This document shows positions 1 to 64,000 of a stretch of 64,000 nucleotides of DNA, piece by piece. Both the position numbers and the translations under genes were made by a program. The DNA comes from a virus. Location of the stretch: the IMG/VR virus record IMGVR_UViG_3300026290_000001, one strand, 5' to 3'. Each line of letters begins with the position of its first letter. Position 1 is the stretch's first letter. A model generated the notes under the pieces. The model searched no databases. It was not told the origin of the DNA and saw nothing but the letters and a program-made list of their open reading frames with translations.

Positions 1-224
1 CATATACAAGTTAATATTGGTATTAATGAGATATGGTTTAATATCTATGAATCGGAAGTATTGATAACTATTGATACAAAAAAGAAAGAAATTTACGTTG
101 ACTGTGAATTATCAAACCATCATTTAACTAGCAGTATGTTATACGAATTATATATGATTACTGAATTATTAGAAACTAAATGGGATGTGTTTGAGGAATT
201 ATTAAAATAGAAAGGAAAGGTAAA

Positions 225-896
225 TTGATTAAAGTAGAAAATATAGAAGTGTTCAATTTTCAAGGGGCTTTAAGGGGCATGCGGAATCCTTTAGAATCTT
301 GGGATAAATCAGATAGTTATTGGAATGACACTACTATTGAAAGTGTCAAAGATTTCATCATTGGTGAAAAAGATATGACACTTGCTTTAAAACTTATTAA
401 AGCAGGAAATGAACATGCAAAATTCATGCGTCAAATTTTTGTCTCAATGGATATTACTGCGCCTTTATATTGGTGGAAGGAAGCAGACACATATAAAATT
501 TCTACAGTAGCAAACAGTACATCCACTATGCACAAAATGGGCAGCAGACCATTAATTTATGAAGATTTTTCTTGGGATAAATTCTTTGAAACAAATTTAG
601 GTAATATTACTGATGAATATATCTACAACTCAATTGAAAAATACCGACAGGATACTTTATCTCACTTAAACGAATTGATAGAAATATGGCAGGAACGAAG
701 AGATAAGAAAATATGGCTGGCAATAATTCAAAACTTACCTTCTTCGTTTAATCAAATGAGAACTTGGACTGGTAATTATCAAGTATTAAGAAATATGTAT
801 TTTCAGAGACGTAATCACAAGTTAAAGGAGTGGAAAGATTTTTGTAAGGTGATTGAGGAGTTACCTTATAGTGAATTGATTATAGTGGAAAAATAA
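225..896 (+). CDS. ThyX-like protein (FAD-dependent thymidylate synthase fold suspected); canonical RHR motif not seen
   Basis: 223 aa, ThyX-typical size; C-terminal pattern LP..(12)..N.R.L...QRR resembles ThyX family; aligned region reads WWKEADTYKISTVANSTSTMH instead of RHR..S...S.RY; sits next to dNMP kinase and nucleotidase. Confidence 0.35.
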   Translation: MIKVENIEVFNFQGALRGMRNPLESWDKSDSYWNDTTIESVKDFIIGEKDMTLALKLIKAGNEHAKFMRQIFVSMDITAPLYWWKEADTYKISTVANSTSTMHKMGSRPLIYEDFSWDKFFETNLGNITDEYIYNSIEKYRQDTLSHLNELIEIWQERRDKKIWLAIIQNLPSSFNQMRTWTGNYQVLRNMYFQRRNHKLKEWKDFCKVIEELPYSELIIVEK

Positions 897-913
897 AAAG
901 AAAGGAAGAATAT

Positions 914-1444
914 ATGAAAATAATAAATATATCGGGCAAGGCGCAACACGGGAAGGACACAACGGCATTAATTTTAAAAAAGAAATTAGAATCAAAAAAT
1001 AAAAAAGTTATAATAACTCACTATGCAGACCTACTCAAATATGAAGCAAAACAATTTTTTAATTGGGACGGAAATAAAGATGAAAAAGGTAGACAAATAC
1101 TTCAGTATATGGGTACTGATGTAATAAGAAAAATAAATCCTGATTATTGGGTTAATTTCATTAAAGAATTTATGTCAATGTTTGAAAATGAATGGGATTA
1201 TGTAATAATTCCTGATTGCAGGTTCCCCAATGAGATTGAAGTGTGGGGCATTGATAATTGGCCTAATGTATCGGTTAGAATTATTAGAGATAATTTTATT
1301 AGTAATCTCACTCCTGAACAATTAAATCATCCATCTGAAACTGCTTTAGATGATTATGAATTTGATTATTACATATTTAATTCTGATGATATAAATTATT
1401 TAAATAAAGAAGTAGATTATTTAGTTGAATGGCTGGAGGTATAA
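914..1444 (+). CDS. deoxynucleoside monophosphate kinase (P-loop)
   Basis: N-terminal Walker A-like ISGKAQHGKDT, size 176 aa, typical of phage dNMP kinases; RBS aaaggaag upstream. Confidence 0.6.
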   Translation: MKIINISGKAQHGKDTTALILKKKLESKNKKVIITHYADLLKYEAKQFFNWDGNKDEKGRQILQYMGTDVIRKINPDYWVNFIKEFMSMFENEWDYVIIPDCRFPNEIEVWGIDNWPNVSVRIIRDNFISNLTPEQLNHPSETALDDYEFDYYIFNSDDINYLNKEVDYLVEWLEV

Positions 1445-2002
1445 ATGAAAAGAAAGTTTTTTATTGATTTTGATAATACAATTATAGATACAACCAACGC
1501 TTTCTGCGCAGTTTATAATGAGCTTTATTGCGATCATCCTAATTTTAAAACAGCAGAACCAGATCAAGTTAAGGTTTACAATTTTTCTGACGAATGTCCT
1601 TTAGTTACAAATGTAGAAGAAATTTTTACTCATCCATTATTCTTTCAATTTGCAGAATTTATAAATCACAATACATATGAAACTCTAGAAAAATTAAACA
1701 ATAAATATCAACTTATAGTATGTTCAATAGGTTGGCCTAAAAACTTAGCATACAAGGCACGTTGGTTGGAAGAAAAACTACCTTTTATTAAAGACTATGT
1801 TCTAATCAGTAATCCTACATGCAAAATGAATAAGAGCATTGTAAATATGGAAGGTGCAATATTTTTGGACGATATACCGTCAAACTTATATAGTTCAAAT
1901 GCTGAAAGAAAGATATTATTTGGTAAGAGATATATTTGGAATAAAGAATGGGATGGAGAATGGGTAAGAAGTTGGAGTGAAGTTGAAGGAAGGTTTTTGT
2001 AG
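1445..2002 (+). CDS. 5'(3')-deoxyribonucleotidase, HAD superfamily
   Basis: N-terminal HAD motif I FIDFDNTIID, overall similarity to NT5C-type deoxyribonucleotidases; translationally coupled to upstream kinase (stop/start overlap ..taaATG). Confidence 0.65.
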   Translation: MKRKFFIDFDNTIIDTTNAFCAVYNELYCDHPNFKTAEPDQVKVYNFSDECPLVTNVEEIFTHPLFFQFAEFINHNTYETLEKLNNKYQLIVCSIGWPKNLAYKARWLEEKLPFIKDYVLISNPTCKMNKSIVNMEGAIFLDDIPSNLYSSNAERKILFGKRYIWNKEWDGEWVRSWSEVEGRFL

Positions 2003-2054
2003 AAGAATTAAAATAGTAATATAAATATATGTTTATATAATAAACATTATTTAA

Positions 2055-2390
2055 GATTTAGTTAAATTTAGTTATAGGACAATCATAGGTGTTCATAAGT
2101 TTATATGGGAAAATGGTGAACCATATAGACCAAATTATTTAAGTGATTTATTTAAAAAGACAGTTACTGATAATAATTTACCACCAATAAGACTGCATGA
2201 TTTAAGACATACATTCGCAAGTGTAGCAAATGAATTAGGAGTTGGATTATATGATATTAGCAAAGCATTAGGTCATAGTCAAATAGGTACTACTAGCGAA
2301 ATATACACACATATGTTTGATAAGACCCATAAGAAAACCATTAGTAAAGTTGCCGATGCCTTTAAAGAAACAGAAAAAAATAAGGAATGA
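2055..2390 (+). pseudogene. 3' fragment of a tyrosine integrase (C-terminal catalytic region only, no start codon)
   Basis: Open frame without ATG translating to ...IRLHDLRHTFASVANELGVGLYDISKALGHSQIGTTSEIYTHMFDK..., the conserved R-H-x-x-R...Y box II region of phage integrases; no N-terminal domain upstream. Confidence 0.6.
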
Positions 2391-2446
2391 TATTTCTACC
2401 ATTCCTTACATTCTTTATACATTTTTTAAAGTTATCCACAGGCTAC

Positions 2447-2461
2447 AAATCCCAATATATA
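2447..2461. repeat. 15-bp motif ATCCCAATATATAGG, copy 1 (second copy at 5035-5049)
   Basis: Exact 15-mer found on both sides of the lysis cassette; each copy followed within 50 bp by ATTTGGTTCAAAT or its reverse complement. Confidence 0.4.
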
Positions 2462-2512
2462 GGCATTTGTTTTTCTGAAAATCATGATAAAAACCTTATT
2501 TGGTTCAAATTA

Positions 2513-2872
2513 TTATCTAACTTGTTCTTTCCATGCATTTCCAAATTGCTTTTTCAATGTTTTTAAAGACGATTCAATTAAAATTTGAATTTCACTTTCA
2601 GTTAAAGCAATACCTTTTTTATTCAACATTTCCGATAAAGCAATAAATGCTTCTCTATATTTAGTTTGACCATCAACATCTTTAAAACTCTTTTGAACAT
2701 ATAAAACTGCAAGTCTAGCTAATTCTTGATTAGTCTGAATTTCATGATCAATCTTTTTAAGATTCTCTATACCTAATTTTTTCTTTAAAAGTGCAATTAT
2801 AAAATATGAAAAAATCAATCCTATGATATACATAATATTTAAAAATAATTCACTAATGATTTGATTATCCAT
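2513..2872 (-). CDS. putative holin-like membrane protein (lysis cassette)
   Basis: 119 aa, single N-terminal hydrophobic helix followed by charged C-terminal region; immediately downstream of endolysin. Confidence 0.35.
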   Translation of the reverse strand: MDNQIISELFLNIMYIIGLIFSYFIIALLKKKLGIENLKKIDHEIQTNQELARLAVLYVQKSFKDVDGQTKYREAFIALSEMLNKKGIALTESEIQILIESSLKTLKKQFGNAWKEQVR

Positions 2873-2892
2873 ATGTAACCTCCCTCTACCCT

Positions 2893-3609
2893 CTACTTCT
2901 TCAATTCTTTAAGTAAATATTCAACGGCATTATCAATTAAAACAGCACATTCTATTCGTGTAATACTACTATTAGGATCTAAAATCCCATCGCCTTTACC
3001 AGAAAGTATTTTCTTCTCATATAATCTATCTGCACTTTTTGCTCCCCAATGATCTTTAGGCAAGTCTTTAAAATACTTTGACATTTCTTCAATCACCTTA
3101 CCTTTCAACAATTCCTTCTGAACTTCATTTTTAAATTTATCCCATGTCCAACCTAAATGACCTGCTCTTATTAAACGTGGACAATTTTTTCCATTCCAAT
3201 CCCAATGCTGTCTTAATGATTCTACATTTTTATTTTTAGATTTTAATAATTCTGCCACAAGTAAAACTGCATTTTCTAATGTTTTTTGGTAATTCCCACT
3301 TTCACATATTTCAATTCCTATACTACGTCTATTACCAGCACCACTTCCTCCATCTCCTGCGTGCCAAGCATTTTCAAATAAAGGAATACATTCAATTGCT
3401 TGTTTTTCATCAATGGCAATATGATAACCTGTAGAAGATGTATTTGAAGGATTGGTTAAATAATCTCTTTCATTTCTTGCAGTAGATTTTGAATTCCCTG
3501 TGTTGTGAATAGTAATATATTCCCAATCCATTTTATATTTTGGACGTTTATTAGAATTCATAGGAATGTGATCTATTACATAAGGAAAAGGTAAATTAAA
3601 TTTACTCAT
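2893..3609 (-). CDS. endolysin: N-acetylmuramoyl-L-alanine amidase (amidase_2/PGRP-like) with C-terminal SLH domain
   Basis: Catalytic region HNTGN..YHIAID..WHAGDGG..SIGIE typical of amidase_2; C-terminus FKDLPKDHWGAKSADRLYEKKILSGKGDGILDPNSSITRIECAVLI matches S-layer homology (SLH) motif. Confidence 0.75.
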   Translation of the reverse strand: MSKFNLPFPYVIDHIPMNSNKRPKYKMDWEYITIHNTGNSKSTARNERDYLTNPSNTSSTGYHIAIDEKQAIECIPLFENAWHAGDGGSGAGNRRSIGIEICESGNYQKTLENAVLLVAELLKSKNKNVESLRQHWDWNGKNCPRLIRAGHLGWTWDKFKNEVQKELLKGKVIEEMSKYFKDLPKDHWGAKSADRLYEKKILSGKGDGILDPNSSITRIECAVLIDNAVEYLLKELKK

Positions 3610-3873
3610 TTATTTTTCACCACCTTTAACTAATCTCTCAATAAAGTCCGTTCCAGCATATCCAACGGTAATAAAAACTATCATTATCAACTTGCTTGTT
3701 TCAACACCTAGTAAGGCAATAGCAGTTATAGTCCCAATAGCACAACTTACCAATAAACTTATAAATATTTGAGGTAAACTTTTATTGTTATTTACAACCA
3801 TTCGTAAGACTTGACCTGCCATTCCTAAGATTGCACCTAGCAAAATAAATGATTGAACTTCAAAAATATTCAA
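3610..3873 (-). CDS. holin
   Basis: 87 aa, two predicted TM helices, charged C-terminus, directly upstream of endolysin and translationally coupled. Confidence 0.6.
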   Translation of the reverse strand: MNIFEVQSFILLGAILGMAGQVLRMVVNNNKSLPQIFISLLVSCAIGTITAIALLGVETSKLIMIVFITVGYAGTDFIERLVKGGEK

Positions 3874-3895
3874 TTTACCACCTCAGAATTAAAAA

Positions 3896-4192
3896 TTAAA
3901 TACTAGGAATATTGTCATTATCATCCAAAGTATTTATATCATTTATATTATTACTATAATCAGGTTTATCAGGCCAAGTATTATGTTTACTTAAATTTTC
4001 AAATAATGATTTTACACAATAAATTAATGTCACTCCGATTATTTGAATGACGATTTTTTCTGAAAGATTTTCAGCAATTTGTTCTCTTCCTAGAAAGGCC
4101 AATAAATAAGAAAGATAAACCCAAATTACGCTGTTAATCATTAATAAATAAACTATTCTTTTGCTAAATTCATCTATGTTAAATATTTTCAT
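3896..4192 (-). CDS. small membrane protein (lysis cassette associated)
   Basis: 98 aa with hydrophobic segments; position in lysis cluster. Confidence 0.3.
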   Translation of the reverse strand: MKIFNIDEFSKRIVYLLMINSVIWVYLSYLLAFLGREQIAENLSEKIVIQIIGVTLIYCVKSLFENLSKHNTWPDKPDYSNNINDINTLDDNDNIPSI

Positions 4193-4203
4193 AACTCACC
4201 TTC

Positions 4204-4428
4204 TCACAAACGTATTTGTTGATGACAACTTGGACAATGTTCAATAGGTGAAGCAGGATAAGTTATTATATAATAAATAACCCATAAAATTACTAATAAC
4301 CAAAACAATGGAGAACGAATAATAGTTGATAATATATTCCAAACTAAAAACAAGATACCTTGAATAAAAGATGTAGTTATATCTGTTATGTTATTAAAAA
4401 ATATATCTACTTTGTTTTTATATTTCAT
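4204..4428 (-). CDS. small membrane protein
   Basis: 74 aa, strongly hydrophobic core, C-terminal CPSC motif. Confidence 0.3.
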   Translation of the reverse strand: MKYKNKVDIFFNNITDITTSFIQGILFLVWNILSTIIRSPLFWLLVILWVIYYIITYPASPIEHCPSCHQQIRL

Positions 4429-4435
4429 AATCTAC

Positions 4436-5017
4436 CTACTTTAAAACCATACTTATCACTGCACCAAATCCCATAGACATTGCAATTATAAATAAATTCT
4501 TTAAAATATCTGATAATTTTATTTTATTATCACCACTTACTTCATCAATCTTCTTGCTTAATTTCTCCACACTAACTTCTGTACTGTTCATTCTATTGCT
4601 TAGTACGTCTAATGAATTACTGATCTTCGCTTGATTTTCACTAATTTCAGCAATCAATTTATCTCTTTTAATTCCGTCTTCTCTCTGTAATTTTGTGAGC
4701 AATTGGAGTTCGGACAAAACACTTGTAATATCATATATTTTGTTTGTTTGGCTTTCCAAATCATCTATACGGTGATTTGCCACCTTTATTTTTTCATCAA
4801 CATTCTTAAATACTTCGGCACAAATTTTTGGTTGTTCACATTCTTGATTTATGACCAATTCACAACACCATCCAATCTTTGTATTCATTCCTCCTTTGCG
4901 GTATAATGGGTACAAGGTAATTAATTTGACCGCAAAATTAATTACCATAACGAATAAGGCAGGATACCTATTTTTATCCTGCCTTATTTTTATTTTATTA
5001 AATTTAAAAAATCTCAA
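4436..5017 (-). CDS. XhlA-like coiled-coil membrane protein (lysis associated)
   Basis: 193 aa; central coiled-coil-like region and C-terminal TM helix (LFIIAMSMGFGAVISMVL) as in hemolysin XhlA-type phage lysis proteins. Confidence 0.4.
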   Translation of the reverse strand: MRFFKFNKIKIRQDKNRYPALFVMVINFAVKLITLYPLYRKGGMNTKIGWCCELVINQECEQPKICAEVFKNVDEKIKVANHRIDDLESQTNKIYDITSVLSELQLLTKLQREDGIKRDKLIAEISENQAKISNSLDVLSNRMNSTEVSVEKLSKKIDEVSGDNKIKLSDILKNLFIIAMSMGFGAVISMVLK

Positions 5018-5034
5018 AAAATCATTTTTAAGAA

Positions 5035-5049
5035 TCCCAATATATAGGG
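5035..5049. repeat. 15-bp motif ATCCCAATATATAGG, copy 2; forms hairpin ATCCC-AATATATA-GGGAT
   Basis: Exact match to 2447-2461; lies just downstream of the recombinase gene 5113-6117. Confidence 0.4.
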
Positions 5050-5112
5050 ATTTCTAAACCCGAAAATTTGAACCAAATTAAAGATTTGTTATGATACAAA
5101 ATAAAAACATAA

Positions 5113-6117
5113 TTATTGATAGAAATATTGAGTATAACTTTGTTGCTTGTGTTCAAACGTTTGTTTTGCGTAAATGCCCGTAGTTTGAATATCATCATGA
5201 CCTAAAAGTTCTTGTAATACCGACATTGGACAACCGTTATTTAGCATCAAGGTTGCGAAAGTATGTCTGAGCATATGGGGATGAGTTCTCTTGTCAAGCC
5301 CTGCACGTTTACCTATTGCTGCTATTTCTCGTTGAATACCTCGATTGCTTAATCTTCTATATTCCTGCCGTTCTGTTACAAATAATGCTTCACAGTCATC
5401 CTTACGACTTTCAAGATATTTTTTAAGGTAAATTGCAGCTCTAGCAGAATAGAATACAATTCGCTCTTTGTTTCCTTTGCCTAATACCTTAATCGTCCGA
5501 TTTGATTGTCCTATATCATCTTTATTTAGTGCCGATATTTCAGATAATCGACAACCTGTTGAATACATAATTTCAGTTAATGCTTTTTCTCGCAAAGTGA
5601 AACAACTTTCACGGAATAGTTCCAATTCTTCAATTGTTAATGCCTTTGCCATTGCTTTTCCCACTTTATAAGGTTTAATTCTAATCATCGGATTTTCTTC
5701 AATAATCTGTTCCTCACAAAGCCATTCAAAGAAACTGCGAAGTACTGAGCGAATTGTCTCAACAGTACTTTTAGCATTTACTGTTGGGTCGCTTTCCCGA
5801 TCATCCAGATAGTTAATTATGTCCTGCTTGGTTATTTCATTTACTGGTTTTTCTTCGGTTCTATCGGTAAATATTTTAAGATGAAGTCGATAATTATCAA
5901 TAGTTATTGGACTTAATCCTTGCCGTTTTTTATCCTTCAAAAACAGTTTTATGTTTTTCCGCAAATTATAATATTCTGGATCGCTGTTTTGTTTTATAAC
6001 TCTGTATTCATCAAGAATGGAGGCTAATTGATTTTTAGCCTCCATCTTATTCATGCCTTTTTCTATGATTCCATCTACAATTTTAGCATATAGCTCATAA
6101 TTGAGATTAGGGTGCAT
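5113..6117 (-). CDS. tyrosine recombinase (XerC/XerD-like integrase family)
   Basis: C-terminal catalytic motifs ...GCRLSEISAL..., HPHMLRHTFATLML, LGHDDIQTTGIYA; N-terminal SAM-like core-binding domain. Confidence 0.8.
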   Translation of the reverse strand: MHPNLNYELYAKIVDGIIEKGMNKMEAKNQLASILDEYRVIKQNSDPEYYNLRKNIKLFLKDKKRQGLSPITIDNYRLHLKIFTDRTEEKPVNEITKQDIINYLDDRESDPTVNAKSTVETIRSVLRSFFEWLCEEQIIEENPMIRIKPYKVGKAMAKALTIEELELFRESCFTLREKALTEIMYSTGCRLSEISALNKDDIGQSNRTIKVLGKGNKERIVFYSARAAIYLKKYLESRKDDCEALFVTERQEYRRLSNRGIQREIAAIGKRAGLDKRTHPHMLRHTFATLMLNNGCPMSVLQELLGHDDIQTTGIYAKQTFEHKQQSYTQYFYQ

Positions 6118-6385
6118 AGAATACCTCCTTTTATTTAGTTGTTACTGAAGGTTCATAGTCTACTGCGAAGTAACTTCTTAATACACATTTGCGAAGTCAG
6201 AAAACTTTTTAACCAATATCAAACAACCCCGACAATTTCTCTAACTTTTTCCCTATACATATTAGGCACAAAATCAATTATAATTCGCCCACTTTCTACT
6301 GCATATACCCACATTCCTAATATAGCTTCACTCATATCATTCATCTCCTTTTAGATTAAACAATTCGGTTCTTAACATATCGATT

Positions 6386-6616
6386 TCAGCCATCATCAAA
6401 GTGAGTAGAAGTGCTATTCCTTCTGCATCTTCGTTGAAAGCCAACTTCGATATAGTCATTCTTGTTGAACACTTGCTCATCATATTCCCAACCACTAAAC
6501 CCCTTCATGGCGTCAATATCTTCTTCCTCAATTCGCACTATATTCGTCCGAACATAGACTGTATCAGCATTCACTTCAATGGGCTTAACTGTTTCCTGTG
6601 TCCCTCTTATTCTCAC
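6386..6616 (-). CDS. hypothetical protein
   Basis: 76-aa ORF between fibre gene and recombinase in compositionally distinct (higher GC) block. Confidence 0.25.
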   Translation of the reverse strand: MRIRGTQETVKPIEVNADTVYVRTNIVRIEEEDIDAMKGFSGWEYDEQVFNKNDYIEVGFQRRCRRNSTSTHFDDG

Positions 6617-6691
6617 GCTTTATCACCTCTTTATAGTATTTTCCTTGATAGGCTTCTATTCGACCCATTCGACCAATTACCACTGTTATTA

Positions 6692-7843
6692 TTAAAAATA
6701 CACGAGGCGAGCGCCGATAACCGAATACTTTTCAGACTCCGAATAACCCACATGCAGCCGAAACGCCCCCGCCTTATCCGCAGCCGACCAATCACCACCG
6801 AAACGCGGCAAGCGCGAAACATTCAGAACCGCGGAATCGGGATAATGCGTGCTTTCGCTTCCGTTTGCTGTTTTGACGATAAAACCCGTTTCCGTACCAC
6901 CTTGTATGTCGTCTATGTAACCGACTATATTCGTTGTCGCACCCTGTCCGTAATTTGTATATCCAGAACCAATATCGTTAAAACTTTCATTGCCGATTAG
7001 GATGTTTCGGTCTGCATCACTAAATAATCCGTCAATCCAATAGTAAATATTACCCCAAAAATCTTCTATGCCACAAAATTTTAATTGTTGTTTTCCTGTA
7101 GTTTCACCATAGAACATACCTTTAGCATTTGTAGCACCCGTATTAACTTTGGCACTATTCCCATCGACATAACCTCTGCCTAAAGCAGTTTGCCAATCCC
7201 TACTCTTAAACATCACCGTACCTAAGACTTGCAACATTAAAAGTTGAAAATAAGCCATTTGGTCATAACCACTGCCATTCGCCTGTGCAATAGTTCTAAA
7301 TGCACCGATAGTTTCATAAGCGGTTGTTATTTTTCCGCTTAAACTTCTTAATTTAGAACCGTCAGAATATCCTAAATAAGCTGAAATGTAACACTTGGCT
7401 TTTTCGGTTGTACCCCTCATATGTGCTAAACATTTATACCCACTATCTACCTTTGCATTAGCATATCTTACATACAAGTCAGTCCCAATGGTTTCAAATT
7501 TCCACCAAATCTTAGGAAATTCAATCATTACGTCACCATCTGCACCACTTGTAATGTCTGCATTTGTCCCGTCAATTTTTTTAGTATAATCGTTTGGATT
7601 TAGATAGTATTGCACCACTCCATTTTTAAGTAAACATGGTTTAATCTGATTAAATGGAAACTTGTCTTGCCAACTACCATAAGAAAAATTGCCATTATTT
7701 CCTTGGGCTGGAGTAAAACCTATTGCATTATCTGTATAGGCTAAAGCAGTTTCGGGGTTGCTATTTGTAGTATCAATTTTGATGCCATATATTTTAGGTG
7801 GTGATTTTACTGGTTTTCTTTTCCTAATTAATGCCTCACCCAT
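6692..7843 (-). CDS. tail fibre protein, distal part; 3' third is GC-rich
   Basis: 383 aa, Gly/Asn/Thr-rich, contiguous with upstream fibre ORF; 3' segment about 6700-6960 has markedly higher GC than the genome. Confidence 0.5.
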   Translation of the reverse strand: MGEALIRKRKPVKSPPKIYGIKIDTTNSNPETALAYTDNAIGFTPAQGNNGNFSYGSWQDKFPFNQIKPCLLKNGVVQYYLNPNDYTKKIDGTNADITSGADGDVMIEFPKIWWKFETIGTDLYVRYANAKVDSGYKCLAHMRGTTEKAKCYISAYLGYSDGSKLRSLSGKITTAYETIGAFRTIAQANGSGYDQMAYFQLLMLQVLGTVMFKSRDWQTALGRGYVDGNSAKVNTGATNAKGMFYGETTGKQQLKFCGIEDFWGNIYYWIDGLFSDADRNILIGNESFNDIGSGYTNYGQGATTNIVGYIDDIQGGTETGFIVKTANGSESTHYPDSAVLNVSRLPRFGGDWSAADKAGAFRLHVGYSESEKYSVIGARLVYF

Positions 7844-8686
7844 TTACCTCACCACCTTTAGCTGAATTGGCAAACTAACTTCAGGTTTATCCATCGCATA
7901 TAATGTTATAGAATTATTAGCAGTTGTTACACGATAAATTTTACCCCACTCATTTACTCGTTCTTTATCTGTAGCAAATGTGCCACTCATTACTACGTCA
8001 ACTATAGGATTGTCATTTGACGATATTCCAGTTACCGTTTGCGTTTTCGTATATGGGGCTTCTGTACCTGTCCAAGTAGTATCAAGTGTTGTCGTAAGCG
8101 TAGCGTGATATACGTGTCCTAATTTACTTATTGTCGCACCATCTGCCAGATGGTTAGCAAACTTTTTCCCAACCCCACTAACCAAAGGTCTTTTATCGAC
8201 AATTATATTTACAGTTTTATCCGCATTTGTACTAATAGTACCAATTAATAGACTTCCATCTGTAATTGTTCCATCTATACTACTAGCAAAATTTCCATCA
8301 TTTTTAAGATATATAGTATAGGTTATACTGGCCGATACTGGATTAATAGTAAAAGTTGTATCAGATGTTTTAGTTATAGTATTTATTGTATTTCCACTAA
8401 ATGTTTCACCAGTACCACTAGCAATAACTATACTTAATGTATCTGTACCACTCGTATAAAATGCAGATTTTATTCTAAATGGACTATCCAATTCTAATGA
8501 ATTTAATAAAAATCTCGCATCTTTCCATGTTGCTCCTAAATCTCTAGGATCAGTACCACCTAAAGTAACATTTGCATCATCAGCAACATGGATAATATCT
8601 AAACCACTATATTTATTTCTAATTTCTGCTACTTGCTCATCTGTATGTATAGCAAATACTTTGCTATTTTTAATTACACAAATCAT
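7844..8686 (-). CDS. tail fibre protein (shares a module with 8706-10469)
   Basis: Segment TFTINPVSASITYTIYLKNDGNF...LLIGTISTNADKTVNIIVDKRPLVSGVG is paralogous to a region of the upstream gene. Confidence 0.5.
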   Translation of the reverse strand: MICVIKNSKVFAIHTDEQVAEIRNKYSGLDIIHVADDANVTLGGTDPRDLGATWKDARFLLNSLELDSPFRIKSAFYTSGTDTLSIVIASGTGETFSGNTINTITKTSDTTFTINPVSASITYTIYLKNDGNFASSIDGTITDGSLLIGTISTNADKTVNIIVDKRPLVSGVGKKFANHLADGATISKLGHVYHATLTTTLDTTWTGTEAPYTKTQTVTGISSNDNPIVDVVMSGTFATDKERVNEWGKIYRVTTANNSITLYAMDKPEVSLPIQLKVVR

Positions 8687-8705
8687 AAATTTATATCTCC
8701 CTCCT

Positions 8706-10469
8706 TTACACTATTATCCATGAACCTTTATTTCCCTCAGAATTAGGTTCAGGAGAGAAAATAGGACTGCCACTATAATTAGAACAACGTACATATCCAT
8801 TGTTATATGCAAATATATCAATTAAACCTGCATCACCAACATTAGAATTTGAAGCAAATAAAGAACCTTCTTCACAACAATCTATATTGTATTCCACATT
8901 GTTTTTTGCAATAATTCCCGAACTAAATCCTTTTCCACCATTATTAACTGTTAATCCTGATTTATTTCCACAAACACATATATTTTCTGCCATCATACCC
9001 CCACCAGTAGAATCATAAGCACCTTTTTCAGAATTACCATTTGCTATACAATTATTTATATAAATCCCTGCGAAATTGGAACATTCATAACCATTTTCAT
9101 TATTGGAAGATGCTGTATATGGTGCAGTAATACCTGCTCTGTTAGTTACAAAAAAACCAGATTTAAAACCAGATACTCCAACATTTGTACCACAAGTTAT
9201 GCTTGCGCCTGTTGTTGATAATATTCCATAATTAGTACTAGCATTAGAACCAATAATTGCAACATTATTTAATAATCCTAATTCAGAACGGTCAGCAACA
9301 ATACCATTACAATTTGTAAATTTTAACGTTGTAGTTAAAACAACAAAATCTCCACCCGTTAATGCAACAGCAGGGAATGGAGTACCTTGAAAAGTATTTT
9401 TAACCGTTACTACGTTTCCATTTATATTTATAATTTCATACATTCCACGTAAAACTTCATGATTACCTGTGCCTGTAGTATTTTTTATAATAGCATATTG
9501 TCCTACTTGCATACCTACTGCACTAGCAACTGTTATAGGTACAGACCAATTTCCAGCAGTATCAGAAACACTACCTACGTTTGAAACGGTTGTGGCAATA
9601 GGAGTAGCACCAATTATTCTTATATTAGAACCATTAACATGATTTATTTTAAGTTGAGAAGTATGTTCATACATTTCTGTTAATAAAGAAATAGTTACAG
9701 TAGTTGAACTAGTTATACTAGCAGTTTTTATACTATCTAAAGCATTTGGTATTGTAGTAAAATCACATCCAGTAGAGCCAACAGTTATAGTTTTATTGGC
9801 ATCTATAATAGTATCTGTTAAATGTTTAATAAATTCACTACCTACAGCACTAACTAAAGGTCTTTTATCAGTAATTGTATTTATAGATTTATCTGCATTG
9901 GTACTAATTGTTCCTATTAAAATACTTCCATTTGGAATACTACCATTTGTACTTTTATCAAAATTACCATCATTCTTTAAATAAATATTATAGGTCACGC
10001 TAGCACTTACTGGATTAATATTAAAAGTAGTATCAGATGTTTTTGTAATAGTGTTTAAAGTAGTACTATTAAAACTTTCACCTGAACCCGAAGTAATTAT
10101 TATTGATAAAGTATCTGTTACTGAATTATATTCAGCAGATTTTATCTGAAACGGATACCCATATACATCTTCTACATTACTTTTTAAACTATCATGATCA
10201 TATGCTGTAAATAATCTTCCTATTATCGTTCCATTACTCCATGTCTGTGCTGTCCCTTGAAATCCCCTAGTTACACCAACCAAACTACTACCACTTTTAT
10301 CTGTATATAAAATAGTTTCTGCATTATTACCAGTTCCTATAGTAGCAAGATTAGGTGCATTGGGAAAAACTGAAATATCAGTTACGGGGATGGTAGTTGC
10401 AATACTATTTATATCAGAAGAAAGTGTTGTAAGAGGGGAGTTAATTTTAGCATTATACATTGTTTCCAT
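8706..10469 (-). CDS. tailspike/tail fibre with parallel beta-helix-like C-terminal domain
   Basis: 587 aa; repetitive G/N/S/T-rich segments with spaced Cys/Asn/Gly typical of right-handed beta-helix depolymerases; shared N-terminal module with 7844-8686. Confidence 0.5.
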   Translation of the reverse strand: METMYNAKINSPLTTLSSDINSIATTIPVTDISVFPNAPNLATIGTGNNAETILYTDKSGSSLVGVTRGFQGTAQTWSNGTIIGRLFTAYDHDSLKSNVEDVYGYPFQIKSAEYNSVTDTLSIIITSGSGESFNSTTLNTITKTSDTTFNINPVSASVTYNIYLKNDGNFDKSTNGSIPNGSILIGTISTNADKSINTITDKRPLVSAVGSEFIKHLTDTIIDANKTITVGSTGCDFTTIPNALDSIKTASITSSTTVTISLLTEMYEHTSQLKINHVNGSNIRIIGATPIATTVSNVGSVSDTAGNWSVPITVASAVGMQVGQYAIIKNTTGTGNHEVLRGMYEIININGNVVTVKNTFQGTPFPAVALTGGDFVVLTTTLKFTNCNGIVADRSELGLLNNVAIIGSNASTNYGILSTTGASITCGTNVGVSGFKSGFFVTNRAGITAPYTASSNNENGYECSNFAGIYINNCIANGNSEKGAYDSTGGGMMAENICVCGNKSGLTVNNGGKGFSSGIIAKNNVEYNIDCCEEGSLFASNSNVGDAGLIDIFAYNNGYVRCSNYSGSPIFSPEPNSEGNKGSWIIV

Positions 10470-11687
10470 TTACTCTATCACCCCTTCATAATTAACCTTC
10501 CAAACATCATTAACTTTGCCATAGATGCCAATGATAGGTTTCCATTTTCCATTAATTTTTACATAAACATTATTAATATTTTTCCAATTACCATTTACTT
10601 TATAAATCAGCGCAGTATTGTAAACTGAAATATCATTAATATTTAATAATAAATTATCATTAGCATTGGTTTCTACAAATACATTTGTAGTTTCATGTAT
10701 ATTTATATTTAAACTATCATTAGAATTAATATCAACATTTTTGTGAATATAACTTTCATTAATAGACAATCTAATTGAATCAGTTATATTATTAGATGCA
10801 GTTAAATTATTTACATTATCCGTTGAAGAAATATTTAATGTATCACTAACATTTGGCAAGGCAGTAACATTTGCATTGTCAGCACAATAAATATTAATAG
10901 CATCATTTTTATTAAACTCATTAATAGTTAAATCTATGCCATTAATATCTAAATTTTCAGATGTGCTAATATCTACCAATATATTTTTGGTTTCATTTAC
11001 ACCTATATTTAAATTATCACCAGTATTTATATTAGTAATTAATTGACTTTCTTCGGTAATATCTAAATATAAATTGTTTTCAATATCCTTGGATAATACT
11101 AATAAAGAATCTTCTTGTAGATTGATATCTAAAGAATCTTCTAGGTTTAAAGAAATATATGATGATTCATCTATTGTTAAATTAATATCATCTTCTACTT
11201 CAATGTTTTTATCTAAATTATTAGTTTCACTTAATGATAAATCAAGATCGTCATAAGTTTTTATATTGTAAGCATCAGGAGAATCCCATATAGATAATTC
11301 TTGTATATTTATAGACAAAGAATCATTAACATTTATATTTACATTTAATGATTGCGAATCACTTACAGTTAAGTTAAGTGCATCTTGAAGTGTATTAGTT
11401 ACTTCTAAATCCGAAACATCATTTAGTGTAATTATAGGCGGGTCAGTACCTGAAGCATTTACAAGCCTTTCACTTTCCTCTACAGATGTAATAATTAAAT
11501 TGTCAGAAACACTAAAAGTCCAAATTTTATTACTTTCTTCAGTTATAGTTATTGTTAATTCATCATGTACATTTATTTCTATAACTGCTGATTCTGTAAT
11601 ATTTAGTGTTAATTCATCCGAAGAGGAAGATGATATATCGTTTAATGTGTTGAAAGATGTTTGGTTAAAACGTCCTTGATTAAACAA
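10470..11687 (-). CDS. tail fibre-like repetitive protein
   Basis: 405 aa, low-complexity Asn/Ile/Ser-rich repeats, C-terminal YKVNGNWK / INGKWK / VNDVWK repeats. Confidence 0.4.
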   Translation of the reverse strand: MFNQGRFNQTSFNTLNDISSSSSDELTLNITESAVIEINVHDELTITITEESNKIWTFSVSDNLIITSVEESERLVNASGTDPPIITLNDVSDLEVTNTLQDALNLTVSDSQSLNVNINVNDSLSINIQELSIWDSPDAYNIKTYDDLDLSLSETNNLDKNIEVEDDINLTIDESSYISLNLEDSLDINLQEDSLLVLSKDIENNLYLDITEESQLITNINTGDNLNIGVNETKNILVDISTSENLDINGIDLTINEFNKNDAINIYCADNANVTALPNVSDTLNISSTDNVNNLTASNNITDSIRLSINESYIHKNVDINSNDSLNINIHETTNVFVETNANDNLLLNINDISVYNTALIYKVNGNWKNINNVYVKINGKWKPIIGIYGKVNDVWKVNYEGVIE

Positions 11688-11747
11688 TAAATATCACCTC
11701 CTCATTAATTAAAAATAGGACTATATATAATTTTTATATTAATAATA

Positions 11748-12128
11748 TTAACTAATATTAATTGTAAGTGTTACGGTAAGAAGCCAGTTTCCACCGGATT
11801 TTGTGCCTAAATTTTCCACCTTCCTATTCAACATAACTCCTCCACTAGAAGCATTAAAAACTCCCCATTCCTGCCATGCAAAATTAGCATCAGTAGTTCC
11901 AAAACTAGATTTAAATACTAACTGATTATTAGTTCTTGTAGGGAAAGTGGCTTCCATGCCCTTTCTTACTTTGTTAGAACTTGCTTGTAAATCAATCTGT
12001 GAAGCTGCAAAAGCAGTAGTAGAATCACCGACTCCGATATGCGAATTTGTCGAATTAAAGAATACGGGTGAATCATCATTAATTATACAAGCTGCTATAA
12101 AATCTCTACCACTATTTGTTAATGCCAT
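11748..12128 (-). CDS. hypothetical structural protein
   Basis: 126-aa ORF in tail fibre region. Confidence 0.3.
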   Translation of the reverse strand: MALTNSGRDFIAACIINDDSPVFFNSTNSHIGVGDSTTAFAASQIDLQASSNKVRKGMEATFPTRTNNQLVFKSSFGTTDANFAWQEWGVFNASSGGVMLNRKVENLGTKSGGNWLLTVTLTINIS

Positions 12129-12435
12129 TTTTATAATTCCTCCTTAAATTTATATTTGTAAAATAATAAATAATTTAATAAATATTTAAATATTAAATAT
12201 TAAAACCCATATCTTTTAAATTATCTTCTGATGCCATAAAATCATCTTCAGATATAATAACTTCAATGGGTTTTACCAAACCTTTATCAATTTGTTCCTG
12301 TGTTGCCCAATCAGGATATTTTTCTAATCTGAGCGTTGCTTTCATGCTAATTCCCATTTTTTCATTATTCATAAAATCTAATAATTACCTCCTTATTTTT
12401 CTAGTATATTTATATTAATAAAATAATTAATATCT

Positions 12436-12942
12436 TTATTCTTGATAGACGAACCAAATGTCCCCATCCTCACCGTCTTCATTACTAGGTTGTACAGTAG
12501 AAAATATAAAATGGTGTGCAGAAGTTTGTATTATATCTTCAAGTGTTTCTTTAATATCATAAGAACCACTACCATTAGATTGAAAACTACTATAAATCCT
12601 ACTTGCGGGTATATAAACTCCACCACTACCATAAAAAGAAAATTGTAATATACTTCCACTTACATCAGGATGAAAATAAACGTATCCATATACATAATCT
12701 ACTTTATATGTACCAATTTTACTTTCTGTGTCTAATGTAGGAAAACCATCAACAATTTCATACCACTGGTAAGTTTCCAATCCAAAATTACCCATGACCT
12801 GAACTTTATTTTGCCTATGCGGAATTTCTGATAATATTACTAATCCATTTATTATTTTTTTATATTCACTTAATGAAACTAAAGGTTGCTCATTATTACC
12901 TCTTCGTATTGAAATAAAAGGATCATAAAAAATTTGATTCAA
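12436..12942 (-). CDS. hypothetical protein
   Basis: 168-aa ORF, same strand as structural operon. Confidence 0.3.
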   Translation of the reverse strand: MNQIFYDPFISIRRGNNEQPLVSLSEYKKIINGLVILSEIPHRQNKVQVMGNFGLETYQWYEIVDGFPTLDTESKIGTYKVDYVYGYVYFHPDVSGSILQFSFYGSGGVYIPASRIYSSFQSNGSGSYDIKETLEDIIQTSAHHFIFSTVQPSNEDGEDGDIWFVYQE

Positions 12943-13104
12943 AATTTATCACCTCCAACCTAATTTTTCAAAAAATAGAAAAATCAAAAATGTTCAAAAA
13001 TTTATCTTCTGTTTTCTCTTGTTTTCTTCCATTTACTCTGTTTTTCAAGCACAAAATTTGAATAAAAGGAATATTTTATTGTTGAGCCAAGAACACTCGT
13101 GACT

Positions 13105-14397
13105 TCAGTCATGAGATGAATTGGCTCTGTTCTGTTCATATATAATCCATGATTTTCTTGCATTAATTCTTTGCATGTTAGATATTTTCGGTGTCTTCAT
13201 ACCTCTGGGTGCATTACTAAAATCTATTTTTTCACCATCTATACCCATAAGAATGGCATAACCCGTAGACATTCTACCTTTAATAAAATATTCATTACCT
13301 ATATACCTTACTTTATCAAACTTCCTAAATCCTTCTATTTTACCTGTAGGTATCTTCTGATGACTTCTTACTCCTTTTGCCTGTTGGTAATCGCCTTTAG
13401 GGATACACTTTTTTAATACAGCTTTTTCAGTTTTAAAGCTTACATCAATTAACCCTATATCTTCAATATTATTTAAACAGGCAATAGCTACAGCATCGTA
13501 GTAATGCTCTTTTGGTAATCCCATTAGCTGTCTATGTTCTTTGGTAATAAATCCAAAGGTTTCTTTTGCATTTGGTAGCTGTCTTAATAATTGTTGTCTT
13601 ATACTATTCATCTGTGTTGTGTGTTTTAATTGTCCTTTAATTTTACCATTCTTCTTTAATTTAATTCCTCCTTTGTGCAAACTATTATGACAAGTTTTAC
13701 AAAGTGTAATTAAATTTTCTGCATCATCTGAGCCACCATTTTTTCTAAAAACTATATGATGTACCTCTAATCTGCTGTCTTTACTTTTTCCTTTGCAATA
13801 CTGGCAAATATATTTATCTCTACTTAATACATAAGCTTTAGTATTAGCAAATCCATAATTAGTTCCTTTTTGATAAAGCCATTTATTACTTAATACTGCT
13901 GGATTTTTTAAAGCATGTGGGTCAAATGTTGCTGTTTCTATTATTATATTTGTAATGGGCATTATTGATTTTGCAAAATCAATTTCTTTTAAGTGTGAAT
14001 TAATTTTACTTGTCATTGTAGGAGAAAATCTATCTTTTTTAATGCTGTTTTTCCTATTATTAAATCTAGGTTCCCTATATCTAGTTTTCCTATTCCTTCT
14101 AGTTCTCCTATATTTAGCTCTTTTGTCCATTTTGTCAGATATATCATTTCTAATTTCTACTTCTGATATATAATACACTTCATTTTCGTCATTTGCTACT
14201 GCACTTCCTATTTTACTACTACCAGTATCAATTCCTAAAGTTAAATCTTGTGTATAGTCTGTAGCATGATATAGTAATTTAATTGTAAATGGAGTTCTTC
14301 TTATGCATTTTGCTTTACCATCTTTTAACAATAATCTTGCTATTGCTGGTTTACAAGGCATTAAAGGACTCCCATCTTCATTAATTACATAAACCAT
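13105..14397 (-). CDS. iscB: IscB, OMEGA-family RNA-guided nuclease (PLMP domain, split RuvC, HNH)
   Basis: N-terminus VYVINEDGSPLMPCKPAIARLLLKDGKAKCIRRTPFTIKL (PLMP domain); RuvC-I LGIDTGSSKIGSAV; Arg-rich bridge helix RRTRRNRKTRYREPRFNNRK; RuvC-II ETATFD; HNH CQYCKGKS...LEVHHIVFRKNGGSDDAENLITLCKTCHNSLH; RuvC-III HYYDAVAIA; domain order exactly as in described IscB proteins. Confidence 0.85.
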   Translation of the reverse strand: MVYVINEDGSPLMPCKPAIARLLLKDGKAKCIRRTPFTIKLLYHATDYTQDLTLGIDTGSSKIGSAVANDENEVYYISEVEIRNDISDKMDKRAKYRRTRRNRKTRYREPRFNNRKNSIKKDRFSPTMTSKINSHLKEIDFAKSIMPITNIIIETATFDPHALKNPAVLSNKWLYQKGTNYGFANTKAYVLSRDKYICQYCKGKSKDSRLEVHHIVFRKNGGSDDAENLITLCKTCHNSLHKGGIKLKKNGKIKGQLKHTTQMNSIRQQLLRQLPNAKETFGFITKEHRQLMGLPKEHYYDAVAIACLNNIEDIGLIDVSFKTEKAVLKKCIPKGDYQQAKGVRSHQKIPTGKIEGFRKFDKVRYIGNEYFIKGRMSTGYAILMGIDGEKIDFSNAPRGMKTPKISNMQRINARKSWIIYEQNRANSSHD

Positions 14398-14681
14398 AAA
14401 ATCAAATCCTTTCGGATAAATACTCTGCTTAAAAGCAGGTTATGCGTATCTATATACTATTACCATATATAGAATTCGTCCTCATCTCGACAATGATAAA
14501 ATAGCTTATATGTATATCACACCGAGCCTTACCCTCCAACTCTACTTAGTGATATACGATAGAGCAATGGTCTGATGCGTCAACCAAAGGTATCATAACT
14601 ATTCTATCGTAGTATAAATTTCTCTATACTAAGTCTGGTGAACTTAGACTTTAGAAGCCTCCGACTTTAGTCGGGGGTAGT
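14398..14681 (-). ncRNA. candidate omega RNA of IscB (structured 5' region; guide expected at the high-coordinate end)
   Basis: 284-bp non-coding gap directly upstream of iscB with higher GC than surroundings and several stems readable by eye (CCTCCGACT/AGTCGGGGG, TACGATAGAG/CTATTCTATCGTA, AGTCT..AGACT, CTGCTT..AAGCAG). Confidence 0.45.
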
Positions 14682-14927
14682 TCACTCTATTTCAGGATTG
14701 ATAGATAAATCATCTTTGCTTGTACTATTTACATTAGATAAATTATCTTCATTGGACAAATCATCATTAATAATTTGACTTAATTCGTCTATTTTAGAAC
14801 TTAATTTGATAATCTCTATCTGATACATATTATTTTGTAAACATAAAGTGACTACATCTAAGGGCAAATTACTATTGTTTATTAACTCTGCCAGTTTAAT
14901 ATTAAAATCACTTATAATAAAAATCAC
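14682..14927 (-). CDS. hypothetical protein
   Basis: 81-aa ORF upstream of IscB locus. Confidence 0.25.
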   Translation of the reverse strand: MIFIISDFNIKLAELINNSNLPLDVVTLCLQNNMYQIEIIKLSSKIDELSQIINDDLSNEDNLSNVNSTSKDDLSINPEIE

Positions 14928-14984
14928 TTCCTTTATATTATTTTTTTATCTTATTATATTGTTATTTTTTATCTTACTATCTTG

Positions 14985-15305
14985 CTATATTGTTATCTGC
15001 GCTTTTATTTCAATCCTACAAGTGTTATTAAAAATATCTTTGTTAATATTTATTACTTTTCCATCTAATAATCTATTTATCTCATTTTCGTATTTATCAA
15101 TAAAAACCACATCGATTTTATTATCTAGATTTAATTCTAAAAAACTACAAACATCTGAACTTTTATTTGTTGGGATTTGCCCTATAAATCTGTGATAATA
15201 AATATTTTCCATTTCATGATAATAAACATCTAAAGTTCCTTGTTGAAAATCGTCTGAATAGATATGGTTGTCTAGGCAATTAAATTTTATTTTTAATTTC
15301 ATCAC
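14985..15305 (-). CDS. hypothetical protein
   Basis: 106-aa ORF. Confidence 0.3.
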   Translation of the reverse strand: MMKLKIKFNCLDNHIYSDDFQQGTLDVYYHEMENIYYHRFIGQIPTNKSSDVCSFLELNLDNKIDVVFIDKYENEINRLLDGKVININKDIFNNTCRIEIKAQITI

Positions 15306-15335
15306 CTTCTTTCAAGTTTATTTATTTTTATATTG

Positions 15336-16262
15336 TTATTGAACTCCGTTTAATTTATCTTCAAGTGTTATAAAATATGAACCATACACTATATCACCTG
15401 GAATCCTATCTGTAATCCCTGTTGAATTCATATTTCCTATTGCTGTTCTTGCAATATTAAATTTCAAAGCAGTTAATGTTTTATTGCTAGATGAAACTTT
15501 TGCATTAGTTATATGATAAGATGTTCCACCTACTGTTACATATTCAGTTAAACCTTTGTAATTCCTAAACTCTACTATTTTATCAACAAACGAATTCCAT
15601 CGATCCCATGTCAAAGTTGTTACTGCACCATGATTATTGAAAGCATTTCTTTCTGCTGTAGTCCAAGACCAATTAGTAGGACGAGATTTTGAAGTAGTTA
15701 AATAAGTATAACCAGACCAATCCGAAACCTCATAATTATAATTACGATCCCTTGCTCTACATCTAAATCCATATTGTGTATTTGGTTGTAAATTATTAAA
15801 TGTGTCTGAAGGAGAATATGGTGAAGCAGTAATTCCATTAGTGCATTGAATATCATAAACATTAGCATTAGATACATTAGAATAGTTTATAGTAATTGAA
15901 TTAGAAGATATTGATGAACTAATATAATATGGTGTAGACAATTTTGATCTTGCTGTAGTTACATATATTGTATCTATTAAATACCAAGTTCCGTTCCATT
16001 TTCCAGATACTGAAACTTTATATTCAGTATTAGGTGTTAATTTTTGATATAAAGGAGGACTAGGCATTGAATTATAAATATCGTGCCATGTATTATAAGT
16101 AGAATTGGTTGATGTCCAATTATTCCAATATACATACTCTTGTGTACTTGACTTTACAAGCACAATCTCAAATCCACCATAATCTTTTGCAGGATATGTT
16201 AATTCAGTAACATTGATTCGCATAGAATTGGAAGTTACATTATTGGCATATATTCTAGCCAT
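15336..16262 (-). CDS. tail-associated protein with fibronectin type III-like repeats
   Basis: Repeated FN3-like signatures LTPNTEYKVSV and LQPNTQYGFRCRARD...SDWS. Confidence 0.45.
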   Translation of the reverse strand: MARIYANNVTSNSMRINVTELTYPAKDYGGFEIVLVKSSTQEYVYWNNWTSTNSTYNTWHDIYNSMPSPPLYQKLTPNTEYKVSVSGKWNGTWYLIDTIYVTTARSKLSTPYYISSSISSNSITINYSNVSNANVYDIQCTNGITASPYSPSDTFNNLQPNTQYGFRCRARDRNYNYEVSDWSGYTYLTTSKSRPTNWSWTTAERNAFNNHGAVTTLTWDRWNSFVDKIVEFRNYKGLTEYVTVGGTSYHITNAKVSSSNKTLTALKFNIARTAIGNMNSTGITDRIPGDIVYGSYFITLEDKLNGVQ

Positions 16263-16391
16263 AAAATCACCTAAATTTCTTTATAATTGAATAAATTATT
16301 TAAAAAAGAATAATAATAATTAATAAGCAAAATAGTTAAATAGTATTGTAAAAAATTAGATAATATGATAGTATAAATATATATTATTAAA

Positions 16392-16991
16392 ATGAAAGGA
16401 TGTATAATAATGAAAATTAAAAACTTATCTTATCTGTTTATTGGTTTGCTAGTTGGGTGTTTATTTCCCATTCAATCTTTATTTGCCGAACAACCTATTA
16501 CATTAATTATCAATGGTAAAACAATTACTAATGCTTCACCACAAATAGTTTCAGATAGAACGTATGTACCTTTGAGGGTAATATCCGAAGAATTAGGTGC
16601 AACAGTTGAATGGGACGGAGTAAATAGGGTAGTTAGGGTTAATAGTGGGGATGGACAAAAAATTGAAAAGATTAATCAAAATCAAACTCAAAACAATAAT
16701 GATAATAGTAATGTGGAGAGCAACCCTAGAGATAATATCAATTATATTAGTAGTGATGATATGGAAAAATATTACGAAAGAGATACAAATAAAGGTTTTG
16801 TAAAAAATCGTTGGGTAGATGGTAAATATTTTATTGACTATGATAGAAAAATTACACGTTTTGAAGATTATGAATATTATTATGATAGAGAAAGAGATAT
16901 ATTTTATTGGGCAGATTATAAGGCAATTTTAATCTTTGGAGAAACAATAAAAGATTATCCTAAATATAAATTTAACCAAATACAGCAGTAG
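16392..16991 (+). CDS. secreted lipoprotein with copper-amine-oxidase-N-terminal-like domain (moron, opposite strand); true start probably 16410
   Basis: Signal peptide with lipobox LLVGC; motif DRTYVPLRVISEELGATVEWDGVNRVVRV typical of Cu_amine_oxidN1 domains of Firmicutes; only plus-strand gene within minus-strand tail operon. Confidence 0.55.
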   Translation: MKGCIIMKIKNLSYLFIGLLVGCLFPIQSLFAEQPITLIINGKTITNASPQIVSDRTYVPLRVISEELGATVEWDGVNRVVRVNSGDGQKIEKINQNQTQNNNDNSNVESNPRDNINYISSDDMEKYYERDTNKGFVKNRWVDGKYFIDYDRKITRFEDYEYYYDRERDIFYWADYKAILIFGETIKDYPKYKFNQIQQ

Positions 16992-19845
16992 AAGAAATAG
17001 CATCTCCTTCAACTAAAACTCTTTTTGCTCCATACCAACTACTACCAACATAAACTTCATCACCTAATAAAACTTGATTAGCACTTATTTGTAAATGTGG
17101 ATAAGTAGAACCACCTGCTGAAATAATAACATTATGACCAGAAGTAGTGTACATTAAAATTTCTTTATTACTACTATTTTTTCCACCTATTTGCAAAGAA
17201 TTAAATGCAGTAAAATCTCCAGCAGTTATTTGATTAGCATATATTTTACCAGTAATAACATAATCTTTTCCTAATTGTGTAGTTAAGGCAGTATTAGTAA
17301 CATAGTTTGCTAAATCACCAGAATATACTAAATCTGTTGGTTTATCTATCACTTTGCCCCATGCTATATAAGCATTCGGACCCATTTGAATATTGTCACC
17401 AACAATTAACTCATTAACTTTTAGTTTATTTGCACCAACACTACCATTGGACAAATAATTACCATTGATTTTATTTAAAGAATCCAATACATTAGTACCT
17501 GCAATTTTTAAACTCGAACAATCTATATTACCTTGAATATCTGCTGATGTTGCCACTAAGTGACCTGAAAGGGAAACCCTGAAGGGTGCATAATTATAGT
17601 TACTACTACCTAAATATATTCCATTCGTGTCGGCTTTAAATATGGCATTACCCGATCCTATCTGCATATGTCCTTTTAATATTAAATTACCATCAATGTC
17701 AGCATATAATTTTTTGTTCCATTGAGAACCTTCATATTTTTCAATAGTGAATCCATCTGTTGCGTTAGATATGGAACGTACTTTATTGTCTGAACGGGTA
17801 ATTGTTAGTCCATCTGTTATATCTATTTTTACACCATTATAGAGTTTATTTTCTAAGAGTACTCCTTCTGCTAATTCTGAAACTGGTAATCCACCATCCG
17901 TTATTTGTAGGGAAAGACCTGAAATTTTTACTCCCGTTTCATTGACGGTGAAGAATTTTTTACCTTCGTTGTTTGATGCGTCTATTATGAGGTTTTGACC
18001 AATTAATAAAGTACCTAAAATTCTTTCTGCTACAATCCGATCTGGCAAAATCGCAGTATGAAATGTATTACCTCCATCTTGGGTAAGAGTAATTACACCA
18101 TGCATCATACGAATAAATTTATCAGAATCGTTCGGATCTATAATACTGATGCCTCTTCTATCAGTAATTACCGTCTCATTACCACAAGCAATTACTGCTT
18201 GTTTAGTAGCATCCCATGCATTATTTATAATTTTCTGTACTTCATTATTAGCATTTTCACCCAATGACCATTTATATTTTTCCATATCAACAGTAGTAGA
18301 TGTGCTCACTGCTTGATTTATTCTCTTTAAAAACAAATCATAATCACGATTAATATTTTCAATATTACTAATTACAAGATTGACACTATTTTCTTCAAAA
18401 TCAAAATCCATTTCAATAATTTTTGCCATAATGCTAATATCAAAAGTTTCATGGTCAATTCTAACCAAATCACCTAAAATCAATTTACCTTTATCTAATT
18501 GACAATCTTCATCTAAATATTGATCAATATTTATCGAATCTATCTCTATTAATATTTGTGGTGTATTTATTTTTACAAACTGTTCTTTACCCCAAGATAA
18601 TAATTCTTTAGCATCAAAGATGTATTGATTTTCAACAGTTTTTACAACTATATAATCAGTAAGTTCAAATAATTCAGATTGAGTAAAATTACTTTCCATA
18701 CGCAATGTGTCACCAAGAGAAATTATATTAGATTGTACAGAATTTATTTGTGATTGTTTATTACTAATTTCAGTGTTTTTATTATTTATTTCATTTTGTT
18801 TGGCAGATTGTTGTGCTAATAAATCATAAGCACTTTGACCCTTAGATTGTGCCAAATCTATATTGTCTTGAATTATTATTAATTCAGATTGTAGTGTAAT
18901 TAATTGACTATTTAAAATTATTAGTTCTGCTTCATATGTTTCTAATTGAGATAAATAACCTTGATATATACCATCATTATCTTGTAATTTTTTATTATAA
19001 GCCAATAAAGCATGACATAATTCATTGGACATATAATGACTACTTTGAATTACATTGCCTTGCTCATCTTCTGTATATGGATAAAGAAAATATCCAAAGT
19101 TATCTAAATAGTCAGTACCAGTTATATTGTATTCATTTATACTTAATCCCGATTTGCCATAAATTTTTAAACGAGTGCAAAAATCTGAATCATCCAAAGA
19201 TTGATTTAGTGATTTCAAATAGATACCATAATTAAAATTTAAACCAGTGTAGTTTCCGATTTGGTCTAATTTATAAAAACTTATCTTTTTATTTTCAGTA
19301 TCCCATTTAATAATTGCACTAAATGTTTCTGAAACTGTAAATATTGCATCTAGTACCGTAGCAGAAGTAATTTCTAACATGCGAAATTTAGTGTCGAACT
19401 CTGAATTCACGTACCCCAAAGACCATGTAGTTTCCTTTAACAAATCGGTCATTATTTGTGATAATGTTTTGGATTCAACTTTATATCCTCTAATTAAATT
19501 ATCTTTTAATTTAAAGGGGAGAGAAAAACATTCCACTTGAAACGAATCTATATCTTCACCCATATTTTGAATTGGTTTTTGTATAATAAACCATTCAATT
19601 TTATTATTATATTCAAATTTTATTAGGTATTTATAACGAATCATATTAAGATGTTTGTTATAAACTAATTCGTTCTCTATTTCAATATATAAAGGAAGAT
19701 CAAACGATAATTCTGAAATATTACCAAGTTTACAGTTATATTGTATATTAAATGCCTGATTAGATAAATCTGCAATAATATTTCTATCAGGTTTTGTAAG
19801 ATATAGTTTTGGTTTTTGTAGTAAGTCTATTATAAATATCACCAC
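16972..19845 (-). CDS. tail-associated lysin/minor structural protein (Tal-like)
   Basis: 957 aa, directly downstream of Dit-like gene after tape measure; central coiled-coil and C-terminal repetitive beta-rich region. Confidence 0.55.
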   Translation of the reverse strand: MVIFIIDLLQKPKLYLTKPDRNIIADLSNQAFNIQYNCKLGNISELSFDLPLYIEIENELVYNKHLNMIRYKYLIKFEYNNKIEWFIIQKPIQNMGEDIDSFQVECFSLPFKLKDNLIRGYKVESKTLSQIMTDLLKETTWSLGYVNSEFDTKFRMLEITSATVLDAIFTVSETFSAIIKWDTENKKISFYKLDQIGNYTGLNFNYGIYLKSLNQSLDDSDFCTRLKIYGKSGLSINEYNITGTDYLDNFGYFLYPYTEDEQGNVIQSSHYMSNELCHALLAYNKKLQDNDGIYQGYLSQLETYEAELIILNSQLITLQSELIIIQDNIDLAQSKGQSAYDLLAQQSAKQNEINNKNTEISNKQSQINSVQSNIISLGDTLRMESNFTQSELFELTDYIVVKTVENQYIFDAKELLSWGKEQFVKINTPQILIEIDSINIDQYLDEDCQLDKGKLILGDLVRIDHETFDISIMAKIIEMDFDFEENSVNLVISNIENINRDYDLFLKRINQAVSTSTTVDMEKYKWSLGENANNEVQKIINNAWDATKQAVIACGNETVITDRRGISIIDPNDSDKFIRMMHGVITLTQDGGNTFHTAILPDRIVAERILGTLLIGQNLIIDASNNEGKKFFTVNETGVKISGLSLQITDGGLPVSELAEGVLLENKLYNGVKIDITDGLTITRSDNKVRSISNATDGFTIEKYEGSQWNKKLYADIDGNLILKGHMQIGSGNAIFKADTNGIYLGSSNYNYAPFRVSLSGHLVATSADIQGNIDCSSLKIAGTNVLDSLNKINGNYLSNGSVGANKLKVNELIVGDNIQMGPNAYIAWGKVIDKPTDLVYSGDLANYVTNTALTTQLGKDYVITGKIYANQITAGDFTAFNSLQIGGKNSSNKEILMYTTSGHNVIISAGGSTYPHLQISANQVLLGDEVYVGSSWYGAKRVLVEGDAISSTAVFG

Positions 19846-19864
19846 CTTTCTAAATAATTAAATA

Positions 19865-20638
19865 CTAATAAAATCTGAATTCATATTTCATGTCCAAAAA
19901 ACACTTGCCATCAACCTTTAGTCTATTTTTACCATAAGGCAAACTCATATAATAATTATTTATAAGTTTGTCATATCTATAAATAGGTGGAGGTGTGCTT
20001 TCTAACGAACTTTCTATATTTCTTCTCTTACAATCGATTTGTACAATTTCATTATCTTCTAATTCTGAAAATCCAAATTCTTTACCGTTAGATAAATTTA
20101 AAATAGATACTTTACCTTTTTCTAGTTTTTTAATTGTTATTATAGGTAAAACATCCACATCTCCTAAATTATTAAATACAAAATGATTAGTACTTTCTTT
20201 GCTAAAATCATAAGATTCTAAATAGATATGCGAATGTGCATAAGAACTCTTACATCTAAATTGACAAGTTATATAACCTTGATTTATACCATTATGAGAT
20301 ATTTGTGGATCAGAAATTAAAATACAATAATAAATTTTATCAGGATTTTCCGAAAAACGCATTTTAGCATAATATGGTTTTCTTAACCATCGTTTAACCC
20401 TTTGTAAAGATTCTTCCGTCCATCCCTTTTTAAAAGCAAAAACTAAATCCAGTATTAAAGGTTTTGGTTTAACTTCTTGAAAATAAGGTTCATTTCTACC
20501 ACGTATTTCAGTTTCAATTATTTCTACTTCTGCTACAAAAGGTTCTTCTGTCATTCCAGAAGAAAGATTACAATTTATAATATCGTAATCATATGAATAT
20601 TCATTATCAAATTCAAAATACGCAGAATCTTTTATCAT
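19865..20638 (-). CDS. distal tail protein (Dit-like)
   Basis: 257 aa, position between tape measure and Tal, conserved order in siphoviruses. Confidence 0.45.
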   Translation of the reverse strand: MIKDSAYFEFDNEYSYDYDIINCNLSSGMTEEPFVAEVEIIETEIRGRNEPYFQEVKPKPLILDLVFAFKKGWTEESLQRVKRWLRKPYYAKMRFSENPDKIYYCILISDPQISHNGINQGYITCQFRCKSSYAHSHIYLESYDFSKESTNHFVFNNLGDVDVLPIITIKKLEKGKVSILNLSNGKEFGFSELEDNEIVQIDCKRRNIESSLESTPPPIYRYDKLINNYYMSLPYGKNRLKVDGKCFLDMKYEFRFY

Positions 20639-20654
20639 TGCTGTTCACCACCTT

Positions 20655-20687
20655 AAAACAAAACAGAAGGGGAGTAGATACCCCTTC
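20655..20687 (-). terminator. intrinsic terminator-like hairpin after tape measure gene
   Basis: GC-rich stem GAAGGGG..CCCCTTC followed on minus strand by TGTTTTGTTTT. Confidence 0.45.
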
Positions 20688-23600
20688 TATTTACCAAGTT
20701 TACTCATTCCATTATTTATCCGTTTAAAGAAACCATCAACACCTTTTTCTGTGTTTTCTACTTTATCTATATGAACATTCATATTATAAGTTACGTTACC
20801 TCCACCAGCAAACTGTAATTGTGGAGTTGCATTGGCAATTAATTTTTGCATATTAGGAATTAGATATCTTTCAATATTTTTTGGTGGAATTAAAATTTCA
20901 TTTGTTAGTGCTTTGATTATATGTTCATTGGCACTGGTATTGAAAAATTTATTAAATTTATCAACAAAACCAAATGATTTATCTCCGACTATACCACCTT
21001 CATGATATATCCTAATTTGTCTTTTCTTTTCATCCCATTCTACTTGATGACCTAATGCTTCTGCAACTTCCCTGATAGAAAGATATGTTGTTCCGTCAAC
21101 ATTTTTAGCTGGTTTAAATCTCTTTCCACCAATTATAATTGTCTGGTTTTGTCCATAACCTTCCCAATCAGCAGATGCTCCTAAAAGTGATGCAAGAAGT
21201 CTAGATTGCATAATTGCTCTATTATTGACAAGTTCAAAAGAACCAGAATCCAATACTGCCATAGGTTGTCTACCAGATGTGTTAGAACTAGGATTAGTAC
21301 TTTCCAAAGAGGGAATAGACATATTCGCACTATTTGCACTTTCTAATAATGCTAATGCCTGTTCCATTTTTGTAATTAAATTAGCACTAATACTATTACC
21401 AATAAACTCTAAATTGCCATTTACAAAAGTTTTAAATTCTGCAAAAGCTGATTTAACTTTATCAATATTACCATTTATAATATCAGAACGAATTTGGGCA
21501 AACTTTTGTTCGTCATTAATTAAATCGTCATAGTGTTTTTCGGTTTCTCTTTTAATTCTATCCAACCTATCTTTTTCTAAGTTAAGTTTAGTATCTTCTG
21601 CTTTTTTCTTTGCATCAATATCTTTTTTATAAGCATCTAATTGGTCTTTAAGATTTTCTTTACGTAAATCAATTGAATGGTCATGTTGATATTCATTAAT
21701 TTCATCCTCTTGTTCTGCCAATTGTTTTATTAATTCTGCTTTTTTTGCTTTTGCTTCAAAAGAATCATCTAATGATAAAACGTCAATATTTTTTTGAGTT
21801 TCTAATATTGCTTTTTGTTTCTTTTCCAATTCACGATTATAATCATGCTCATTTTCTTCTCTATCTAGTGCTTTGATTCGTGCATTGATGTAATCTTCAA
21901 ATTGTTTTAATTCATCATCAAGATTATCAGTTGCTTGTTTATGACGTTTTTCTTCTGCTTTCATTTGTTCATCTATGGCATCTAATGCAACTTGTTTTTG
22001 TTTTTCATAGATATTTTTATAGATAGAGATGATTTCGTCTGCTATGGATGCTAGTTGTTGTTTGATAGAGAATTGGAGATTGATATATTCTTGCTTTAGT
22101 TGTTTTAAAGTATTTATCAATTCTTGTTTTTGGTCAGCATTGTATCTATCACTTGCTAATTCCTGTTGAACTAATGCTATTTTATTTCTTAAAATATTAA
22201 CACTTTCAATATTAATTTGATTTTCTCGTTCTAATAATGCAATATATTCAGCAGACCCTTTTTCTAATAAAGACATTTCATTTCTAAGGTTTTCTTTTTC
22301 TTGAGTTAAATCAGATAGTTTAATATCTTCAATTGATAAATTAATTTTAAATTCAGCAAAACTCAAATCTCTTATTTCATCATCTATACCTTGAATTTCT
22401 TTTTTAAGACCTTCTGCACTATCTTTGAGTTTTTTAAAATCTTCAATCGCTTTTGCAATTTTTTCATTCTTTATATCAACTTCAATTGTATCTGTTGAAC
22501 CAGACATTATTTTGTTAAAGTCAGATTCAGACAACCCTTTTCCAATATAAGACCGTAGATTCTGTTCTGCTTGTTTTAGACTTGAATCAAAAGTGTTATT
22601 TATATCTAAAAGCAGGTTTTGTTTTTTTTGTAATAAAAGTATCATTTGGTCATATATTTCTGTTTTTTGTTCAAAAGAAGTTACATCGTCAAGTTGATCT
22701 TTAAAAGTTTCTATTTCTCTGTTAATTGCTTCGAGTGCTTCTTTCCAAACTTCAAAGGTTTTGGTAAAGGATTTGGAGGATTTAGAGGAAGAACCATATC
22801 TATCTAAAGAACTAGATACATTAAGATTTTTAAACTTAGATGCCATATCTCTAGTGGCTTTTTGAAATTCAGCATAATCTTTAAGCATCTGGTTTGTTTT
22901 AGAATCAACAGCTAAAGCACTACCGCTTTCAATACGTCTAAAATCACCCATACTCGAAGGATTTACTAATAGCGTACCTGCATTAAAAGCATCAAAATAT
23001 TTCGCCCATTCAGAACCTAATTTGCTTATTAATTGCAATTCAATTGCTTCTCTTGCTTGAGCTAAATTTGCCCATTGAGTTACATTATTGCCATATAATT
23101 TTGATAAATGATTAAATAATTCAGCATGGTTATTTTTAACACTGTTATAGAAATTAATATCTTGTTCTTTAGTTTTTATAAAGGCATCATAAATTGCATT
23201 TTGGTAATCTTCTGTGTCTTTGACAAGTTGTTGTCTTAATTTGGACTCATCTTCAAGTAGAGGAATATAATCTTGATAATCAGATATTATTTTTTCTATT
23301 GAAGATTGAGTAAGACCTTTGTCAGATAATTCATCAAGAAAACCTTTTAGGTCTTTTATTTTAGATACATTGTCTTTGTAAGTGGTTTGAAAATCGGAGA
23401 GAGCTTTTTCATATTGATTTAAAGTATTAATCGCATTTTTTGAATCAATAGTAGAAGGATATAGTGATGCAAAATTAATAGCAAATTCTTTTAAATCGGG
23501 ATTACCTTTAGTTAATGTATTAATTAAATTAGTTATTTCCTTAGATGTTTTTGATAATCCATCTCTATTTTTCTTAGAATCATCGCCACTATTAATAGCA

Positions 23601-26600
23601 GAAGTTAATTTATTATATTGTTCAATTAAAGAATCTAAATCAGAATTAGCAACTTTAGTAGCAAAATCACTTAATGCTTGTTGTTGAGTTTCTATATCTT
23701 CGGGTTGTAAAGCAAGTGATTTAGCAAATTCGGAAACAACTAATTTGGCAGAATCAGACATTTCCTTACCATTAGATTCTAAAGTTTTAATGGTTTCTTG
23801 CGCTTCGTATTCTAAATATTTTTGTTTGTTTTTAGAAAGATTATATATTTCTTCTTGTTGTCTTTGATATATATCTTTCCAATCTTCTAATTTTCTGAGG
23901 TTATACCATTCAGTTCCTTTATTATTATCAATCATTAATTGATATTCTTCTATACGTTTTTCTGCGGTGTCTCTGAGGTTAATTGCTTTTTTAATTTCTT
24001 TATTAGTTTGTTTATCTGATGCTTTAACTTTAAATTCTAATAATTCCTGTTCTTTTTTTAATTCTTCATCTAAAGCCAAAATTCTTAGTTTAATTACTTC
24101 TATAGAATCAGAATAAGCTTCTCCTTCAAGATTAATACCAGTAGCAGATACACCATATTTATCAACAAGTTCTTTTTGAATTTCTAATAATCGTTTCTTT
24201 TCTTCGGTAGTTGCGGTAAGATTTTTCTCTTTATCTTTAAGAGTTTCATATTCAGAAGTTAATTCTTTTAACCCCTCTTTTTGTTGTTTTAAATTTTGTA
24301 TTTGATTTTGACTTGTTTCTATTTGTTTTTGTTGTTCTTCTCTATGTTTTTTAGTAGCATTAGTGAGTCCATAAATAGCAACCATTGCAGTTGTTGCAAC
24401 AACTGCCAATAATCCTAATGGATTTGTTGCCATCGTTGCTTTTAAAAAATTCATTGCAGCAGTAAGTCCTTGTGTTGTTGTCAATAATGCTAAAAGGGAA
24501 ATATTGGCAGCATTAGTAGTAGTAATGAATGCGATCATTGCTTTTATACTAGAAGTAATAGCAGTTCCTTTCCAAATTAAAAAAGCCGTAGTTAAAAGTG
24601 CTACAACAACTTCTGCATTTCCAAGAACTTCAACTAAAGTTGTCATAGCAATTACAAAACCTTTAATTACGTCAGAATTTAATGCTTCTTGCCATTTCCC
24701 CATTACTGTGTTTTTGAATTGTGCAGATTTTGCCTCAATTGATTCCATATACTTTTCGTTTTCAATTAAAGCAGAATTTGTCGAATTTAAGGCAGTAGTT
24801 AGAGAGTCCTGCATATCCTTGTAATTAGTCATCATAGCCATTACTATGTTTCCTTGTCTTTTTCCTGCGACAAGTTCCGACATATTAGCCCTCTGTACGT
24901 CTGTAAGTTTTTCCCAAACTAAGGCTAATTCTAACATAATGTCATAGGTGGATTTAAAGGTATTTTCATCTTTGCGAATTTGAATACCAATATTTTTAAA
25001 TGATTCTTCAAGTTTAGGAAGATATTCTAAAACATCTTCACCATCTTCGGATACACCTCTAAGTCTCATTGAAATTGTTTTGAGGGCTGTTCCTACGGTT
25101 GCTGGGTCTTGTACCACTGCGTTAGCAGCAGTTATCAATGCAACTGCTTCTTCCATTGTATTGCCAGCAGAATATAATGAAGCAGCAGATCTACGCATAG
25201 CTTCACCAATACCTGCACTTGAAATTGCAAAATTATTTCCAACTTCATTATAAATATCTACAATTTTCTGTATATTTCTACCTTCTTCATCTACTGCAAC
25301 ACCAAAACCTTTTACTGCTGAAATAATTGCTAGACTAGCTTCTTCTACTCCAATATCACCTACATTAGAATATAATAATGCTTGTTTTGCTAATTGAGCA
25401 GATTGTTCAAGGGAATAACCCAAACGGGCAAACTCTGTCGTACTATTAATAACTTCCACACTAGTTTTTGCCAAATTTCGACCTATAGCATTTGCCTCAA
25501 GTGAAAATTTATTTAATGTTTCTCTAGTTTCGTCAGTAACTTTATTCAAATTTGTGAGAGCAGTATCTATGTCGATGATACTTTGAATACCATTTTTTAC
25601 TGCTGTTATTGTTTTGATTATTACATCACCGATGAGCAACCAACTAGCGAATTTCTTGCCCGCTTCAAGTAAACTTTGTCCAAAAAGTCCAGTATATTTA
25701 TTAGCATCTTGAATTTCTTTCTTATAAATACTTGTGGTAGTAGAAATTTCTCTAAGTTTAGAATTGGCTTCTGCCATATTCTTACTGAAATTTTTATTAG
25801 TTGGATCAAAACCACGTATTTGAGATTCAAGAGTATTTAAAGCACTTAAATTATCACCAACAATAAACTTTCCATCTACACCTCTCATGCCCCTGATTCT
25901 ATTTAATAAATCTTGTTGAGCAAGAGATTGTTTATGTATTTCACTTGTTAACTTTTGCTGTTGAATAATATCTTTATCAATATTTTTTGCTTTTATTGTA
26001 CCAACATTCCGTAATGTTTGTTCTCTAATTTTTTCAAGTTGAATTAATTTTTCAGCTTCTATTCCTTCTATTTTGGTTTTTTCACCAATGTCAATTTTTC
26101 TTCTAATAATATTATTATATTGACCTTGATGATAGGTTATTTGTTTAGTTAATTCTTTTGCCTGTTCTGTATCTTTATTTCCTAAACTATGATAATCTTG
26201 TCTTAATTTATTTAATTGTGTTAAATGCTGTTTGGCTTCATTAAAATTTTTATTTTGTGTATTTTTAATAGTTTCTAAATTAGTTTTTTCAAGATTATCA
26301 TAATAATCTGCCATTTTAACCAGTTCATCTGGTTTCTTTGTCATATCACCTACAGTTTCTTTAACTCTCTGTGACCAATATTTGGACTGTTCTTTATTTA
26401 ATTTTTCTAACTCTGTACGTTGTTTTTTATAATTAATAGTAGTTTCTGTTACTTTTTTATATACTTCGTCTGTTCCTGCTTTTAAATGTTCAATTTGTTT
26501 TACACTCTCACCATTTGCTTTTGTCCACTCTTTAGTTCTTTCAGTAATTTTTGCTTCAGCATTTTCAATTTGTACATATTTTTCTTTATACTTGTCTAAA

Positions 26601-26731
26601 CCCTTACTATCAACATCAATTTTTATTTTAGGATTAACTCGTTGTTCAATATCTTTTTTTACTTTATTTAGTTCTGATTCTGATGCTCTATCTAATAACG
26701 TTTTTATTCGGATTACAATATCATCTGCCAC
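20687..26731 (-). CDS. tail tape measure protein
   Basis: 2014 aa, long coiled-coil regions, hydrophobic TM-like cluster in middle, C-terminal Cu_amine_oxidN1-like stretch (TYLSIREVAEALGHQVEWDEKKRQIRIY). Confidence 0.8.
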   Translation of the reverse strand: MADDIVIRIKTLLDRASESELNKVKKDIEQRVNPKIKIDVDSKGLDKYKEKYVQIENAEAKITERTKEWTKANGESVKQIEHLKAGTDEVYKKVTETTINYKKQRTELEKLNKEQSKYWSQRVKETVGDMTKKPDELVKMADYYDNLEKTNLETIKNTQNKNFNEAKQHLTQLNKLRQDYHSLGNKDTEQAKELTKQITYHQGQYNNIIRRKIDIGEKTKIEGIEAEKLIQLEKIREQTLRNVGTIKAKNIDKDIIQQQKLTSEIHKQSLAQQDLLNRIRGMRGVDGKFIVGDNLSALNTLESQIRGFDPTNKNFSKNMAEANSKLREISTTTSIYKKEIQDANKYTGLFGQSLLEAGKKFASWLLIGDVIIKTITAVKNGIQSIIDIDTALTNLNKVTDETRETLNKFSLEANAIGRNLAKTSVEVINSTTEFARLGYSLEQSAQLAKQALLYSNVGDIGVEEASLAIISAVKGFGVAVDEEGRNIQKIVDIYNEVGNNFAISSAGIGEAMRRSAASLYSAGNTMEEAVALITAANAVVQDPATVGTALKTISMRLRGVSEDGEDVLEYLPKLEESFKNIGIQIRKDENTFKSTYDIMLELALVWEKLTDVQRANMSELVAGKRQGNIVMAMMTNYKDMQDSLTTALNSTNSALIENEKYMESIEAKSAQFKNTVMGKWQEALNSDVIKGFVIAMTTLVEVLGNAEVVVALLTTAFLIWKGTAITSSIKAMIAFITTTNAANISLLALLTTTQGLTAAMNFLKATMATNPLGLLAVVATTAMVAIYGLTNATKKHREEQQKQIETSQNQIQNLKQQKEGLKELTSEYETLKDKEKNLTATTEEKKRLLEIQKELVDKYGVSATGINLEGEAYSDSIEVIKLRILALDEELKKEQELLEFKVKASDKQTNKEIKKAINLRDTAEKRIEEYQLMIDNNKGTEWYNLRKLEDWKDIYQRQQEEIYNLSKNKQKYLEYEAQETIKTLESNGKEMSDSAKLVVSEFAKSLALQPEDIETQQQALSDFATKVANSDLDSLIEQYNKLTSAINSGDDSKKNRDGLSKTSKEITNLINTLTKGNPDLKEFAINFASLYPSTIDSKNAINTLNQYEKALSDFQTTYKDNVSKIKDLKGFLDELSDKGLTQSSIEKIISDYQDYIPLLEDESKLRQQLVKDTEDYQNAIYDAFIKTKEQDINFYNSVKNNHAELFNHLSKLYGNNVTQWANLAQAREAIELQLISKLGSEWAKYFDAFNAGTLLVNPSSMGDFRRIESGSALAVDSKTNQMLKDYAEFQKATRDMASKFKNLNVSSSLDRYGSSSKSSKSFTKTFEVWKEALEAINREIETFKDQLDDVTSFEQKTEIYDQMILLLQKKQNLLLDINNTFDSSLKQAEQNLRSYIGKGLSESDFNKIMSGSTDTIEVDIKNEKIAKAIEDFKKLKDSAEGLKKEIQGIDDEIRDLSFAEFKINLSIEDIKLSDLTQEKENLRNEMSLLEKGSAEYIALLERENQINIESVNILRNKIALVQQELASDRYNADQKQELINTLKQLKQEYINLQFSIKQQLASIADEIISIYKNIYEKQKQVALDAIDEQMKAEEKRHKQATDNLDDELKQFEDYINARIKALDREENEHDYNRELEKKQKAILETQKNIDVLSLDDSFEAKAKKAELIKQLAEQEDEINEYQHDHSIDLRKENLKDQLDAYKKDIDAKKKAEDTKLNLEKDRLDRIKRETEKHYDDLINDEQKFAQIRSDIINGNIDKVKSAFAEFKTFVNGNLEFIGNSISANLITKMEQALALLESANSANMSIPSLESTNPSSNTSGRQPMAVLDSGSFELVNNRAIMQSRLLASLLGASADWEGYGQNQTIIIGGKRFKPAKNVDGTTYLSIREVAEALGHQVEWDEKKRQIRIYHEGGIVGDKSFGFVDKFNKFFNTSANEHIIKALTNEILIPPKNIERYLIPNMQKLIANATPQLQFAGGGNVTYNMNVHIDKVENTEKGVDGFFKRINNGMSKLGK

Positions 26732-26845
26732 ATATATCCACTCCTTTCTTTACAAATTTAAAAATAGGCAACAAAAAAGAAGTGGATATAATAATCTCAC
26801 TTCTAAAAATTCAAACTATTAAAATTATTAAATTTTAAATTATAT

Positions 26846-27091
26846 CTAAGTAATCATTCCATGAAACAATCCACCAACCTTAACTTTTCTACCATCTTTC
26901 AATTTAATATACACAATCTTACAGCACATTCTATATCGCAACATACTCTGAGCATATGATCTAGGTGGAGGTGGAGCTAGATATGATTCTTTCCAATGCT
27001 TGTATTCATATTCAATAATTTCATCTTTGTATTTTTCAACTAATTGATTTAATGCTTGTTTATTAGTTTTGTCTGTAGGCATAATAATCAC
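26846..27091 (-). CDS. hypothetical protein
   Basis: 81-aa ORF adjacent to integrase. Confidence 0.3.
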   Translation of the reverse strand: MIIMPTDKTNKQALNQLVEKYKDEIIEYEYKHWKESYLAPPPPRSYAQSMLRYRMCCKIVYIKLKDGRKVKVGGLFHGMIT

Positions 27092-27163
27092 TTCCTTTTG
27101 ATTGTATGATTATATTATATGCGAAAAGGGGAGTGAAAATTAAGATAAAATGAAGTTTCTATC

Positions 27164-28201
27164 TTACAAATCACTTAAAGATTTATTTTCTACTTGTTTA
27201 ATCCCATCTTCATCAAAATACTTACCTAATTCCTCATCTATCTCAGTGTCATTATATAATGACACCATATTCGTACTCTCCCAGCCAACTACATCTTTAA
27301 TTACATCTGCTGGAATATTTGCTTGGCAAAGTGCGGTTGTAAAATAATGTCTATTTGAATGCCAATACCAATCTATACCTAAAATATTAGAAAAAGTTAT
27401 TGCCCAAGAATTTAATAAAGATATAGTGCCTGGTTTCCATACACTATTTCTTTTATTCCAAAATAACTCTTCCCCTTCAATGCCTAATTCTTCACGTTGC
27501 TTCATCCATAAATCAAAATAAGGTTTAAATTTAGAAACCAAGATATACCTATAAATCATTTTACCCTTAGAACTTCTACCCTTTGTTTTTATCTTTTCAG
27601 GAGTTTTATATAAAGCACCGTATTTAATATTTTCTTCTGTAAAATGACTTACTTTAAACCTTAATAATTCTGCCTTTCTTGATCCACTACTTACTGCCAA
27701 TGCAACTGCACATGCTTGTTGATATTTGCCTTTTTCAACTAAATAATTAAGCAATTCGTCAACTTGTTCATCTGCAAGGACAGTTTTATCCCTAACATTT
27801 ACTTTTACTGGTGCAGGGATTTTATTAACTATATTGCGAAAATTAGGGTGAATGTCATCTAGCATTGCCTCTATATAATTAGACATACTACTAATTGCTG
27901 ACTTCAATCTTCTTACTCTATTAGGACTAAGATTTTGTGTATTCACAAGCCAATTCTGATATTTTAAAATATCACGTTTAGTAAAATCTATAAAAAATTT
28001 ATTATCATTATATTGTAAATTCCATACCCAACAAATTTCAATATCATTTTCATAACCTTTTATAGTGGCATGAGACATATCTTTCCCTCTGCAATAATCT
28101 AAAAATTCATTAAGTAAATCTTTATTTTCTTTTGAAACTCGTTTCCACAATTCAGGAGTTACAATTGTATGTTGTTCGGTTTTCCTTGCGATTATAATCA
28201 C
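27164..28201 (-). CDS. tyrosine integrase (phage integrase family)
   Basis: Catalytic region ...SSGSRKAEL..., HSNRHYFTTAL, conserved Tyr in LYND near C-terminus; N-terminal core-binding-like domain. Confidence 0.75.
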   Translation of the reverse strand: MIIIARKTEQHTIVTPELWKRVSKENKDLLNEFLDYCRGKDMSHATIKGYENDIEICWVWNLQYNDNKFFIDFTKRDILKYQNWLVNTQNLSPNRVRRLKSAISSMSNYIEAMLDDIHPNFRNIVNKIPAPVKVNVRDKTVLADEQVDELLNYLVEKGKYQQACAVALAVSSGSRKAELLRFKVSHFTEENIKYGALYKTPEKIKTKGRSSKGKMIYRYILVSKFKPYFDLWMKQREELGIEGEELFWNKRNSVWKPGTISLLNSWAITFSNILGIDWYWHSNRHYFTTALCQANIPADVIKDVVGWESTNMVSLYNDTEIDEELGKYFDEDGIKQVENKSLSDL

Positions 28202-28263
28202 TTCCTTATGTTCTATATAATAAAATAGGGCAAGGGATAGATAAAAACATCTACCACTTACCC

Positions 28264-28776
28264 TTACACAACATCTATACCTCTAGTTTTTAAAGCACTT
28301 TTCATCGTTTGAACATGTAACCCTTTACTTCCAATTTCTTCTCGTGTATTCTTAATAAATGGTCTTGGTTTGCTCCAAGGATCATTCCCATATCCAAATT
28401 CTATATTATGTGCCAAACTTTCACCTAAATCAACACCACCATATCCACCATGATTGTATGCAAATGAATGATTAAAATCGGCATTATCAACAACTTCAAG
28501 TACTCCATCTTCAATTAAATGAGAATTCATTTGTCCTGTATCCCCAAGACCGAGTGAACCTTCAATAAAACCTCTACGTTTATACATAACTGGATTAGGA
28601 TATTTATCATAAACATCTGTTTTTACATGATCTGAAATTTTATCTTTAACCATTTCAGACATTTCTTTTTGAAGTGAAGAATTAACTTGTTGTGTAATAT
28701 ACTGCTCAAGTTGTTTTAAACTACTAAAGCTTTTACCCAATTTCCTCACCTTCACTTTGATTGCCATTTGCAACAT
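28264..28776 (-). CDS. hypothetical protein (head-tail region)
   Basis: 170-aa ORF in structural operon. Confidence 0.3.
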   Translation of the reverse strand: MLQMAIKVKVRKLGKSFSSLKQLEQYITQQVNSSLQKEMSEMVKDKISDHVKTDVYDKYPNPVMYKRRGFIEGSLGLGDTGQMNSHLIEDGVLEVVDNADFNHSFAYNHGGYGGVDLGESLAHNIEFGYGNDPWSKPRPFIKNTREEIGSKGLHVQTMKSALKTRGIDVV

Positions 28777-29371
28777 TCCACATATCCTTCAACATAGGTA
28801 ATTTATCCCAATCTAATTTATTTATATCTTTTACTAAACTTTTACTGAGACTTTTTATTTGCTTATCTGTGGGGAGTTTTTCAACCACTTTATCTAATTT
28901 ACTTGCCAATATTCCCTCAATACTATTATTTAACTTTATAATCTGAGTAAGTTCACAATCCACCAAATCCAATATAAATTCAACTTCAGTTATTGGTATT
29001 TGATTTAAAATCCTTTCTATCCCCACATTCTCACAAAGATAATCATAATCTTCAATAAGATTTTCTGAGAACTCGATATTAGTGTAATTCACCAATAATG
29101 AAACATCACTGGTTAATTTTTTATAAAAGTAATCTATTTTGCTTAAACCATTAATTTCATCTAAGACAATACAACTATCTATAATTTTATTTACTATTAA
29201 ATTTTTTTCTATAATGGATAAATACTGTTTAACTTCAAGCAGATCATCTACGAATTTACCTGCTTCAATTTGTTCTTTTATTTCTTGAACTAACATATTA
29301 AATACCTCCAATATATTTATTTTAATAATATATAAAAATCTCTGTGCGAGGCCACTCTTTGTCATAGCCAC
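28733..29371 (-). CDS. hypothetical protein
   Basis: 212-aa ORF in structural operon. Confidence 0.3.
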   Translation of the reverse strand: MAMTKSGLAQRFLYIIKINILEVFNMLVQEIKEQIEAGKFVDDLLEVKQYLSIIEKNLIVNKIIDSCIVLDEINGLSKIDYFYKKLTSDVSLLVNYTNIEFSENLIEDYDYLCENVGIERILNQIPITEVEFILDLVDCELTQIIKLNNSIEGILASKLDKVVEKLPTDKQIKSLSKSLVKDINKLDWDKLPMLKDMWNVANGNQSEGEEIG

Positions 29372-29768
29372 ATTTCAAAGTTAAACTTGTTAAATGTAAA
29401 GAATCATCATCAATTATTAATCCTGATTCAGCAATACCGTCTAAAATAAATTTAGGGACAGTATTGTCACAATCTTTACGGATTTTGGTTTTGAAGTAAC
29501 TAACAAATGTCATTTCACACTGTTCTATTTTTTTATTTGTAAGTTTGTTTTCTTCTACAAACCAGATTATGAAATCTTTCCATTTTTGTTTTAAATCATT
29601 CATTTGAGGACGTTTCATTATCATCCATTTATTGATAGATGGATGAGTAGGTTTATCAATAGGAATTTTTTTACGTTTTGGATATTTAGCAAAATAATAT
29701 TTATTGTATTTTTCTAAAACATTATTATCTATAATTAGTTTTATTTCTGAAATAATAAATTCCTCCAA
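29322..29768 (-). CDS. hypothetical protein
   Basis: 148-aa ORF in structural operon. Confidence 0.3.
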   Translation of the reverse strand: MEEFIISEIKLIIDNNVLEKYNKYYFAKYPKRKKIPIDKPTHPSINKWMIMKRPQMNDLKQKWKDFIIWFVEENKLTNKKIEQCEMTFVSYFKTKIRKDCDNTVPKFILDGIAESGLIIDDDSLHLTSLTLKCGYDKEWPRTEIFIYY

Positions 29769-29830
29769 ACAAAAAGAGAGATTATTTATAATTTCTAACC
29801 CCTCTTTATATATTAATTTATATTGTTGTT

Positions 29831-30793
29831 TTAAAACACCACATAACTCACACCACTACCAACAATTGCATCTTCACTACCACCAGCAAACGGTACTGGT
29901 TCACTTAAAATATCTAATGGGAAACCTGCTTGATAAGTACCAACCACAAATAATGCTGCTAATTCAGGGGTATTATTAATTATACTTTCTACATTACCTG
30001 GCATTATCTGGTCTGGATCGCCATCAACATTAGTAGGAGAAGTAATTGTTAATAAATTATTAGCAAAACCAACAGTCCCTTGTTGACTTATTCCCGTACC
30101 AGCAACTAATATCACCGAATAATCATTTCCACTTACACCTGCTGTTTTACAATTAATTACCATAGAACCACCTGTTGAACCTGTTACAGTTACACTTGCT
30201 GGAATGGCAAGTTGAGTATCAGCAAATCCTATAGTATCACCAATGGAAGATGTTATTGTTCTTATATATTCAGTGTTATCTACACTGAATTTTATTGTTT
30301 TTGTGTTAAGCGAATCTAATTCAAAATTTTTAGTTGAATCTATTAATGTTGAAGTTGTTCCTATAGAAGTAGATGTACCATGAAGAAGTGCAGTTTGAAT
30401 GGGAGTAGTTATGGTTGCGTTTAGATTAGTAGGGATATTGGTTATTAAACTTGCTCCTACATCAACTACACGACCTGTAATTTTTAATGTTCCTCCACTA
30501 ACGGCAGATACTCGACATCTTACTCCTGCAAAATGTGCTAAATCTATGACGAAAACCTGATTGGCATTACCTGTGACAGATGTAGCAATTGTTAATTCTG
30601 GTAATTTAACAGCAGGAATAGGAAACCAATTAGGTGTAGATGAACCATCACAACCTTCAAAATGTACAGTATAATTAGCCGAACTAATAATATAAACCGC
30701 CATTTGATTGTTTCTACCTGTTTTAAAAGTTACTCCATTACCTGTAGTTGTTACATTATCTTGGAAAATCCAAGAGTTTGTTTGTACGTTCAT
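29831..30793 (-). CDS. putative major tail structural protein
   Basis: 320 aa, Thr/Gly/Ser-rich beta-type composition; preceded by strong RBS AAGGAGG and an unusual CA-rich leader. Confidence 0.35.
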   Translation of the reverse strand: MNVQTNSWIFQDNVTTTGNGVTFKTGRNNQMAVYIISSANYTVHFEGCDGSSTPNWFPIPAVKLPELTIATSVTGNANQVFVIDLAHFAGVRCRVSAVSGGTLKITGRVVDVGASLITNIPTNLNATITTPIQTALLHGTSTSIGTTSTLIDSTKNFELDSLNTKTIKFSVDNTEYIRTITSSIGDTIGFADTQLAIPASVTVTGSTGGSMVINCKTAGVSGNDYSVILVAGTGISQQGTVGFANNLLTITSPTNVDGDPDQIMPGNVESIINNTPELAALFVVGTYQAGFPLDILSEPVPFAGGSEDAIVGSGVSYVVF

Positions 30794-30960
30794 TTTATTT
30801 GCCTCCTTTTGATTTATGGATTTATGTTGTTTTGAGTGGTTGGTTGATTGATTGGTTAGTTAGTTGGTTGATTTGATTGGTTGAATGATAGTTGATTTGA
30901 TTTGATTTGATTGTTATTTGAGTGATAGTTGAAAGGTTAATAAAATAGGGTAGATACTGT
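30794..30960 (-). promoter_or_regulatory. CA-rich, G-free 5' leader with CAA/CAAT repeats upstream of 29831-30793
   Basis: Plus strand contains essentially only G/T/A (minus strand transcript C/A/U only) with tandem (CAA/CAAAT)n-like repeats. Confidence 0.4.
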
Positions 30961-30982
30961 AGGAATGTATCTACCCATGTGA

Positions 30983-31273
30983 TTATTTTTGTGGAATAAT
31001 TTTGTCAAATGTTTTCATTGTTTCTTTTATTGTTTCTTTTACCATTTCCTTTTCTTCTGAAAAATCTACATCAACCCAATCGCAATTTTGGGGAGAAAAA
31101 AGCATTTGAATATACCAGATATCCGAGTCTTTAACATGTTCCATATAATTACCATCTGTAAAATAAAAACCTTTTTTATCTTTACCTATGGTGTAGATTC
31201 TATCCATATAAAGACCAGGGGGTGGGGCGGCAGGACAAGTATAAGTTAATTTAACTTCATTGTATTTCATCAT
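30983..31273 (-). CDS. hypothetical protein
   Basis: 96-aa ORF; followed downstream by hairpin GGGTAGATAC..GTATCTACCC plus T-run. Confidence 0.3.
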   Translation of the reverse strand: MMKYNEVKLTYTCPAAPPPGLYMDRIYTIGKDKKGFYFTDGNYMEHVKDSDIWYIQMLFSPQNCDWVDVDFSEEKEMVKETIKETMKTFDKIIPQK

Positions 31274-31339
31274 TTCGGAATCACCTCTTTTAAATTATAG
31301 GAGATTATGTAAAGACATAACCTCCTATAAAAACTATAA

Positions 31340-32095
31340 TTAAACTTCTACATAATGCATCATATCACCAGTTGAATCAGCGAGAATATCCCATTCAATC
31401 GATAATCTTGCTACGTTATCTGCGTCCATAGTAAGAGATACATTAGATTTTGGCTTAACATTTAATAATTGATACTGTACAAATGTATCAACCTGATTTG
31501 TTCCACGAACAGCACTATCAGCATAAATAGTATAACCACCAGGGAAACTTACATTATCAACGGTAAATGTATTATGAGTTCCTTCTAACATATAATAACA
31601 TACTACTTTTCCTGCGGTTGAAAATGTAGTCGGATTAAAAGTTAAGGCTTTATCTGTTATAGAATACTTATCTTCAGCACTTGCTGGAGTTCCTGCTGTT
31701 TGTTCAGCGTCATGGGTAATACCATCACTATTTAATTTAAAAATAACTAGACTACCAGCTTTGGGAAGTTCAGTTAATGATGCACCTCCACCACCGGCTT
31801 GAACATTTAAAACTTCACGTTTTGCTACAGGCATAGTTTTATTAGACATAGTTGTTCCGAAGAGCAAAGATAACCATTTAAGTTCAAAAACTTCCATCTC
31901 TGTCTTAAATGTACCCTCTCTCTGTTTATCCCATCTAATAGCTTTTGTAGTCTTATTGTAAGCATAAACGGAATCAGCAGTAAAATCTATTGAACTTGTT
32001 TTGGCGTAATCAGCATAAAGAACTGGTTTTAATCCACCACCAGCAACTTGTTCATATACATGAAGATTGGCCGCATCTTTAATACCATATAGCAT
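31340..32095 (-). CDS. putative tail structural protein
   Basis: 251 aa, beta-rich composition, position in tail morphogenesis block. Confidence 0.3.
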   Translation of the reverse strand: MLYGIKDAANLHVYEQVAGGGLKPVLYADYAKTSSIDFTADSVYAYNKTTKAIRWDKQREGTFKTEMEVFELKWLSLLFGTTMSNKTMPVAKREVLNVQAGGGGASLTELPKAGSLVIFKLNSDGITHDAEQTAGTPASAEDKYSITDKALTFNPTTFSTAGKVVCYYMLEGTHNTFTVDNVSFPGGYTIYADSAVRGTNQVDTFVQYQLLNVKPKSNVSLTMDADNVARLSIEWDILADSTGDMMHYVEV

Positions 32096-32165
32096 ATTAT
32101 AAATTCCTCCTTTAATTATTTTTGTTTAATAAAAAGAGTAGATAATAGAAATCCAATCCTTACAT

Positions 32166-32885
32166 CTATTCTTTATATTGATAATTTAACTTTAATAAAT
32201 CAGTCCAATGTTTATTTTCAATTAATGATTTTTCACCACTAACTAAATAGATTCTAAAATGATCATTATAAGTACTAATTCCCATTATCGAACTATAGCA
32301 ATTTATTATTCTCCAAATAGTCCACTTTTTTATTTCTTCAATCGGAATATAACTTCTCCCACCAAACTCACAATAGTTTATTATATCTTCTAATTTAACC
32401 TCATTATTTTTAGCATTTCTACGTCTACCTTCTTGAAGTTTTTCCCATATATCTCTTTGTCTATCATTTTTAAATACAGGTTTTTTCTCTTTTACTGGTC
32501 TTTCCCTACCACATATTTTTAATATAATCTCGGCAAATTCATCAAAATTATTTTTATTCAATCTACCTTTAAACCCATCAAAAAAAATACCTTGTTCATC
32601 AACATCGAATTTATTCTTACAGAAAAACTCTAAAGATAAAAATAAGAAACTTACAACATCCTGTGAACTACACAATAAATCAAAAGTGTTTAATCCTTCT
32701 TTTTCTTCCTCTGTTATCTCATCATCAAATAAACTATCAACTGTTATATAATAGGGAAGTAGTAACTTCTCAAATTCTTCAAGACGATAATCTAATATTT
32801 CTTCAAAACTTGGTTGATAAATCATACAAATATCATAAAAAGGAATTGGTTTCTGTAATTTAAGATAAAGATTTAAATTTTCCAT
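32166..32885 (-). CDS. hypothetical protein
   Basis: 239-aa ORF. Confidence 0.3.
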   Translation of the reverse strand: MENLNLYLKLQKPIPFYDICMIYQPSFEEILDYRLEEFEKLLLPYYITVDSLFDDEITEEEKEGLNTFDLLCSSQDVVSFLFLSLEFFCKNKFDVDEQGIFFDGFKGRLNKNNFDEFAEIILKICGRERPVKEKKPVFKNDRQRDIWEKLQEGRRRNAKNNEVKLEDIINYCEFGGRSYIPIEEIKKWTIWRIINCYSSIMGISTYNDHFRIYLVSGEKSLIENKHWTDLLKLNYQYKE

Positions 32886-32899
32886 ATTCTCACTTACTT

Positions 32900-33376
32900 T
32901 TATTGAAATTCCGTAGACCTGTACCCAATATATGCACCTGAATAATAATCATTTACAGAAAAATCTGCCATATCATAAAATTCTAATTTCCCTAAACCAA
33001 TATCTCTTGAATAATTCATTAATTCATCAATCTGATTTATTAAGAAATCATACCTTAAAAAACCATGATCTGTTTTAATCAAAGAATTATGAGAAATCAC
33101 GTAAAAATAAATAGATCCATTTTTATAAGACATACCTTTTGCTCTATAATTAAAAGATGTTGTTATGAATGTTTTAGGTGTTGTTTCAATAGTGGGTATG
33201 TACTTGTATGGATATATATTTTCGTAAATTAAACTACTGGCATCGAAATCTTCTGGTAAAGGTATATCTAAAAAATTAGATTCATTATTAACCAAGCATT
33301 TTACAATTTCTTGATCTTCAATTAATTTTGAAAGAATAATATATTTATTTGTACTAAGTTCAGCAAATCGTCCCAT
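32900..33376 (-). CDS. hypothetical protein
   Basis: 158-aa ORF. Confidence 0.3.
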   Translation of the reverse strand: MGRFAELSTNKYIILSKLIEDQEIVKCLVNNESNFLDIPLPEDFDASSLIYENIYPYKYIPTIETTPKTFITTSFNYRAKGMSYKNGSIYFYVISHNSLIKTDHGFLRYDFLINQIDELMNYSRDIGLGKLEFYDMADFSVNDYYSGAYIGYRSTEFQ

Positions 33377-33393
33377 TAGATACCCCCCTTTAC

Positions 33394-34566
33394 CTAAAAT
33401 AAATTCCTTATCATAATTCTAAATGCTGGTGTTACAAGACTTCCGCTTTCATTCCTTGCAAAAAGCTTTACATATCCAATAGTACTTCCAGCAGTTATCA
33501 CACAACTATCAGTATCATAACTTGATATAGTTGCTAAATTTGTATTACTCACACCATCATCACTTTTTAGATAAAATAGCATATCTCCAGGCACAATAAT
33601 TCCATTATCACGAACAATACAATTATAATTAGATGATTTACCTTTTATAATTGAATCACTTCCAATAATTTCTGCTGTAATATTGTGTTGGACTTCTTCA
33701 ACCACGGTTACGGTAATACTATCACTTACCCCATTGGCACTTGCAGTTATTGTACAACCACCTGTTTTTATAGCAGTTACCAAACCTGTACTGCTAACTG
33801 TGCAAATTCCTTCGTTTGAACTGATATAGGATAGGGCAGGGGAGGGAGATAATAAAAATTCATTATCATATACATTTACATTAAGTTGAAGGGTATCACC
33901 ATCTTGAAGATTTATGGTTGATCCGTTAAGGATTTCTATAGTGTAAGTGTGAGTTATAACTTCTTCAATGCAATATTCCATTTTTAATACTATTAGACCA
34001 GGCATGACTAAACGATTTATATCAATAACTCTATAATTATCATTTGATATAGAAAATACTTCGCCACGTTCAATCAAAGAAGTTATATTATCATTTTTAA
34101 TATAAACAATAATACTTGACTCAGGTATTGTTAAATATTTATTACTGTTATATCCCATTGAATATAAACGAACATTACCATCTATTACAACGGGATAATT
34201 ATATACAGTATTGTTTTTGTTTAAAGTTATATTTTGTGATGATAAATAAACTGTCCCAAATTCATAAACTGGATTAGTATCATCTATTCCAATGCACAAC
34301 CATGTTTTATTATCAAAAACAATTTTGTCCCCAACACTGATACTATCACCAGGTTTCATTAATACTTTTTTAATAAAATAATCATCAGTATCAATTACTT
34401 GTATGTCAGTTGTAAATATTGAATCATTAAAATATGCTGAACGATAGGATGGATTACTACTAAAATCTTTTGTTATAGAATTTTTCATATAATCAATTTG
34501 CCTATCGTTTATAGTATAACCATTGATTTTCAATTTTCGTTCATATAAATCCCAATTTGTAGTCAA
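33394..34566 (-). CDS. structural protein with bacterial Ig-like (Big_2-like) domain
   Basis: C-terminal region ...GICTVSSTGLVTAIKTGGCTITASANGVSDSITVTVV resembles Big_2 Ig-like domains. Confidence 0.4.
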   Translation of the reverse strand: MTTNWDLYERKLKINGYTINDRQIDYMKNSITKDFSSNPSYRSAYFNDSIFTTDIQVIDTDDYFIKKVLMKPGDSISVGDKIVFDNKTWLCIGIDDTNPVYEFGTVYLSSQNITLNKNNTVYNYPVVIDGNVRLYSMGYNSNKYLTIPESSIIVYIKNDNITSLIERGEVFSISNDNYRVIDINRLVMPGLIVLKMEYCIEEVITHTYTIEILNGSTINLQDGDTLQLNVNVYDNEFLLSPSPALSYISSNEGICTVSSTGLVTAIKTGGCTITASANGVSDSITVTVVEEVQHNITAEIIGSDSIIKGKSSNYNCIVRDNGIIVPGDMLFYLKSDDGVSNTNLATISSYDTDSCVITAGSTIGYVKLFARNESGSLVTPAFRIMIRNLF

Positions 34567-34590
34567 TAATCCACCCCCTTTTCATTTATT

Positions 34591-35124
34591 TTAATAAGCC
34601 TCAGGAATAAACTTTTTCCAAACAACTGTCGATTCAGAACCTTCTTTTTCACACCAGTAGTAATGTGGTGAAGCATAAACTACCACATTTCTCAACATAC
34701 TTGGAGTACCTAAAGAACCACTGGATAGTTTTTCTACATCATCTCCCCAAGATGCATTAGTGCAGTCTTCCGCAACTGCAACATCATTTCCGTCAGTACC
34801 TATAGTTTTATATTCAACCACAACAGTATCATCTTCTTTAGATGCTACAGCAGTTACTAATACAGAATTAGCATTTATAGCTTTTGCCAATTCTTCAACT
34901 GCCTTATCTGCTGTTAAAGTTTCTCCTAAAACAACTGCAATGTTTCCTTCTTGAGCATTCTCAGCAGCAACAACAAATTCATAAATTTCCGTTCCTCCGA
35001 TAGTAACTGTTTCTGCTACTACGGGAATTCCTTTAAAAGTAAGAGTAGCAGTAGCCTTGTGTGGATTTGTTGGGTGTTCTTCGCTAAACCATTTCTCCTG
35101 CAATTGCAAAGTTCCATATGCCAA
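34591..35124 (-). CDS. hypothetical head/neck protein
   Basis: 177-aa ORF, Ala/Val/Glu-rich. Confidence 0.3.
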   Translation of the reverse strand: MAYGTLQLQEKWFSEEHPTNPHKATATLTFKGIPVVAETVTIGGTEIYEFVVAAENAQEGNIAVVLGETLTADKAVEELAKAINANSVLVTAVASKEDDTVVVEYKTIGTDGNDVAVAEDCTNASWGDDVEKLSSGSLGTPSMLRNVVVYASPHYYWCEKEGSESTVVWKKFIPEAY

Positions 35125-35149
35125 AATTAATTACCTCCTTTTCTTTATA

Positions 35150-35190
35150 AATAAAAAGGAGAGGGAAGGTTATTATCCTTCAAATTCTCC
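35150..35190 (-). terminator. terminator-like hairpin (repeated element, second copy at 39373-39404)
   Basis: GGAGAGGGAAGG..CCTTC..TCTCC stem followed by T-run on minus strand. Confidence 0.35.
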
Positions 35191-35193
35191 TAG

Positions 35194-35514
35194 CTAGTTA
35201 TATTTATTTATCAATTTCTTAATAATATTAATACTCTTAAATACTTCTCGTTTTATCTCACTATGAGAATATTGATTTTCAGACAACGCTTGCAATGTTG
35301 CTATTAAAGATAAAAAACTAGCATCTTTTTTTAACTTCAAAATCAAATCCTTACTGCCCGTCAACTCAAGAATAAGACTATCCAAATATGATTTTAAAGT
35401 TTCTGGTTCTGACTCACTTATTGGAAGGATTTTGTACACACGACCAATCAAGAAATTCAGATAATTTAGAAAGAATTCATTGTCAATAATATTATCAATA
35501 TGTACTTTAACCAT
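35194..35514 (-). CDS. hypothetical protein
   Basis: 106-aa ORF. Confidence 0.3.
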   Translation of the reverse strand: MVKVHIDNIIDNEFFLNYLNFLIGRVYKILPISESEPETLKSYLDSLILELTGSKDLILKLKKDASFLSLIATLQALSENQYSHSEIKREVFKSINIIKKLINKYN

Positions 35515-35969
35515 TATGAATCACCATAGGTATATAAAGTATAATCTACTATCATCCTTGAAATCTCTTTATCTAGTTCTTGTGCTAAAACCGTAAGTCT
35601 CAATAAATGTTCTGCCTGGGACGTTAATTTGAAATCCTTCGTTGTCATCCTTTGTTGCAATAATTCAAGATTATAAATCTTATCATTCAACCAATATTTT
35701 CTCATTATTGTAGCAAGAATTAATTTTTCTTCTTCTGTAAGAGTTTCATTAAATTTACCTTCAATTGCTTCTCCAGTTTCACTTTCATCTTCACTAACTG
35801 GTTCAACCCTATCATTTAAATCTTTCTCACATGCTTTAAACCTTGTTATTGCCTTTAATAGTAATCCGTGTAAAATATCATCTCTTTCAGATTCCGTAAA
35901 ATCTAAAAGAGAATCATCTTTTATATCACTAAGAAACATATTATATATTTCAGAATATAGTGAGGACAT
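35514..35969 (-). CDS. hypothetical protein
   Basis: 151-aa ORF. Confidence 0.3.
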   Translation of the reverse strand: MSSLYSEIYNMFLSDIKDDSLLDFTESERDDILHGLLLKAITRFKACEKDLNDRVEPVSEDESETGEAIEGKFNETLTEEEKLILATIMRKYWLNDKIYNLELLQQRMTTKDFKLTSQAEHLLRLTVLAQELDKEISRMIVDYTLYTYGDS

Positions 35970-35983
35970 TATCTTTGCCCCCT

Positions 35984-36736
35984 TTATTTAATGTTGATAA
36001 AATTGTCAACAGGTTTACCTTCAGGTTGTAAAAGAATATCCAATTCAATACCCATTGATTCTTCGATATAATTCTTTATTTTAATAGAATCCAATTCACC
36101 ACTTTTAATCATTTTTGCCGCTTGTTCGACCACTGAATTCTTATATCCACTAGGTAATTTATCAAACTTTTTCTTAAATGAATTAAAATCAAGTCTTAAA
36201 ATATCAGATACATTATTCAATCCAAGAATTTCTTCATAATGTTTGAAAATGTTTGCATATTTCAAAATTTCAATTTCATCATCTTCTATTACTCTAATCC
36301 AAGGCTCTCGTATAAATCTTGAGTCAGTATTTTTAAGATCAATAAATTCACCAAGTTCTATATTATTTGTATCTCCAGGGTTTTCCCAAACAATTTTATA
36401 ACCAATTTTACGTTTGGATTTATAAATCAATCTACCACTGGATATATTTTTTAAGCAAATCATACGATTAAGATCTGGTTTCCAAGGTTCTTCTTTTGGT
36501 TGGATATTTTTTTTAGATGTTTGAGAAGGTTTAGATTCAAGTTGGGAAGTATCGGTATTCAATTCTAAACTTTTTTTAATTCCTTCTACCTGTTCATCAT
36601 CTAGTTTAGTCATGTGACTTTTTACTTCATATCCTAAATCTTGTGCTGTTTCAATAATCTTTTTATTCTCAATATCTAGTTCCTTTGCCAATTCAAATAC
36701 TTTCATATTAAAATTTACTCCTCTCATTCTTTGCAA
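35984..36736 (-). CDS. hypothetical protein
   Basis: 250-aa ORF. Confidence 0.3.
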   Translation of the reverse strand: MQRMRGVNFNMKVFELAKELDIENKKIIETAQDLGYEVKSHMTKLDDEQVEGIKKSLELNTDTSQLESKPSQTSKKNIQPKEEPWKPDLNRMICLKNISSGRLIYKSKRKIGYKIVWENPGDTNNIELGEFIDLKNTDSRFIREPWIRVIEDDEIEILKYANIFKHYEEILGLNNVSDILRLDFNSFKKKFDKLPSGYKNSVVEQAAKMIKSGELDSIKIKNYIEESMGIELDILLQPEGKPVDNFINIK

Positions 36737-36761
36737 TTAAAAAGAGGGGATTAACCCCTCT
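36733..36761 (-). terminator. intrinsic terminator after putative major capsid gene
   Basis: Stem AGAGGGG-ttaa-CCCCTCT followed on minus strand by TTTTTAATT. Confidence 0.5.
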
Positions 36762-36802
36762 AAATAATTACTATAAAATTATATTGATAATTTATAATTT
36801 AA

Positions 36803-37801
36803 TTAGTCAGATATTTGATATCTGCCATAAAGGTCAGTAATTACAATACCAGTACCGTACCGAGTAGCTGCAAAGTAATCTTGGGTCAAATCTTGGTTGG
36901 CAAGTGCATCACCACTGATAATTCTCATTTCACCTTCGGTTACAAATTTTACAGGTTTTGCATCAACGGATACTATATAAAGATCACTTTCAGAAAGTTT
37001 GAAATTATATGTACCAACGGTGTGAACCTGTTTGATTCTCATCATAGGAGTACCATTAAAGTTACCATAATAACCCATTTTGTACATATCATCTTTTGCA
37101 GCATCAGCTATAATAGCAGTAGTTACTTTCCGTAGTGCTTTTCTAGTTCCTGCAATCATGGCAGATTTGCCAGTGGCGGCTTCAACGTGTTCAATTACAT
37201 CAAGTAAATCTTCTTCATCAAAAGAACCATTGTCGGTGAATCCAGCAGGTAAACCAGAGAAAGCACCAGTGAAAGCGGTGTAAATATCATCGTTAATTTT
37301 CAGTTTGAAAGCCTTATCTAATGCTTCAAGCATTTCGTTAAAGTCTACACGTCCGGCGAGTAAACGAGAAAGATGTTCGTATATTTTGATGCCTTTCCAA
37401 GAGGTGGTGATAGAAACATTAGTTCCAACATCTAAACGCTGTCTACGTAGAGATTGAGTTCCATCGGCAATTTCTGAAATTACCAACATGGTGCGGTCTG
37501 GCGCATAGAAACTATTCTGATCACCAAGGGCAAGGTTCTTATATTCCACAAAATTTTCAAAGAAATTATCATCAGGAAGTCCTTCAAGGACAGTGTTTTG
37601 AAGAATCTCTTCTAATATTTCAAACATTGCTACGCCATTTCTACGGAATGATTTATAATCCAATTTGGTAGAACCACCATTGAGTTCTATAAAATGTTGG
37701 CGCAATGCCTCTGTTGCATCGGATTTACTAAATTTATCATGTGAAAATTTATTTTTATAAATATCTTTCGCTAATTTTACCAAAGTTTTATTATCTTCCA
37801 T
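36803..37801 (-). CDS. putative major capsid protein
   Basis: 332 aa, position downstream of portal/protease block, strong RBS, followed by strong terminator. Confidence 0.45.
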   Translation of the reverse strand: MEDNKTLVKLAKDIYKNKFSHDKFSKSDATEALRQHFIELNGGSTKLDYKSFRRNGVAMFEILEEILQNTVLEGLPDDNFFENFVEYKNLALGDQNSFYAPDRTMLVISEIADGTQSLRRQRLDVGTNVSITTSWKGIKIYEHLSRLLAGRVDFNEMLEALDKAFKLKINDDIYTAFTGAFSGLPAGFTDNGSFDEEDLLDVIEHVEAATGKSAMIAGTRKALRKVTTAIIADAAKDDMYKMGYYGNFNGTPMMRIKQVHTVGTYNFKLSESDLYIVSVDAKPVKFVTEGEMRIISGDALANQDLTQDYFAATRYGTGIVITDLYGRYQISD

Positions 37802-37838
37802 TTAATTTATTCCTCCTTTATTTATATTAATAGATTAA

Positions 37839-38369
37839 TTATCTAACACTAATCATCTCTACCACATTAAGATACTTCGAACCATTGTAGATTTCTCTTG
37901 CAATGATTTTTCCATAGAAAACTTCACTCTTAGCAATGTTGGCTACTTCTGCCCACTTAACACCTGTGGCGTCAGGAGCAACATAGGAATTAACTGCGGG
38001 GATGCCACTACCACTGCTAATCGGAGTAATGCAATCATCGCTGATACTAAAAGTGTCACCAACTTCAAGAGGTATTAGAGTAATATTCGCACCTGCGGCA
38101 TTTTGAAACTTGTCTAATGCCTGACCAGATTTCGTTGATTCATCATAGATGATTTCTGGACTGGCTACAAGGTAACAATTAGGAGTAGTTTCACCCCCAG
38201 GTGCCACACACTTCCAGAGTTCTCTTTCTCCCGTAATTAGGGAATGCAATTTTACGATACATCCATTGTCAATAGCAGTAGGATCAGCACCTACATAGTA
38301 CCGTCCACTCTTGATATTACCTGCTTTAGTAGCCTTGATTGCGTCTGTTCTTACGATTCCGTATGCCAT
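37839..38369 (-). CDS. hypothetical head protein (scaffold/decoration candidate)
   Basis: 176-aa ORF immediately upstream of capsid gene. Confidence 0.3.
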   Translation of the reverse strand: MAYGIVRTDAIKATKAGNIKSGRYYVGADPTAIDNGCIVKLHSLITGERELWKCVAPGGETTPNCYLVASPEIIYDESTKSGQALDKFQNAAGANITLIPLEVGDTFSISDDCITPISSGSGIPAVNSYVAPDATGVKWAEVANIAKSEVFYGKIIAREIYNGSKYLNVVEMISVR

Positions 38370-38385
38370 ATTATAAATTCCTCCT

Positions 38386-39366
38386 TTAAATTTTTAGTTC
38401 ATTTTTTAAAATTTCCTCAATATTATCAAATTCCCAATAGGGAATACGAAGCAAAATTATATTATGCTTTTTACAATATTCATTTTTTAGTTCATCATGA
38501 ATTTGTAAAGTTTCAAACTCCTTCTTGGTCATCATACCTTTAACCCATTCATAATGTTGTTTCCCGTCATATTCAATCAACATTCTTAATTGGGTTTTTT
38601 CTTTGTCCCAAAATACAGGAACATCAAATTTAAGTAAACCTCCTCCAACGCCCTTTAAATCATCAAAAGTATATTGGGTGTGATGTGGAATATCATATTT
38701 TGTAAGTAAAATATCTAATTGTTTCTCTCCTTTAGATTCTGCACACTGGGAACAACCTCTATTATTGCAACTTCTACTGAATATTTTTGCTTTCCATTCA
38801 TACCCACATTCTAAACATTTCCACCAAGCGTACTTATTACAACCATAAGTTATATCATAGGGAGTTAAATCGCCATTTTTGGTAGGATGCCACTCTAAGG
38901 TTAGGTCTGGTCTTTTAGTAGCGAGACAGTTTGATAATGTTACTTGCGCCCCTACGCAAACACCACATCCATTACCACTATAAATACCACTCCAATCAGC
39001 TAGAAAAATTTCTCCACAATCTTCTTTTAAACATCTCCATTGCATTTTAGTTTTTGCATTGCTATAATTTGTACTTATTAACTCAAAAGGTTTATTATTT
39101 AATACACACCAATTTTTCATATTTTGAATTGTGTATGGATTAGAAACATCAAATTTCATTGGATTGCTTCTTAAAAATACCGATATACTTTGAAAATAAT
39201 AATAACTATCCATATCTTTAAATGTTAATTTTGAAAGCGCATTCTTATATTTCAAATCAATCAAAATATAACCTTTTGCTAATAAAGTTTCCTTCACTAA
39301 CTCATAAGTCCATTTAGTACCACTTGTATAACCCATAAATTCCTCCTCATCCTTGTTTACAAACAA
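38386..39366 (-). CDS. homing-endonuclease-like protein: zinc-ribbon repeats plus DUF559/Vsr-like PD-(D/E)xK-type domain
   Basis: Repeated W..P..N......W.C..CG.EW zinc-ribbon motifs and C-terminal ...LRMLIEYDGKQHYEWV...LLRIPYWE motif characteristic of endonuclease-domain (DUF559-like) proteins; inserted inside head gene block. Confidence 0.5.
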   Translation of the reverse strand: MFVNKDEEEFMGYTSGTKWTYELVKETLLAKGYILIDLKYKNALSKLTFKDMDSYYYFQSISVFLRSNPMKFDVSNPYTIQNMKNWCVLNNKPFELISTNYSNAKTKMQWRCLKEDCGEIFLADWSGIYSGNGCGVCVGAQVTLSNCLATKRPDLTLEWHPTKNGDLTPYDITYGCNKYAWWKCLECGYEWKAKIFSRSCNNRGCSQCAESKGEKQLDILLTKYDIPHHTQYTFDDLKGVGGGLLKFDVPVFWDKEKTQLRMLIEYDGKQHYEWVKGMMTKKEFETLQIHDELKNEYCKKHNIILLRIPYWEFDNIEEILKNELKI

Positions 39367-39410
39367 AAATAAGGAGAGGGAAGGTTTTTATCCTTCAAAT
39401 CTCCTTTTAT
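39361..39410. terminator. terminator-like hairpin, second copy of repeated element, T/A runs on both sides
   Basis: GGAGAGGGAAGGTTTTTATCCTTCAAATCTCC flanked by A-run upstream and TTTT downstream. Confidence 0.35.
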
Positions 39411-39483
39411 ATAAAGAGGTAGTGGGAACATACCCCACCAGGAGTAACCTCCAAATCTTAATTTCTTTTAATTTTTACTCTAC

Positions 39484-40950
39484 TTACTCTTTCTTCGAAT
39501 ACTTCTCTAAAAATTCATCAACTTTACTATGATTCTCTTCAATCTTCTTACTAAAATCCAACTTCACTTTATCATTTTTATTTTTCTCTTTTGGTTTTGA
39601 AAAATTATTAGCACTCTGAATACCTAAAATCATATAACACTCTTTTTCCAAATCTTTAATTTTAAATTCAGATGCGGTTTCTTTCAATTTTTCATATTCA
39701 GGAATACCTTGAAGTTTATCATCGAATCGAGAGAAAAGATTTTGTTCGGATTCTTTGCGTTCTTCGGCAAATTTTATTGCCTGATATTCACGCAGAGCAA
39801 TTACTTCTTCTTCTAGAGCAGAATAATTGTTTCTCATAATATCAATTGCTTCTTTTTCTTCTTTTGTAAGTCTATATTGGAAAAGTTCAATTCTTTCTCC
39901 CACAAAAGATACAACATCTTCTTCCTTTTTATATCCTTGACGATATATTTTTGTACCTTCCCAATTTTCATATTCAAAACGATCATCATAAACCTGATCA
40001 ATAAAATACCATTCATTATCTTCATCTTCCACGGGAGATAATAATTGATATAAAGCATATCTTATCTCTGAATGCGAAAGTTCAAAAGATTTGATGAATT
40101 TTTCTGGTTCGTTATTATCATCGTTTTCTGAATCTAAATCATTGGTAGAATACAATTCTTTTAATTTCTCCTCGATTTCCTCAAATTGCATCTCTTCTAT
40201 ATTAAAAGGTAATTCTTCTAAAGTTACCTTATATTCAGAAAGCAAAGCAATTATCTTTTCATCCACATTACTACCTCCTTTTTCAGTTTTATCTATATCA
40301 TAATTAGAAAGAGTATTTTTTAACTCTTCCATCATTAAGATAAACTTTTGTTTTGTATATTCTTCAAATGTTCCAGTAGTACCCAAAGCATTTTCCATAC
40401 CAGTACCAGAATCTTTATTTAAAAATGTAATACCTTGATATCTATAATCAGTTATATTAAACACCTTATCTTTTGCATTAAAAGTATATCCATCAATAAT
40501 AATTTCCATAGATAATTTTATATTTTCATCTCTTTCAATTATATCTTCTGCATAATTTGAGTACTCACGCCAAATATATGCATCCACAAAAACATAATTT
40601 TTGCCATTAAATTCTTTTATTTCATGATTACAATTTTCTGGCACAAGCCCAATTGGGGTTTCCTGAAATATTACTTTATATTCTCCTTCTTTTATCTTGT
40701 TGGGTTCTAAAGTCATATCATGGCCACCAAATTGAGGTTGTCCATCTTCATCAAAAATTACATTTGCAAGAATTGGAATGTTTTTTATAGAATCTTTTGC
40801 ATTTTCCATATCTGACACTATAAAATTACTCTTATTTGGGTTCACGCCATCATGACACACCCTTAATCGCATTTTTATAAATTTTTCAGAATCAAAAGAT
40901 TCATCCACTTCATATGTGGTAGCAAGTGAAAGATGTTGCAATTCATTCAA
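39484..40950 (-). CDS. putative prohead protease/scaffold protein
   Basis: 488 aa, acidic coiled-coil C-terminal half, position between portal and capsid. Confidence 0.3.
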   Translation of the reverse strand: MNELQHLSLATTYEVDESFDSEKFIKMRLRVCHDGVNPNKSNFIVSDMENAKDSIKNIPILANVIFDEDGQPQFGGHDMTLEPNKIKEGEYKVIFQETPIGLVPENCNHEIKEFNGKNYVFVDAYIWREYSNYAEDIIERDENIKLSMEIIIDGYTFNAKDKVFNITDYRYQGITFLNKDSGTGMENALGTTGTFEEYTKQKFILMMEELKNTLSNYDIDKTEKGGSNVDEKIIALLSEYKVTLEELPFNIEEMQFEEIEEKLKELYSTNDLDSENDDNNEPEKFIKSFELSHSEIRYALYQLLSPVEDEDNEWYFIDQVYDDRFEYENWEGTKIYRQGYKKEEDVVSFVGERIELFQYRLTKEEKEAIDIMRNNYSALEEEVIALREYQAIKFAEERKESEQNLFSRFDDKLQGIPEYEKLKETASEFKIKDLEKECYMILGIQSANNFSKPKEKNKNDKVKLDFSKKIEENHSKVDEFLEKYSKKE

Positions 40951-41181
40951 TACTTAATCACCACCTTTACTAAAAAATCATTTTATTACTAAAAATAAAT
41001 TGCTTCTTATCTAGTTGATTGAAATCAAATGATATAGAAGAAGAATTCTCAAAAATAAATAAACTATCGGTAGAAACCAATAGTTTAAATCCATTTTGCA
41101 ACAATTTATTTTTTAGTTCTTGATTAAAACAGTGAATAAACTTCACATTAGGATACCTCCTTCTTTAAATTAAATATTTAA

Positions 41182-42708
41182 TTATGTCCTATTATCAGGA
41201 TTATTACTATCAACCACCTGACCTGCTTCTGTTGATCCTTCTATATTATCCCCCTTACTTTTTGCCCCACCTTTATTAGAATCCTGATAAGCTGATTTAA
41301 GTGGCACAAATTTATCCGTAATTTTCATCACATCATTTTCAAGTAGTATCGAATTCATCACATCAGAAGGAGATAGTCCCAAAGACGCACAATAATGACG
41401 TTTTACTGGAAGTCCAACTGTACTTGCTTCTCTATACATAGTTGCTAATTCATTTTTGTTATATCTTGTAATGTCCAAGAAAGTAACCTTGAAATTTATT
41501 TTTTTATTTTCATCTTTCAATCTGCGATTTATCCATCTCTCAAATTGCCGTAATAATTGAAATACAGTTGCTTCATCACTCATAATGGCTTTGTTCAAGG
41601 CGGCACCAGATGCTTTATCACTATTAAAAATAAGTTTTGGTACACCAGCCGAATTATAAATTGAATTCTCTGCCAAACTTACTCCATCTAACTCTCTTTC
41701 ACTTTTATTAAGTTTAATGGATTCTACGGAATCAAAAGGGGATAATGCGATTCCGATTTGATTAGGTAAATTACTACCCATAAGCTGATAGTACTCTTTG
41801 GCAATATCTAAACTTAAGGCGAAATTATTGGCAGAATCATCACTTTTGTTATATGGAATCTTAGCAATAAGTAGTAAATAGTTTTCTAATTCAGTTTTAG
41901 ACATCTGAATATCCTTATACTCATAAAGTGAATAAATATCTTCAAATATTCCCGCCAAAGGTGGTATAGAATAATCGGTGTTAGATATTTTAATGCAAAT
42001 AGTTTTACTAGAATCTAACTCTTGCCATTTCATATTCTTTCTATCTTTTTTATAAATTTCATATTTTTCTCTAAATTCAGGAGCATACCTTTCTAAATCT
42101 TTTGGATAGGTGTCAAAATAATTGAACGAAAAACTGTAATTGTAGCACCCATCCTCAATACTACTTATAGCACAATAATCAGGGTTTAATAAATCAAAAA
42201 AGAAAGAATTTTTAGTTGAATAAATATACCCATACGCAACATCATCTATAAATGCCCTATATGTTAATTTTGAAAATTCATGTTTAATATTCATTGTTTC
42301 TAATAAATTTAATGTTGTTATATATTTTTTTTCTATTGTTGTAATTAAATCTTTAGTAATTTCATAATCAGTTTGGTTATATATATCTACCACATAATCA
42401 AAAGTTAACATTGTGGAAAAATAATCAATTAATCTTCTATAATGAGAAGAACTATCTAACAAAAACCTTGATAAATCTCTTAGTTTCTTTTCATATTTAT
42501 GAGGATTTGCTAACCATGCAATTACATCATTTTTTGAAAATGTTTTATTAAAAGTAGAATTTGGTTGAGTATTATTTAAATCTTTTTTTATGTATTTTGC
42601 AAACTCAGCAAAATGAAGCATCATACGTTGAAACTGCATATCTTCTTTACTTAATGGTACATCGGTTTTAATAATTTCTTCTTTAATATCTGTTTTAGTA
42701 TCTGTCAA
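41182..42708 (-). CDS. putative portal protein
   Basis: 508 aa, directly downstream of large terminase, acidic C-terminus. Confidence 0.45.
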   Translation of the reverse strand: MTDTKTDIKEEIIKTDVPLSKEDMQFQRMMLHFAEFAKYIKKDLNNTQPNSTFNKTFSKNDVIAWLANPHKYEKKLRDLSRFLLDSSSHYRRLIDYFSTMLTFDYVVDIYNQTDYEITKDLITTIEKKYITTLNLLETMNIKHEFSKLTYRAFIDDVAYGYIYSTKNSFFFDLLNPDYCAISSIEDGCYNYSFSFNYFDTYPKDLERYAPEFREKYEIYKKDRKNMKWQELDSSKTICIKISNTDYSIPPLAGIFEDIYSLYEYKDIQMSKTELENYLLLIAKIPYNKSDDSANNFALSLDIAKEYYQLMGSNLPNQIGIALSPFDSVESIKLNKSERELDGVSLAENSIYNSAGVPKLIFNSDKASGAALNKAIMSDEATVFQLLRQFERWINRRLKDENKKINFKVTFLDITRYNKNELATMYREASTVGLPVKRHYCASLGLSPSDVMNSILLENDVMKITDKFVPLKSAYQDSNKGGAKSKGDNIEGSTEAGQVVDSNNPDNRT

Positions 42709-42795
42709 TAAAATTACACCACCTTTCTATGTGAAATTTATATTTATGTTTATTGATTTGTTATTTATATAATTAATTATATTTTTATTTTGTTA

Positions 42796-44670
42796 TTATC
42801 GTTTGCGAATTTGGGGTTTTTTAAATTGAAATAATTCTTGGACATTAATATCGTTGTTGGTTTTTCTTTGTGTAATATGTTTTCTTCTTAATTGTTGCAA
42901 ATACCATGCTAACATGGCAATGCAATATGCACGGTCATCGTGCATGATTCTTTCTTTATCAGGTGGAAGATTATATCTATATCCACCATTAGGACTATCA
43001 AATCTATAAATATTTACCAATTCTTCTTTTGCCAAATCAATATTTTTTAATGCTAATTCTTCATCAAAAGATAATTTATGTATTTTTTGACTAGATTGAA
43101 TATCTTTCTTTTTATTTTTATTATCATCTTCATATTCTACTTCCTGATTCTCAAATAAAGAAATATATCCCTTCATATCATACTCTTCTGTAAATGATAT
43201 TAAATCTAATCCCAACATTTCAACTAATGCATCAAACATTTCATTTTTATATTTTTTAGGACTCATTAATTTTAATTTATCTACTGCATTTGGAAATTTA
43301 GTAATATAATCAGCAGATTCTATTTTATCAATCAACCCTTTATGTGGATTGCCTTGTTGATCAATCCAATCCTCCATAAGATAGTCTGCAATATTTACGC
43401 CAGCACCGCCAGCACCCGAATCAATGAGAATTGCTTCAATATTTTCATAATCAGCACATTGTTTTCCATTGTAATCTAAAATCATTTGTTTTAAATATGC
43501 AATTTGTTCTGGTGTTCTCATTGGTGTTTTTTTCTTCTTACCAATGTCTACAAAACTAACACCATTGCAAATTCTCATTTTATATCCAACTTGTTCATCA
43601 AAATAAATTTCACCAACTAAAGATACCGAATTATCATAACTCCTAGCAGGATCATATCCTATCACAAACTTACTATTATCAGTGTTATATAAAATAGGAG
43701 GTCTAACTTCACTATTTCTAATTATAACTGATCTTTTAATTGCCTGATTTTCTCCGCCTTCATTAGAAAATTTATTATAATACTCTCTTAAGGCTTTAAT
43801 TTTATTCTTTTTCATAGCATCTTCTACAACTTCTTTTTTCAACAAAGATGGGTAAACCTTACCATTATAAGTAGAATTAAATACAATTTCTACATTTATA
43901 TCTGCAACAAAATAATTTTTATTACCTAAAAACATCTCTTTGGCATAATCTCTATATACCTTGTAAAAATATGTGTCCGTACCAGATGCTGAAGATGCAA
44001 ATATTGCTTGGTTAGGAAACTCTTTAGGTAATAAATCTAAGTTTATATCTCCACCTAATTTAAAGTTACTATCTTGTGTAATAAAGGGTAGGGAAGTAAT
44101 AAACAATTCTTCTGGTGCAAAACCACTTTCATCATAAATATTTAAATTACTTCTTTTACTTCTATTATGATCAAAAGCACCATTTAGTGAATTTAAAGCA
44201 CTTCCATTATAAAGTTTATATTGAAATGAAGAAGGATTATGTGTAAATCCATCAGTATCAGACCTACTTTTAACTGTTTCATTATAAAAAACATCTGTTA
44301 ATCCAGTAAAAGAAGCAATTTCTCTTTTTGCTATTTTTTCTATTTTCATAAATGCTTCTTGTGCTTGACTACCAACTCCACTCATTACATATGCTTGAAA
44401 ATTAGATATTAAATTAGTCTTTGCCATTGCAAAAGGTGCAATCATTGTAGTTTTACCACTACCCCTACTCTGACACCATACACAAAAAGGAGTTGTCCAA
44501 CTCATCATAAAAACATACTTTTGACTATCTAAAAAATCAATTCCATAGAAACGTTCACAAAAACGAATGGGGTATTGCCTCCCCCATTGTACAATTTGTA
44601 CTAAACGCATATATCCTTCTAATTTTCTTTGAGACATTTCTTGTTTTGTTTTTTGAATAATATATTCCAT
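42796..44670 (-). CDS. terminase large subunit
   Basis: 624 aa; N-terminal ATPase Walker A CQSRGSGKTT; size and position typical. Confidence 0.8.
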   Translation of the reverse strand: MEYIIQKTKQEMSQRKLEGYMRLVQIVQWGRQYPIRFCERFYGIDFLDSQKYVFMMSWTTPFCVWCQSRGSGKTTMIAPFAMAKTNLISNFQAYVMSGVGSQAQEAFMKIEKIAKREIASFTGLTDVFYNETVKSRSDTDGFTHNPSSFQYKLYNGSALNSLNGAFDHNRSKRSNLNIYDESGFAPEELFITSLPFITQDSNFKLGGDINLDLLPKEFPNQAIFASSASGTDTYFYKVYRDYAKEMFLGNKNYFVADINVEIVFNSTYNGKVYPSLLKKEVVEDAMKKNKIKALREYYNKFSNEGGENQAIKRSVIIRNSEVRPPILYNTDNSKFVIGYDPARSYDNSVSLVGEIYFDEQVGYKMRICNGVSFVDIGKKKKTPMRTPEQIAYLKQMILDYNGKQCADYENIEAILIDSGAGGAGVNIADYLMEDWIDQQGNPHKGLIDKIESADYITKFPNAVDKLKLMSPKKYKNEMFDALVEMLGLDLISFTEEYDMKGYISLFENQEVEYEDDNKNKKKDIQSSQKIHKLSFDEELALKNIDLAKEELVNIYRFDSPNGGYRYNLPPDKERIMHDDRAYCIAMLAWYLQQLRRKHITQRKTNNDINVQELFQFKKPQIRKR

Positions 44671-44678
44671 TAATTATT

Positions 44679-45833
44679 TCACACCTTTAAATCACCTTCA
44701 TAATTATATATTTTTGTTTTTAATAATCTATTTTCTTCTTCTAATTTATCATTAGACTCGGTAAGATTTAAAATCATTTCACGTTGCTTAGTAATCATTT
44801 CAGTATAATCATTTTCGTCAAATATTAATTGTTCAATAATACTTTTATTGCTTATATCAGCAACTTGCTTTATACCCTTGCAAGTTTCTATATCAAATAA
44901 ATTAACTTCTGAACCTGGTATTTTTTTTTCATGCAAATCTTTAATTATTCCTGATAATGTACCTGCTCCTTTTGATTTATTAGTTGCATGATTTACTGAT
45001 ATACCATTATCTTTAGCCAATGCTAATAATGAACGATACATCTTATCTTTTGCTTCAAATAATGATTTAACTCCACCTACAGAATTTGCAACATTATTAA
45101 CATCTGCTGTCATAATTGCTAACGCTTGATTAATTTTATCTATTTGATTAAAACTTTTAACTATTTCTATGACGGTTGGCAGTTTGAACGAATCCTCAAG
45201 TGTGCTTTCGTCAAGAAAATCAACTAAAGTATTATAAAGATATTTTTTATCCATAGGGTTTTCATTCTCAAATGGATCATAACCAACCATACGAATTACA
45301 TCTTCTTTATTTCTTTTATCCAACTCATTAGTATCTAAATCAATTTCCGTTTGAAATATATTTGGATCAACATTTGTATCTAATGGTACAGATTCAGAAA
45401 ATGTTTTTGATTTCCATTGTGGTAAACTATTAATTTTTTGAAAGTAGATTTGAGCTATATTACTATTACTGTTACTTGCTTGTTGTTCAGCAGTTAAATA
45501 TACCGATGAATCAAAATAATAATCTAATAATCTACATAAAAAATATAATGCCACTTTACAATCATCATGTTTTTCAACAAGATAAGCATATAAATCAATT
45601 ACACATTGTTTACAAATGACTGTACGTTGGTTATTCCCCTTTAATATTATAGAATTTGACAAATAGTAGTTTCTTTCTTGCTCTTTTTCTTCTCCACAAC
45701 AAACGCATTTAAACATAATTTTTTCTTTTTTTTCTTGTGGTACTTTTTTAGTACCAGATTTTACTTTAGGAATAAGTACCACTCCTTTTATCCTTTGATC
45801 TAAAATAAATTTTCCCAATTCAATACACAACAA
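44679..45833 (-). CDS. hypothetical zinc-finger protein (terminase small subunit candidate by position)
   Basis: 384 aa, CVCCGEEK...CKQC motif, immediately upstream of large terminase. Confidence 0.3.
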   Translation of the reverse strand: MLCIELGKFILDQRIKGVVLIPKVKSGTKKVPQEKKEKIMFKCVCCGEEKEQERNYYLSNSIILKGNNQRTVICKQCVIDLYAYLVEKHDDCKVALYFLCRLLDYYFDSSVYLTAEQQASNSNSNIAQIYFQKINSLPQWKSKTFSESVPLDTNVDPNIFQTEIDLDTNELDKRNKEDVIRMVGYDPFENENPMDKKYLYNTLVDFLDESTLEDSFKLPTVIEIVKSFNQIDKINQALAIMTADVNNVANSVGGVKSLFEAKDKMYRSLLALAKDNGISVNHATNKSKGAGTLSGIIKDLHEKKIPGSEVNLFDIETCKGIKQVADISNKSIIEQLIFDENDYTEMITKQREMILNLTESNDKLEEENRLLKTKIYNYEGDLKV

Positions 45834-45897
45834 AACACTTTCAAAATCCCAATAGAGTAGGGAAGTGAAAGTGTTTAATGTAAATTGAATTATTTAT

Positions 45898-46206
45898 TTA
45901 ATTATCTTCCAAACTTTCTATTACAATATGATCTACCATCGTCTCAAAGAAAGATTCAAGAACGTCATGTACGCACCCAGGGCATATTTGACCATCGGCA
46001 AGTTCATAAATCATTTCAACATATCTATCTATGGTACAATTCACACAATCACAACCATCGTCTTCATCATCATAATCACTAAAATTCAATTCTTCAAACA
46101 TTTCATCAAAATCATTTTCACTACATGGTTCATCATTAATAGCATACCTAGAACCTACAAATTCTCCTGTACGATCATCATAATATTCGTCAATACTTAA
46201 TTTCAT
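45898..46206 (-). CDS. hypothetical acidic protein with Cys motifs
   Basis: 102 aa, highly acidic, CDC..C and C..C motifs. Confidence 0.3.
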   Translation of the reverse strand: MKLSIDEYYDDRTGEFVGSRYAINDEPCSENDFDEMFEELNFSDYDDEDDGCDCVNCTIDRYVEMIYELADGQICPGCVHDVLESFFETMVDHIVIESLEDN

Positions 46207-46258
46207 AAATTAATCTCCTTTAATTCATTTATATTTATTTTAATAATTTAATTAAAAT

Positions 46259-47227
46259 TTAAATTGGTATCAACATCAACTTAGTTTTATCATAAATTAA
46301 TTCACCATTGTCATTCTGACACACATATATAAATCCTTGCTGTTGTGGTACAGTTAATAATCCATCGGTATAATCCATTGCTTCTGTTTCACAACAACAA
46401 CCTTGTTCATACATATATATATCACCTTGAATATAAGAACCAAGTTTATGAGTGTGGGCTAATATAATTGAATCAAAATCCCTATCAATCCTAAAAAAAT
46501 AATCAATAGCTTTTTCAGTAGTTTTTAACATTCCATTTGAAGATGTTCTAGGATGTGCAAACCATGTTTTCCCTATTTTACATTTCCAATCTTTTGTATA
46601 TTCAATATCAATATCAAAAACATTTTTAATAGGTTCATACCAAATTTCTGTTTTTTGCCTTTTATCATAATTTTTAAAACCATTATCAATAATCATATCT
46701 AAAGAAGTATCAGGCATTAATTGAAGTAAATCATCGTGTATTTTATCACTAAAATATTTTTGTAATCTCAATTCATGATTCCCATAATTTAAAATCACTT
46801 TCTTTGGTTTTAAATATTCAATTAAATCAATTATGTATTGCCTAGTTTCAATCATTTCTTCAACAAAATTAACTCTATATTTTTTACTAAATTTACTAAT
46901 TGATTGACAATCAGATATGTCTCCATTTAACTGTAAAACGTCAACTTTATTTATATATTCTCTAAAAGTTTTTACTGGAAGTTGAAATGGAACGTGAGTG
47001 TCAGATATTGATAAAATTCTAGTAGCAACACCATTGCTTTTAAGATAGTTGTCATACTCAATTAAACCATAAGCAGTTTTTCTTAAATGATCTGCACTAC
47101 AATCTAACTTTAATAAATCAACAATTTCTTGCCATTCAATATCATATTTTTCTATAAGTTTTAATTTGCATAATCTTAATTTCCATTCAAAACCCGATTC
47201 TGAATCTTTCTTATTTAAAAATTCCAT
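46259..47227 (-). CDS. calcineurin-like metallophosphoesterase
   Basis: Motifs SISDTHVPF, NGDISD, NYGNHE, LAHTHK match metallophosphatase signature D-x-H / GD / GNHE / H-x-H. Confidence 0.6.
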   Translation of the reverse strand: MEFLNKKDSESGFEWKLRLCKLKLIEKYDIEWQEIVDLLKLDCSADHLRKTAYGLIEYDNYLKSNGVATRILSISDTHVPFQLPVKTFREYINKVDVLQLNGDISDCQSISKFSKKYRVNFVEEMIETRQYIIDLIEYLKPKKVILNYGNHELRLQKYFSDKIHDDLLQLMPDTSLDMIIDNGFKNYDKRQKTEIWYEPIKNVFDIDIEYTKDWKCKIGKTWFAHPRTSSNGMLKTTEKAIDYFFRIDRDFDSIILAHTHKLGSYIQGDIYMYEQGCCCETEAMDYTDGLLTVPQQQGFIYVCQNDNGELIYDKTKLMLIPI

Positions 47228-47255
47228 AAGACCTCCTTTAATTCAAAGGTTAATT

Positions 47256-47331
47256 TGGAGCCGAGTATAGGATTTGAACCCATAATCTGTTGTTTACAAG
47301 ACAACTGCCTTATCAATTTGGCTAACCCGGC
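47256..47331 (-). tRNA. tRNA-Thr (anticodon UGU), CCA encoded
   Basis: Minus-strand 76 nt: acceptor GCCGGGU/ACUCGGC, anticodon stem GUUGU/ACAAC with loop CUUGUAA, T-arm AUGGG-UUCAAAU-CCUAU, discriminator U + CCA. Confidence 0.75.
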
Positions 47332-47533
47332 AAATTAGAAAGTTGGTATCTGCCTAACTTAATAGGTCAAATCCCACTTTCTTTGTTATTAATATTAATT
47401 CAGTCGGCGTAAAGCCTTTATAATAAAATTCAAACTTTAGTAGATTGGCACTCGCTATATCTCTTCAAAGAGCATAATTTTAATAGTTTGATAGCTGTCC
47501 ATTCTACCCTCAAAGTTTAAATTTATTAATATA

Positions 47534-47920
47534 TTATTCTTTTTCAATCAAAATCTTTTTCTTTTCAGGTCTATCTAAAATTAAAGTAATAAAAGTTAAA
47601 CCATTTTTACTTTTAACTTTTATTTTTTCAATCTCATTCATAATACTATCAGCAATGGGTAATTCAAAATATGTGTCATAAGTATATCCTTCAACCTCAG
47701 TTGAACCACTTACTTTCAGGCCAAAGTTTGTTTCTTCAACCTTTACATCACTAGGATCAATACCAATCGTTTTACAAACACACATATAGGTTTTATCGTC
47801 TTTTTTGCTCCAGTATGTAGGAAGCATGTCCTTCACAATTGAATTAAAAACTAATTTTCTAGGCTTTCCAAAACCTAAAGTAAATAAATCCTCAAAAACA
47901 TCATCAAAAATCCTACTCAT
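47534..47920 (-). CDS. Hsp20-family (alpha-crystallin-like) small heat-shock protein candidate
   Basis: 128 aa; pattern GIDPSDVKVEE..L.V.G...F.LP......IEKI.VKSKNGL..I.L resembles the alpha-crystallin domain. Confidence 0.4.
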   Translation of the reverse strand: MSRIFDDVFEDLFTLGFGKPRKLVFNSIVKDMLPTYWSKKDDKTYMCVCKTIGIDPSDVKVEETNFGLKVSGSTEVEGYTYDTYFELPIADSIMNEIEKIKVKSKNGLTFITLILDRPEKKKILIEKE

Positions 47921-48017
47921 AAAAATTCCTCCTTAAAATAATTTTAAAAAATATTGATAAAGTGGAATACCACATTTATCCTAAAAAATAAATAATAAAA
48001 TAATTTTAATTTTTATA

Positions 48018-48227
48018 TTAATAACCTAAAAAATATTCCTCCTCATCTATTTTAAATTCTTCTCCATTTTTAATTGCTAAATATTTTTTAAATTTAAACT
48101 CATCCACATATTTCTTTTTTCGCTTGCTTTTCTTTTTTACACTTGTAGTTACCCAATTTTTATTTGTTTCTTTAAGGATACCTAAATCTATCATTTCCTG
48201 AAATTGTGCTTTTGTTATTTGGATCAA
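48018..48227 (-). CDS. hypothetical small basic protein
   Basis: 69-aa ORF, Lys-rich. Confidence 0.25.
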   Translation of the reverse strand: MIQITKAQFQEMIDLGILKETNKNWVTTSVKKKSKRKKKYVDEFKFKKYLAIKNGEEFKIDEEEYFLGY

Positions 48228-48380
48228 AGTTAATCTATAACTCCTTTATTATTTATTGTAATAAAAAATAAAAACTAATAAACATATCGACCAAATATTT
48301 ATTAGCAATATTTATATTGATACTATATTCATTACATACAAATACTTATTTTTTTAAATAGTGTTGATATATTGGGATTG

Positions 48381-49202
48381 TTAAGGATTTTCTATTACTT
48401 TAGCAGGTCTATATTTATCTTTATAATTATGCCATGCTTTTCTCTGCCATTCTAATTGTTTTTCCCTCCAACAACTCCTACAAAATTTTCTTCTATTAGA
48501 TGTTGCTTTTATTAATTTTCCACATTCATTACAATTAATAATTTTTGGATTACCATTATACAAATCAAAGTAATATCCAATATTATCAAAGGTAGTTATT
48601 TCAAAAACTACTATTCCATTTTCCTTGATATTATTCATAAATATAAGATGAATTTTCCCCTTCATTCTAACATCAACCAATCCTAAAATCTCTAATTCAT
48701 TAATTATGGCATTTATTTTATACTCATTATTAGATATTTTAGACACTTCTAATATCTCATTATATGTATTTTGATTACCACTTATATAATTATATTTTAA
48801 AACATTTCCGTATTTTAATTTATGTATTTCTTTATATATCTTCATTTCTACTAACAAAACAAACAGAATTTTTTTATAATTATACTCTATATCTAAATTA
48901 TTAATGTATTCAATTTCTTCGTTTGTTATAGGAATACTATCAATAATTATTAAAGGGTTATCTTTTCTACCTCCTTTTTTGAGTGCAGTATTAATTTGTT
49001 TGAAATATAAAACATCATTGAAATTAACTATATACTTCTTGCAAAATTCATATAATTTTTCTTTTCGTTGTTTAGGTTTTATGCCAAGTTTTTTCCAATA
49101 TTTAACTAACAAAACCAATTCATAATTATGACGTTCAGTTAAAAATCCATGTTGTTCAATTTGTTTTGCATATTCTTCTTCATTGTATTTTTCTTGAATC
49201 AA
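48381..49202 (-). CDS. hypothetical protein with C-terminal zinc ribbon
   Basis: 273 aa; C-terminal CNECGK...CRSC motif; translationally coupled to upstream 934-aa gene. Confidence 0.3.
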   Translation of the reverse strand: MIQEKYNEEEYAKQIEQHGFLTERHNYELVLLVKYWKKLGIKPKQRKEKLYEFCKKYIVNFNDVLYFKQINTALKKGGRKDNPLIIIDSIPITNEEIEYINNLDIEYNYKKILFVLLVEMKIYKEIHKLKYGNVLKYNYISGNQNTYNEILEVSKISNNEYKINAIINELEILGLVDVRMKGKIHLIFMNNIKENGIVVFEITTFDNIGYYFDLYNGNPKIINCNECGKLIKATSNRRKFCRSCWREKQLEWQRKAWHNYKDKYRPAKVIENP

Positions 49203-52003
49203 ATAATCACTTCTTCCAACTTGTACTTTTTATTCAAGTAAACAATACCCCCTTCTTTATTAGGCATGGGAAAAAATATAGATTCTTTTGTGTTTGATTT
49301 AATATTTGAAAAAATATACTTACCAAAGGAATTCCATAAAATATCTTTGTTTGAACTTTTATATTCACAATAAAATATTTCAACTAAATAATTAGTTAAT
49401 TCATATGCGTATGAACATATTTCAAACATTCTACTTTTAAAGTCATCATAAATATTATTTACAATACGATCAGATTCTTCATCAAATTGCTCTTTGTTGG
49501 CATTTTGATTAATACCCATAGTATTCAAGTCTTTTAATTCTTTCATAAATTTTTTATACTCATTTAATACTTTCTGATAGGTTTCTTGATTTTTAGGAAT
49601 ATCATTTTTCATATATAATTTATACAAATCACCTATTTTACTTGTTTTTAATTTACTTTTAATATCAAAATCAACATTTTCAATATGTTTACACAATAAA
49701 TTCATTACACTGTCACTATCAATTACTGGTAAAAATCTATAATATGCATCCACAAAAGACTGTTCTTTTTCATTACAATTTTCCTTAATTAATAGTTCAT
49801 TTAATGTTAATCCAAATTTTTGCTGACTAGACAAATCGTTACTTTTGACATATTTTTTATATTTATTATAGGTATTTTTATAAAGATGAATAAAAAAATA
49901 TGGATGTTTATCCAATAATATTTTATTTAAAAATTCCTTTTCTTTTTTAACTTTTTCATCATCATCTTTATAAATTTTTTGCCTTTCAATCCAAATCTTA
50001 GGAATGCCCTTAACTTTTTTACCTATTTTTGCTTTATCAATTTGAGCAGATTGAAGTTTCGTACACATTTTTAATCTATTTATCAATGTTTGATATTCCA
50101 AACTTTCTTTATTAAAAAGAGGGAGTAAGGCATAAGCACTTGTACTTTTATTTGTTATAGAGCCTATAGTGGAACCAAAGGCGAAAAGATCAGCTTTATA
50201 TAAATCTTCTTCTGTAAATACCATAGATATAGATTTAGGTGCATCATAAACCACTGGCAACTCATCTTGAAATATTGAATTTAATATTGTTTGATCAGAA
50301 GTAGTTGCAATAATATCAAAATCCCAATCACTTCCAGCCCAATTAAGAGTTTCATAACCATGTATATTTACTATTACTCCACCATCATCACAATACTTAT
50401 ACCATTTATTTAATTTATCATGATTAATTAAATTTAATTTCAAATGTTCTGATTTATAAGTAAGTGGTGCTCTCATTGAATCTACGATACAAACATTTTT
50501 TTTATTCCAATAATTACAATAATACTCTTTTTCTTTAAGCAATCCAGTAACCTTTTGCCCGCAAATATGTTGCATCATAGCATAGGGATCACTTACTAAA
50601 ACCTGAAAATTTCCATCTAAAATAATTTCACCAAGACAACCTCTTTTTATGATATTGTTAGTATATTTATAAACTTTATCTCTGATATATTTATCATTTT
50701 TTAATTCATGATTAACTATCAAACTTTTTAACCAATAATTATTACTATACTTTAAAAAATATTGAATACTTTCTTGAGTTATATTTTCTCCTAATAAAAA
50801 TAATAACGTATAATATATATTATCAAAATTGACCCCAGTAACCCAATCAACAAAAGGAGTACAAATCTTCTTAATATCTTTTTGGTTTAAATCCAAAGTC
50901 TGTAAAAATTGATAATTCATTTTTAATATATCATTAGGTTTTTTAGGAGAAGTTAAACTAACACCCCATTTTAAATCATTCATCTCGCAATTATGTATAT
51001 ATTCTTCTAAACTACCAAACGCATTCCAAAGTTTAAATTGACTTTCCGATACAACCACATCGATATCCCTTAAATCAACCTGTATTGGATTATTATTGTC
51101 TTTGTATATAGTATTTATTATATAATTACCATGATTTTCATTTTCACAATATTCATCTATATCAAATACGCAGAGCATCCCTTTCAGAAAATTCTGCCTG
51201 ACACAAAATTGACCAGGAATATAATCTAATCCTAATTCTTCTGCCCATTCTTTAGCTTTACTTGGTTTAATCAACCCTTGACCATCAAACCTATTAAAAC
51301 TCAACTCTACTTCTTTAATTACAATATCATCATCTTTATTTTCTTCTGTTTCAGTTACAAAATTAACATTAACTTTTTGCTTAATTTCATAATCAGGCAC
51401 TACACAAAATTTAGGCGTACTTACTATTTTTGTAGATGAACCCGACAATCCTTTATATGCATTGTATTTAGAAGGGCATAGGGGTATATTTTTATCTCTA
51501 TTATTATCTAAAATTTCATTAAGTTGATTTAAAATTTTCTCGTTGCAAAATACCACTGTTGAAACTCTGGATTGACTGGCAGATGATGATAATCTAAAAT
51601 ACCGTTCAGAATTTAATAATAATCCATTTTTAAATAAATAATTATAATGTGAGTTATGTTCCATTACTATAGTTATGTACTCAGGAATAAAAAGCATATC
51701 TAAAATATTATTTTGTAATTCTATTATTCTACTTGAGTTTTCCTTTGAATATATTTGTTTTTTTAACCTATCTCTTTCTTTATACCATTGTTCAAGTTGT
51801 ATATAATTAATTTCTTTACCAGTTATTTTTCTAATACTTCTAAGAATTTGATTGTCTGATAAAGCAATTAACTCACCATTTTGTTTAGCTTGTTGTGGAG
51901 TTAATTGTATATCATACCCATATTCTTTAAGCCTAGATGATTTAAATTTCATAGTATATAATTGTCTATTTATCAATATTTTTTGCCTCCAATAAATCTT
52001 CAT
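49199..52003 (-). CDS. large hypothetical protein (replication/recombination module candidate)
   Basis: 934-aa ORF overlapping both neighbours (operon); no unambiguous catalytic motif recognised by eye. Confidence 0.4.
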   Translation of the reverse strand: MKIYWRQKILINRQLYTMKFKSSRLKEYGYDIQLTPQQAKQNGELIALSDNQILRSIRKITGKEINYIQLEQWYKERDRLKKQIYSKENSSRIIELQNNILDMLFIPEYITIVMEHNSHYNYLFKNGLLLNSERYFRLSSSASQSRVSTVVFCNEKILNQLNEILDNNRDKNIPLCPSKYNAYKGLSGSSTKIVSTPKFCVVPDYEIKQKVNVNFVTETEENKDDDIVIKEVELSFNRFDGQGLIKPSKAKEWAEELGLDYIPGQFCVRQNFLKGMLCVFDIDEYCENENHGNYIINTIYKDNNNPIQVDLRDIDVVVSESQFKLWNAFGSLEEYIHNCEMNDLKWGVSLTSPKKPNDILKMNYQFLQTLDLNQKDIKKICTPFVDWVTGVNFDNIYYTLLFLLGENITQESIQYFLKYSNNYWLKSLIVNHELKNDKYIRDKVYKYTNNIIKRGCLGEIILDGNFQVLVSDPYAMMQHICGQKVTGLLKEKEYYCNYWNKKNVCIVDSMRAPLTYKSEHLKLNLINHDKLNKWYKYCDDGGVIVNIHGYETLNWAGSDWDFDIIATTSDQTILNSIFQDELPVVYDAPKSISMVFTEEDLYKADLFAFGSTIGSITNKSTSAYALLPLFNKESLEYQTLINRLKMCTKLQSAQIDKAKIGKKVKGIPKIWIERQKIYKDDDEKVKKEKEFLNKILLDKHPYFFIHLYKNTYNKYKKYVKSNDLSSQQKFGLTLNELLIKENCNEKEQSFVDAYYRFLPVIDSDSVMNLLCKHIENVDFDIKSKLKTSKIGDLYKLYMKNDIPKNQETYQKVLNEYKKFMKELKDLNTMGINQNANKEQFDEESDRIVNNIYDDFKSRMFEICSYAYELTNYLVEIFYCEYKSSNKDILWNSFGKYIFSNIKSNTKESIFFPMPNKEGGIVYLNKKYKLEEVII

Positions 52004-53210
52004 ACTCTAAAAAATTAAGTCCTAATTCTTTAAAATCATTCATTACATTATATTTATAATTACGTACTTTATAATGTGAATACAATAAAGAACCACTTCT
52101 ACTTTCTCGAATTCGTTTTCTAGGCATCATTAAAATATATCTATTTGCACCTTTTGATTCAACAAATTTTAATTCCTTTAATATCAATTTTGCAAGATTA
52201 AGAATATTATCAGGATAATTATTAACCATTTTAAATCTAATATTATCAAGTTTATGATCATCTTCTAAAAATAATAGATAAATAGGTTTATTATTAAATC
52301 GAGATAGTTCTTGCTTTAATTTATTTAATTCTAATTTTCTTTCTTCTTTATGTTTTTGGAATTGTTTAAAATATGATTCTTCATTTTTTCTAATAGTTTC
52401 TTGTCTTTTTAACTCTTTTTCCTTCTTTTTATCAGAATATTGTTTATTTTTATTAAATACTTCTTCTGAAAGTAAAAAATTATTATTTTTAAAAATGAGT
52501 CCATTAATATCAATAATATATTTCTTAATATCTTTATCAAAAGATATTAATTTATTATGCAACAAATGTCTTTTCTCGTTATCATAATATTTACCATTTG
52601 CAATTTTAAATCTAAAATCACTTAAGCCCAATATATTCAAATGAGTATAATTAAACATAAATAATTTGTACATTGGATCAAAATAAAAACCTGTAAATTG
52701 TTCTATTGCTTTATCTCTAAACCTATTTCCTATTTCTGCTTTTTCAATATATTTATCCGTCCCTAAAATCCAAATATCATTTATATCTGCTAATTTATAT
52801 AATTCATGTCTTTCTAAACATTCTGTTGCTATTGGACTACATTGAAATTCGAAAACAAATCTTTTATCACCTATTTCAAAATACAAATCAGGTCTTTGCC
52901 TAGTTTCTGGTATATATGATTCTAACTTTATATTTGATAAACCATCTTGCTTTAACAACCAATTATAAAGCATTATTTTACCTTTAATATGTTCGTCTGT
53001 TTCAGGTTCATAATAAATACCTTCACAATTAATATTTTTTTCTTTATGTCTAAAATATGGATAAACTATTTCTCCGTGACAATACTCATAAAAATTACCA
53101 CAATCGGGACAAAGTAATCTATTTTCTTCAGACCATTTTTTTAGAATAAATTTATCATATTTACCATCAAAACAATTAATAATTGTATTACCAATCTTAC
53201 AAGTTAACAA
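51966..53210 (-). CDS. CoiA-like nuclease-family protein
   Basis: N-terminal CPDCGN...YPYFRHK...C...ETDEHIKGK..LYNWL and ...RQRPDLYFEIGDKRFVFEFQCSPI... match the competence protein CoiA family pattern (zinc finger + nuclease core). Confidence 0.55.
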   Translation of the reverse strand: MLTCKIGNTIINCFDGKYDKFILKKWSEENRLLCPDCGNFYEYCHGEIVYPYFRHKEKNINCEGIYYEPETDEHIKGKIMLYNWLLKQDGLSNIKLESYIPETRQRPDLYFEIGDKRFVFEFQCSPIATECLERHELYKLADINDIWILGTDKYIEKAEIGNRFRDKAIEQFTGFYFDPMYKLFMFNYTHLNILGLSDFRFKIANGKYYDNEKRHLLHNKLISFDKDIKKYIIDINGLIFKNNNFLLSEEVFNKNKQYSDKKKEKELKRQETIRKNEESYFKQFQKHKEERKLELNKLKQELSRFNNKPIYLLFLEDDHKLDNIRFKMVNNYPDNILNLAKLILKELKFVESKGANRYILMMPRKRIRESRSGSLLYSHYKVRNYKYNVMNDFKELGLNFLEYEDLLEAKNIDK

Positions 53211-53226
53211 TAAAATTATTCCTCCT

Positions 53227-53466
53227 TTAAACAGACAATATAAAAGCTAAAAAACAAAATGCGATAATGCCAATCACTATATTTGCAGTTGTATTTGCAA
53301 CCGGATCAATAGTATTATTATTATTTTGCTTTACACTTGAATTTAAATAAAAATTACTATTCCTTTTTGCATTTCTCTTTTTTCTATCATTCTCTCTTAA
53401 TGCATAAGTAACTCCTCTTGCTATTGACCTATTTAAAACTCCATAATTTCTGGGTCTCATCATCAT
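53227..53466 (-). CDS. small tail-anchored membrane protein (uncertain)
   Basis: 79 aa, basic N-terminus, C-terminal hydrophobic helix; overlaps other frames. Confidence 0.2.
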   Translation of the reverse strand: MMMRPRNYGVLNRSIARGVTYALRENDRKKRNAKRNSNFYLNSSVKQNNNNTIDPVANTTANIVIGIIAFCFLAFILSV

Positions 53467-53486
53467 AATTTTTATTCCAACCTTCC

Positions 53487-53702
53487 TTAATTAATACCCA
53501 CAATATCATCCATATCCTGTGCCAACTCACTATAATATTCTTTCTTACATTCCCAATCACACCAAGGTGTTTCTGATCCTTCAGGTAATTGTTTAGAACA
53601 TTTCCAACAGTATTTAAACAATTTTTCCTTAACTTTAAATCTACCGAAACTAGTATTATTAATACCATTATTATATTTATCTTTTATTTCTCTCATTTCC
53701 AT
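53487..53702 (-). CDS. small zinc-ribbon protein
   Basis: 71 aa with CWKC...C.WEC motif. Confidence 0.25.
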   Translation of the reverse strand: MEMREIKDKYNNGINNTSFGRFKVKEKLFKYCWKCSKQLPEGSETPWCDWECKKEYYSELAQDMDDIVGIN

Positions 53703-53997
53703 ATTTCCTTCTCTTTCTAATTACTATTTGCAATACCTCATCTGTATTATTAAACAACAATAAATCTAAATTATTGCCACATACAAAATTAGATACAATT
53801 CCATCTTTGTCTACTTTTTTCATAACCGCCCCATCTTCCTCAAAAAGCAAACTGCTCCCTTTAATTATTTTTATGTATGCTTGTTCTTTTGCCATATATA
53901 TACCATCTAATAAATTTGAAATATTAATTATACCTGTCTCATCTTCCAATTCAAATTCTGCATTATCGTTATAAATTAACTGACCGTATAATATCAT
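53677..53997 (-). CDS. hypothetical protein
   Basis: 106-aa ORF. Confidence 0.25.
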   Translation of the reverse strand: MILYGQLIYNDNAEFELEDETGIINISNLLDGIYMAKEQAYIKIIKGSSLLFEEDGAVMKKVDKDGIVSNFVCGNNLDLLLFNNTDEVLQIVIRKRRKYGNERNKR

Positions 53998-54186
53998 ATA
54001 TAAACCTCCAATTTTTTATTTAATTCTCAGCCTACATTCTTAAACTTTAAATCTTACCTAACCCCCCTAAATTTTTATACACATTTTTACTATACTTACT
54101 GTAGAATTTCACTCTAAATTCAACGTGAATATGTTTTATGAAGTTCTATATGGTTAGAGTAGCAAAAGCGTTTTTAGAGTGAAATT

Positions 54187-55014
54187 CTATTGATTAGATA
54201 GTAATTTTTCTTTATGTTCCCTTACACGTTTAATTGCTAAATTAAAATATTGATCATGTGGTTCACTCAGACTCCATTCAAAACCTATGTAATTTCTTTC
54301 AGTATTTAAACAAGCTATCGCTGTTGTGCCTGAACCTATGCAATTATCTAAGACTAAATCTCCTTCATTTGTATATGTTTTAATTAGATATTCAAATAAT
54401 TTTACTGGTTTTTGAGTGGGGTGTGGTAATTTTTCTTTAGAATTTGAATTAACTATAGGATTATATATTACAGTTGATGGATTTTTTAATTTTGCATTGT
54501 ACACATCATAACTTCTTCCAGCATAATCTGTATTAAAAACAATTTCATTATCTTTTCTTTTTGAGATAGAACTTCTAAAATTAATATTATTATTTTCTTG
54601 CATTTGTTTCATTCTTTCGCTTTTACGTTCTATCATTTGTCTATTATATGTATATTTATTTTTTGCAAATATTAATATATTTTCATGATATTTTAAATGT
54701 CTATATTTTGCATTTGCAAAATTACTCGCTCTATCTTTTTCCCATATTAGTTCTTCTTTAAACCAATCAATATTACTACAAATTAATTTGCTTGTAAATG
54801 GTTGACTTGCTGTTAATACTATAGCACCATTATCTTTTATAATTCTTTTATACTGTTCCCAAAGTTTATCAAAAGAAATTAAACTATCCCATTTTGCTAT
54901 TGTAGTTCCATAAGGTAGATCACATAAAATCATATCTATACTTTTATCAGGTAATAAACACATACCATTTTCACCAATACAATCTTCGTTATAAATAGTA
55001 TTTAATTTAATCAA
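54187..55014 (-). CDS. DNA methyltransferase (N6-adenine/N4-cytosine amino-MTase)
   Basis: Motif IV-like ILCDLPYGTT near N-terminus and SAM-binding LVLDNCIGSGTTAIA near C-terminus. Confidence 0.75.
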   Translation of the reverse strand: MIKLNTIYNEDCIGENGMCLLPDKSIDMILCDLPYGTTIAKWDSLISFDKLWEQYKRIIKDNGAIVLTASQPFTSKLICSNIDWFKEELIWEKDRASNFANAKYRHLKYHENILIFAKNKYTYNRQMIERKSERMKQMQENNNINFRSSISKRKDNEIVFNTDYAGRSYDVYNAKLKNPSTVIYNPIVNSNSKEKLPHPTQKPVKLFEYLIKTYTNEGDLVLDNCIGSGTTAIACLNTERNYIGFEWSLSEPHDQYFNLAIKRVREHKEKLLSNQ

Positions 55015-55089
55015 TTATGTATTATTCCTCCTATATTTATATTACTAAAATAATACTACGACTCAAAATTAAAAAATTATTTCTTACTC

Positions 55090-55413
55090 TTAATCTTTTT
55101 TCTCTTTCTTTTCCTTAGATTTTTTTGCCTTTTGTAATCTTTCTCCCATTTCTTTCTTTTGAGCCTCAGTTAACTTTTTCTTTTTGGTTGGTGCTCTAAA
55201 TGAAATCAACTTCTTATCACAAACAAATTCTTTTCCCACTAATTCATTATCTTCATCAAATTGATCACTAACATGCTGATATGATTCAGGATACTGTTTA
55301 CAAAGTTTATCCAGTTTGTTTAAATCTGCACGAATAAAAGTTATTATTTGTGCTTTTTTAGAATCTTCATCAATCCCTACGCAAGTATAACGCTCCATTT
55401 TTTCTAATGCCAT
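55090..55413 (-). CDS. hypothetical protein with Lys-rich C-terminal tail
   Basis: 107 aa, C-terminus KKKKLTEAQKKEMGERLQKAKKSKEKKEKKD. Confidence 0.3.
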   Translation of the reverse strand: MALEKMERYTCVGIDEDSKKAQIITFIRADLNKLDKLCKQYPESYQHVSDQFDEDNELVGKEFVCDKKLISFRAPTKKKKLTEAQKKEMGERLQKAKKSKEKKEKKD

Positions 55414-55454
55414 ATGTATAAATTCCTTCTTTCATTTTTATATTAATAAAATAA

Positions 55455-56204
55455 TTAAAATTCCACTAATCTATTTTTCGCTATTTCACAATATTTTTCT
55501 TCTAATTCAATTCCAATACATTTACGTTTAAGATTTCGTGCCGCCAATAAAGTTGTTCCTGAACCACAGGTAAAATCTAAAATAAGATCGTTTTCATTTG
55601 TGTATGTATTAATTAAATATTCCATTAATTCTAATGGTTTTTGTGTAGGATGAAATAAATTATTATTTGGATTTGCAAAATTTAATATATTTTTAGGATA
55701 ACCTTTAGCATTACTATTTCCAAAATGCTTTTCTTTCCCAAAAGTATATTCTCCATCCACTTTATTTTCTCTACTTGGTCTATTATTATTAAATTCTCCA
55801 TAAATTAACCCTTGCGGATTATAAATGCATTGATTTTTATAAAAAACTAAAACATCTTCTATTGCTCTCATTGGTTGTTTTTTAGCATTTAAATGACCAC
55901 TTGGTTTAGTTTTTATCCATTTCCAATCATATTTATATTCTTTAATATTACTAATTCTTAAAAAACTACTAAAAGGTTCTCCTCCAAACAATAATGTAGG
56001 TGTTGTATTTTTTGTTAATTTATGTAATCTATCCCACATGTCATTAAATTTGATAATTTCATCCCATTTACATTTAGTAGTACCGTATGGTGGGTCAGTA
56101 ATTATTGCATCAAATTTAATACCTTTCTCAATAATCTTATCCATTACCTCTAAACAATCACCTTGAAATAATCTTATGTATTCGTCTTTATAGTATAATT
56201 TCAA
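55455..56204 (-). CDS. DNA methyltransferase (amino-MTase), paralog of 56249-57034
   Basis: IITDPPYGTT motif and LDFTCGSGTTLLAA SAM-binding motif; N- and C-termini near-identical to neighbour, central region differs. Confidence 0.8.
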   Translation of the reverse strand: MKLYYKDEYIRLFQGDCLEVMDKIIEKGIKFDAIITDPPYGTTKCKWDEIIKFNDMWDRLHKLTKNTTPTLLFGGEPFSSFLRISNIKEYKYDWKWIKTKPSGHLNAKKQPMRAIEDVLVFYKNQCIYNPQGLIYGEFNNNRPSRENKVDGEYTFGKEKHFGNSNAKGYPKNILNFANPNNNLFHPTQKPLELMEYLINTYTNENDLILDFTCGSGTTLLAARNLKRKCIGIELEEKYCEIAKNRLVEF

Positions 56205-56248
56205 TTTATGTAAATATATCTCCTTTCATTTTTATATTAATAAAATAA

Positions 56249-57034
56249 TTAAAATTCCACTAATCTATTTTTCGCTATTTCACAATATTTTTCTTCTAAT
56301 TCAATTCCAATACATTTACGTTTAAGATTTCTTGCCGCTAACAATGTTGTCCCTGAACCACAGGTAAAATCTAAAATAAGTTCGTTTTCTTTTGTGTATG
56401 TATTAATAAGGTATTCTAATAGTTCAATTGGTTTTTGAGTCGGATGTAATTTTTTCCCTGACATACTAGCGTTGCTTAAAGTATAAATACTTGTTGGATG
56501 TCTATCTTTATATTCTTTATGCCCCAAGTCTTTTATGGTATGTCCTTCTCTTAATGTGCTATTTCTTGAACCATAAAATGTTTTATTAACTTTTTTTATA
56601 TCATCTCGTTTTGTTTTTTGAGGATAATAATTCATTTCATTACCTTTTGAGAAAACTGCTTTTGCTTTACTAAAAATTAAAATATTTTCATGTACTCTAC
56701 CTACTTGAAAATTCATCATTTGAAAATTAGATGGTTTTACTTTATCCCAAATAATTTCATATCTAAATAGTTGAGGATTACTCATAATTAAAGCACTCGT
56801 AAAAGGTTGAGAACCATTCAATACTATTGCACCTTTATCTTTGATTAATTGAGTAATTTTATCCCACATCTTATCAAAAGGAATTATCGTGTCCCATTTA
56901 CATGCTGTAGTACCATAAGGTGGATCAGTTATTATCGCATCAAATTCAATACCTTTCTCAATCAATTTATCCATCACTTCTAAACAGTCACCTTGAAACA
57001 ATCTTATGTATTCATCTTTATAGTATAATTTCAT
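56249..57034 (-). CDS. DNA methyltransferase (amino-MTase), paralog of 55455-56204
   Basis: IITDPPYGTT and LDFTCGSGTTLLAA motifs; upstream/downstream non-coding sequence also duplicated. Confidence 0.8.
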   Translation of the reverse strand: MKLYYKDEYIRLFQGDCLEVMDKLIEKGIEFDAIITDPPYGTTACKWDTIIPFDKMWDKITQLIKDKGAIVLNGSQPFTSALIMSNPQLFRYEIIWDKVKPSNFQMMNFQVGRVHENILIFSKAKAVFSKGNEMNYYPQKTKRDDIKKVNKTFYGSRNSTLREGHTIKDLGHKEYKDRHPTSIYTLSNASMSGKKLHPTQKPIELLEYLINTYTKENELILDFTCGSGTTLLAARNLKRKCIGIELEEKYCEIAKNRLVEF

Positions 57035-57377
57035 TTATGTAAAAATTTCACTTCCTTTTTATATTTATATTTATAAAATAATAAAATCCTAAAATCTAAT
57101 AAATAAATTATATATATCTCCTACTATCACGTTTTCCCAACTTGTCAAATAATCCACATAGTTTTAAATACCTAACCCCCTCTCTTGTTAGTTTATTATT
57201 TAAAATTAAATAGGTTTTTGGTTTGGGTGTAGTGTTAGTGTTTATTGTATTTATCATATAGTTATTCCTTTCTATATTTTGATGTTTTGTCACTTGGTTA
57301 TTTAGTTACTTAATTACTTGTATTTATTATAGCAGGGAAGAGGTGAAAAATCAAGGGTATTTATATTAAGAATTTAA

Positions 57378-58139
57378 TTAATTTTGATTATTATTTTTTT
57401 GTGTTTCACTTCTTTGTAAATTAGATTGAATTTTATCAGTGTAGACCAAACCTTGTACTTCTACCTCGCATTTAACTTGGTTATTAAAATTCTTTTTGTC
57501 GTCATATAGACCAATAAAAGTAGTGCAATAATGCTTTTCTTTTGTCCAAAAATCATTATTGTACCTAATTAAATGCAATTCATCTTGAAGTATTTTATTA
57601 TATCGTTGGATGGTACGGGAATCAGTCACCAATTGTTTTAATTTTCCTTGTGTTAAATATCCAAAATTGTTTTGAGTATTAGTTGCTCTTCTACAGGCAA
57701 TGAAATATCTTATCAAACTAAATTTTCCCAAATTGGAACTGCTCAAATATTCAAATATACTATCTATCTCTTTATTTTTAATAATCAAATAATCATTAGC
57801 AGGGGTAGGTGGCAATTCAACATAAAAAAGAAAATTTTTATTAATAATATCATCTGTAGAAATAATATTATAACGTAAATCATAAAAATTAATTATTATT
57901 TTTTTATCTTTCAAAGAAGATAGTACATTTATTAATGTTTTTACAATTCGTTTGTTAGAATTACTATTTATATACATATAATCACAAAGCATTTCTATAT
58001 TACATAAACTAATTGAATGATAATATATATAATTTCTATATAATAAAATAAGTACTGTTAATTCTTCGTTAGATATATTTAAGTCATCATACCATTTATT
58101 AGGTATTATAATAGTTGACTCTTGTAAATTGCTATTCAT
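57378..58139 (-). CDS. hypothetical protein
   Basis: 253-aa ORF. Confidence 0.3.
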   Translation of the reverse strand: MNSNLQESTIIIPNKWYDDLNISNEELTVLILLYRNYIYYHSISLCNIEMLCDYMYINSNSNKRIVKTLINVLSSLKDKKIIINFYDLRYNIISTDDIINKNFLFYVELPPTPANDYLIIKNKEIDSIFEYLSSSNLGKFSLIRYFIACRRATNTQNNFGYLTQGKLKQLVTDSRTIQRYNKILQDELHLIRYNNDFWTKEKHYCTTFIGLYDDKKNFNNQVKCEVEVQGLVYTDKIQSNLQRSETQKNNNQN

Positions 58140-58156
58140 ATAGTATAAAATCTCCT

Positions 58157-58351
58157 TTAATAGTTTTTATATTTTTCTTTAAGTAAAAGAAGATCACTAA
58201 CTGCATTATTAAATGCTGTAGTTTCAACAAATGAATATTTAATGATTTCTTTTCGAGAATTATTATCAATTTCATTAAATTTATAATATCTAAATCCTAA
58301 AAATGAAAGTGCTTCGGCCAGATATTTTTTATGTATTACCCGATAAGTCAT
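58157..58351 (-). CDS. hypothetical small protein
   Basis: 64-aa ORF. Confidence 0.2.
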   Translation of the reverse strand: MTYRVIHKKYLAEALSFLGFRYYKFNEIDNNSRKEIIKYSFVETTAFNNAVSDLLLLKEKYKNY

Positions 58352-58602
58352 GTTTTGCAGATACTCCTTTATTGTTAAAATTTTTATTGCATCACCATTT
58401 TGGTGTCAAAATCTTAGGTTTGAATGTAAAGTAACACCATTTTGGTGATGCAATACGCAGAAAGTAACACCAAAAAGGTGACAAGAACACAGTGAATATA
58501 TTATTAAATAGTATATATTATTAAATTAATTATAAATTAATATTTTTTGCTTACGCAATAACCAAATTGTTTTATGTATATATTTATATTAATGAAATAA
58601 TA

Positions 58603-59526
58603 CTAAGGAATAATACCGTATTGTTCATATAAATGTTTTTGCGGAGCAAATTCACCGAAATATTTCTTTTCTGCTTCTAGTCTTGCTTTGATTGCATCAT
58701 CTTTATTTATAAATGAACCCAAATATATTTGTTGTTTATTACATGTTATTTTAGCAACCCATTTATTATTTTGATTAAAAGAAACACCAATAAGTCCAGA
58801 AAATTTAGATACTTCTTTATTCATTCCATTTTGACTTTTAGTTGCAATTCTTAAAAATTCTTTTCTATTATCATTTACATTATGGAATATATGATCAACT
58901 TCTACTTTTTTATCATCTAAACAATTCATTACAAATCTATGCATAAAGACAATACGAGTTTCGTTTAAGTGTGTTATTAAATATCCATCTTTATCAGTAA
59001 ACCAATAATAATTTTTTATTTTATGATAATCTTCTAAATCAAAATAAAATTCTTCTCCTTTTAAAGTGTATCCAATTCCGTATTCTCCAGATAAATCATA
59101 TGTATTATATTTTTTATTAGTTTTACTTACTATTTCTTTTTGTAAACAACCGCAAGATTTAGTTTTATTTGCTCTTAATCTATTACCTGAAACTAATATT
59201 AAACTATTTTCTCCTCCGCAATCACATTGACACCACCATTGAATTTCTTTAAAACCACTTGGAGAAATATAATCTTCTCCTCGTTTTAAAACTGTCAATC
59301 TTTCAAATTTTTGTCCTGTTAAATCTTGAAAATATTTAGATGTACAACCACATGATTGAGTATTGCCTGATTTTAAATTACCTCCTTTAACAATAATTTC
59401 TTTTCCATCACAATCACATTTACATAACCATTGAGTAGAACCTTGTACATTGTTTTCTGCTCTTTCTATCACTGTTAATTTACCAAACTTTTGTCCAATT
59501 AAATTTTTAACTTTACCTTTAGGCAA
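58603..59526 (-). CDS. HNH homing endonuclease with AP2-like DNA-binding domain
   Basis: Two N-terminal repeats GQKF(G/E)(K/R)LTV...W.C.CDC.G; HNH core HRFVMN...VDHI.HN..DNR; C-terminal SGLIGVSFNQNNKWVAKI...IYLGSF...AIKARLEAE resembles AP2 domain. Confidence 0.65.
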   Translation of the reverse strand: MPKGKVKNLIGQKFGKLTVIERAENNVQGSTQWLCKCDCDGKEIIVKGGNLKSGNTQSCGCTSKYFQDLTGQKFERLTVLKRGEDYISPSGFKEIQWWCQCDCGGENSLILVSGNRLRANKTKSCGCLQKEIVSKTNKKYNTYDLSGEYGIGYTLKGEEFYFDLEDYHKIKNYYWFTDKDGYLITHLNETRIVFMHRFVMNCLDDKKVEVDHIFHNVNDNRKEFLRIATKSQNGMNKEVSKFSGLIGVSFNQNNKWVAKITCNKQQIYLGSFINKDDAIKARLEAEKKYFGEFAPQKHLYEQYGIIP

Positions 59527-59713
59527 TAGTAAACCTCCTTCAAATATATAATATATTTATATTAATAAATTAATTTTATATTTTCATATTTTCATATTTT
59601 CATAATTATCACCTCGCAATCTATATAATTAATAGTATTATAATATAAAAATAAAAATACGTCAATACTATAATTTAATTAGTTTGACGTATTAATTTAT
59701 AATTTGTTCCATA

Positions 59714-60592
59714 TTAAATAGCACAATTATTCATACTTTTTCTTATATCATCTTGTGAAGGATGTAAATATATTTGAGTAGTAGAAAGCGAACCATGACC
59801 AAGTATCTGCTGAAGAGCCTTGAGATTCCCACCATTTTCTAAAAAATTAGTAGCAAATACATGTCTTAATGAATGACAAGTTATTACATTACTATGTTTG
59901 TTAAATATTCTTTCAACACTACTACTTTCTAATTTTTCACTTTTGTTGCTTAAAAATAAATATTTACTTCCTAATACATTATAAGCATACTTATAATTCT
60001 TTCTATCATCAATCGCTTTTTTAATAATCTCAATAGCAGTTTCATTCAATGGTATTATTCTTTGCTTACTTCCCTTACCAATAACTTTAAGATTCTTTCT
60101 TTTAAAATTAATATCATCCAACTCAATATTTAATGCTTCAGATATTCTTAAGCCAGTATTCAGAAGTAAAGCAACTATATAATAATTCCTATCACATTCA
60201 TTCTTCCTTATTCTTTCCATAAATTTTATTGCTTCAGATTTAGTAATACTAGTTGGAGATGTTAATTGTTTTTGTATGCGTATATAATCCTGTCCCAATA
60301 TCACCAAACTATCCTGATACCCCATCTTAACCAAAAATTCATTATAACTTTTCAAAGCACTTAACCTTCTATTTATTGTCTTAGCATCAACATTTCTTTC
60401 TTTAAGTAAATATTCCTTATACTCCGCAATCTGATCTCTACTAATAATCTGGGGTTCAATTCCAAAATACTCAAAAAACAAACCAATATCATGAGAATAA
60501 GATTTTATTGTATTGATAGATTTACCTTGTTCTACTAGGTGGTTGATGTATTCGGTTAAATAATTTTCATTTGCAACGAGATTCATATTCAT
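59714..60592 (-). CDS. tyrosine recombinase (XerD-like)
   Basis: Motifs NTGLRISEALNI, HSLRHVFATNFLENGG, LGHGSLSTTQIYLH. Confidence 0.8.
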   Translation of the reverse strand: MNMNLVANENYLTEYINHLVEQGKSINTIKSYSHDIGLFFEYFGIEPQIISRDQIAEYKEYLLKERNVDAKTINRRLSALKSYNEFLVKMGYQDSLVILGQDYIRIQKQLTSPTSITKSEAIKFMERIRKNECDRNYYIVALLLNTGLRISEALNIELDDINFKRKNLKVIGKGSKQRIIPLNETAIEIIKKAIDDRKNYKYAYNVLGSKYLFLSNKSEKLESSSVERIFNKHSNVITCHSLRHVFATNFLENGGNLKALQQILGHGSLSTTQIYLHPSQDDIRKSMNNCAI

Positions 60593-60826
60593 AATTTATC
60601 TCTCCTTTAGATTAATAATATAATTTAATATAAGTATATGCTTTGGTTAAATTAATCATACAATATAATTTAAATTATTGCAAGTAAAATATAAAAATAA
60701 ATATAAATATTTTATTTCAATGAATAATATCCTTTCTATTGGTTAATTTATATGAAACAAGTTTCTTATGTAGTGGGTTGGGATAAACCCAATCGCAAGG
60801 AGAACACAGGTTTTATAATATTCATA

Positions 60827-61060
60827 TTAACAGATTTTGCTAGGTTCAATAGTTTGACGGTAATCAGAGAGATAAACGACTTTAGGATGGTTAATACGTT
60901 GCCATTTAAGTTGTTCTTCTCTGATCCGTCTTTTTTCTTCTATTTTAATGTTCTTGTTGTATTGCTTTATTTCTTTTCTAAATCTCTTATCTCTTTCAGC
61001 AACAATTTGAAAGTAAATCCAGGTAATTATTAGAATACCTATTCCAATTAAAATTTTCAT
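60827..61060 (-). CDS. small membrane protein (uncertain)
   Basis: 77 aa, N-terminal TM helix then basic region. Confidence 0.2.
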   Translation of the reverse strand: MKILIGIGILIITWIYFQIVAERDKRFRKEIKQYNKNIKIEEKRRIREEQLKWQRINHPKVVYLSDYRQTIEPSKIC

Positions 61061-61444
61061 TTACATCTTCCTTTCTTAAATTTTGCTCCAATCATTATCA
61101 TAATGTTTATATCCTTGTGGTTTATTTAGTAATGCTTCTTTTATAGTTGCATGTTCAGAGATAATTTTTCACTTTCAGTTTCCTATACATAACCGTTTTC
61201 ATTGATGATAAAGTTATACCAAGGTACTAATAATGCTATTGGCATTGCAACTCTCCTTAATATCATTTCCATTCATTAACATCTCCTTTATGATTTGATC
61301 TATATGGATTGTTTGAATTTCTGGAGTAAGGATTTGTGTGGGTGAACCACCATTGTTGAATGTAGAAAGAAAAATAGGATATCGTTTCTTGTGGATTAAT
61401 ACCTATCCAGTCTAGAAAAAACATTGTAGGTAAACCTCCTTTCT

Positions 61445-62160
61445 ATGTGGAAATGTGTGTAGAAATATATATGGAATTTATATAGTTAAATGTGTTATTT
61501 GATTGATTAATAATATGATTTATTTTTAGATTTTAGAAATGGTAAGTTGTGGATTGTAGGATGGGTTATAAATATGTTTTTAAAGCAAATTTAATTATTT
61601 AGTTTATTTGTAGTCGGGAAGGTATGTGGAACAGGAAGGAATAATTGAGCAGAAAGTAGAATGAATATTGATATATTGGGAGTTTAGATAGTTTTTAGGC
61701 ATGAATTTTGTGTTAATTTTGATTATTGGAAGATTGATACAGAAGGTTGATTTTTTGTTGTCGGGGAAATTGAGATGAAGTGGTGAATTTTTAGGGTGGT
61801 TTTTTATTGAGTTTATAAAGGAATTTGAGTGTAGAAATGGTGATTAGGTGGGAGGTAAGGGGTAAGGGTAGGGAGAGAGGAAATAGGGTGGTTTTAGAGT
61901 GGATTTTGTTGGAGTTTTGTTATAAAGATTGTGGGATTTTTGTTTTTGGGAGTGGGAGGATATTGGGAGAATGTAGATGGGATGGATGTAGGTGAGATGG
62001 ATGGTTTGACGAGTGAGAGACGATGTGAATTTTGGTGGTTTTAGGGATATTTTATGTTGTCGGTATGGAATTTTTGTTTATGTGTGGAATAGATGTGATA
62101 GCGAACATATGTTCGATTAAAGTGACCGGAAATTTGTAAACTGGGGGTGGTATGGGTAGG
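61445..62160. other. C-depleted (G/T/A-only on plus strand) non-coding region with G-tract repeats; canonical G-quadruplex motif at 61850-61873
   Basis: Very few cytosines across about 700 nt on plus strand; motif GGG-aggtaa-GGGG-taa-GGG-ta-GGG; no ORFs. Confidence 0.5.
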
Positions 62161-62282
62161 TATATATAATACTGATATAATAATAGCACATGACAGGCTA
62201 TAACTCCCGGTATAATGGCATTAGCAAGCTATCTGATAATGCAATATAATGTATGATTATATTGTATTGGGTGAATTGGATC

Positions 62283-62450
62283 GGGGAAATAGCAGGGAAA
62301 ATAAGTGGGAAATAACCTGGGAAGCTGGTAGGGAAATGACTGATCAGGAAGCATCAAAAAAACTGGTAGTATCGGTAATGAAAATAGTAAAGATAATAAG
62401 TTGTCGTGGAAATCGTTTTTAATAACAGAACAGATGTTCGGGAAATGATT
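62283..62450. repeat. iteron-like GGGAAAT/GGAAAT repeats
   Basis: At least six spaced copies (cGGGGAAATa, aGGGAAAAta, tGGGAAATa, aGGGAAATg, tGGAAATc, cGGGAAATg) upstream of a promoter-like element. Confidence 0.35.
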
Positions 62451-62485
62451 ATAAATTAATAAAATAAAAATAATTATAAAAATAC

Positions 62486-62520
62486 TTGCATCTATGTTGG
62501 CAATATGATAGTATAGTATA
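62486..62520 (+). promoter_or_regulatory. sigma70-like promoter candidate for plus-strand small-gene cluster
   Basis: TTGCAT followed at about 17 nt by TAGTAT/TATAGT, then RBS AAGGAGGTG and ATG at 62601. Confidence 0.35.
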
Positions 62521-62600
62521 TAGATATGATCTTTGATAATAGCATAGTAACCTTAGTTTGCCTTACGCAAGCTATCTTTACAAGAAAGGAGGTGGCACGA

Positions 62601-62726
62601 ATGATAATGACTGAAAAAATGAACATAGAAATTGAAAACATTGAAAACATTTTAGCTGATAATGAACTATCCGATACAGAAAAAATCAAGCTTATTGAAC
62701 AGACTATAAAAGCAATAAGAAGGTAA
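62601..62726 (+). CDS. 41-aa small protein, copy A (start refined to ATG with RBS)
   Basis: RBS AAGGAGGTG 8 nt upstream; MIMTEKMNIEIENIENILADNELSDTEKIKLIEQTIKAIRR; near-identical copy at 62980-63105. Confidence 0.4.
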   Translation: MIMTEKMNIEIENIENILADNELSDTEKIKLIEQTIKAIRR

Positions 62727-62760
62727 TACCTTAAATAAAAATAGGAAGGAGGTGAAAAAA

Positions 62761-62940
62761 ATGAAATTATCAAAAATTGATAACAACGGCATAACCTTAT
62801 ATCTAACAATCATAAACGGCATTAACATGCTAACCGGAAACCCTGCTAAAGCTCTAAAATTTGAAACAGCTAAAGCAGCAAACAATTATAAAAACAATCT
62901 CACTCATCCAAACTTGCAGGGATTACAAGTAAGTCTATAA
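62761..62940 (+). CDS. hypothetical small protein
   Basis: RBS GGAAGGAGGTG upstream of ATG at 62761; lies between the duplicated small ORFs. Confidence 0.35.
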   Translation: MKLSKIDNNGITLYLTIINGINMLTGNPAKALKFETAKAANNYKNNLTHPNLQGLQVSL

Positions 62941-62979
62941 AACCGAGATTTTATCTTAACAGGAAAAGAGGTGAAAAAA

Positions 62980-63105
62980 ATGATAATGACTGAAAAAATG
63001 AACATAGAAATTGAAAACATTGAAAACATTTTAGCTGATAATGAATTAACAGATAGTGAAAAAATCCAGTATATTGAACAGACTATAAAAGCAATAAGGA
63101 GGTAA
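62980..63105 (+). CDS. 41-aa small protein, copy B
   Basis: RBS AAAGAGGTG; MIMTEKMNIEIENIENILADNELTDSEKIQYIEQTIKAIRR. Confidence 0.4.
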   Translation: MIMTEKMNIEIENIENILADNELTDSEKIQYIEQTIKAIRR

Positions 63106-63199
63106 TACCTTTTACCCGATAGCACTCACACCATAACAGAGTGCTATTCGTAAAGGGTATTAAAAACCCTAAAAATAAAATTAGAAGGGAATTGATAAA

Positions 63200-63670
63200 A
63201 TGGCAAAGCAAATAACGAGTGAATTAGAGGGTAAATGGTATAAAATTCCAGATTATAAAATAATGTTAGTGCGAGATAGCAATATAACAGCCGACAAAAA
63301 AAGAATATCTCATCCTAATGATGTTGTCAATGTATTCCAAACATATTTAGAAGGTTTAGACAGAGAACATTTTTGCATTGCTATGCTAGATAGAAAAAAT
63401 AATATTTTAGGTATTAATACGGTATCAATAGGTAGTATAAGTGCAAGTATAGTTCACCCGCGCGAAGTTTTTAAACCAGCTATTATAATTGGTGCATCAA
63501 GTATTATCCTTTGTCATAATCACCCAAGTGGTGATACAATGCCAAGCAATGAAGATATAACAATAACAAGAAAATTAGTAGAAGGCGGAAAACTACTAAA
63601 TATTGAAATACTTGATCATGTTATTATTGGCGATAATTATTACAGTATGAAGGAAAAAGGAATTATTTAA
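63200..63670 (+). CDS. RadC-like JAB/MPN domain protein
   Basis: JAMM motif region ...ILCHNHPSGDTMPSNEDI... and upstream conserved E (HPREVFK), size 156 aa typical of RadC-like. Confidence 0.75.
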   Translation: MAKQITSELEGKWYKIPDYKIMLVRDSNITADKKRISHPNDVVNVFQTYLEGLDREHFCIAMLDRKNNILGINTVSIGSISASIVHPREVFKPAIIIGASSIILCHNHPSGDTMPSNEDITITRKLVEGGKLLNIEILDHVIIGDNYYSMKEKGII

Positions 63671-63778
63671 TAACAATAAAATACTAGCAGGAAATAAAAT
63701 CCTGCTACATGGTATAACAGCAATGCTATATCATGTAAGAGGATTTTAAAAAAAACATTAAGGAGGTGAATAATAACA

Positions 63779-63979
63779 ATGAGTAGAAAAACCTATATTG
63801 ATAATAACGGATTTTTGCGGTATGAAGATACATGTAAGATAGTACCAAACCAACCAGACAACAAACTAGCATTAAACGAAATGTATAATATTTTTGGTAA
63901 CAGCAGTAAGAACCAACCAGAATTATCCATAGACGAAATGAATTATCTTGAAGGTAGATGTATTAAAGACTTTAATTAA
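63779..63979 (+). CDS. hypothetical small protein
   Basis: 66-aa ORF with RBS AAGGAGGTG upstream. Confidence 0.3.
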   Translation: MSRKTYIDNNGFLRYEDTCKIVPNQPDNKLALNEMYNIFGNSSKNQPELSIDEMNYLEGRCIKDFN

Positions 63980-64000
63980 TACCTTGTTAAAGTGCATTAG

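Follow-up and report, generated by a model that had tools for sequence, protein, structure and literature searches.

The IscB gene in the tail module of this virus very probably belongs to a non-autonomous and apparently active IscB-omega RNA element of the IS200/IS605 family, which inserted fairly recently into an SPbeta-like phage and is hitch-hiking in its genome. The element was delimited to the base within the window (the whole 64,000-nt stretch of DNA that was analyzed), and it combines an intact RNA-guided nuclease gene, a full-length omega RNA, and two transposon ends. Its parts, together with the flanking sequences that serve as predicted guide and target motif, are as follows.

13080..14685, minus strand: whole mobile element, 1606 bp, very probably a non-autonomous IS200/IS605-family IscB-omega RNA element
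13074..13079, minus strand: ATAAAA target motif, predicted TAM, kept outside the element; on the other strand TTTAT(T), 5′ of LE
13096..13115, minus strand: LE subterminal hairpin CTCATGACTGAAGTCACGAG, 8-position stem with one mismatch, loop TGAA
13105..14397, minus strand: iscB CDS, 430 aa in the window's ORF list; RRXRR/PLMP, RuvC-I, Arg-rich bridge helix, RuvC-II, HNH, RuvC-III, and a C-terminal domain of ~120 aa
14398..14474, minus strand: 3′ extension of the omega RNA region, reaching the iscB start and holding the iscB ribosome-binding site
14475..14685, minus strand: omega RNA scaffold (HEARO), Rfam RF02033, 121.7 bits, model positions 1-211 of 211
14658..14677, minus strand: RE subterminal hairpin CCCCCGACTAAAGTCGGAGG, 8-position stem with one mismatch, loop TAAA
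14686..14701, minus strand: predicted 16-nt guide TCAATCCTGAAATAGA, flanking phage DNA in the last codons of an upstream 81-aa gene

The IscB protein

The first-pass annotation had described a 430-aa IscB with a complete set of domains in the expected order and with apparently intact catalytic residues, and both descriptions are borne out by profile and structure-database searches. The Pfam RRXRR profile (PF14239; the PLMP or N-terminal IscB domain) matched in full length to residues 2-178 (E 2.2e-54), Pfam HNH covered residues 198-242 (E 3.6e-14), and the NCBIfam equivalog NF040563 (guided_IscB) scored 351.4 bits against a cut-off of 175 bits. Within a split RuvC fold, the HNH domain lies between RuvC-II and RuvC-III, and an Arg-rich stretch, RAKYRRTRRNRKTRYREPRFNNRK, can be read at residues 93-116. 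Sequence matches in the structure database included the solved OgeuIscB structures 7utn, 7xht, and 8csz at E ∼1e-43.

Alignment with OgeuIscB placed D57 (GIDTG) on D61, E154 (IIETATFD) on E193, H213 (EVHHIVF) on H247, and H298 and D301 (EHYYDA) on H340 and D343, which we take from the published structures to be the catalytic residues of OgeuIscB (chain numbering of the 7utn type equals native OgeuIscB numbering minus one). All five residues are invariant in an alignment of 45 IscB homologs, as are the zinc cysteines C198, C201, C233, and C236 together with H213/H214. Comparison with five other copies gave dN/dS values of 0.10-0.20, which point to purifying selection on iscB. Judged by its sequence, this is a genuine and intact gene for an IscB RNA-guided nuclease that has its guide RNA, and cleavage activity is predicted.

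The C-terminal residues 308-430 have no sequence match to solved IscBs, including their TAM-interacting domain, and the region is well conserved among the 45 homologs. In the structural comparison that the first-pass annotation had proposed, the AlphaFold model was poor (pLDDT 59.6), and Foldseek with this low-confidence model returned IscB as the nearest fold (best E 2.5e-17), with alignments spanning the whole length at a TM-score of only ∼0.4. Because the C-terminal region lacks a sequence match and the model is poor, the reading of the TAM draws on insertion sites only.

Omega RNA and predicted guide

The HEARO RNA lies directly upstream of iscB on the same strand. The first-pass annotation did not explicitly name an upstream RNA, although the remainder of its interval beyond the gene, 14398-14700, contains the omega RNA matched by RF02033, for which the gathering score is 83. 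The 304-nt omega RNA region folds with a z-score of -3.3 relative to shuffled sequences. According to Meers et al. (bioRxiv 10.1101/2023.03.14.532601), RF02033 does not include structural elements located further downstream in the omega RNA; in the 3′ extension, two more hairpins are predicted at approximately 14470-14448 and at 14438-14425, the second being a terminator-like site followed by a T-rich run. A promoter scan gave 26 sites against 25 expected by chance and is therefore uninformative.

Immediately 5′ of the HEARO scaffold lies the predicted guide, for which a length of 16 nt is assumed by analogy with OgeuIscB. The sequence at the guide position is different in every element copy compared, and within the window the guide matches only the element's own flank. 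Searches of the window for a CRISPR array and for a retargeted guide found neither.

Element ends and target motif

Read in the direction of iscB, the element extends from RE at 14685 to LE at 13080. The 5′ boundary is exact, as five other copies all begin GTGAACTACC after unrelated flanks, and the empty sites of sister phages (L122-L124), in which TCAATCCTGAAATAGA is joined directly to ATAAAATATTCC, define both boundaries. Between filled and empty sites there is no target duplication and no loss of bases, with the element sitting exactly between the TCAATCCTGAAATAGA flank and ATAAAA. The first-pass annotation had suggested such a search for empty sites in related phages.

No terminal inverted repeats were found at the element ends; the two subterminal hairpins share a GAC-TNAA-GTC core. 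The RE hairpin is also the first omega RNA stem-loop, paired in the HEARO alignment, and the iscB stop codon TGA (13107-13105) falls inside the LE hairpin loop. TnpB-only elements (L098, L106, and L108) carry at their far end a hairpin nearly identical to that of RE, TGAACCTCCCACGACTAAAGTCGCAGGGTTC, and the LE 24-mer ATGACTRAAGTCACGAGTGTTCTT was found in 38 stretches of bacterial genomes. In the two of these that were inspected (L101 and L096), the 24-mer is the end adjoining tnpA (Y1) and tnpB of IS605-type elements. The same hairpin ends bound IS605-type TnpA/TnpB elements in Firmicutes genomes. A GTGAAC-type RE was looked for at TnpA+TnpB elements and not found, and the related RE in TnpB-only elements came from a later hairpin-based search.

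All empty sites contain ATAAA followed by a variable base, with ATAAAA in 9/11 and ATAAAT in L118/L119. Among 48 distinct copies of LE, ATAAA occurs 3′ of LE in 45, in 42 at an offset of 8-10, compared with 11/48 in the control. The TAM of OgeuIscB is given as NWRRNA in a published account (PMC12660989), and ATAAAA is compatible with it.

Other copies and empty sites

The element recurs in many unrelated contexts, its copies being 72-96% identical at the nucleotide level. Loci L007-L012, L042, and L070-L072 share the element only and not its flanks, and near-identical copies (89-96% nucleotide identity) are also found in unrelated contexts. TnpA remnants directly follow iscB in L071 and in phage c-st. 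All 13 contigs with exactly this IscB (13/13, from several samples) carry the element at the same site, and neither excision nor a second insertion was seen in this phage lineage among those 13 contigs. Related loci also include a protein-less element consisting of omega RNA and LE (L056) and 45-nt end-fusion scars (L039/L040), derivatives that are typical of such IS families.

The insertion site is empty in eleven sister-phage contigs (L067/L068 and the L115-L124 loci). Samples with the filled site include JGI 3300009607, 3300009647, and 3300009671, ERZ27268616, and SRR5007464, and those with the empty site include SRR29782968, ERZ27249272, and ERR12982444. Three of these, L122-L124, are identical to the predicted guide at 16/16 positions and continue with ATAAAA, and the eight others have 2-6 guide mismatches. 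Guide position 13, which is TAM-proximal, is changed in all mismatched alleles, and position 16 is also changed in L115, L116/117, and L067/068. In L067, mismatches are dense to the left of the junction (17 in 50 nt, vs 9% overall). Escape from cutting was considered as an explanation and was set aside, because similar mismatch clusters elsewhere in the 2.4-kb alignment show that this one is not significant.

Other searches for related loci gave little. Megablast of the locus against GenBank phages yielded no match, a search with the two flanking proteins returned the same phage only, and a 17-mer of the left flank gave nothing beyond chance matches in viral contigs. The exact empty-site pattern had 0 matches in metagenome contigs, and the phage's own right flank was also absent there; that contig collection therefore lacks this phage, and both negatives are uninformative.

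Phage context and transposase

The host replicon is an SPbeta-like phage of roughly 135 kb, represented by contig Ga0123327_1000018, and the following phage genes define the surroundings of the element.

14682..14927, minus strand: upstream 81-aa phage gene, same orientation as iscB, with its stop TGA (14684-14682) taken from the element's first bases
12436..12942, minus strand: downstream phage gene, 168 aa, YomF_N (Pfam PF27067, phrog_11315), outside the element
6692-7843: tail protein gene
16972-19845: YomG_N/minor tail gene
19865-20638: Dit gene
20687-26731: tape measure gene

These genes uphold the placement of iscB in a tail module. The first-pass annotation had put it between tail fiber and tail genes, and the tail fiber label was not sustained, since the 405-aa and 587-aa ORFs that received it had no family match. 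The 81-aa gene ends in GAG TGA here and in GAA TAA in the empty L122-L124 alleles, both encoding Glu and a stop; because the end and the 81-aa length are the same in both alleles, the gene product is unchanged at the insertion junction. The YomF_N gene starts 131 nt past the insertion point, and in the eleven empty loci it directly follows the 81-aa gene (with a longer YomF_N gene in L120/L121). Nothing links the IscB element functionally to the tail, and its position in the tail module is best explained by a tolerated ATAAA site right beside a stop codon rather than by a tail-related function.

The lack of a nearby TnpA, another point of the first-pass annotation, was confirmed: Y1_Tnp is absent from the 21 Pfam families found in 43 further ORFs of the 64-kb window, and tblastn of the window with TnpA and TnpB from an element sharing this end reached a best E of 0.37. 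Absence of tnpA is the rule for iscB, as only ∼1.5% of iscB genes are linked to it (Meers et al., bioRxiv 10.1101/2023.03.14.532601).

Interpretation and alternative explanations

From published work on the family (Meers et al.; Mears et al.), we infer the following course of events. A Y1 TnpA, supplied in trans by the host or by a co-resident IS605 element with the same ends, would have put the single-stranded element beside TTTAT/ATAAA. The omega RNA would be transcribed with the upstream late gene of the same orientation, or by its read-through, and its 5′ 16 nt would consist of the phage flank TCAATCCTGAAATAGA. The IscB-omega RNA complex would then cut phage genomes in which this flank is joined directly to ATAAA, the predicted targets being genome copies from which the element has gone and sister phages free of the IS, and recombination with an IS-bearing genome copy would restore or spread the element. 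Among phages that infect together, the element could plausibly have a homing or gene-drive role. An RNA-guided gene drive in which, during mixed infections or within the replicating pool, IscB would cut sister phages with the perfectly matching L122-L124 empty site and convert them to IS carriers, with the other empty alleles being escape variants, is a tentative proposal and on balance a doubtful one; if true, no earlier natural example would exist of phage populations being shaped by the homing of an OMEGA nuclease.

The first-pass annotation had offered a non-autonomous IS and a domesticated, co-opted IscB as options, and the intact ends, unrelated contexts, and empty sister sites favor the former and lend no support to the latter. 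Under co-option, the phage would keep the nuclease for its own benefit and the gene would no longer be a transposon; it might, for example, eliminate IS-free competitors among the sister phages by attacking the tail locus, or serve in anti-defense or exclusion. This would fit the purifying selection on iscB, the fixation of the element at one site in every contig that carries it, and the window's lack of TnpA. Sister phages with a perfect guide match, which are predicted to be cut, would fit it too; cutting of IS-free relatives is, however, already predicted by the selfish model and so cannot separate the two readings. Signs of domestication (lost ends, a retargeted guide, a CRISPR array, or an inactivated nuclease) were all absent. 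Both transposon ends are intact and match mobile relatives, elements 89-96% identical sit in unrelated contexts, the guide merely equals the insertion flank, as for any IS of its family, and the nuclease residues are not inactivated, all of which leaves co-option unlikely.

It is very unlikely that the element is a dead insertion that is merely carried and forms no working RNA-protein complex. The ORF is full-length with all catalytic and zinc residues, its dN/dS is low, the HEARO match spans the whole model, both ends are intact, and the C-terminal region is conserved in the 45 homologs, against which stand the missing TnpA, the lack of a sequence match between the C-terminal domain and the solved TAM-interacting domain, and the low-confidence structure model. 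PHROG families 119 and 2214 and homologs in GenBank phages bear the name HNH endonuclease, which would suggest one of the classical, protein-only HNH homing endonucleases that phages commonly carry. That identity is nonetheless extremely improbable for a protein that starts with RRXRR, has its HNH domain embedded in a split RuvC fold, passes the IscB equivalog model, has IscB-omega RNA complexes as its best sequence and fold matches, and is preceded by a full HEARO RNA.

Significance and comparison with known systems

As a hitch-hiking IscB-omega RNA element, the locus is a clean natural example of its kind and of modest importance. Published phage genomes already contain IscB with HEARO RNA, and this is no new kind of system. 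In related phages, a filled site, an empty site perfectly matching the guide, and several mismatched empty alleles are all represented, which allows the guide, TAM (ATAAA), and exact ends to be read without experiments. The locus therefore lends itself readily to testing whether OMEGA nucleases promote their own spread in phage populations in the way that TnpB does in plasmids. The catalog of IscBs gains a compact 430-aa member with a predicted AT-rich TAM, and the locus shows that IscB-omega RNA elements lie behind many phage "HNH endonuclease" annotations.

IscB OMEGA nucleases were reportedly characterized by Altae-Tran et al. in 2021. OgeuIscB has the same domain order and catalytic residues as the phage IscB; in both systems a HEARO-type omega RNA with its guide at the 5′ end directly precedes the gene on the same strand, and the predicted ATAAAA of the phage element fits NWRRNA, the 3′ target-adjacent motif of OgeuIscB. 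OgeuIscB is 496 aa long, compared with 430 aa for the phage protein; the two show moderate identity, over the first ∼310 residues only, and their C-terminal domains cannot be aligned by sequence. OgeuIscB is a characterized nuclease, and the IscB carried by the phage is a predicted one.

[quoted passage not shown] Like the phage copy, they are non-autonomous and iscB-only with an omega RNA bounded by RE, are oriented as the upstream gene, have a TAM that is the transposase target motif 5′ of LE, and share their ends among IscB-type, TnpB-type, and protein-less mini-elements. They belong to another sequence family and have another host range, that of the phage copy being AT-rich Firmicutes and their phages, and they are chromosomal, whereas the present copy is in a phage genome and has no cognate TnpA identified in the 64-kb window.

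Among phages, Clostridium phage c-st (CST143), Clostridioides phage pCD1602_4, and Ralstonia phage Claudette (gp57) each encode an IscB homolog with a full-length HEARO immediately upstream, scoring 140, 124, and 111 bits, respectively, and in c-st a truncated Y1 TnpA comes right after the IscB. These three IscBs share only 27-42% protein identity with the present one, lie in other genome regions, and are annotated as HNH endonuclease or hypothetical. A literature search returned no explicit study of IscB in phages or of these genes as phage-borne IscB elements.

In multicopy plasmids, TnpB of IS200/605 elements works as a gene drive (Mears et al., bioRxiv 10.1101/2025.02.20.638934): the RNA-guided nuclease records its insertion site and cuts those copies of the multicopy replicon that have no IS. 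Phage infection offers a similarly polyploid situation, in the pool of replicating genomes or when different phages infect together; the drive was shown for TnpB on plasmids, and for IscB or for phages it would hold by analogy. TldR proteins, which are phage-encoded, nuclease-dead, TnpB-like RNA-guided repressors (PMC10705468), are likewise OMEGA-family proteins carried by phages, but they are catalytically dead, have lost their transposon ends, and are retargeted to a host promoter. Unlike TldR, the present IscB has its nuclease residues and both ends intact and a guide that equals its own flank.

IscB protein and omega RNA

The nuclease gene that the first-pass annotation had identified as iscB within a phage tail module is preceded by a gap of 285 nt, which is occupied by RNA.

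Coding and RNA features of the element
13105-14397, minus strand: iscB open reading frame, 430 aa
14685-14475, minus strand: HEARO omega RNA scaffold (Rfam, full model, 121.7 bits, threshold 83)

The protein has a whole-length match to Pfam RRXRR (residues 2-178, E 2.2e-54) and a match to Pfam HNH (residues 198-242, E 3.6e-14), scores 351 bits with the NCBIfam equivalog model for RNA-guided endonuclease IscB (cut-off 175), and has OgeuIscB complexes as its nearest solved structures (E ~1e-43). The presence of an IscB element is thereby confirmed, and the identification made from sequence is supported. Residues D57, E154, H213, H298, and D301 align with D61, E193, H247, H340, and D343 of OgeuIscB, the catalytic residues of that nuclease, and neither these five nor the four zinc cysteines vary among 45 homologues with 71-95% identity, in keeping with the earlier reading of an intact active site. 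The gene is under purifying selection, with dN/dS of 0.10-0.20 against five other copies. Matches to this IscB at E <= 1e-20 number more than 7,500 among database proteins, the best 120 being 70-100% identical, and six further copies lie in viral contigs (72-90% protein identity).

The complete IscB domain order had also been proposed. RRXRR, HNH, and the aligned RuvC residues bear this out, but the C-terminal ~120 residues, although kept among homologues, gave no sequence alignment to the solved TAM-interacting domain, leaving that part of the architecture unconfirmed. The AlphaFold model is poor (pLDDT 59.6), yet each of its ten best PDB fold matches is an IscB or IsrB complex. Poor models can arise where a protein folds around a large RNA.

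The Rfam HEARO family is the IscB omega RNA, and two more hairpins lie between the HEARO match and the iscB start codon. The interval originally assigned to the element, 13105-14700, spans the gene and the RNA scaffold and takes in all but one of the 16 predicted guide bases.

Element boundaries and empty sites

DNA comparison showed that other IscB loci have the element alone in common with the window. Every copy begins with GTGAACTACC, corresponding to window position 14685 and HEARO position 1, and the sequence 5′ of it is wholly different among copies, as would be expected if these bases served as a guide taken over from the site of insertion. At the iscB-distal left end (LE), the copies have a common hairpin, CTCATGACT-RA-AGTCACGAG, after which a short variable tail leads to ATAAA. 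The iscB stop codon (13105-13107) lies inside the loop of this hairpin.

Empty sites, reached through homologues of both flanking phage genes, were found in eleven sister-phage contigs, in which an 81-aa gene is followed directly by the stretch that precedes the YomF_N gene. In the nine closest contigs (L067/068, L115-117, L122-124) the flanks are 84-98% identical, and L118-L121 have only shorter, more diverged stretches in common with the window. Three contigs from three samples, L122-L124, read ...CCTATCAATCCTGAAATAGA|ATAAAATATTCC..., the left flank of the window fused to its right flank. This fixes the element at exactly 14685-13080 (1606 bp) and shows that no target duplication was made. 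The motif ATAAAA (13079-13074) is thus part of the target, outside the element, and the 16 bases that precede the scaffold on its 5′ side agree with these empty sites at 16/16 positions. The 81-aa gene ends in GAA TAA in the empty allele versus GAG TGA in the filled one, where the stop is supplied by element bases 2-4 (TGA, 14682-14684) in place of a TAA overlapping ATAAA, so that the product ends the same at the junction.

Of the 16 guide positions, two are mismatched in the empty allele of L115 and five or six in the remaining ones. Every one of these alleles (L115, L116/117, L067/068, L118-121) departs from the guide at position 13, and the TAM-adjacent position 16 differs in three of the five mismatched allele classes; these mismatches are compatible with escape from cutting. 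In some empty alleles mismatches cluster on the left side of the junction; this was considered as a special feature and set aside as not statistically distinctive. The C-terminal tail of the 81-aa gene is variable in any case, with similar mismatch clusters elsewhere. Neither the empty-site pattern nor, in a second scan, the phage's own 34-nt right flank had a match in metagenome_contigs, a collection that does not contain this phage, and these negatives do not signify absence. JGI metagenome contigs with this phage are present in the protein-linked collection.

Phage surroundings

The window belongs to a phage genome, with genes for a portal, a tape measure (2014 aa), Dit, a YomG_N-type minor tail protein, a YomF_N protein, another tail protein, a holin, and an endolysin. 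Its Yom-type domains suggest an SPbeta-like phage; contigs with exactly the same IscB reach 138 kb. The element lies between the 81-aa gene, of no known function, and the YomF_N gene, all three on the same strand. An AT-rich tandem repeat (14933-14998; 23-nt unit, ~2.9 copies) lies between a 106-aa gene and the 81-aa gene, just 5′ of the latter, whose 3′ end gives the guide. This repeat may act as a promoter of the transcript entering the omega RNA, or in its regulation.

The absence of TnpA had been noted at the outset and was upheld, and the window has no TnpB either: a Pfam scan of 43 further window ORFs gave 21 families, none of them Y1_Tnp, and tblastn with a TnpA/TnpB pair from a same-ended element gave a best E of 0.37 in the window. 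The accompanying hint of co-option was not supported, as neither a CRISPR array, a retargeted guide, nor a dead nuclease was found for the element, and nothing links it to tail function.

Three tyrosine recombinase (phage integrase family) genes occur at 5113-6117, 27164-28201, and 59714-60592, all on the minus strand. One lies between the tail and lysis genes and another just upstream of the tape-measure gene, within the structural module, both unusual placements for an integrase, and these genes could be invertases or further mobile inserts. The minus-strand tail module also holds a single plus-strand gene (16392-16991), overlapping the end of the YomG-like gene, whose product has a signal-peptide-like N-terminus and a Cu_amine_oxidN1 (copper amine oxidase N-terminal-like) domain, to which the tape-measure protein has a weak match. 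A tRNA gene (47259-47331, minus strand) and, within 28000-60000, ORFs for three N6/N4 DNA methylases, a RadC-like JAB protein, a CoiA-like nuclease, and a DUF4379 zinc-finger protein make up the kind of extensive accessory gene content that is typical of big temperate Firmicutes phages.

Element family

A 24-nt LE hairpin probe matched 38 bacterial genome stretches, nearly all from Firmicutes (Holdemanella, Lachnospiraceae, Eubacterium, Oceanobacillus, and others), often with several copies per genome. At the two loci inspected (L101 and L096), the hairpin adjoins a 138-aa Y1 TnpA, followed by TnpB, which makes it the left end of classical IS605-type elements. In TnpB-only elements (L098, L106, L108), the hairpin at the other end is nearly identical to that at the omega RNA end (RE) of the window element. 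ATAAA follows the left end in 45 of 48 distinct copies, compared with 11 of 48 for a control stretch. Truncated tnpA genes directly follow iscB in locus L071 and in phage c-st.

Smaller derivatives also exist. In L056 (968-1319; IMGVR_UViG_3300027711_000254), which has no iscB ORF, a full omega RNA (HEARO, 117.6 bits, 92% identical to that of the window) is fused directly to the LE hairpin, followed by ATAAAT. Viral contigs L039/L040 (45-nt end fusions) and L045/L046 carry very short scars that join the first RE bases, GTGAACTACCCTCGACTAA, to the LE hairpin, AGTCACGAGTGTTCTT...ATAAAA. The scars look like deletions between GACTAAAGTC cores common to both end hairpins. A phage-like 96-kb contig with many small ORFs (L072; ENA ERZ27297473 k141_2675799) has gathered several OMEGA elements in one genome, with two HEARO/IscB units (7716-9281; 12327 onward) and a TnpB (Cas12f1-like_TNB, 4082-5485).

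Proposed mechanism

By analogy with the established mechanism of the family, the most likely course is that TnpA acting in trans set the element beside TTTAT/ATAAA. Transcripts that start from the upstream late gene, or read through it, would yield omega RNA with the 5′ 16 nt TCAATCCTGAAATAGA, and IscB with this RNA would cut genomes in which TCAATCCTGAAATAGA abuts ATAAA. Such genomes would be those from which the element has been lost and IS-free sisters, L122-L124 among them. The element would then be restored or spread by recombination with a copy that carries it.

Comparison with published systems

IscB-omega RNA elements, their non-autonomous state, and the homing logic have been published already. 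Meers et al. reported that the RE bounds the omega RNA, that the TAM is the motif 5′ of the LE, that ends are common to IscB, TnpB, and mini-elements, that iscB-tnpA linkage is rare (~1.5%), and that orientation follows the upstream gene; the family features described above agree with that report.

Phage carriage of IscB is already in public data. Homologues occur in 34 GenBank phage records (tblastn), full HEARO RNAs lie upstream of iscB in Clostridium phage c-st, Clostridioides phage pCD1602_4, and Ralstonia phage Claudette, and PHROG families 119 and 2214, named 'HNH endonuclease', are IscB-like. Phage c-st also has a RAGATH-18 RNA (64 bits; L073 1179-1239; NC_007581 ~136256-136316) beside ISCbt4 transposase genes, ~1 kb upstream of its HEARO/IscB unit.

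In the literature collection searched, no paper was found that treats IscB in phages as such. A phage gene drive is a possible role. TnpB is published as a gene drive in plasmids, and a pool of replicating phage genomes is a polyploid setting like that of those plasmids. The value of the present case lies mainly in having the filled site, a perfectly matching empty site, and mismatched empty alleles all at hand.

Follow-up and report, generated by a model that had tools for sequence, protein, structure and literature searches.

A predicted HEARO-type ωRNA and its IscB in an IS200/IS605-type element at the end of a small phage gene, with a matching insertion-free allele

The DNA analysed is a 64,000-nt stretch of IMG/VR virus record IMGVR_UViG_3300026290_000001, referred to below as the window, and all positions are counted from its first letter. 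An intact iscB gene is read from its minus strand, and a 284-bp gap (14398-14681) separates the start of iscB (14397) from the stop codon (14682-14684) of a small phage gene, ORF81. The gap and iscB belong to a mobile element that sits at the stop codon of this small gene, in the tail-gene region of an AT-rich phage of approximately 100 kb; the neighbours on the same strand are tail genes, including those for a minor tail protein (E = 3.9e-188) and Dit (E = 1.6e-30). The features of the locus are listed in Table 1.

Table 1. Features of the iscB locus and its flanks, in window coordinates
Feature	Position	Strand	Basis and remarks
Candidate TAM ATAAA (TTTAT on the + strand, 5' of the left end)	13075-13079	-	Flanking DNA outside the element
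Mobile element, IS200/IS605-type (ISC), 1606 bp, carrying the ωRNA scaffold and iscB	13080-14685	-	Empty sites L078 and L079
Left-end imperfect palindrome, core CTCATGACTGAAGTCACGAG at 13096-13115, overlapping the last iscB codons	13084-13127	.	ssDNA fold -11.5 kcal/mol, z = -3.4
iscB, 430 aa, intact	13105-14397	-	Pfam RRXRR 2.2e-54, HNH 3.6e-14
tnpA start remnant ATGGATTATATATGA, reading MDYI*, inside the iscB 3' end	13136-13150	-	Homologous position in L007
Small hairpin AUCCGAAAGGAU, GAAA loop, holding the iscB ribosome-binding site	14406-14417	-	Helix 12
Extra hairpin 2, CCUGCUUUUAAGCAGAG, lying 3' of the Rfam model	14423-14439	-	Compensatory changes in six close relatives; terminator-like
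Extra hairpin 1, UCUAUAUAUGGUAAUAGUAUAUAGA, lying 3' of the Rfam model	14449-14473	-	Compensatory changes in relatives
ωRNA scaffold core, Rfam HEARO RF02033	14475-14685	-	121.7 bits vs gathering score 83, E = 1.2e-24, model positions 1-211/211, match untruncated
GC-rich hairpin CCCCCGACUAAAGUCGGAGG	14658-14677	-	Helix 2, covaries; first internal hairpin of the HEARO model
Upstream phage gene (ORF81), 81 aa, no family match	14682-14927	-	Co-oriented with the element; stop TGA supplied by the element's first bases
Predicted guide 5'-UCAAUCCUGAAAUAGA-3'	14686-14701	-	Flanking phage DNA outside the right end; overlaps the final codons of ORF81

The gene next to the gap had been called iscB from the letters alone, and the protein comparisons agree. 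The Pfam domains RRXRR and HNH were found at residues 2-178 and 198-242, with SPLMPC at residues 10-15, and residues 1-308 align with solved IscB structures, OgeuIscB among them, with E values from 1e-43 to 1.7e-42. The PLMP, RuvC-I/II/III and HNH motifs are visible in this alignment, in which GIDTG, IIETATF, HHIVFR...ENLITLC...CH and EHYYDAVAIAC line up with the corresponding OgeuIscB-type motifs; the RuvC (D, E, H/D) and HNH residues among them are those that we take to be catalytic. The remaining residues 309-430, approximately 120 C-terminal residues in which the TAM-reading domain is expected, gave no sequence alignment to the solved IscBs. The window protein is compact, with 430 aa against about 495 aa in OgeuIscB and its C-terminal third unaligned by sequence. 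Judging from dN/dS values of 0.07-0.14 against three related loci (L002, L003 and L005) at dS 0.5-2.5, iscB is under purifying selection.

The original prediction had placed an ωRNA in the gap, which it described as noncoding, structured and visibly richer in G+C than its surroundings. No ORF of at least 40 aa was found between 14398 and 14681. The G+C content of the interval first singled out is 36.3%, compared with 28.7% for the window as a whole, and 6.3% of 303-nt windows equal or exceed it; the HEARO segment reaches 39.3%, within the top 2.6%, and the flanks of the interval have 18-30% against 36-39% inside. The enrichment is genuine and modest in size. The minus-strand RNA of 14398-14710 folds at -84.4 kcal/mol, compared with -66.6 +/- 5.1 kcal/mol in dinucleotide shuffles (z = -3.5), and none of 100 shuffles was as stable.

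A covariance-model search had been named as the prediction's own test, and it returned a full-length match to HEARO. When the whole window was scanned against Rfam, two matches were obtained at the gathering threshold, HEARO and a tRNA; the latter is a phage-encoded tRNA-Thr (anticodon TGT) at 47256-47331 on the minus strand. HEARO was later demonstrated to be the guide RNA of IscB, that is, the ωRNA (Meers et al., bioRxiv 10.1101/2023.03.14.532601; a 2026 review). The ωRNA criterion of Meers et al. places the RNA upstream of the IscB ORF, on the same strand, and either overlapping it or at a distance of at most 500 bp; here the match ends at 14475 and the iscB ATG lies at 14397 on the same strand, within that distance.

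Covariation was evaluated in eight related loci, using a MAFFT alignment and an RNAalifold consensus, neither of which was fitted to the Rfam model. The consensus reproduced the HEARO architecture without that model. In its 64 pairs, 91.3% of cells form a standard pair, compared with 72.5% in shuffles and 32-41% with slid partners, and 44 of the 64 show a compensatory change, compared with 21 in shuffles; the observed values were reached by none of 500 shuffles. Several of the pairs are G-U on the minus strand (e.g., columns 120/130, in eight of eight loci), a pattern consistent with an RNA read from that strand. The GC-rich hairpin that had been noticed by eye at 14657-14681 is one of the covarying helices, at nearly the same place (Table 1). 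A coding reading of the gap was considered and rejected, as no ORF reaches 40 aa and the substitution pattern is typical of paired RNA.

One element of the original prediction did not hold, a long-range pair of TACGATAGA with TCTATCGTA (14603-14611 with 14555-14563). The nine complementary bases exist in this sequence and are not conserved: 65% of cells pair, compared with 62% in shuffles, 49 of 500 shuffles match this value, and only one pair shows a compensatory change. The two arms sit in other covarying helices, namely 5, 6 and 9.

Conservation runs past the Rfam model's 3' end, up to the iscB ATG. Two extra hairpins lie there, with compensatory changes in 7 of their 19 pairs among six close relatives, and they extend the scaffold to about 14423. 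The RF02033 model is without downstream structural elements, and the mean length of IscB ωRNAs is 242 bp (Meers et al., bioRxiv 10.1101/2023.03.14.532601). A terminator-like scan flagged two sites, compared with 0.5 expected, and the second of the extra hairpins was among them; this hairpin is possibly the 3' end of the ωRNA. The promoter-like scan stayed at chance level (17 sites, 16.2 expected, no excess over shuffles), and therefore no transcription start is proposed. Since the neighbouring genes lie on the same strand, the ωRNA could arise by read-through.

Closest to iscB is the small hairpin that contains the ribosome-binding site. For each of its four pairs, one or more of the eight loci have both bases changed, and 84% of cells are paired. 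The hairpin is retained in all eight loci; its homologous positions lie in L002-L008, L074 and L075, and it is kept there with compensatory changes, distant loci included. It might link the folding of the ωRNA to the translation of iscB.

The boundaries of the element were obtained from insertion-free alleles, which were found only by a metagenome scan using the downstream 168-aa protein. Three sequences (L078, L079 and L080) encode proteins with 92-98% identity to it, and L078 and L079 represent the same phage lineage without the insertion. In L078, positions 95-1354 align to window 15963-14678 and positions 1346-2003 to window 13080-12423, and the intervening 1.6 kb is absent; the junction reads TCAATCCTGAAATAGA|ATAAAATATT. 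The empty allele …CTATCAATCCTGAAATAGA|ATAAAATATTCC… thus corresponds to the filled allele …CTATCAATCCTGAAATAGA(GTGAAC…CTCAACA)ATAAAATATTCC… of the window. Both L078 and L079 join window 14686 straight to 13079, leaving no scar and neither adding nor duplicating a base; because an A is present on both sides, the boundary could be shifted by 1 nt. The flanks of the empty alleles are 84-88% and 97.6% identical to the window, indicating distinct phage strains. The edges of conservation were also mapped: similarity among six loci begins exactly at 14685 (GTGAAC/GTCAAC) and is absent 5' of it, and on the other side similarity among relatives stops about 25 nt past the iscB stop.

The guide had been expected near 14680-14710 on the minus strand, and the empty sites place it within that interval, at the 16 nt directly outside the right end. 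A guide of 16 nt has the length known from characterised IscBs. The match between the window and the L078 empty site is perfect over 19 nt (14686-14704) and is followed by ATAAAA, and ATAAA stands directly after the guide-matching sequence in both L078 and L079. The same motif adjoins the element end in the window and in L002, L004, L085, L005 and L007, with unrelated surroundings in every case; its background frequency in the window is 0.0066 per position. From these flanks, ATAAA is a candidate TAM. Read on the + strand, the empty site is TTTTAT|TCTATTTCAGGATTGA, i.e., the TAM abutting the right-end flank, an arrangement known as the donor joint and shown to be a target of IscB/TnpB (Meers et al., bioRxiv 10.1101/2023.03.14.532601).

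The two empty alleles differ in how well they fit the guide. At the insertion point of L079 (641-662), 5 of the 16 positions differ from the guide, including TAM-proximal ones such as the base adjoining ATAAAA, and ORF81 of L079 ends in …SPETV, compared with …INPEIE in the window. The L079 allele may escape cleavage, and not every relative may be a target. Exact matches to the 16-nt guide in IMG/VR (n = 44) were, with the exception of the window's own contig, without flank similarity and were rejected as chance. A second guide-like site in the window, at 26622-26637 with three mismatches, is followed by AATTGA and not by ATAAA, and no self-target is predicted.

At the end of ORF81, the filled allele reads GAA ATA GAG|TGA and the empty L078 allele GAA ATA GA|A TAA, so that both proteins end in …INPEIE* and both are 81 aa long; by this comparison the product of the upstream gene is unchanged. 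Among the tail genes, the position of ORF81 seems to hold a variable cassette. The searches of the flanking proteins (168 aa, 81 aa and 308 aa) against IMG/VR gave no match beyond the window's own contig. In L080 (807-1034), a fermentation metagenome contig, a different small ORF replaces ORF81 between the ORF106-like and ORF168-like genes.

By the TnpA convention, 13080 is the left end of the element and 14685 its right end. Both ends can fold as DNA: besides the left-end palindrome, the right-end segment 14640-14683, which includes the hairpin 14658-14677, has a z of -2.9. The cores of the end hairpins match within each subgroup of elements: the window type has GACT-RAA-AGTC, and elements of the tnpA-bearing type have CTACCCTAAAGGGTAG. 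We infer that the left-end palindrome is a putative TnpA binding site, and the hairpin at 14658-14677 probably serves as the right-end DNA hairpin for TnpA in addition to being an RNA helix.

A transposase gene was encountered in the relatives. In L007, an intact Y1 transposase of 133 aa (MDYISRNHSKY…, …DKDHIHLL…) overlaps the 3' end of iscB, at the position where the window retains the short remnant MDYI*. A tblastn search with the L007 TnpA across the 64-kb window found no tnpA (best E = 0.49). The window copy is regarded as non-autonomous because there is no tnpA in the window, while relatives carry one. Most IscB elements are without tnpA (Meers et al., bioRxiv 10.1101/2023.03.14.532601), and the missing gene therefore does not exclude the window copy from the IS200/IS605 family. 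Damaged copies of tnpA were seen in L003, in L005 (1319-1666, truncated) and in L087 (about 400-640, internally deleted). The iscB of L007 itself (2917-4273) is split into two overlapping ORFs, by a frameshift or an assembly error.

In IMG/VR the window belongs to contig IMGVR_UViG_3300009671_000358 (99.6 kb). Six other IMG/VR viral contigs encode IscBs that are 72-90% identical to that of the window, and HEARO was found upstream of iscB in five of five tested loci with a full upstream region (L002, L003, L006, L007 and L008; 107-126 bits). Clostridium phage c-st and Clostridioides phage pCD1602_4 carry it too, with scores of 140 and 124 bits, respectively. A megablast search of window 12400-15400 against 50,697 GenBank phage records gave no match. 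The scan of 185,579 species genomes revealed no close cellular copy of the IscB, the best being a 1-kb contig of a Tetragenococcus MAG (L085, 89%) and a Clostridiaceae MAG (65%). Relatives of at least 72% identity were found in viral contigs, and phages may be the main carriers of this IscB lineage.

The cultured phage c-st shows the same layout, with HEARO, CST143 (annotated "HNH endonuclease") in the place of iscB and CST142 (annotated as a truncated OrfA transposase) as the tnpA remnant. CST143 differs from the window protein in having only about 40% identity to it, the c-st ωRNA belongs to a subgroup without the two extra hairpins, and the record annotates neither IscB nor ωRNA. A RAGATH-18 RNA (64 bits) was found in c-st as well (NC_007581.1; L074 679-739), just downstream of CST146, which is annotated "transposase". 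RAGATH-18 guides TnpB of the IS607 type (2026 review); c-st would then have, in a 3-kb span, two distinct OMEGA-type systems, and its record annotates neither as such. The PHROGs families that take in the window IscB, PHROG 119 and PHROG 2214, carry no label other than "HNH endonuclease". Phage IscB-ωRNA systems are likely under-annotated.

Among characterised systems, the OgeuIscB ωRNA and the HEARO family (RF02033; PDB 7UTN, 7XHT) share with the window a full-length model match, a location upstream of a co-oriented iscB, a 5' guide and covarying helices; the window subgroup differs from RF02033 by its two extra hairpins 3' of the model. The closest parallel for the layout of the element is GstIscB/ISGst5 of Geobacillus stearothermophilus (Meers et al., bioRxiv 10.1101/2023.03.14.532601), which is likewise of the IS200/IS605 type, with a right end that bounds the ωRNA, a guide formed by the right-end flank, a TAM beside the left end and a donor joint in which the TAM abuts the right-end flank, as in L078. 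The TAM is TTCAT in GstIscB and the candidate in the window is TTTAT/ATAAA. GstIscB lies on a bacterial chromosome, whereas the window element lies on a phage and has no tnpA, and the empty allele of the window is a natural variant of another phage strain rather than a laboratory excision product.

From these data we consider it highly probable that 14423-14701 on the minus strand is the ωRNA (an approximately 16-nt guide, the HEARO scaffold and two 3' hairpins) of the IscB encoded at 13105-14397, within a 1606-bp non-autonomous IS200/IS605-type element that is retained by the published mechanism. This reading is preferred because of the RNA family membership, the covariation, the intact IscB, the exact boundaries and the match of the guide to an empty allele followed by ATAAA, and also because conservation begins at 14685 and the relatives have tnpA after iscB, intact in L007 and truncated in c-st. 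The window element also fits what Meers et al. (bioRxiv 10.1101/2023.03.14.532601) describe of the donor joint, of a right end that bounds the ωRNA and of the bias toward co-orientation with the upstream gene. The original observation holds except for the one long-range pair, the data support its interpretation as an ωRNA, and the window copy is an ordinary member of a known system.

By analogy with the characterised elements, the ωRNA would be made as part of the transcript of the co-oriented upstream gene, or by read-through out of it, and would bind IscB. The complex would cut DNA in which a guide match is followed by the TAM, i.e., the insertion-free allele, which would arise after excision by TnpA or be present in a co-infecting relative, and recombination with a filled copy would put the element back. 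The filled allele would be immune because GTGAAC replaces the TAM, and transposition to new sites would need TnpA in trans. The work of Altae-Tran 2021 is reportedly part of what is established for the mechanism of the IscB family.

We advance more tentatively, as a possibility that we would not rate as even, that the element is an RNA-guided device for homing or marker exclusion between phages, which would cut an L078-type allele at the end of ORF81 and be copied in together with neighbouring markers, and for which L079-type alleles would be escape alleles. T-even phages have free-standing homing endonucleases (Seg, Mob) that work in a similar way: a nuclease gene lies between conserved phage genes, its target is the insertion-free allele of a relative, and homing or marker exclusion is expected. 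The likeness is one of mode of working and not of membership, as the window target would be read by an RNA guide and a TAM and theirs is read by protein, and the window element has transposon ends and could use a TnpA. Homing of OMEGA systems from phage to phage is described as theoretically possible in a 2026 review, with experimental support cited only for plasmids, and no demonstration of it in a phage was found in the literature searched.

A related reading, in which the element serves mainly the phage, by cutting a co-infecting, insertion-free relative in the tail-gene region (excluding its markers or converting its genome, like the T-even enzymes), and not TnpA-linked retention, appears unlikely to us. 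The natural target is indeed present in separate phage strains, tnpA is missing from the window, the closest IscB relatives are almost all in viral contigs and not in cellular genomes, and homing into co-infecting phages is listed as theoretically possible in the review; all four agree with a benefit to the phage. The guide, however, is just what every IS200/IS605 insertion would have as its flank, with no sign of selection for competition, and an experimental phage case is missing from the literature searched. The molecular mechanism is also the same as that of TnpA-linked retention, the difference being who benefits.

The reduction of tnpA to a four-codon remnant, together with the decay in relatives (the split iscB of L007 and the damaged tnpA of L005, L003 and L087), would suit an element that no longer cuts or moves and whose RNA and ORF remain recognisable through recent common ancestry. 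We regard this as improbable, as iscB is full-length with aligned catalytic motifs and a dN/dS of about 0.1 at dS 0.5-2.5, base pairs have been kept through compensatory changes, and the occurrence of the same end type in four different contexts, each beside ATAAA, points to recent mobility. A purely local function, as a structured leader for iscB translation or a DNA end recognised by TnpA instead of a trans-acting guide RNA, is very improbable: the scaffold does reach to approximately 25 nt from the ATG, the ribosome-binding site lies in a small conserved hairpin, and the match of the first hairpin to the left-end hairpin makes a DNA-level role probable, but about 270 nt with 12 covarying helices and strand-specific G-U pairs go far beyond the needs of a TnpA site, the HEARO family has already been shown to be the IscB guide RNA, and at the 5' edge lies a segment that matches the empty allele, where the TAM comes next, as a guide should.

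The locus by itself is one more instance of the well-characterised system of IscB and ωRNA. Its filled and empty alleles, taken together, yield from sequence alone the boundaries, the guide, the natural target and the candidate TAM ATAAA of a compact 430-aa IscB, and they constitute a natural phage pair for testing RNA-guided homing between phages. More broadly, phage genes called "HNH endonuclease", such as CST143 of c-st and the members of PHROG 119, include IscB-ωRNA systems.

What the first reader, a model, noticed from the sequence alone, without database searches (positions are those of the whole stretch)
16392..16991. Opposite-strand lipoprotein moron in the tail operon sharing a domain with the tape measure protein
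This is the only plus-strand gene inside a long minus-strand structural operon. It encodes a lipobox-bearing secreted protein with a Cu-amine-oxidase-N-like domain (TYVPLRVISEELGATVEWDG), and a similar stretch occurs near the C-terminus of the tape measure protein. This is a candidate superinfection-exclusion or cell-surface-modifying moron expressed from a prophage.
Basis: partly seen in the sequence, partly recalled or inferred. Interest (0 to 1): 0.4.

Follow-up and report, generated by a model that had tools for sequence, protein, structure and literature searches.

The report
Secreted phage protein beside tail-tip gene
A large phage of an anaerobic Gram-positive bacterium carries, backwards inside its tail genes, a real gene for an exported protein with a conserved front half and a swappable back half; similar genes sit next to the tail-tip gene in many other phages and may block rival phages, which is untested.

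Summary
ORF 16392..16991(+) is a real gene under purifying selection (dN/dS 0.24). Its start is more likely 16410 (193 aa). It is the only credible plus-strand gene between about 2.5 and 60.6 kb. It has a signal peptide, one Cu_amine_oxidN1 ("stalk") half-repeat (Pfam E 1e-14), an N/Q-rich linker and an orphan Tyr-rich C-domain. The tape measure protein has two such half-repeats near its C-terminus.

Corrections:
- The lipobox matches formally, but its Cys is missing in 6 of 17 close homologs, while a signal-peptidase-I-type site is kept in 16 of 17.
- The tape measure similarity is generic. The stalk is closer to those of other phages' counterparts than to its own phage's tape measure.
- Prophage status is not shown.

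New findings:
- Close relatives keep a near-identical N-module and carry unrelated C-domains, with sharp recombination breakpoints.
- The variable block also includes the C-terminus of the convergent tail-tip (Tal) gene.
- In IMG/VR, 15 of 45 related loci, with GC from 25 to 62%, show the same arrangement of Tal and a convergent secreted stalk protein.

Superinfection exclusion is the best guess (about 0.35-0.4), by positional analogy with Llp/Cor and architectural analogy with CwpV. It is untested.

The parts
16263..16409 (.). AT-rich (12% GC) divergent intergenic region between the 308-aa tail gene (start 16262, minus strand) and the + gene. It holds sigma-70-like hexamers and an SD-like AAAGGA at 16395-16400.
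   Evidence: Promoter-like sites are no more frequent than in shuffled sequence (17 found against 22 expected), so a promoter is inferred and not shown. Relatives have three different upstream classes, each with its own -35/-10-like pair and SD.
16410..16991 (+).
16410..16487 (+). Signal peptide (residues 1-26): MKIK, a hydrophobic core, a formal lipobox LLVG-C17, then P-IQSLFA|EQ.
   Evidence: Hydropathy. Conservation: Cys in 11 of 17, the A|E/D/Q/S site in 16 of 17.
16488..16649 (+). Single Cu_amine_oxidN1 half-repeat (residues 27-80; four short strands, a helix and two strands).
   Evidence: Pfam. AF2 of this segment gives pLDDT 83. Best PDB fold match is the PaSOD N-terminal dimerisation domain 8IMD, E 6e-3, TM 0.39-0.52. 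The coding DNA is nearly identical in relatives, dS 0-0.14.
16650..16721 (+). N/Q-rich low-complexity linker (residues 81-104). The left recombination breakpoint of the variable block lies at 16636-16681.
16722..16988 (+). Orphan, Tyr-rich (24% aromatic), predicted beta-rich C-terminal domain (residues 105-193). This is the swappable module.
   Evidence: Only P0002, P0006, P0033 and weakly P0007 are related. Pfam gives only Choline_bind_2 at E 0.059, below threshold. The AF2 model is poor, pLDDT 45.
16972..19845 (-). Tail-tip protein Tal (YomG_N plus Prophage_tail). It converges on the + gene and overlaps it by 20 nt (16972-16991). Its C-terminal 64-172 aa (16972 to about 17164-17489) are hypervariable and end in the conserved AVFG.
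21008..21292 (-). Two stalk half-repeats near the C-terminus of the tape measure protein (residues 1814-1858, degenerate, and 1861-1908).
   Evidence: About 90% conserved in the tape measure of related locus L009, which is 72% identical overall in that region.
20687..26731 (-). Tape measure protein gene (2014 aa). No lytic domain was detected.

Best explanation
What is shown:
- Gene 16410..16991(+) encodes a Sec-exported protein of about 167 mature residues. Its parts are a signal peptide, one stalk (Cu_amine_oxidN1) half-repeat, a flexible N/Q-rich linker and a small variable C-terminal head.
- It lies tail-to-tail with the tail-tip gene Tal, antisense to the late tail operon.
- It belongs to a recurrent family with the same build and position in many Firmicutes phages.
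- The N-module is a conserved, recently exchanged homology arm. The head, together with the adjoining Tal C-terminus, is swapped by recombination.

What is inferred:
- The gene is transcribed from its own promoter, independently of late genes, either in a lysogen or early in infection.
- The signal is cut by signal peptidase I, or the protein is lipid-anchored in the Cys-bearing variants.
- The stalk half-repeat dimerises or holds the protein at the membrane-wall interface.
- The linker presents the head at the cell surface, where it interferes with the tail tip, the tape measure or the receptor of incoming related phages. That would be superinfection exclusion, or protection of progeny from adsorbing to debris.
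For: Gene reality and architecture.

Extra gene and mobile unit:
- It is absent after Tal in KKP_3916 and Sundance.
- The whole unit, from -35 nt to +3 nt, is found at 82.6% identity in another context.

Modularity:
- N-modules are 88-97% identical while heads are unrelated.
- Breakpoints lie at 16636-16681 and 17164-17489.
- Stalk dS is 0-0.14, against 0.10-0.68 in adjacent Tal.

Recurrent synteny:
- 15 of 45 IMG/VR loci (14 non-redundant; GC 25-62%) have a 160-225 aa signal-plus-stalk protein on the opposite strand, convergent with Tal.
- 8 of 10 of the large convergent neighbours are Pfam Prophage_tail.
- None of the 27 genomic or 13 metagenomic distant loci has Tal nearby.

Envelope location of the domain:
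- PF07833 proteins were found in the D. reducens surfaceome and are often part of wall hydrolases (PMC4137172).
- Lysis enzymes of L085, L077, L080 and L074 end in the same half-repeat.
- Secreted PaSOD is not released into the medium, and its PF07833-type domain homodimerises (PMC10432803).
- One family member has an SH3_3 head.

Precedents:
- Exclusion proteins are encoded directly beside tail-tip and receptor-binding genes in T5 and other coliphages (PMC9586334).
- CwpV has an N-terminal wall anchor and a variable C-terminal domain that blocks siphophage DNA entry (PMC4737114).

Weak linkage of head type and Tal C-terminus: 4 of 5 head-related pairs also share the Tal C-terminus, Fisher p 0.005.
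Against: - No functional data exist, and there is no hit to any PADLOC defence model or to the Ltp family in Pfam.
- Head and Tal C-terminus are not coupled one-to-one. There are 29 pairs with related Tal C-termini and unrelated heads. L057/L058 and L058/L059 break the linkage, and the pairs are not phylogenetically independent.
- The same head types occur away from Tal (L055, L006).
- Promoter-like sites are not above chance and no terminator was found.
- Gene GC (28.4%) equals the genome's (28.7%), so there is no compositional sign of a moron.
- The one direct test of a copper-amine-oxidase-N-domain probe for cell binding was negative (preprint 10.64898/2026.09.23.753664).
- A lysogenic lifestyle is not shown.
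Confidence: 0.4

Rival explanations
1. Lysogenic-conversion surface protein with a benefit to the host unrelated to phages, for example adhesion, wall remodelling or nutrient capture. The variable head would then reflect different ligands in different niches.
For: The exported stalk-plus-linker-plus-head build is the same as in many ordinary bacterial stalk proteins. Heads include generic wall- or ligand-binding folds such as SH3_3 and a weak DUF4352 match. Heads are not strictly tied to the Tal type.
Against: This does not explain why the gene sits convergent with Tal in 15 of 45 viral loci from hosts of 25-62% GC, yet never near Tal in the bacterial loci. It also does not explain why the variable block includes the Tal C-terminus.
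Confidence: 0.2
2. Lytic-cycle helper rather than a lysogen-expressed gene. It would be made during infection and coat the wall or receptor so that progeny are not lost on debris (as proposed for T5 Llp), or it would modulate the neighbouring lysis cassette.
For: In smaller relatives the gene lies between Tal and the lysis enzymes (L079, L080, L085). T5 Llp is a lytic conversion protein encoded beside the receptor-binding gene. Contigs of the window phage look like free, permuted genomes.
Against: Orientation against the late operon means late transcription would collide with it. There is no evidence on timing.
Confidence: 0.15
3. One reading: a true lipoprotein that blocks DNA injection by pairing its stalk half-repeat with the homologous half-repeats at the tape measure C-terminus. 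This would be Ltp-like targeting of the tape measure protein.
For: The formal lipobox is present in this phage. The domain is shared with the tape measure protein, and the tape measure repeats are conserved in a relative. PF07833-type half-domains can pair (PaSOD homodimer). Ltp is a lipoprotein tethered outside the membrane that blocks DNA injection; that it targets the tape measure is from Bebeacua et al. 2013, recalled from memory and cited.
Against: The Cys is lost in 6 of 17 close relatives and in most of the wider family. The stalk is no closer to the tape measure than to unrelated proteins. In other family members' loci the second stalk carrier found was a lysis enzyme, where one was seen. 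There is no homology to Ltp.
Confidence: 0.1
4. Spurious or decaying ORF with no function.
For: Its function is unknown, and no terminator or significant promoter was found.
Against: dN/dS is 0.24 in both halves. The protein is identical on 17 contigs from several samples. The Pfam hit is far above threshold. A conserved family with conserved placement exists.
Confidence: 0.02

Closest known systems
T5 Llp and the Cor-type exclusion lipoproteins of coliphages, encoded next to the tail-tip and receptor-binding genes (PMC9586334)
   Same: A small exported protein encoded directly beside the tail-tip gene. It is variable between related phages and acts at the cell envelope.
   Different: No sequence similarity. 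Those are Gram-negative outer-membrane lipoproteins that bind a protein receptor. This protein has a stalk half-repeat, most family members lack a lipobox, the host is Gram-positive, and the function is untested.
Clostridioides difficile CwpV (PMC4737114)
   Same: An N-terminal anchoring module plus a C-terminal domain that differs between types. In CwpV the C-terminal domain blocks siphophage DNA entry without affecting adsorption.
   Different: CwpV is host-encoded, phase-variable and large, is anchored by CWB2 repeats and has tandem-repeat C-termini. This protein is phage-encoded, about 170 residues when mature, and uses a PF07833 half-repeat.
Ltp of Streptococcus thermophilus phage TP-J34 (PMC3952083)
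   Same: A phage-encoded, surface-exposed exclusion protein of a Gram-positive host.
   Different: Ltp is a confirmed lipoprotein encoded in the lysogeny module. There is no Pfam Ltp match here, and the gene lies in the tail module.
HK97 gp15 moron (recalled from memory; cited within PMC4737114)
   Same: A membrane protein with exclusion activity whose effect depends on the tail tube and tape measure region of the incoming phage. That its gene lies among the tail genes is from memory.
   Different: gp15 is an inner-membrane protein of a coliphage. It is unrelated in sequence and has no variable head.
PaSOD N-terminal domain of Paenibacillus lautus, PDB 8IMD (PMC10432803)
   Same: Signal-peptidase-I-type signal followed by a single PF07833-type unit. 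It is the best, and only notable, PDB fold match. That domain homodimerises and the protein is not released into the medium.
   Different: PaSOD carries a Cu/Zn superoxide dismutase as its C-terminal domain and is a host enzyme. The structural match is modest (TM 0.39-0.52).

Membership tests
Cu_amine_oxidN1 (PF07833) domain proteins | HMM match above Pfam's gathering score | tested here: met
   54.4 bits against a cutoff of 24.2, E 1.4e-14. The same holds for 17 of 18 family members.
Cu_amine_oxidN1 (PF07833) domain proteins | Full two-repeat domain (108-position model) | tested here: not met
   Only one ordered unit of about 50 aa is present. Relatives match either model positions 2-50 or 61-107. 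The tape measure protein has two units.
Cu_amine_oxidN1 (PF07833) domain proteins | Fold like a solved member | tested here: inconclusive
   The AF2 stalk model has pLDDT 83. The top Foldseek PDB hit is 8IMD, E 6e-3, but with TM 0.39-0.52 and rmsd about 7.7.
Bacterial lipoproteins (Lgt/Lsp substrates) | Lipobox [LVI][ASTVI][GAS]C at the end of the hydrophobic region, Cys within the first 35 residues | tested here: met
   LLVG-C17 fits the PROSITE-type pattern.
Bacterial lipoproteins (Lgt/Lsp substrates) | Invariant Cys across orthologs | tested here: not met
   Cys is present in 11 of 17 and replaced by S or T in P0002, P0010, P0013, P0015, P0016 and P0033. The wider family mostly has AFA|A-type signals.
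Bacterial lipoproteins (Lgt/Lsp substrates) | Lipid modification demonstrated | not testable with these tools
   Needs labelling or globomycin experiments. SignalP and LipoP were not available.
Phage morons | Extra gene between conserved neighbours, absent from relatives | tested here: met
   Absent after Tal in KKP_3916 and Sundance. The unit is found in two contexts.
Phage morons | Own promoter and terminator | tested here: inconclusive
   Promoter-like hexamers and an SD are present in all three upstream classes but are not above the shuffle expectation. No terminator was found.
Phage morons | Nucleotide composition different from the neighbours | tested here: not met
   Gene GC is 28.4%, against 28.7% for the window and 28.6% for Tal.
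Phage morons | Expressed from the repressed prophage | not testable with these tools
   No expression data, and lysogeny itself is not shown.
Ltp-type superinfection exclusion lipoproteins | Homology to Ltp and location in the lysogeny module | tested here: not met
   The Pfam scan of 18 members returns only PF07833 as a significant hit. The gene lies in the tail module.
Llp/Cor-type exclusion proteins linked to tail-tip genes | Encoded directly beside the tail-tip or receptor-binding gene | tested here: met
   Convergent with Tal and overlapping it by 20 nt here. The same placement is seen in 15 of 45 IMG/VR loci.
Llp/Cor-type exclusion proteins linked to tail-tip genes | Variant type matches the receptor-binding type of the phage | tested here: inconclusive
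   4 both related, 1 head only, 29 Tal only, 137 neither. Fisher p is 0.005, but the pairs are not independent and there are many exceptions.
Llp/Cor-type exclusion proteins linked to tail-tip genes | Blocks the receptor or infection | not testable with these tools
   Needs plating, adsorption and binding experiments.
Known anti-phage defence proteins (PADLOC) | Match to a defence-system model | tested here: not met
   0 of 18 members match.

The most novel reading that the evidence does not exclude
The Tal-adjacent, opposite-strand secreted stalk proteins are the Gram-positive counterpart of the Cor/Llp class. They would be wall- or membrane-tethered dimers whose fast-swapping heads neutralise the tail tip or receptor of related phages. 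The near-identical N-module would serve as a built-in recombination arm that lets phages exchange the exclusion specificity together with the Tal receptor-binding end as one cassette.
Probability: 0.3. Interest if true: 0.65.

Novelty: new variant of a known kind. Interest (0 to 1): 0.45.

Why it matters
Exclusion proteins of Gram-positive phages are known from only a few cases (Ltp, Sie2009), all in lysogeny modules. A widespread family that can be recognised from sequence alone would give a simple genomic marker for candidate exclusion genes in Firmicutes phages. The marker would be a signal peptide plus a single PF07833 half-repeat, placed tail-to-tail with Tal. It would also give a natural set of swapped heads for mapping specificity, and a way to ask whether host-range and exclusion modules are exchanged together. 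If the function turns out to be something else, the conserved placement still needs an explanation. The role of the PF07833 half-repeat in tape measure proteins and endolysins (wall binding or dimerisation) is also open.

Tried and rejected
- Cultured-phage records: DNA and tblastn searches with the ORF, and tblastn with the tape measure C-terminus, found nothing.
- Full-length AF2 model: too poor to use, pLDDT 45, so no fold search of the head was attempted.
- Head domain: an exhaustive HMMER search found only P0033 plus a junk repeat protein, P0034. A profile word search returned only P0006. Pfam gave only a sub-threshold Choline_bind_2 hit.
- My impression that the head contains degenerate stalk repeats, and that several IMG/VR heads share a 'WISLRELxxKYG' motif, was not supported. 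hhalign gave probability 0.1%, and iterative HMM building did not recruit further members.
- Idea that the endolysin of this phage shares the stalk as its wall-binding domain: rejected. It is Amidase_2 plus a single SLH.
- Idea of strict co-variation between head and Tal C-terminus: not upheld.
- Tail-fibre chaperone or virion component: rejected because of the signal peptide and the opposite orientation.
- Host identification: the genome scan gave only distant stalk proteins, best from Syntrophomonas and Tissierellaceae MAGs. That is not informative for a 29% GC phage.

Full report
**1. The observation**

The window is a 29% GC phage genome segment. Essentially all genes from about 2.5 kb to 60.6 kb run on the minus strand. 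ORF 16392..16991(+) is present as described. It is the only credible plus-strand gene in that span. The other + ORFs outside minus-strand genes are 71 aa or shorter and look like junk.

The start is more likely ATG 16410. An SD-like AAAGGA lies nine bases upstream, and every homolog and the public gene calls begin there, giving the 193-aa protein P0001.

Pfam finds Cu_amine_oxidN1 (PF07833) at E 1.4e-14. The neighbours are a tape measure protein (20687..26731-; PhageMin_Tail), a Dit-like protein (19865..20638-) and a tail-tip protein Tal (16972..19845-; YomG_N plus Prophage_tail). This confirms a siphovirus tail module of the SPbeta-like type.

The tape measure protein has PF07833 at residues 1876-1911 (E 1.8e-7). 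BLASTP aligns the ORF's stalk with two adjacent units, 1861-1908 (40% identity) and 1814-1858 (25%). No other protein in the window carries the domain. Against the 82.6%-identical gene copy in L055, dN/dS is 0.24 in both halves, so this is a functional coding gene.

**2. Anatomy of the protein**

- Residues 1-26 are the only hydrophobic segment.
- LLVG-C17 fits the PROSITE-type lipobox. It is followed by nine more residues, LFPIQSLFA, and a signal-peptidase-I-type ...A|EQ site.
- Among 17 family members the Cys is present in 11 and replaced by S or T in 6. Those 6 include the closest full-length ortholog, P0002, and the distant ortholog, P0033. The A|[EDQS] site is kept in 16 of 17.
- Most members of the wider family have plain AFA|A-type signals. 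Export is therefore well supported, while lipidation is at best optional.
- Residues 27-80 form one stalk half-repeat: four short strands, a helix and two strands. AF2 gives pLDDT 83.
- Relatives match either half of the 108-position Pfam model, which shows that these proteins carry one unit of a two-unit domain.
- The best PDB fold match is the N-terminal domain of Paenibacillus lautus PaSOD (8IMD; E 6e-3, TM 0.39-0.52). That domain follows a signal-peptidase-I-type signal, homodimerises, and the protein was not found in the culture medium (PMC10432803).
- Residues 81-104 are an N/Q-rich linker.
- Residues 105-193 are Tyr-rich (24% aromatic) and predicted to be beta-rich. This domain has relatives only within the family and one sub-threshold Pfam hit, Choline_bind_2 at E 0.059.

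**3. A modular family**

The 5.8-billion-protein search returned 17 close relatives. Their first 80 or so residues are mostly 88-97% identical, with a second subtype at about 65%. Their C-terminal halves fall into unrelated sequence types.

At the DNA level the breakpoints are sharp. Identity to the window ends at 16636-16681 in eight loci and resumes inside Tal at 17164-17489. The variable block therefore comprises the head of the + gene and the last 64-172 aa of the convergent Tal. Tal otherwise ends in a conserved AVFG motif that overlaps the + gene's stop by 20 nt.

The stalk coding segment has lower synonymous divergence (dS 0-0.14) than the conserved part of the adjacent Tal (0.10-0.68). 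In L059 and L062 the values are 0.05 and 0.0, against 0.68 and 0.50 for Tal. This fits recent exchange, with the N-module acting as a homology arm.

The whole gene unit, from 35 nt upstream to 3 nt past the stop, also occurs outside the Tal position. In L055, and with another head in L006, it sits next to a 115-aa gene; in L006 that gene adjoins a YomX-like gene, with the portal and terminase genes on the other side. There too it is opposite to its neighbours.

**4. Not a one-off**

A degenerate-pattern scan of IMG/VR with an N-module alignment gave 45 loci.

- Sixteen encode small (160-225 aa) signal-plus-stalk-plus-linker-plus-head proteins lying opposite to the flanking genes.
- Pfam of 10 of the large convergent neighbours Prophage_tail.
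- A Tal HMM finds Tal directly, or one small ORF, downstream and convergent in 15 of the 45 loci (14 non-redundant). These loci span 25-62% GC.
- The Tal HMM finds Tal in none of the 27 GTDB or 13 metagenome loci that carry more distant stalk proteins.
- In the smaller phages the gene sits between Tal and the lysis genes.
- The two nearest cultured relatives by Tal similarity (31-34% identity), Alicyclobacillus phage KKP_3916 and Brevibacillus phage Sundance, have no opposite-strand gene after Tal.

No paper in the searchable library describes this arrangement.

**5. The shared domain with the tape measure protein**

The sharing is real but generic. The window protein's stalk scores 53-74 bits against counterpart proteins of other phages, about 35 bits against its own tape measure protein, and 35-44 bits against endolysin stalks. 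Bacterial stalk proteins reach up to 59% identity, against 40% for the tape measure.

In at least four family loci the other carrier of a stalk half-repeat is a lysis-cassette enzyme (L085 Amidase_2, L077, L080, L074). In this phage the endolysin instead uses Amidase_2 plus a single SLH.

The domain is thus a common module of phage and host proteins that work at the Firmicutes envelope (PMC4137172). What it does there is unsettled. The one structural study shows dimerisation. The one direct binding test of such a domain as a probe was negative (preprint 10.64898/2026.09.23.753664).

**6. Mechanism**

Shown: an exported protein with a conserved N-module and a swappable head; placement antisense to the late operon and tail-to-tail with Tal; recurrence of that placement.

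Inferred: independent transcription. Each of three upstream classes has a -35/-10-like pair and an SD, but such sites are not above chance in this AT-rich DNA, and no terminator was found. Also inferred are retention at the membrane-wall interface, presentation of the head through the linker, and interference with incoming phages.

The precedents are positional and architectural. In T5 and many coliphages the exclusion lipoprotein is encoded directly beside the tail-tip and receptor-binding genes (PMC9586334). C. difficile CwpV combines an N-terminal wall anchor with type-variable C-terminal domains that block siphophage DNA entry (PMC4737114).

I tested one prediction of a cognate-pair model, namely that head type tracks Tal C-terminus type. 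Four of five head-related pairs also share the Tal C-terminus (Fisher p 0.005). However, 29 pairs share the Tal end with unrelated heads, L057/L058/L059 break the linkage, and the pairs are not independent. The result is weak and does not decide the question.

There is no match to PADLOC defence models or to Ltp. I put superinfection exclusion, including the lytic-conversion variant, at about 0.4-0.5 combined. The rivals are a phage-unrelated surface function at 0.2 and the specific lipoprotein-binds-tape-measure model at 0.1.

**7. Lifestyle**

The same protein is on 17 contigs, 11 of them 50-200 kb. In the 135-kb and 138-kb contigs the gene lies at different offsets, about 89 kb and about 14 kb. 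That fits permuted free genomes rather than a prophage with fixed host flanks. No close copy was found in 185,579 species-representative genomes, although that scan depends on exact peptide patterns. Two tyrosine recombinase genes are in the window. Whether the gene is expressed from a prophage cannot be decided here.

**8. Verdict**

The gene is a genuine moron-like insertion encoding an exported stalk-domain protein. The lipoprotein and tape-measure-link elements are weak, and the function is untested. The added value is that it belongs to an undescribed, recurrent family of secreted proteins linked to Tal, with cassette-like head exchange. I rate it a new variant of a known kind, with interest 0.45.

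Noticed in passing
window 13080..14686 (IscB ORF 13105..14397 -, HEARO RNA 14475..14685 -): An IscB-type RNA-guided nuclease gene (Pfam RRXRR E 2e-54 plus HNH) with its full-length HEARO/omega RNA (Rfam RF02033, 121.7 bits, gathering score 83) is inserted in the tail operon, between the 81-aa gene and the YomF-like gene. Related loci L059, L009 and L011 lack it. L059 is contiguous across the site (3698 to 3700), so the insertion is 1,607 bp.
   Followed up: partly
window 20687..26731 (-), residues 1814-1908 = 21008..21292: The 2014-aa tape measure protein has no detectable lytic domain. It carries two stalk half-repeats near its C-terminus, about 90% conserved in the L009 tape measure. tblastn of its last 214 aa finds nothing in 50,697 cultured-phage records.
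   Followed up: partly
window 16972..17489 (-), and L009, L011, L056-L062: Tal proteins of this clade share a conserved body and an invariant C-terminal AVFG. The 64-172 aa before that motif are hypervariable, with several unrelated types.
   Followed up: partly
window 2513..3609 (-): The lysis cassette consists of a holin (Phage_holin_6_1) and an endolysin with Amidase_2 plus a single SLH domain. A 2026 preprint found this atypical single-SLH arrangement to be the functional cell-binding module in Paenibacillus phage endolysins.
   Followed up: no
window 5113..6117 (-) and 59714..60592 (-): There are two tyrosine recombinase genes (Phage_integrase plus SAM-like N-domain), one between the lysis and tail-fibre regions and one at the far end of the minus-strand block. 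It is unresolved whether either is an integrase or a dimer resolvase.
   Followed up: no
window 6001..8000: This stretch has locally higher GC (37.8% against 28.7%) and includes a 574-nt gap (6118..6691) next to the recombinase gene. No credible gene was found in the gap.
   Followed up: no
window 47256..47331 (-): A tRNA-Thr (anticodon TGT) lies inside the minus-strand block.
   Followed up: no
window 51966..53210 (-) and 63200..63670 (+): A protein with a CoiA-like nuclease domain and a RadC-like JAB protein are present. dNMP kinase and 5'-nucleotidase genes lie at 914..2002 (+).
   Followed up: no
L085 3168..4358 (-); L077 2444..3073 (-); L080 2756..3847 (-); L074 1147..1941 (-): In several smaller phages that have the Tal-adjacent stalk gene, a lysis-cassette protein also ends in a single stalk half-repeat (Amidase_2 in L085; the others were not scanned with Pfam). 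The same module is therefore used twice in one phage.
   Followed up: partly
L006 5322..7676: In a relative of the window phage, an IS66-family element (TnpB_IS66 plus DDE_Tnp_IS66) sits next to the terminase and portal genes. Host-like molybdopterin/Fe-S oxidoreductase genes lie beyond it, so this copy may be an integrated or degraded prophage.
   Followed up: no
P0006 (109 aa; contigs of 1.75 kb or less): This variant consists of the window-type head alone (79% identical), without a signal peptide or stalk. It could be a truncated gene call or a decayed copy.
   Followed up: no

Follow-up and report, generated by a model that had tools for sequence, protein, structure and literature searches.

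A conserved YomM-type tyrosine recombinase in the late operon of an uncultured phage and a candidate site at its stop codon

RESULTS

Overall organization of the recombinase locus

The window, i.e., the whole 64,000-nucleotide stretch analyzed here (IMG/VR record IMGVR_UViG_3300026290_000001), belongs to a 99.6-kb uncultured phage. Its sequence is 100% identical to a 21-kb stretch (L008) of a 99.6-kb IMG/VR viral contig and 99.97 to 99.99% identical to two more stretches, one on the same contig and one on a 64.9-kb contig. A prophage with host flanks was rejected, since the flanks encode a dNMP kinase, NT5C, and RadC and the window matches viral contigs. Megablast of the 20 kb around the gene under study against cultured phages returned nothing, and protein searches were needed.

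The gene under study (27164-28201, minus strand) encodes a tyrosine recombinase of 345 aa as listed, or about 342 aa from its likely start, and is located between the tape-measure gene (20687-26731, minus strand) and the head/tube genes (28264-42708, minus strand). The tape-measure protein (2,014 aa; PF10145) is homologous to those of the Bacillus phages Tsamsa and PK-3. Its leader (26733-26826, minus strand; −26.7 kcal/mol, z = −4.05) contains a terminator-like hairpin, AGAAGTGAGAT..ATCCACTTCT followed by T6, whose 3' arm can alternatively pair with the tape-measure ribosome-binding site (AAAGGAGTGGAT); this arrangement is kept in L009, with 86% DNA identity. The gap between the two genes holds a small open reading frame (ORF) (26846-27091, minus strand; 81 aa as listed, 78 aa from the ATG at 27082) that has no Pfam or PHROG match and has homologues in L009 (75%) and L032 (53%) and none in Tsamsa.

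On the other side, a terminator-like hairpin with a T-rich tail (28216-28264, minus strand; −21.3 kcal/mol, z = −3.6) separates the recombinase gene from the YomN-like tail-module gene directly upstream (28264-28776, minus strand; phrog_19892). The YomN-like protein has tblastn matches adjoining the recombinase homologue in phi3T, L020, L032, L115, and L128, and a Pfam YomN match occupies the equivalent slot in L003. Of 85 nonredundant related loci, 36 have a terminator-like hairpin in the 220 nt ahead of the recombinase start, compared with 14% of random windows, an enrichment of about 3-fold. Farther upstream, ORFs of 320 and 212 aa and a RusA-like Holliday-junction resolvase gene (29322-29768, minus strand; phrog_1682, E 7.9e-14; phrog_34) separate the tube genes from the recombinase. 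The RusA-like gene sits in the tail module, 1.1 kb upstream of the recombinase gene, and such a gene is found within ~3 kb of the recombinase homologue in several related loci (L003/4, L005-7, L023, L027, L029, L032, L089, L106, and L117).

Domain structure and catalytic residues

The protein matches PF00589 (E 3.4e-14; 53.4 bits versus a cutoff of 27.1), PF13495 (SAM-like domain, residues 29 to 106), and phrog_1, "integrase" (E 1.6e-35). It consists of a SAM-like core-binding domain (residues ~29 to 106) and a catalytic domain (residues ~141 to 319) with the complete R-K-H-R-W-Y set (R175, K207, H281, R284, W307, and Y316). R175, K207, H281, R284, W/H307, and Y316 are invariant in a 22-sequence alignment (A1) spanning 29 to 81% identity. 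The AlphaFold2 model (pLDDT of 81.8) adopts the two-domain Xer/Cre fold, and its top Foldseek matches are XerA, IntI4, XerH, the lambda Int core, and Cre (probability of 1.00), XerA and XerH being the closest solved structures. It is a simple Xer/Cre-type enzyme of two domains that has every catalytic residue and looks catalytically intact.

Neither the Pfam matches nor the predicted fold contains the arm-binding domain expected of a lambda-type integrase; the core-binding domain follows an N-terminal stretch of only ~28 residues, which is disordered in the AlphaFold2 model. The protein scores below the cutoffs of the Xer equivalog models (NF040815, 46.8 versus 220 bits; TIGR02224, 38.6 versus 335; TIGR02225, 31.5 versus 330; NF003462, 25.2 versus 267) and has no match among the NCBIfam invertase models. 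The gene has no ATG start, its Shine-Dalgarno spacing indicating ATA or ATC, and P0001 and P0074 likewise start without ATG. Its G+C content (0.29) is the same as that of its neighbors.

The recombinase belongs to a family of late-operon recombinases

The portal, capsid, tube-like, recombinase, tape-measure, Dit, and Tal genes form a head-tail module collinear with those of Tsamsa and PK-3. By tblastn, the recombinase matches Tyrovirus recombinases at E 1e-24 to 7e-26; the values for individual phages are 7e-26 (PK-3 and FADO), 8e-25 (Tsamsa), 2e-16 (phi3T), and 7e-12 (949), with query coverage of 76 to 93% across these named members. Besides Lactococcus 949, Staphylococcus SEP9 and Enterococcus VPE25 have homologues of this type. 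The tape-measure gene directly follows the homologue in Tsamsa, PK-3, and 949; in phi3T/SPbeta (yomM) the homologue is also just upstream of it, with small ORFs and transposase genes intervening in phi3T.

Across 75 classifiable related loci, the homologue is found just upstream of the tape-measure gene in 44, at the end of the late region in 18, and ahead of the packaging genes in 13, so that its position is not fixed among relatives. The pre-tape-measure position recurs down to 23 to 30% identity. The initial annotation had correctly placed a recombinase between the tape-measure and head-tail genes, as the domain matches and neighboring genes confirm; it had called this position in a late operon unusual, whereas the slot is the commonest one for the family, the gene there being co-oriented with the late genes. 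On sequence and gene order, ORF 27164-28201 is the syntenic orthologue of Tsamsa gp227, Thrax gp50, SPbeta YomM, and 949 ORF131; Perkons ORF195 is counted in the same late-module family. This family is the usual late-operon recombinase of SPbeta/Tsamsa/949-like long-tailed Firmicutes phages and evolves very slowly.

In a Cytobacillus gottheilii chromosome (L110; 4.7-Mb contig), the recombinase gene is internal to an integrated SPbeta-like prophage, with yomY-to-yomO-like genes upstream and the tape-measure gene downstream; thus, the lambda-type arrangement, in which gene and attP lie at the prophage-host junction, is not found there. A literature search for yomM gave no usable paper.

Age and constraint of the recombinase gene

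Recombinase identity exceeds that of the major capsid protein in 19 of the 23 loci having both proteins, and the two values are uncorrelated. DNA similarity between loci is often confined to the recombinase ORF, ending at the ORF boundaries. Fourfold degenerate sites compared with orthologues are saturated (at the level of base composition) at 50 to 81% amino acid identity, so that purifying selection accounts for the similarity being limited to the ORF; on the same ground, recent horizontal transfer was rejected as the source of the high recombinase identity. Saturation together with the retention of 50 to 80% amino acid identity marks the gene as old and strongly constrained, and it appears to be vertically inherited.

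The sole direct repeat flanking the gene is the 14-nt AAGGAAGTGATTAT at 27084-27097 and 28194-28207, with a spacing of 1,110 bp. Its copies are the extended Shine-Dalgarno sequences, with spacer, of two adjacent genes, and a third, imperfect copy stands ahead of another region (14920-14933); a target-site duplication was therefore rejected. No other att-like direct repeat was found around 26750-28260, there are no significant long inverted repeats flanking the tail genes, and no relative with an empty site (lacking the recombinase segment) was found.

A palindrome overlapping the recombinase stop codon

A palindrome overlaps the recombinase stop codon (27132-27175, unstranded) and represents either a candidate core-type recombination site or a 3' RNA hairpin. 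Its inner part, TAAGATAGAA-ACTTCA-TTTTATCTTA (27141-27166), has 10-nt arms with one mismatch and a 6-bp spacer, and an outer AGTGA/TCACT pair lengthens it. Folded as RNA, the palindrome reaches −13.5 kcal/mol (z = −4.85), a value equaled by none of 200 shuffles. It is statistically weak as a palindrome, as 6% of random 95-nt windows score equally. No second copy was found in the window at up to three mismatches or, by exact match, in the 99.6-kb contig. Tsamsa (15-6-15) and PK-3 (13-6-13) have a site of this kind in the corresponding position, and the Tyrovirus palindrome is single copy per genome and 81 to 100% conserved among Tyroviruses. A published analysis proposes an attP with 11-bp inverted repeats and a 6-bp core right after the stop codon of gp50 (PMC9703825).

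Most homologous loci have no such palindrome at the stop codon, including L003 and L015 (73 to 80% identity) and most relatives at 50 to 80%. The assignment of the palindrome as the recombinase's site may therefore be wrong, and the element may be only an RNA hairpin. Counts of 10- to 12-mers gave no DNA motif common to the recombinase vicinity among close relatives (recombinases at least 58% identical), only coding words and words resembling ribosome-binding sites.

Other recombinases and mobile elements in the window

The window carries two further full-length tyrosine recombinases. The one of 334 aa (5113-6117, minus strand; PF00589, E 3e-41) lies between the tail-fiber genes and the lysis cassette; it reaches 229.7 bits against NF040815, above the cutoff of 220, and is 34 to 38% identical to integrases of Clostridium, Terrisporobacter, and C. 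scindens phages. The other, a XerC/D-like protein of 292 aa (59714-60592, minus strand; PF00589, E 8.8e-38), scores 180 to 194 bits with the XerD, XerC, and XerA models, all below the cutoffs, and shares about 30% identity with the "xerC" genes found in large C. difficile phages. The three full-length recombinases are at most 30% identical pairwise, and these two are paralogous lineages separate from the late-operon gene. By sequence, the recombinase at 5113-6117 is the most integrase-like of the three and the best candidate for a lysogeny integrase.

Six-frame translation, tblastn, and the ORF list also reveal a recombinase remnant (2055-2390, plus strand) that retains the C-terminal ~111 aa (HDLRHTF...LGHS...IYTH). 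It has neither a start codon nor the N-terminal part, is co-oriented with the NT5C/dNMP-kinase genes, and matches the recombinase at 59714 (tblastn E 1.25e-4) and that at 5113 (0.01). Two copies of a 20-bp palindrome, AATCCCAATATATAGGSATT, lie in direct orientation at 2448-2467 (plus strand), 58 nt 3' of the remnant, and at 5033-5052 (plus strand), 61 nt 3' of the recombinase at 5113-6117, thereby bracketing the 2.6-kb lysis cassette; 0.04 copies would be expected by chance. The pair was found elsewhere only in contigs of the same phage, with an identical spacing of 2,585 bp.

An IscB RNA-guided nuclease gene and its HEARO/omega RNA (13105-14685, minus strand) lie in the tail-fiber region, the gene (13105-14397) scoring 351 bits against guided_IscB of NCBIfam (cutoff of 175) and the RNA (14475-14685) 121.7 bits against Rfam RF02033 (gathering score of 83). 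An HNH homing-endonuclease-like gene (38386-39366, minus strand; phrog_559, E 1.1e-39; phrog_9084) lies inside the head module and an HNH endonuclease gene at 58603-59526. An Rfam search of the C-poor region at 60.5 to 63.3 kb gave no family.

The initial annotation had listed both recombinases and the fragment, all of which are real (PF00589; tblastn), and had considered the recombinase load unusually high. The count holds, at three full-length genes and one remnant; the unusualness does not, since a load of three or four is already on record for these phages (PMC9703825, PMC13245101, PMC6507118). It had gone on to suggest nested mobile elements, invertible or excisable segments, or a mosaic history. 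Nothing at the late-operon gene bears out a nested element, the gene being a syntenic orthologue with matched G+C, saturated sites, and no att-like flanks; across the window the suggestion survives in a weaker sense, in the form of the IscB/HEARO element and the HNH genes. An invertible or excisable segment around the gene is unlikely because the adjacent palindrome is single copy in the window and, by exact match, in the 99.6-kb contig. A mosaic history is supported for the window in the same weaker sense, on account of the mobile elements, the remnant, the duplicated palindrome, and the varying slot of the gene among relatives.

DISCUSSION

Comparison with known phage and recombinase systems

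The closest described arrangement is that of the Tyroviruses (Thrax1-5) and Tsamsa, Bacillus phages of 160 to 170 kb (PMC9703825, PMC3903500). Their gp50/gp227 are about 30% identical to our protein over 90% of the length (E about 1e-25) and are encoded in the same slot, directly ahead of a giant tape-measure gene, within collinear head-tail modules. The stop codon is accompanied by a palindrome whose spacer measures 6 bp, and each genome has three distinct tyrosine recombinases. Unlike them, the window's phage is about 100 kb and of low G+C content, with its closest protein relatives mostly in Clostridia-type genomes and metagenomes. Our protein has a conserved C-terminal tail of ~25 residues (..DDELGKYFDEDGIKQVE.KSLSDL) that is absent from the Tyrovirus homologues, and a tryptophan where these have histidine at the second His position. 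Moreover, the palindrome of the window is shorter and statistically weaker, and the stretch from the tube genes to the recombinase holds more accessory genes (RusA-like, ORFs of 320 and 212 aa).

YomM of SPbeta/phi3T (Spbetavirus) is 28% identical (E 2e-16) and is encoded after a YomN-like gene and before the tape-measure gene yomI, internal to the integrated SPbeta prophage. SPbeta integrates via a serine integrase, whereas the window shows none, and phi3T differs further in the small ORFs and transposase genes that separate its recombinase gene from the tape-measure gene. The recombinases of 949 (ORF131), SEP9/6ec, and VPE25 belong to the same family (22 to 28% identity) and are co-oriented with the late genes; that of 949 shares the slot of ours, whereas those of SEP9 and VPE25 follow the endolysin gene at the convergent end of the late region, a place where the window has only the decayed remnant at 2055-2390. 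Among recombination systems, the simple two-domain architecture resembles XerS/difSL, XerH/difH, XerA/dif, and P1 Cre/loxP. As in their layout, one palindromic site (arms of ~10 to 11 bp, 6-bp spacer), single copy per replicon, may be situated beside the gene. Unlike Xer enzymes, the protein falls far below the NF040815 cutoff and is encoded in a phage late operon.

Possible roles of the late-operon recombinase

The explanation that we favor, and consider moderately likely, is that the gene encodes a resident YomM-type late recombinase rather than the integrase of a nested element. An obvious alternative is that it encodes the lysogeny integrase and that the downstream palindrome is attP, in which case integration would break the late operon apart, with the tube genes on one side and the tape-measure gene on the other. 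The attP proposed after gp50 and the comparable palindromes here, in Tsamsa, and in PK-3 would suit this idea, as would the terminator-like hairpins that often bracket the gene and could permit expression independent of the late operon. Nevertheless, we regard it as improbable. The gene is probably not the lysogeny integrase because its homologue in L110 has structural genes on both sides within the SPbeta-like prophage and because relatives integrate with serine integrases: SPbeta and most of its relatives use such enzymes (10.1101/2021.11.22.469490), and Perkons integration was mapped to the serine integrase ORF165 despite a gp227 homologue (PMC13245101). Homologues also occur in the SEP9/6ec group, which reportedly has no predicted lysogeny functions (PMC6507118), the protein has no arm-binding domain, and a better candidate is encoded at 5113-6117. 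A self-contained mobile cassette nested in the late operon, comprising the recombinase gene with or without the 81-aa ORF, is very improbable. The exact 14-nt repeat bracketing the gene, the variable slot, the similarity that starts and stops at ORF boundaries, and the uncoupled recombinase and capsid identities are what such a cassette might leave behind; however, the repeat is a Shine-Dalgarno sequence with spacer that has a third near-copy, the saturated sites indicate purifying selection, the G+C content equals that of the flanks, no empty-site relative was found, and the pre-tape-measure position recurs among distant homologues.

We are even less inclined to see an invertase or excisionase for switching part of the phage genome, such as tail or host-range genes, which appears highly improbable: tyrosine invertases of similar size exist (FimB/E, Rci) and the gene adjoins tail genes, but the palindrome has no second copy in the window (up to three mismatches) or, by exact match, in the 99.6-kb contig, its Tyrovirus counterpart is also single copy per genome, no significant long inverted repeats flank the tail genes, and the NCBIfam invertase models do not match the protein. 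Loss of recombination activity, with the protein serving as a DNA-binding regulator like SPbeta MrpR/YopR or as an assembly factor, has a precedent in MrpR, a repressor with the tyrosine-recombinase fold that performs no DNA recombination (PMC10516654), and the gene does lie in a region that usually holds tail chaperone genes. Loss of catalysis is, however, hard to reconcile with six catalytic positions, including the nucleophilic tyrosine and the β-hairpin lysine, that are invariant down to 29% identity, and this role seems quite improbable.

As for the resident YomM-type recombinase, our best guess, held with low confidence, is a Cre/lox- or Xer/dif-like enzyme that uses one adjacent palindrome during late DNA processing. 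It would act as a homomeric enzyme on a single core-type palindrome beside its own gene (TAAGATAGAA-N6-TTTTATCTTA), the one-site layout of Cre/loxP and single-recombinase Xer/dif modules, and might recombine replicated phage DNA between molecules or resolve its multimers. Its expression would be low and would occur late in infection or in a plasmid-like state. The same island also encodes the RusA-like junction resolvase. Besides the weakness of the palindrome and its lack in most homologous loci, three points count against this explanation: multimer-to-monomer resolution offers no obvious benefit to a phage that packages concatemers, the position of the gene is not fixed among relatives, and the missing ATG could mean low or lost expression in the window's phage.

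A broader and rather unlikely possibility is that the family represents a deeply conserved recombinase, possibly important for lytic growth, that works late on one lox/dif-like site per genome in processing/circularization or in module crossover. It could turn replication products into DNA fit for packaging or circularize the DNA that enters the cell. Another role could be to supply a fixed crossover point where the head and tail-tip modules meet, driving the exchange of whole modules between coinfecting phages; if true, this would account both for the recombinase being better conserved than the capsid and for the lack of correlation between its identity and that of the flanks.

Implications for late-operon recombinases

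Catalytically intact tyrosine recombinases in the tail operon have been noted repeatedly in SPbeta-, Tsamsa-, and 949-like phages and in staphylococcal phages, with their role left unexplained each time; it was termed unclear for late-module recombinases (PMC9703825), including the staphylococcal ones (PMC6507118). The window adds a family member from an uncultured low-G+C phage and places three constraints on function: the recombinase is ancient and, in most relatives, under tighter constraint than the capsid protein, it does not lie at the prophage junction, and it is frequently shielded by an upstream terminator-like hairpin (36 of 85 loci). For annotation, a late-operon recombinase alone should not be used to call a phage temperate or to set prophage boundaries. 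Together, the three constraints make the question of function directly testable in SPbeta (yomM) or a Tyrovirus.

Identity of the late-region recombinase

The gene at 27164-28201 on the minus strand, described in the initial annotation as an integrase between the tape-measure and head-tail genes, is confirmed as such by Pfam, PHROG, and its neighbors. The 345-amino-acid product carries a Phage_integrase catalytic domain (Pfam, E = 3.4e-14) and a SAM-like core-binding domain (E = 2.8e-10), matches PHROG 1 "integrase" (E = 1.6e-35), and falls below every Xer equivalog cut-off. The catalytic residues R, K, H, R, W/H, and Y are invariant among homologues down to 29% identity. The AlphaFold2 model (pLDDT 81.8) adopts a plain two-domain recombinase structure with no arm-binding domain, and its closest solved structures are XerA, IntI4, XerH, the lambda Int core, and Cre. 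Resident in the late region, the gene encodes a simple tyrosine recombinase that is predicted to be catalytically competent; it is a new member of an already known family, the late-module recombinases represented by SPbeta/phi3T YomM, Tsamsa gp227, Tyrovirus (Thrax) gp50, and ORF131 of Lactococcus phage 949. Its start region (28194-28210, minus strand) lacks an ATG, and the Shine-Dalgarno spacing implies ATA or ATC; non-ATG starts are also found in the homologous proteins P0001 ("MITIARK") and P0074 ("VIIIPRK"), with ATG in most others.

Genomic position in the window and in related phages

Downstream of the recombinase gene lie a small ORF (26846-27091) and the tape-measure gene (2014 amino acids, PF10145); upstream are the YomN-like, RusA-like resolvase, tube-like, Ig-domain, capsid, portal, and large terminase genes. 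A tblastn search of cultured phages retrieved homologues in 168 records; every one of them comes from a Firmicutes phage of about 75 to 170 kb, with Bacillus, Staphylococcus, Lactococcus, Lactobacillus, Enterococcus, Geobacillus, and Clostridioides as hosts. The homologue precedes the tape-measure gene in Tsamsa, PK-3, 949, and phi3T, whose copy is annotated as equivalent to SPbeta yomM. The window shares with Tsamsa and PK-3 the order portal, capsid, tube-like, recombinase, tape-measure, Dit, and Tal at 24 to 38% identity. In Staphylococcus SEP9 and Enterococcus VPE25, by contrast, the homologue lies behind the endolysin gene, where the late region ends. Of the non-redundant loci drawn from IMG/VR, bacterial genome contigs, and cultured phages, 75 could be classified: 44 have the start of a tape-measure gene or giant ORF no more than 6.5 kb downstream of the homologue, 13 have the homologue directly before the terminase and portal genes, and 18 have it elsewhere, mostly at the late-gene end. 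The position, initially taken as unusual, is the usual one for the family and ordinary for this phage group.

The window's recombinase load had likewise been considered exceptional, but three or four per genome are common in related phages: "Tyroviruses" are named after three conserved tyrosine recombinases, of which gp50 precedes the tape-measure gene at a location that the authors called "especially curious" (PMC9703825); Tsamsa has three tyrosine recombinases (PMC3903500), a Staphylococcus SPbeta-like phage three recombinases (PMC6507118), and Perkons and E3 four integrases each (PMC13245101). At one related locus, L020 (IMGVR_UViG_3300025030_000046), the structural module holds two tyrosine recombinase genes (4917-5909 and 10001-11032), and a homologue (46%) of the window's 5113-6117 recombinase sits 5 kb upstream of the late-region homologue. 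A RusA-like Holliday-junction resolvase gene (29322-29768, minus strand) lies within the tail module; in the window, as in several related loci of different position classes, a gene of this kind and the recombinase are no more than about 3 kb apart.

Alternative roles and evolutionary age

Rival readings of the gene, each considered unlikely, are a lysogeny integrase, a mobile cassette, an invertase, and a repurposed DNA binder. It is probably not a lysogeny integrase, and it does not lie at an att junction. The homologue in Cytobacillus gottheilii (4.7-Mb contig) lies between SPbeta yomY-to-yomO-like genes on its upstream side and a tape-measure gene on its downstream side, which places it inside the integrated prophage. 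Serine recombinases integrate SPbeta and most of its relatives (10.1101/2021.11.22.469490), and integration of Perkons was experimentally mapped to the serine integrase ORF165 despite the presence of ORF195, a Tsamsa gp227 homologue (PMC13245101). The family also occurs in the SEP9/6ec group, for which no lysogeny functions are predicted (PMC6507118), and in 949 and VPE25. Within the window, the better integrase candidate is the recombinase at 5113-6117, which is 34 to 38% identical to integrases of Clostridium, Terrisporobacter, and C. scindens phages and passes one NCBIfam cut-off.

DNA similarity among loci is often limited to the recombinase ORF, and identity to the window is higher for the recombinase than for the capsid protein in 19 of the 23 loci having both genes (66% versus 26% in L018, 68% versus 27% in L032). 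Identity at four-fold degenerate sites equals the base-composition expectation in nearly all locus comparisons, which rejects recent transfer and attributes the conservation of the protein to purifying selection. A protein search returned 2135 proteins at E ≤ 1e-5, the best 120 of which are 57 to 93% identical to the query. The G+C content of the gene equals that of its flanks, and the search for flanking direct repeats found only one (14 nt exact, 20 nt with two mismatches, spacing 1110 bp), and this repeat is the extended Shine-Dalgarno sequence, with its spacer, that the recombinase shares with the next ORF. The gene is old and constrained and is not an insertion; that it belongs to the late-module family and is no nested element is very likely.

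Hairpins and palindromes around the gene

Downstream of the YomN-like gene is a strong hairpin (-21.3 kcal/mol) that ends in a T-rich tail. Of 85 loci, covering all position classes, 36 have a terminator-like hairpin in the 220 nt before the recombinase, compared with 14% of random windows; the gene is shielded from upstream transcription by a predicted terminator. A palindrome, TAAGATAGAA-ACTTCA-TTTTATCTTA, extended by AGTGA/TCACT, spans the stop codon (z = -4.85) and is single-copy in the window and, by exact match, in the 99.6-kb viral contig of this phage. At the same place, the palindromes of Tsamsa and PK-3 are larger and have a 6-bp spacer, and the Tyrovirus palindrome is conserved at one copy per genome. 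Because most relatives at 50 to 80% identity have no comparable palindrome and 6% of random windows do equally well, the palindrome in the window is a candidate site only. Separately, the tape-measure leader (26733-26826, minus strand) forms a terminator-like hairpin followed by T6 (-26.7 kcal/mol, z = -4.05), whose 3' arm can alternatively pair with the tape-measure ribosome-binding site; this element, kept in the related locus L009 at 86% DNA identity, may control tape-measure expression.

Other recombinases and mobile elements

The further recombinases at 5113-6117 and 59714-60592 and the fragment at 2055-2390 are all real according to Pfam and ORF data, and the three full-length enzymes share at most 30% identity. 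The fragment (plus strand), which lacks a start codon, retains the C-terminal ~111 codons of a fourth tyrosine recombinase; it is a decayed gene and occupies, at the late region's convergent end, the slot that the late-module family has in SEP9, VPE25, and the loci L005 and L029. A 20-bp palindrome, AATCCCAATATATAGGSATT (6-8-6, arms extendable to about 9 to 11 nt), occurs exactly twice in the window, in direct orientation (2448-2467 and 5033-5052; 0.04 copies expected by chance), ~60 nt 3' of the remnant and of the 5113-6117 recombinase; the two copies flank a 2.6-kb lysis (holin/amidase) cassette and may be recombination sites, or an att or past-recombination scar. Beside each copy is a second small hairpin (2481-2511, 5065-5095), in inverted orientation.

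An IscB gene with its HEARO/omega RNA (13105-14685, minus strand; NCBIfam 351 bits, Rfam 121.7 bits) is inserted among tail-fiber genes, and in locus L126 an IscB homologue (67%) directly follows the recombinase homologue. HNH endonuclease genes lie within the head module (38386-39366, minus strand, homing-endonuclease-like) and near 58.6 kb (58603-59526, minus strand); in related loci, homologues of the former are often near the recombinase homologue (L018, L022, L100, L116, L119, L121). The nested-element reading first proposed thus fails for the late-region gene, and the mosaic reading holds elsewhere, in the IscB and HNH genes, the remnant, and the palindrome pair.

Genome context

The window has a G+C content of ~28%, with nearly all genes from 2.5 to 60.6 kb on the minus strand. 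A 99,574-bp IMG/VR viral contig contains a 21-kb stretch (locus L008) that is 100% identical to it; a second stretch of this contig and one of a 64,930-bp contig are 99.97 to 99.99% identical. Given these matches and the window ends, which encode dNMP kinase, NT5C nucleotidase, and RadC, the window is a piece of a large phage genome, and a prophage with host flanks was rejected. A tRNA-Thr (UGU) gene (47256-47331, minus strand) lies between the replication and packaging regions. A ~30-nt motif (TATTTATATTAATAAAATAAT, plus strand) occurs at least eight times (12398-12429, 37810-37841, 48005-48039, 55025-55056, 55426-55457, 56220-56251, 58557-58601, and 59545-59576); the copies examined lie directly upstream of ribosome-binding sites of minus-strand genes, including the capsid gene, and the motif is probably a phage-specific promoter or leader. 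About 1 kb around 61450-62400 (plus strand) is almost C-free, with a GC skew of +0.5 and no long ORF, and an Rfam search found no family for it, even at E 0.1. Tandem paralogues in the 55413-57031 region (copies at 55455-56204 and 56249-57034) share 74 to 91% DNA identity, and a small ORF is duplicated near 62.6 and 63.0 kb (62573-63111; 160 nt, 90% identity).

Possible function of the family

The recombinase would be a homomeric Cre/Xer-like enzyme with one site per genome, adjoining its own gene. Replicated phage DNA would be its substrate, for multimer resolution or formation or for circularization, and the RusA-like resolvase would work alongside it. This specific lox/dif-like mechanism is the leading proposal, but confidence in it is low. 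The interest of this recombinase lies mainly in the role of its family, a question that is now well constrained.
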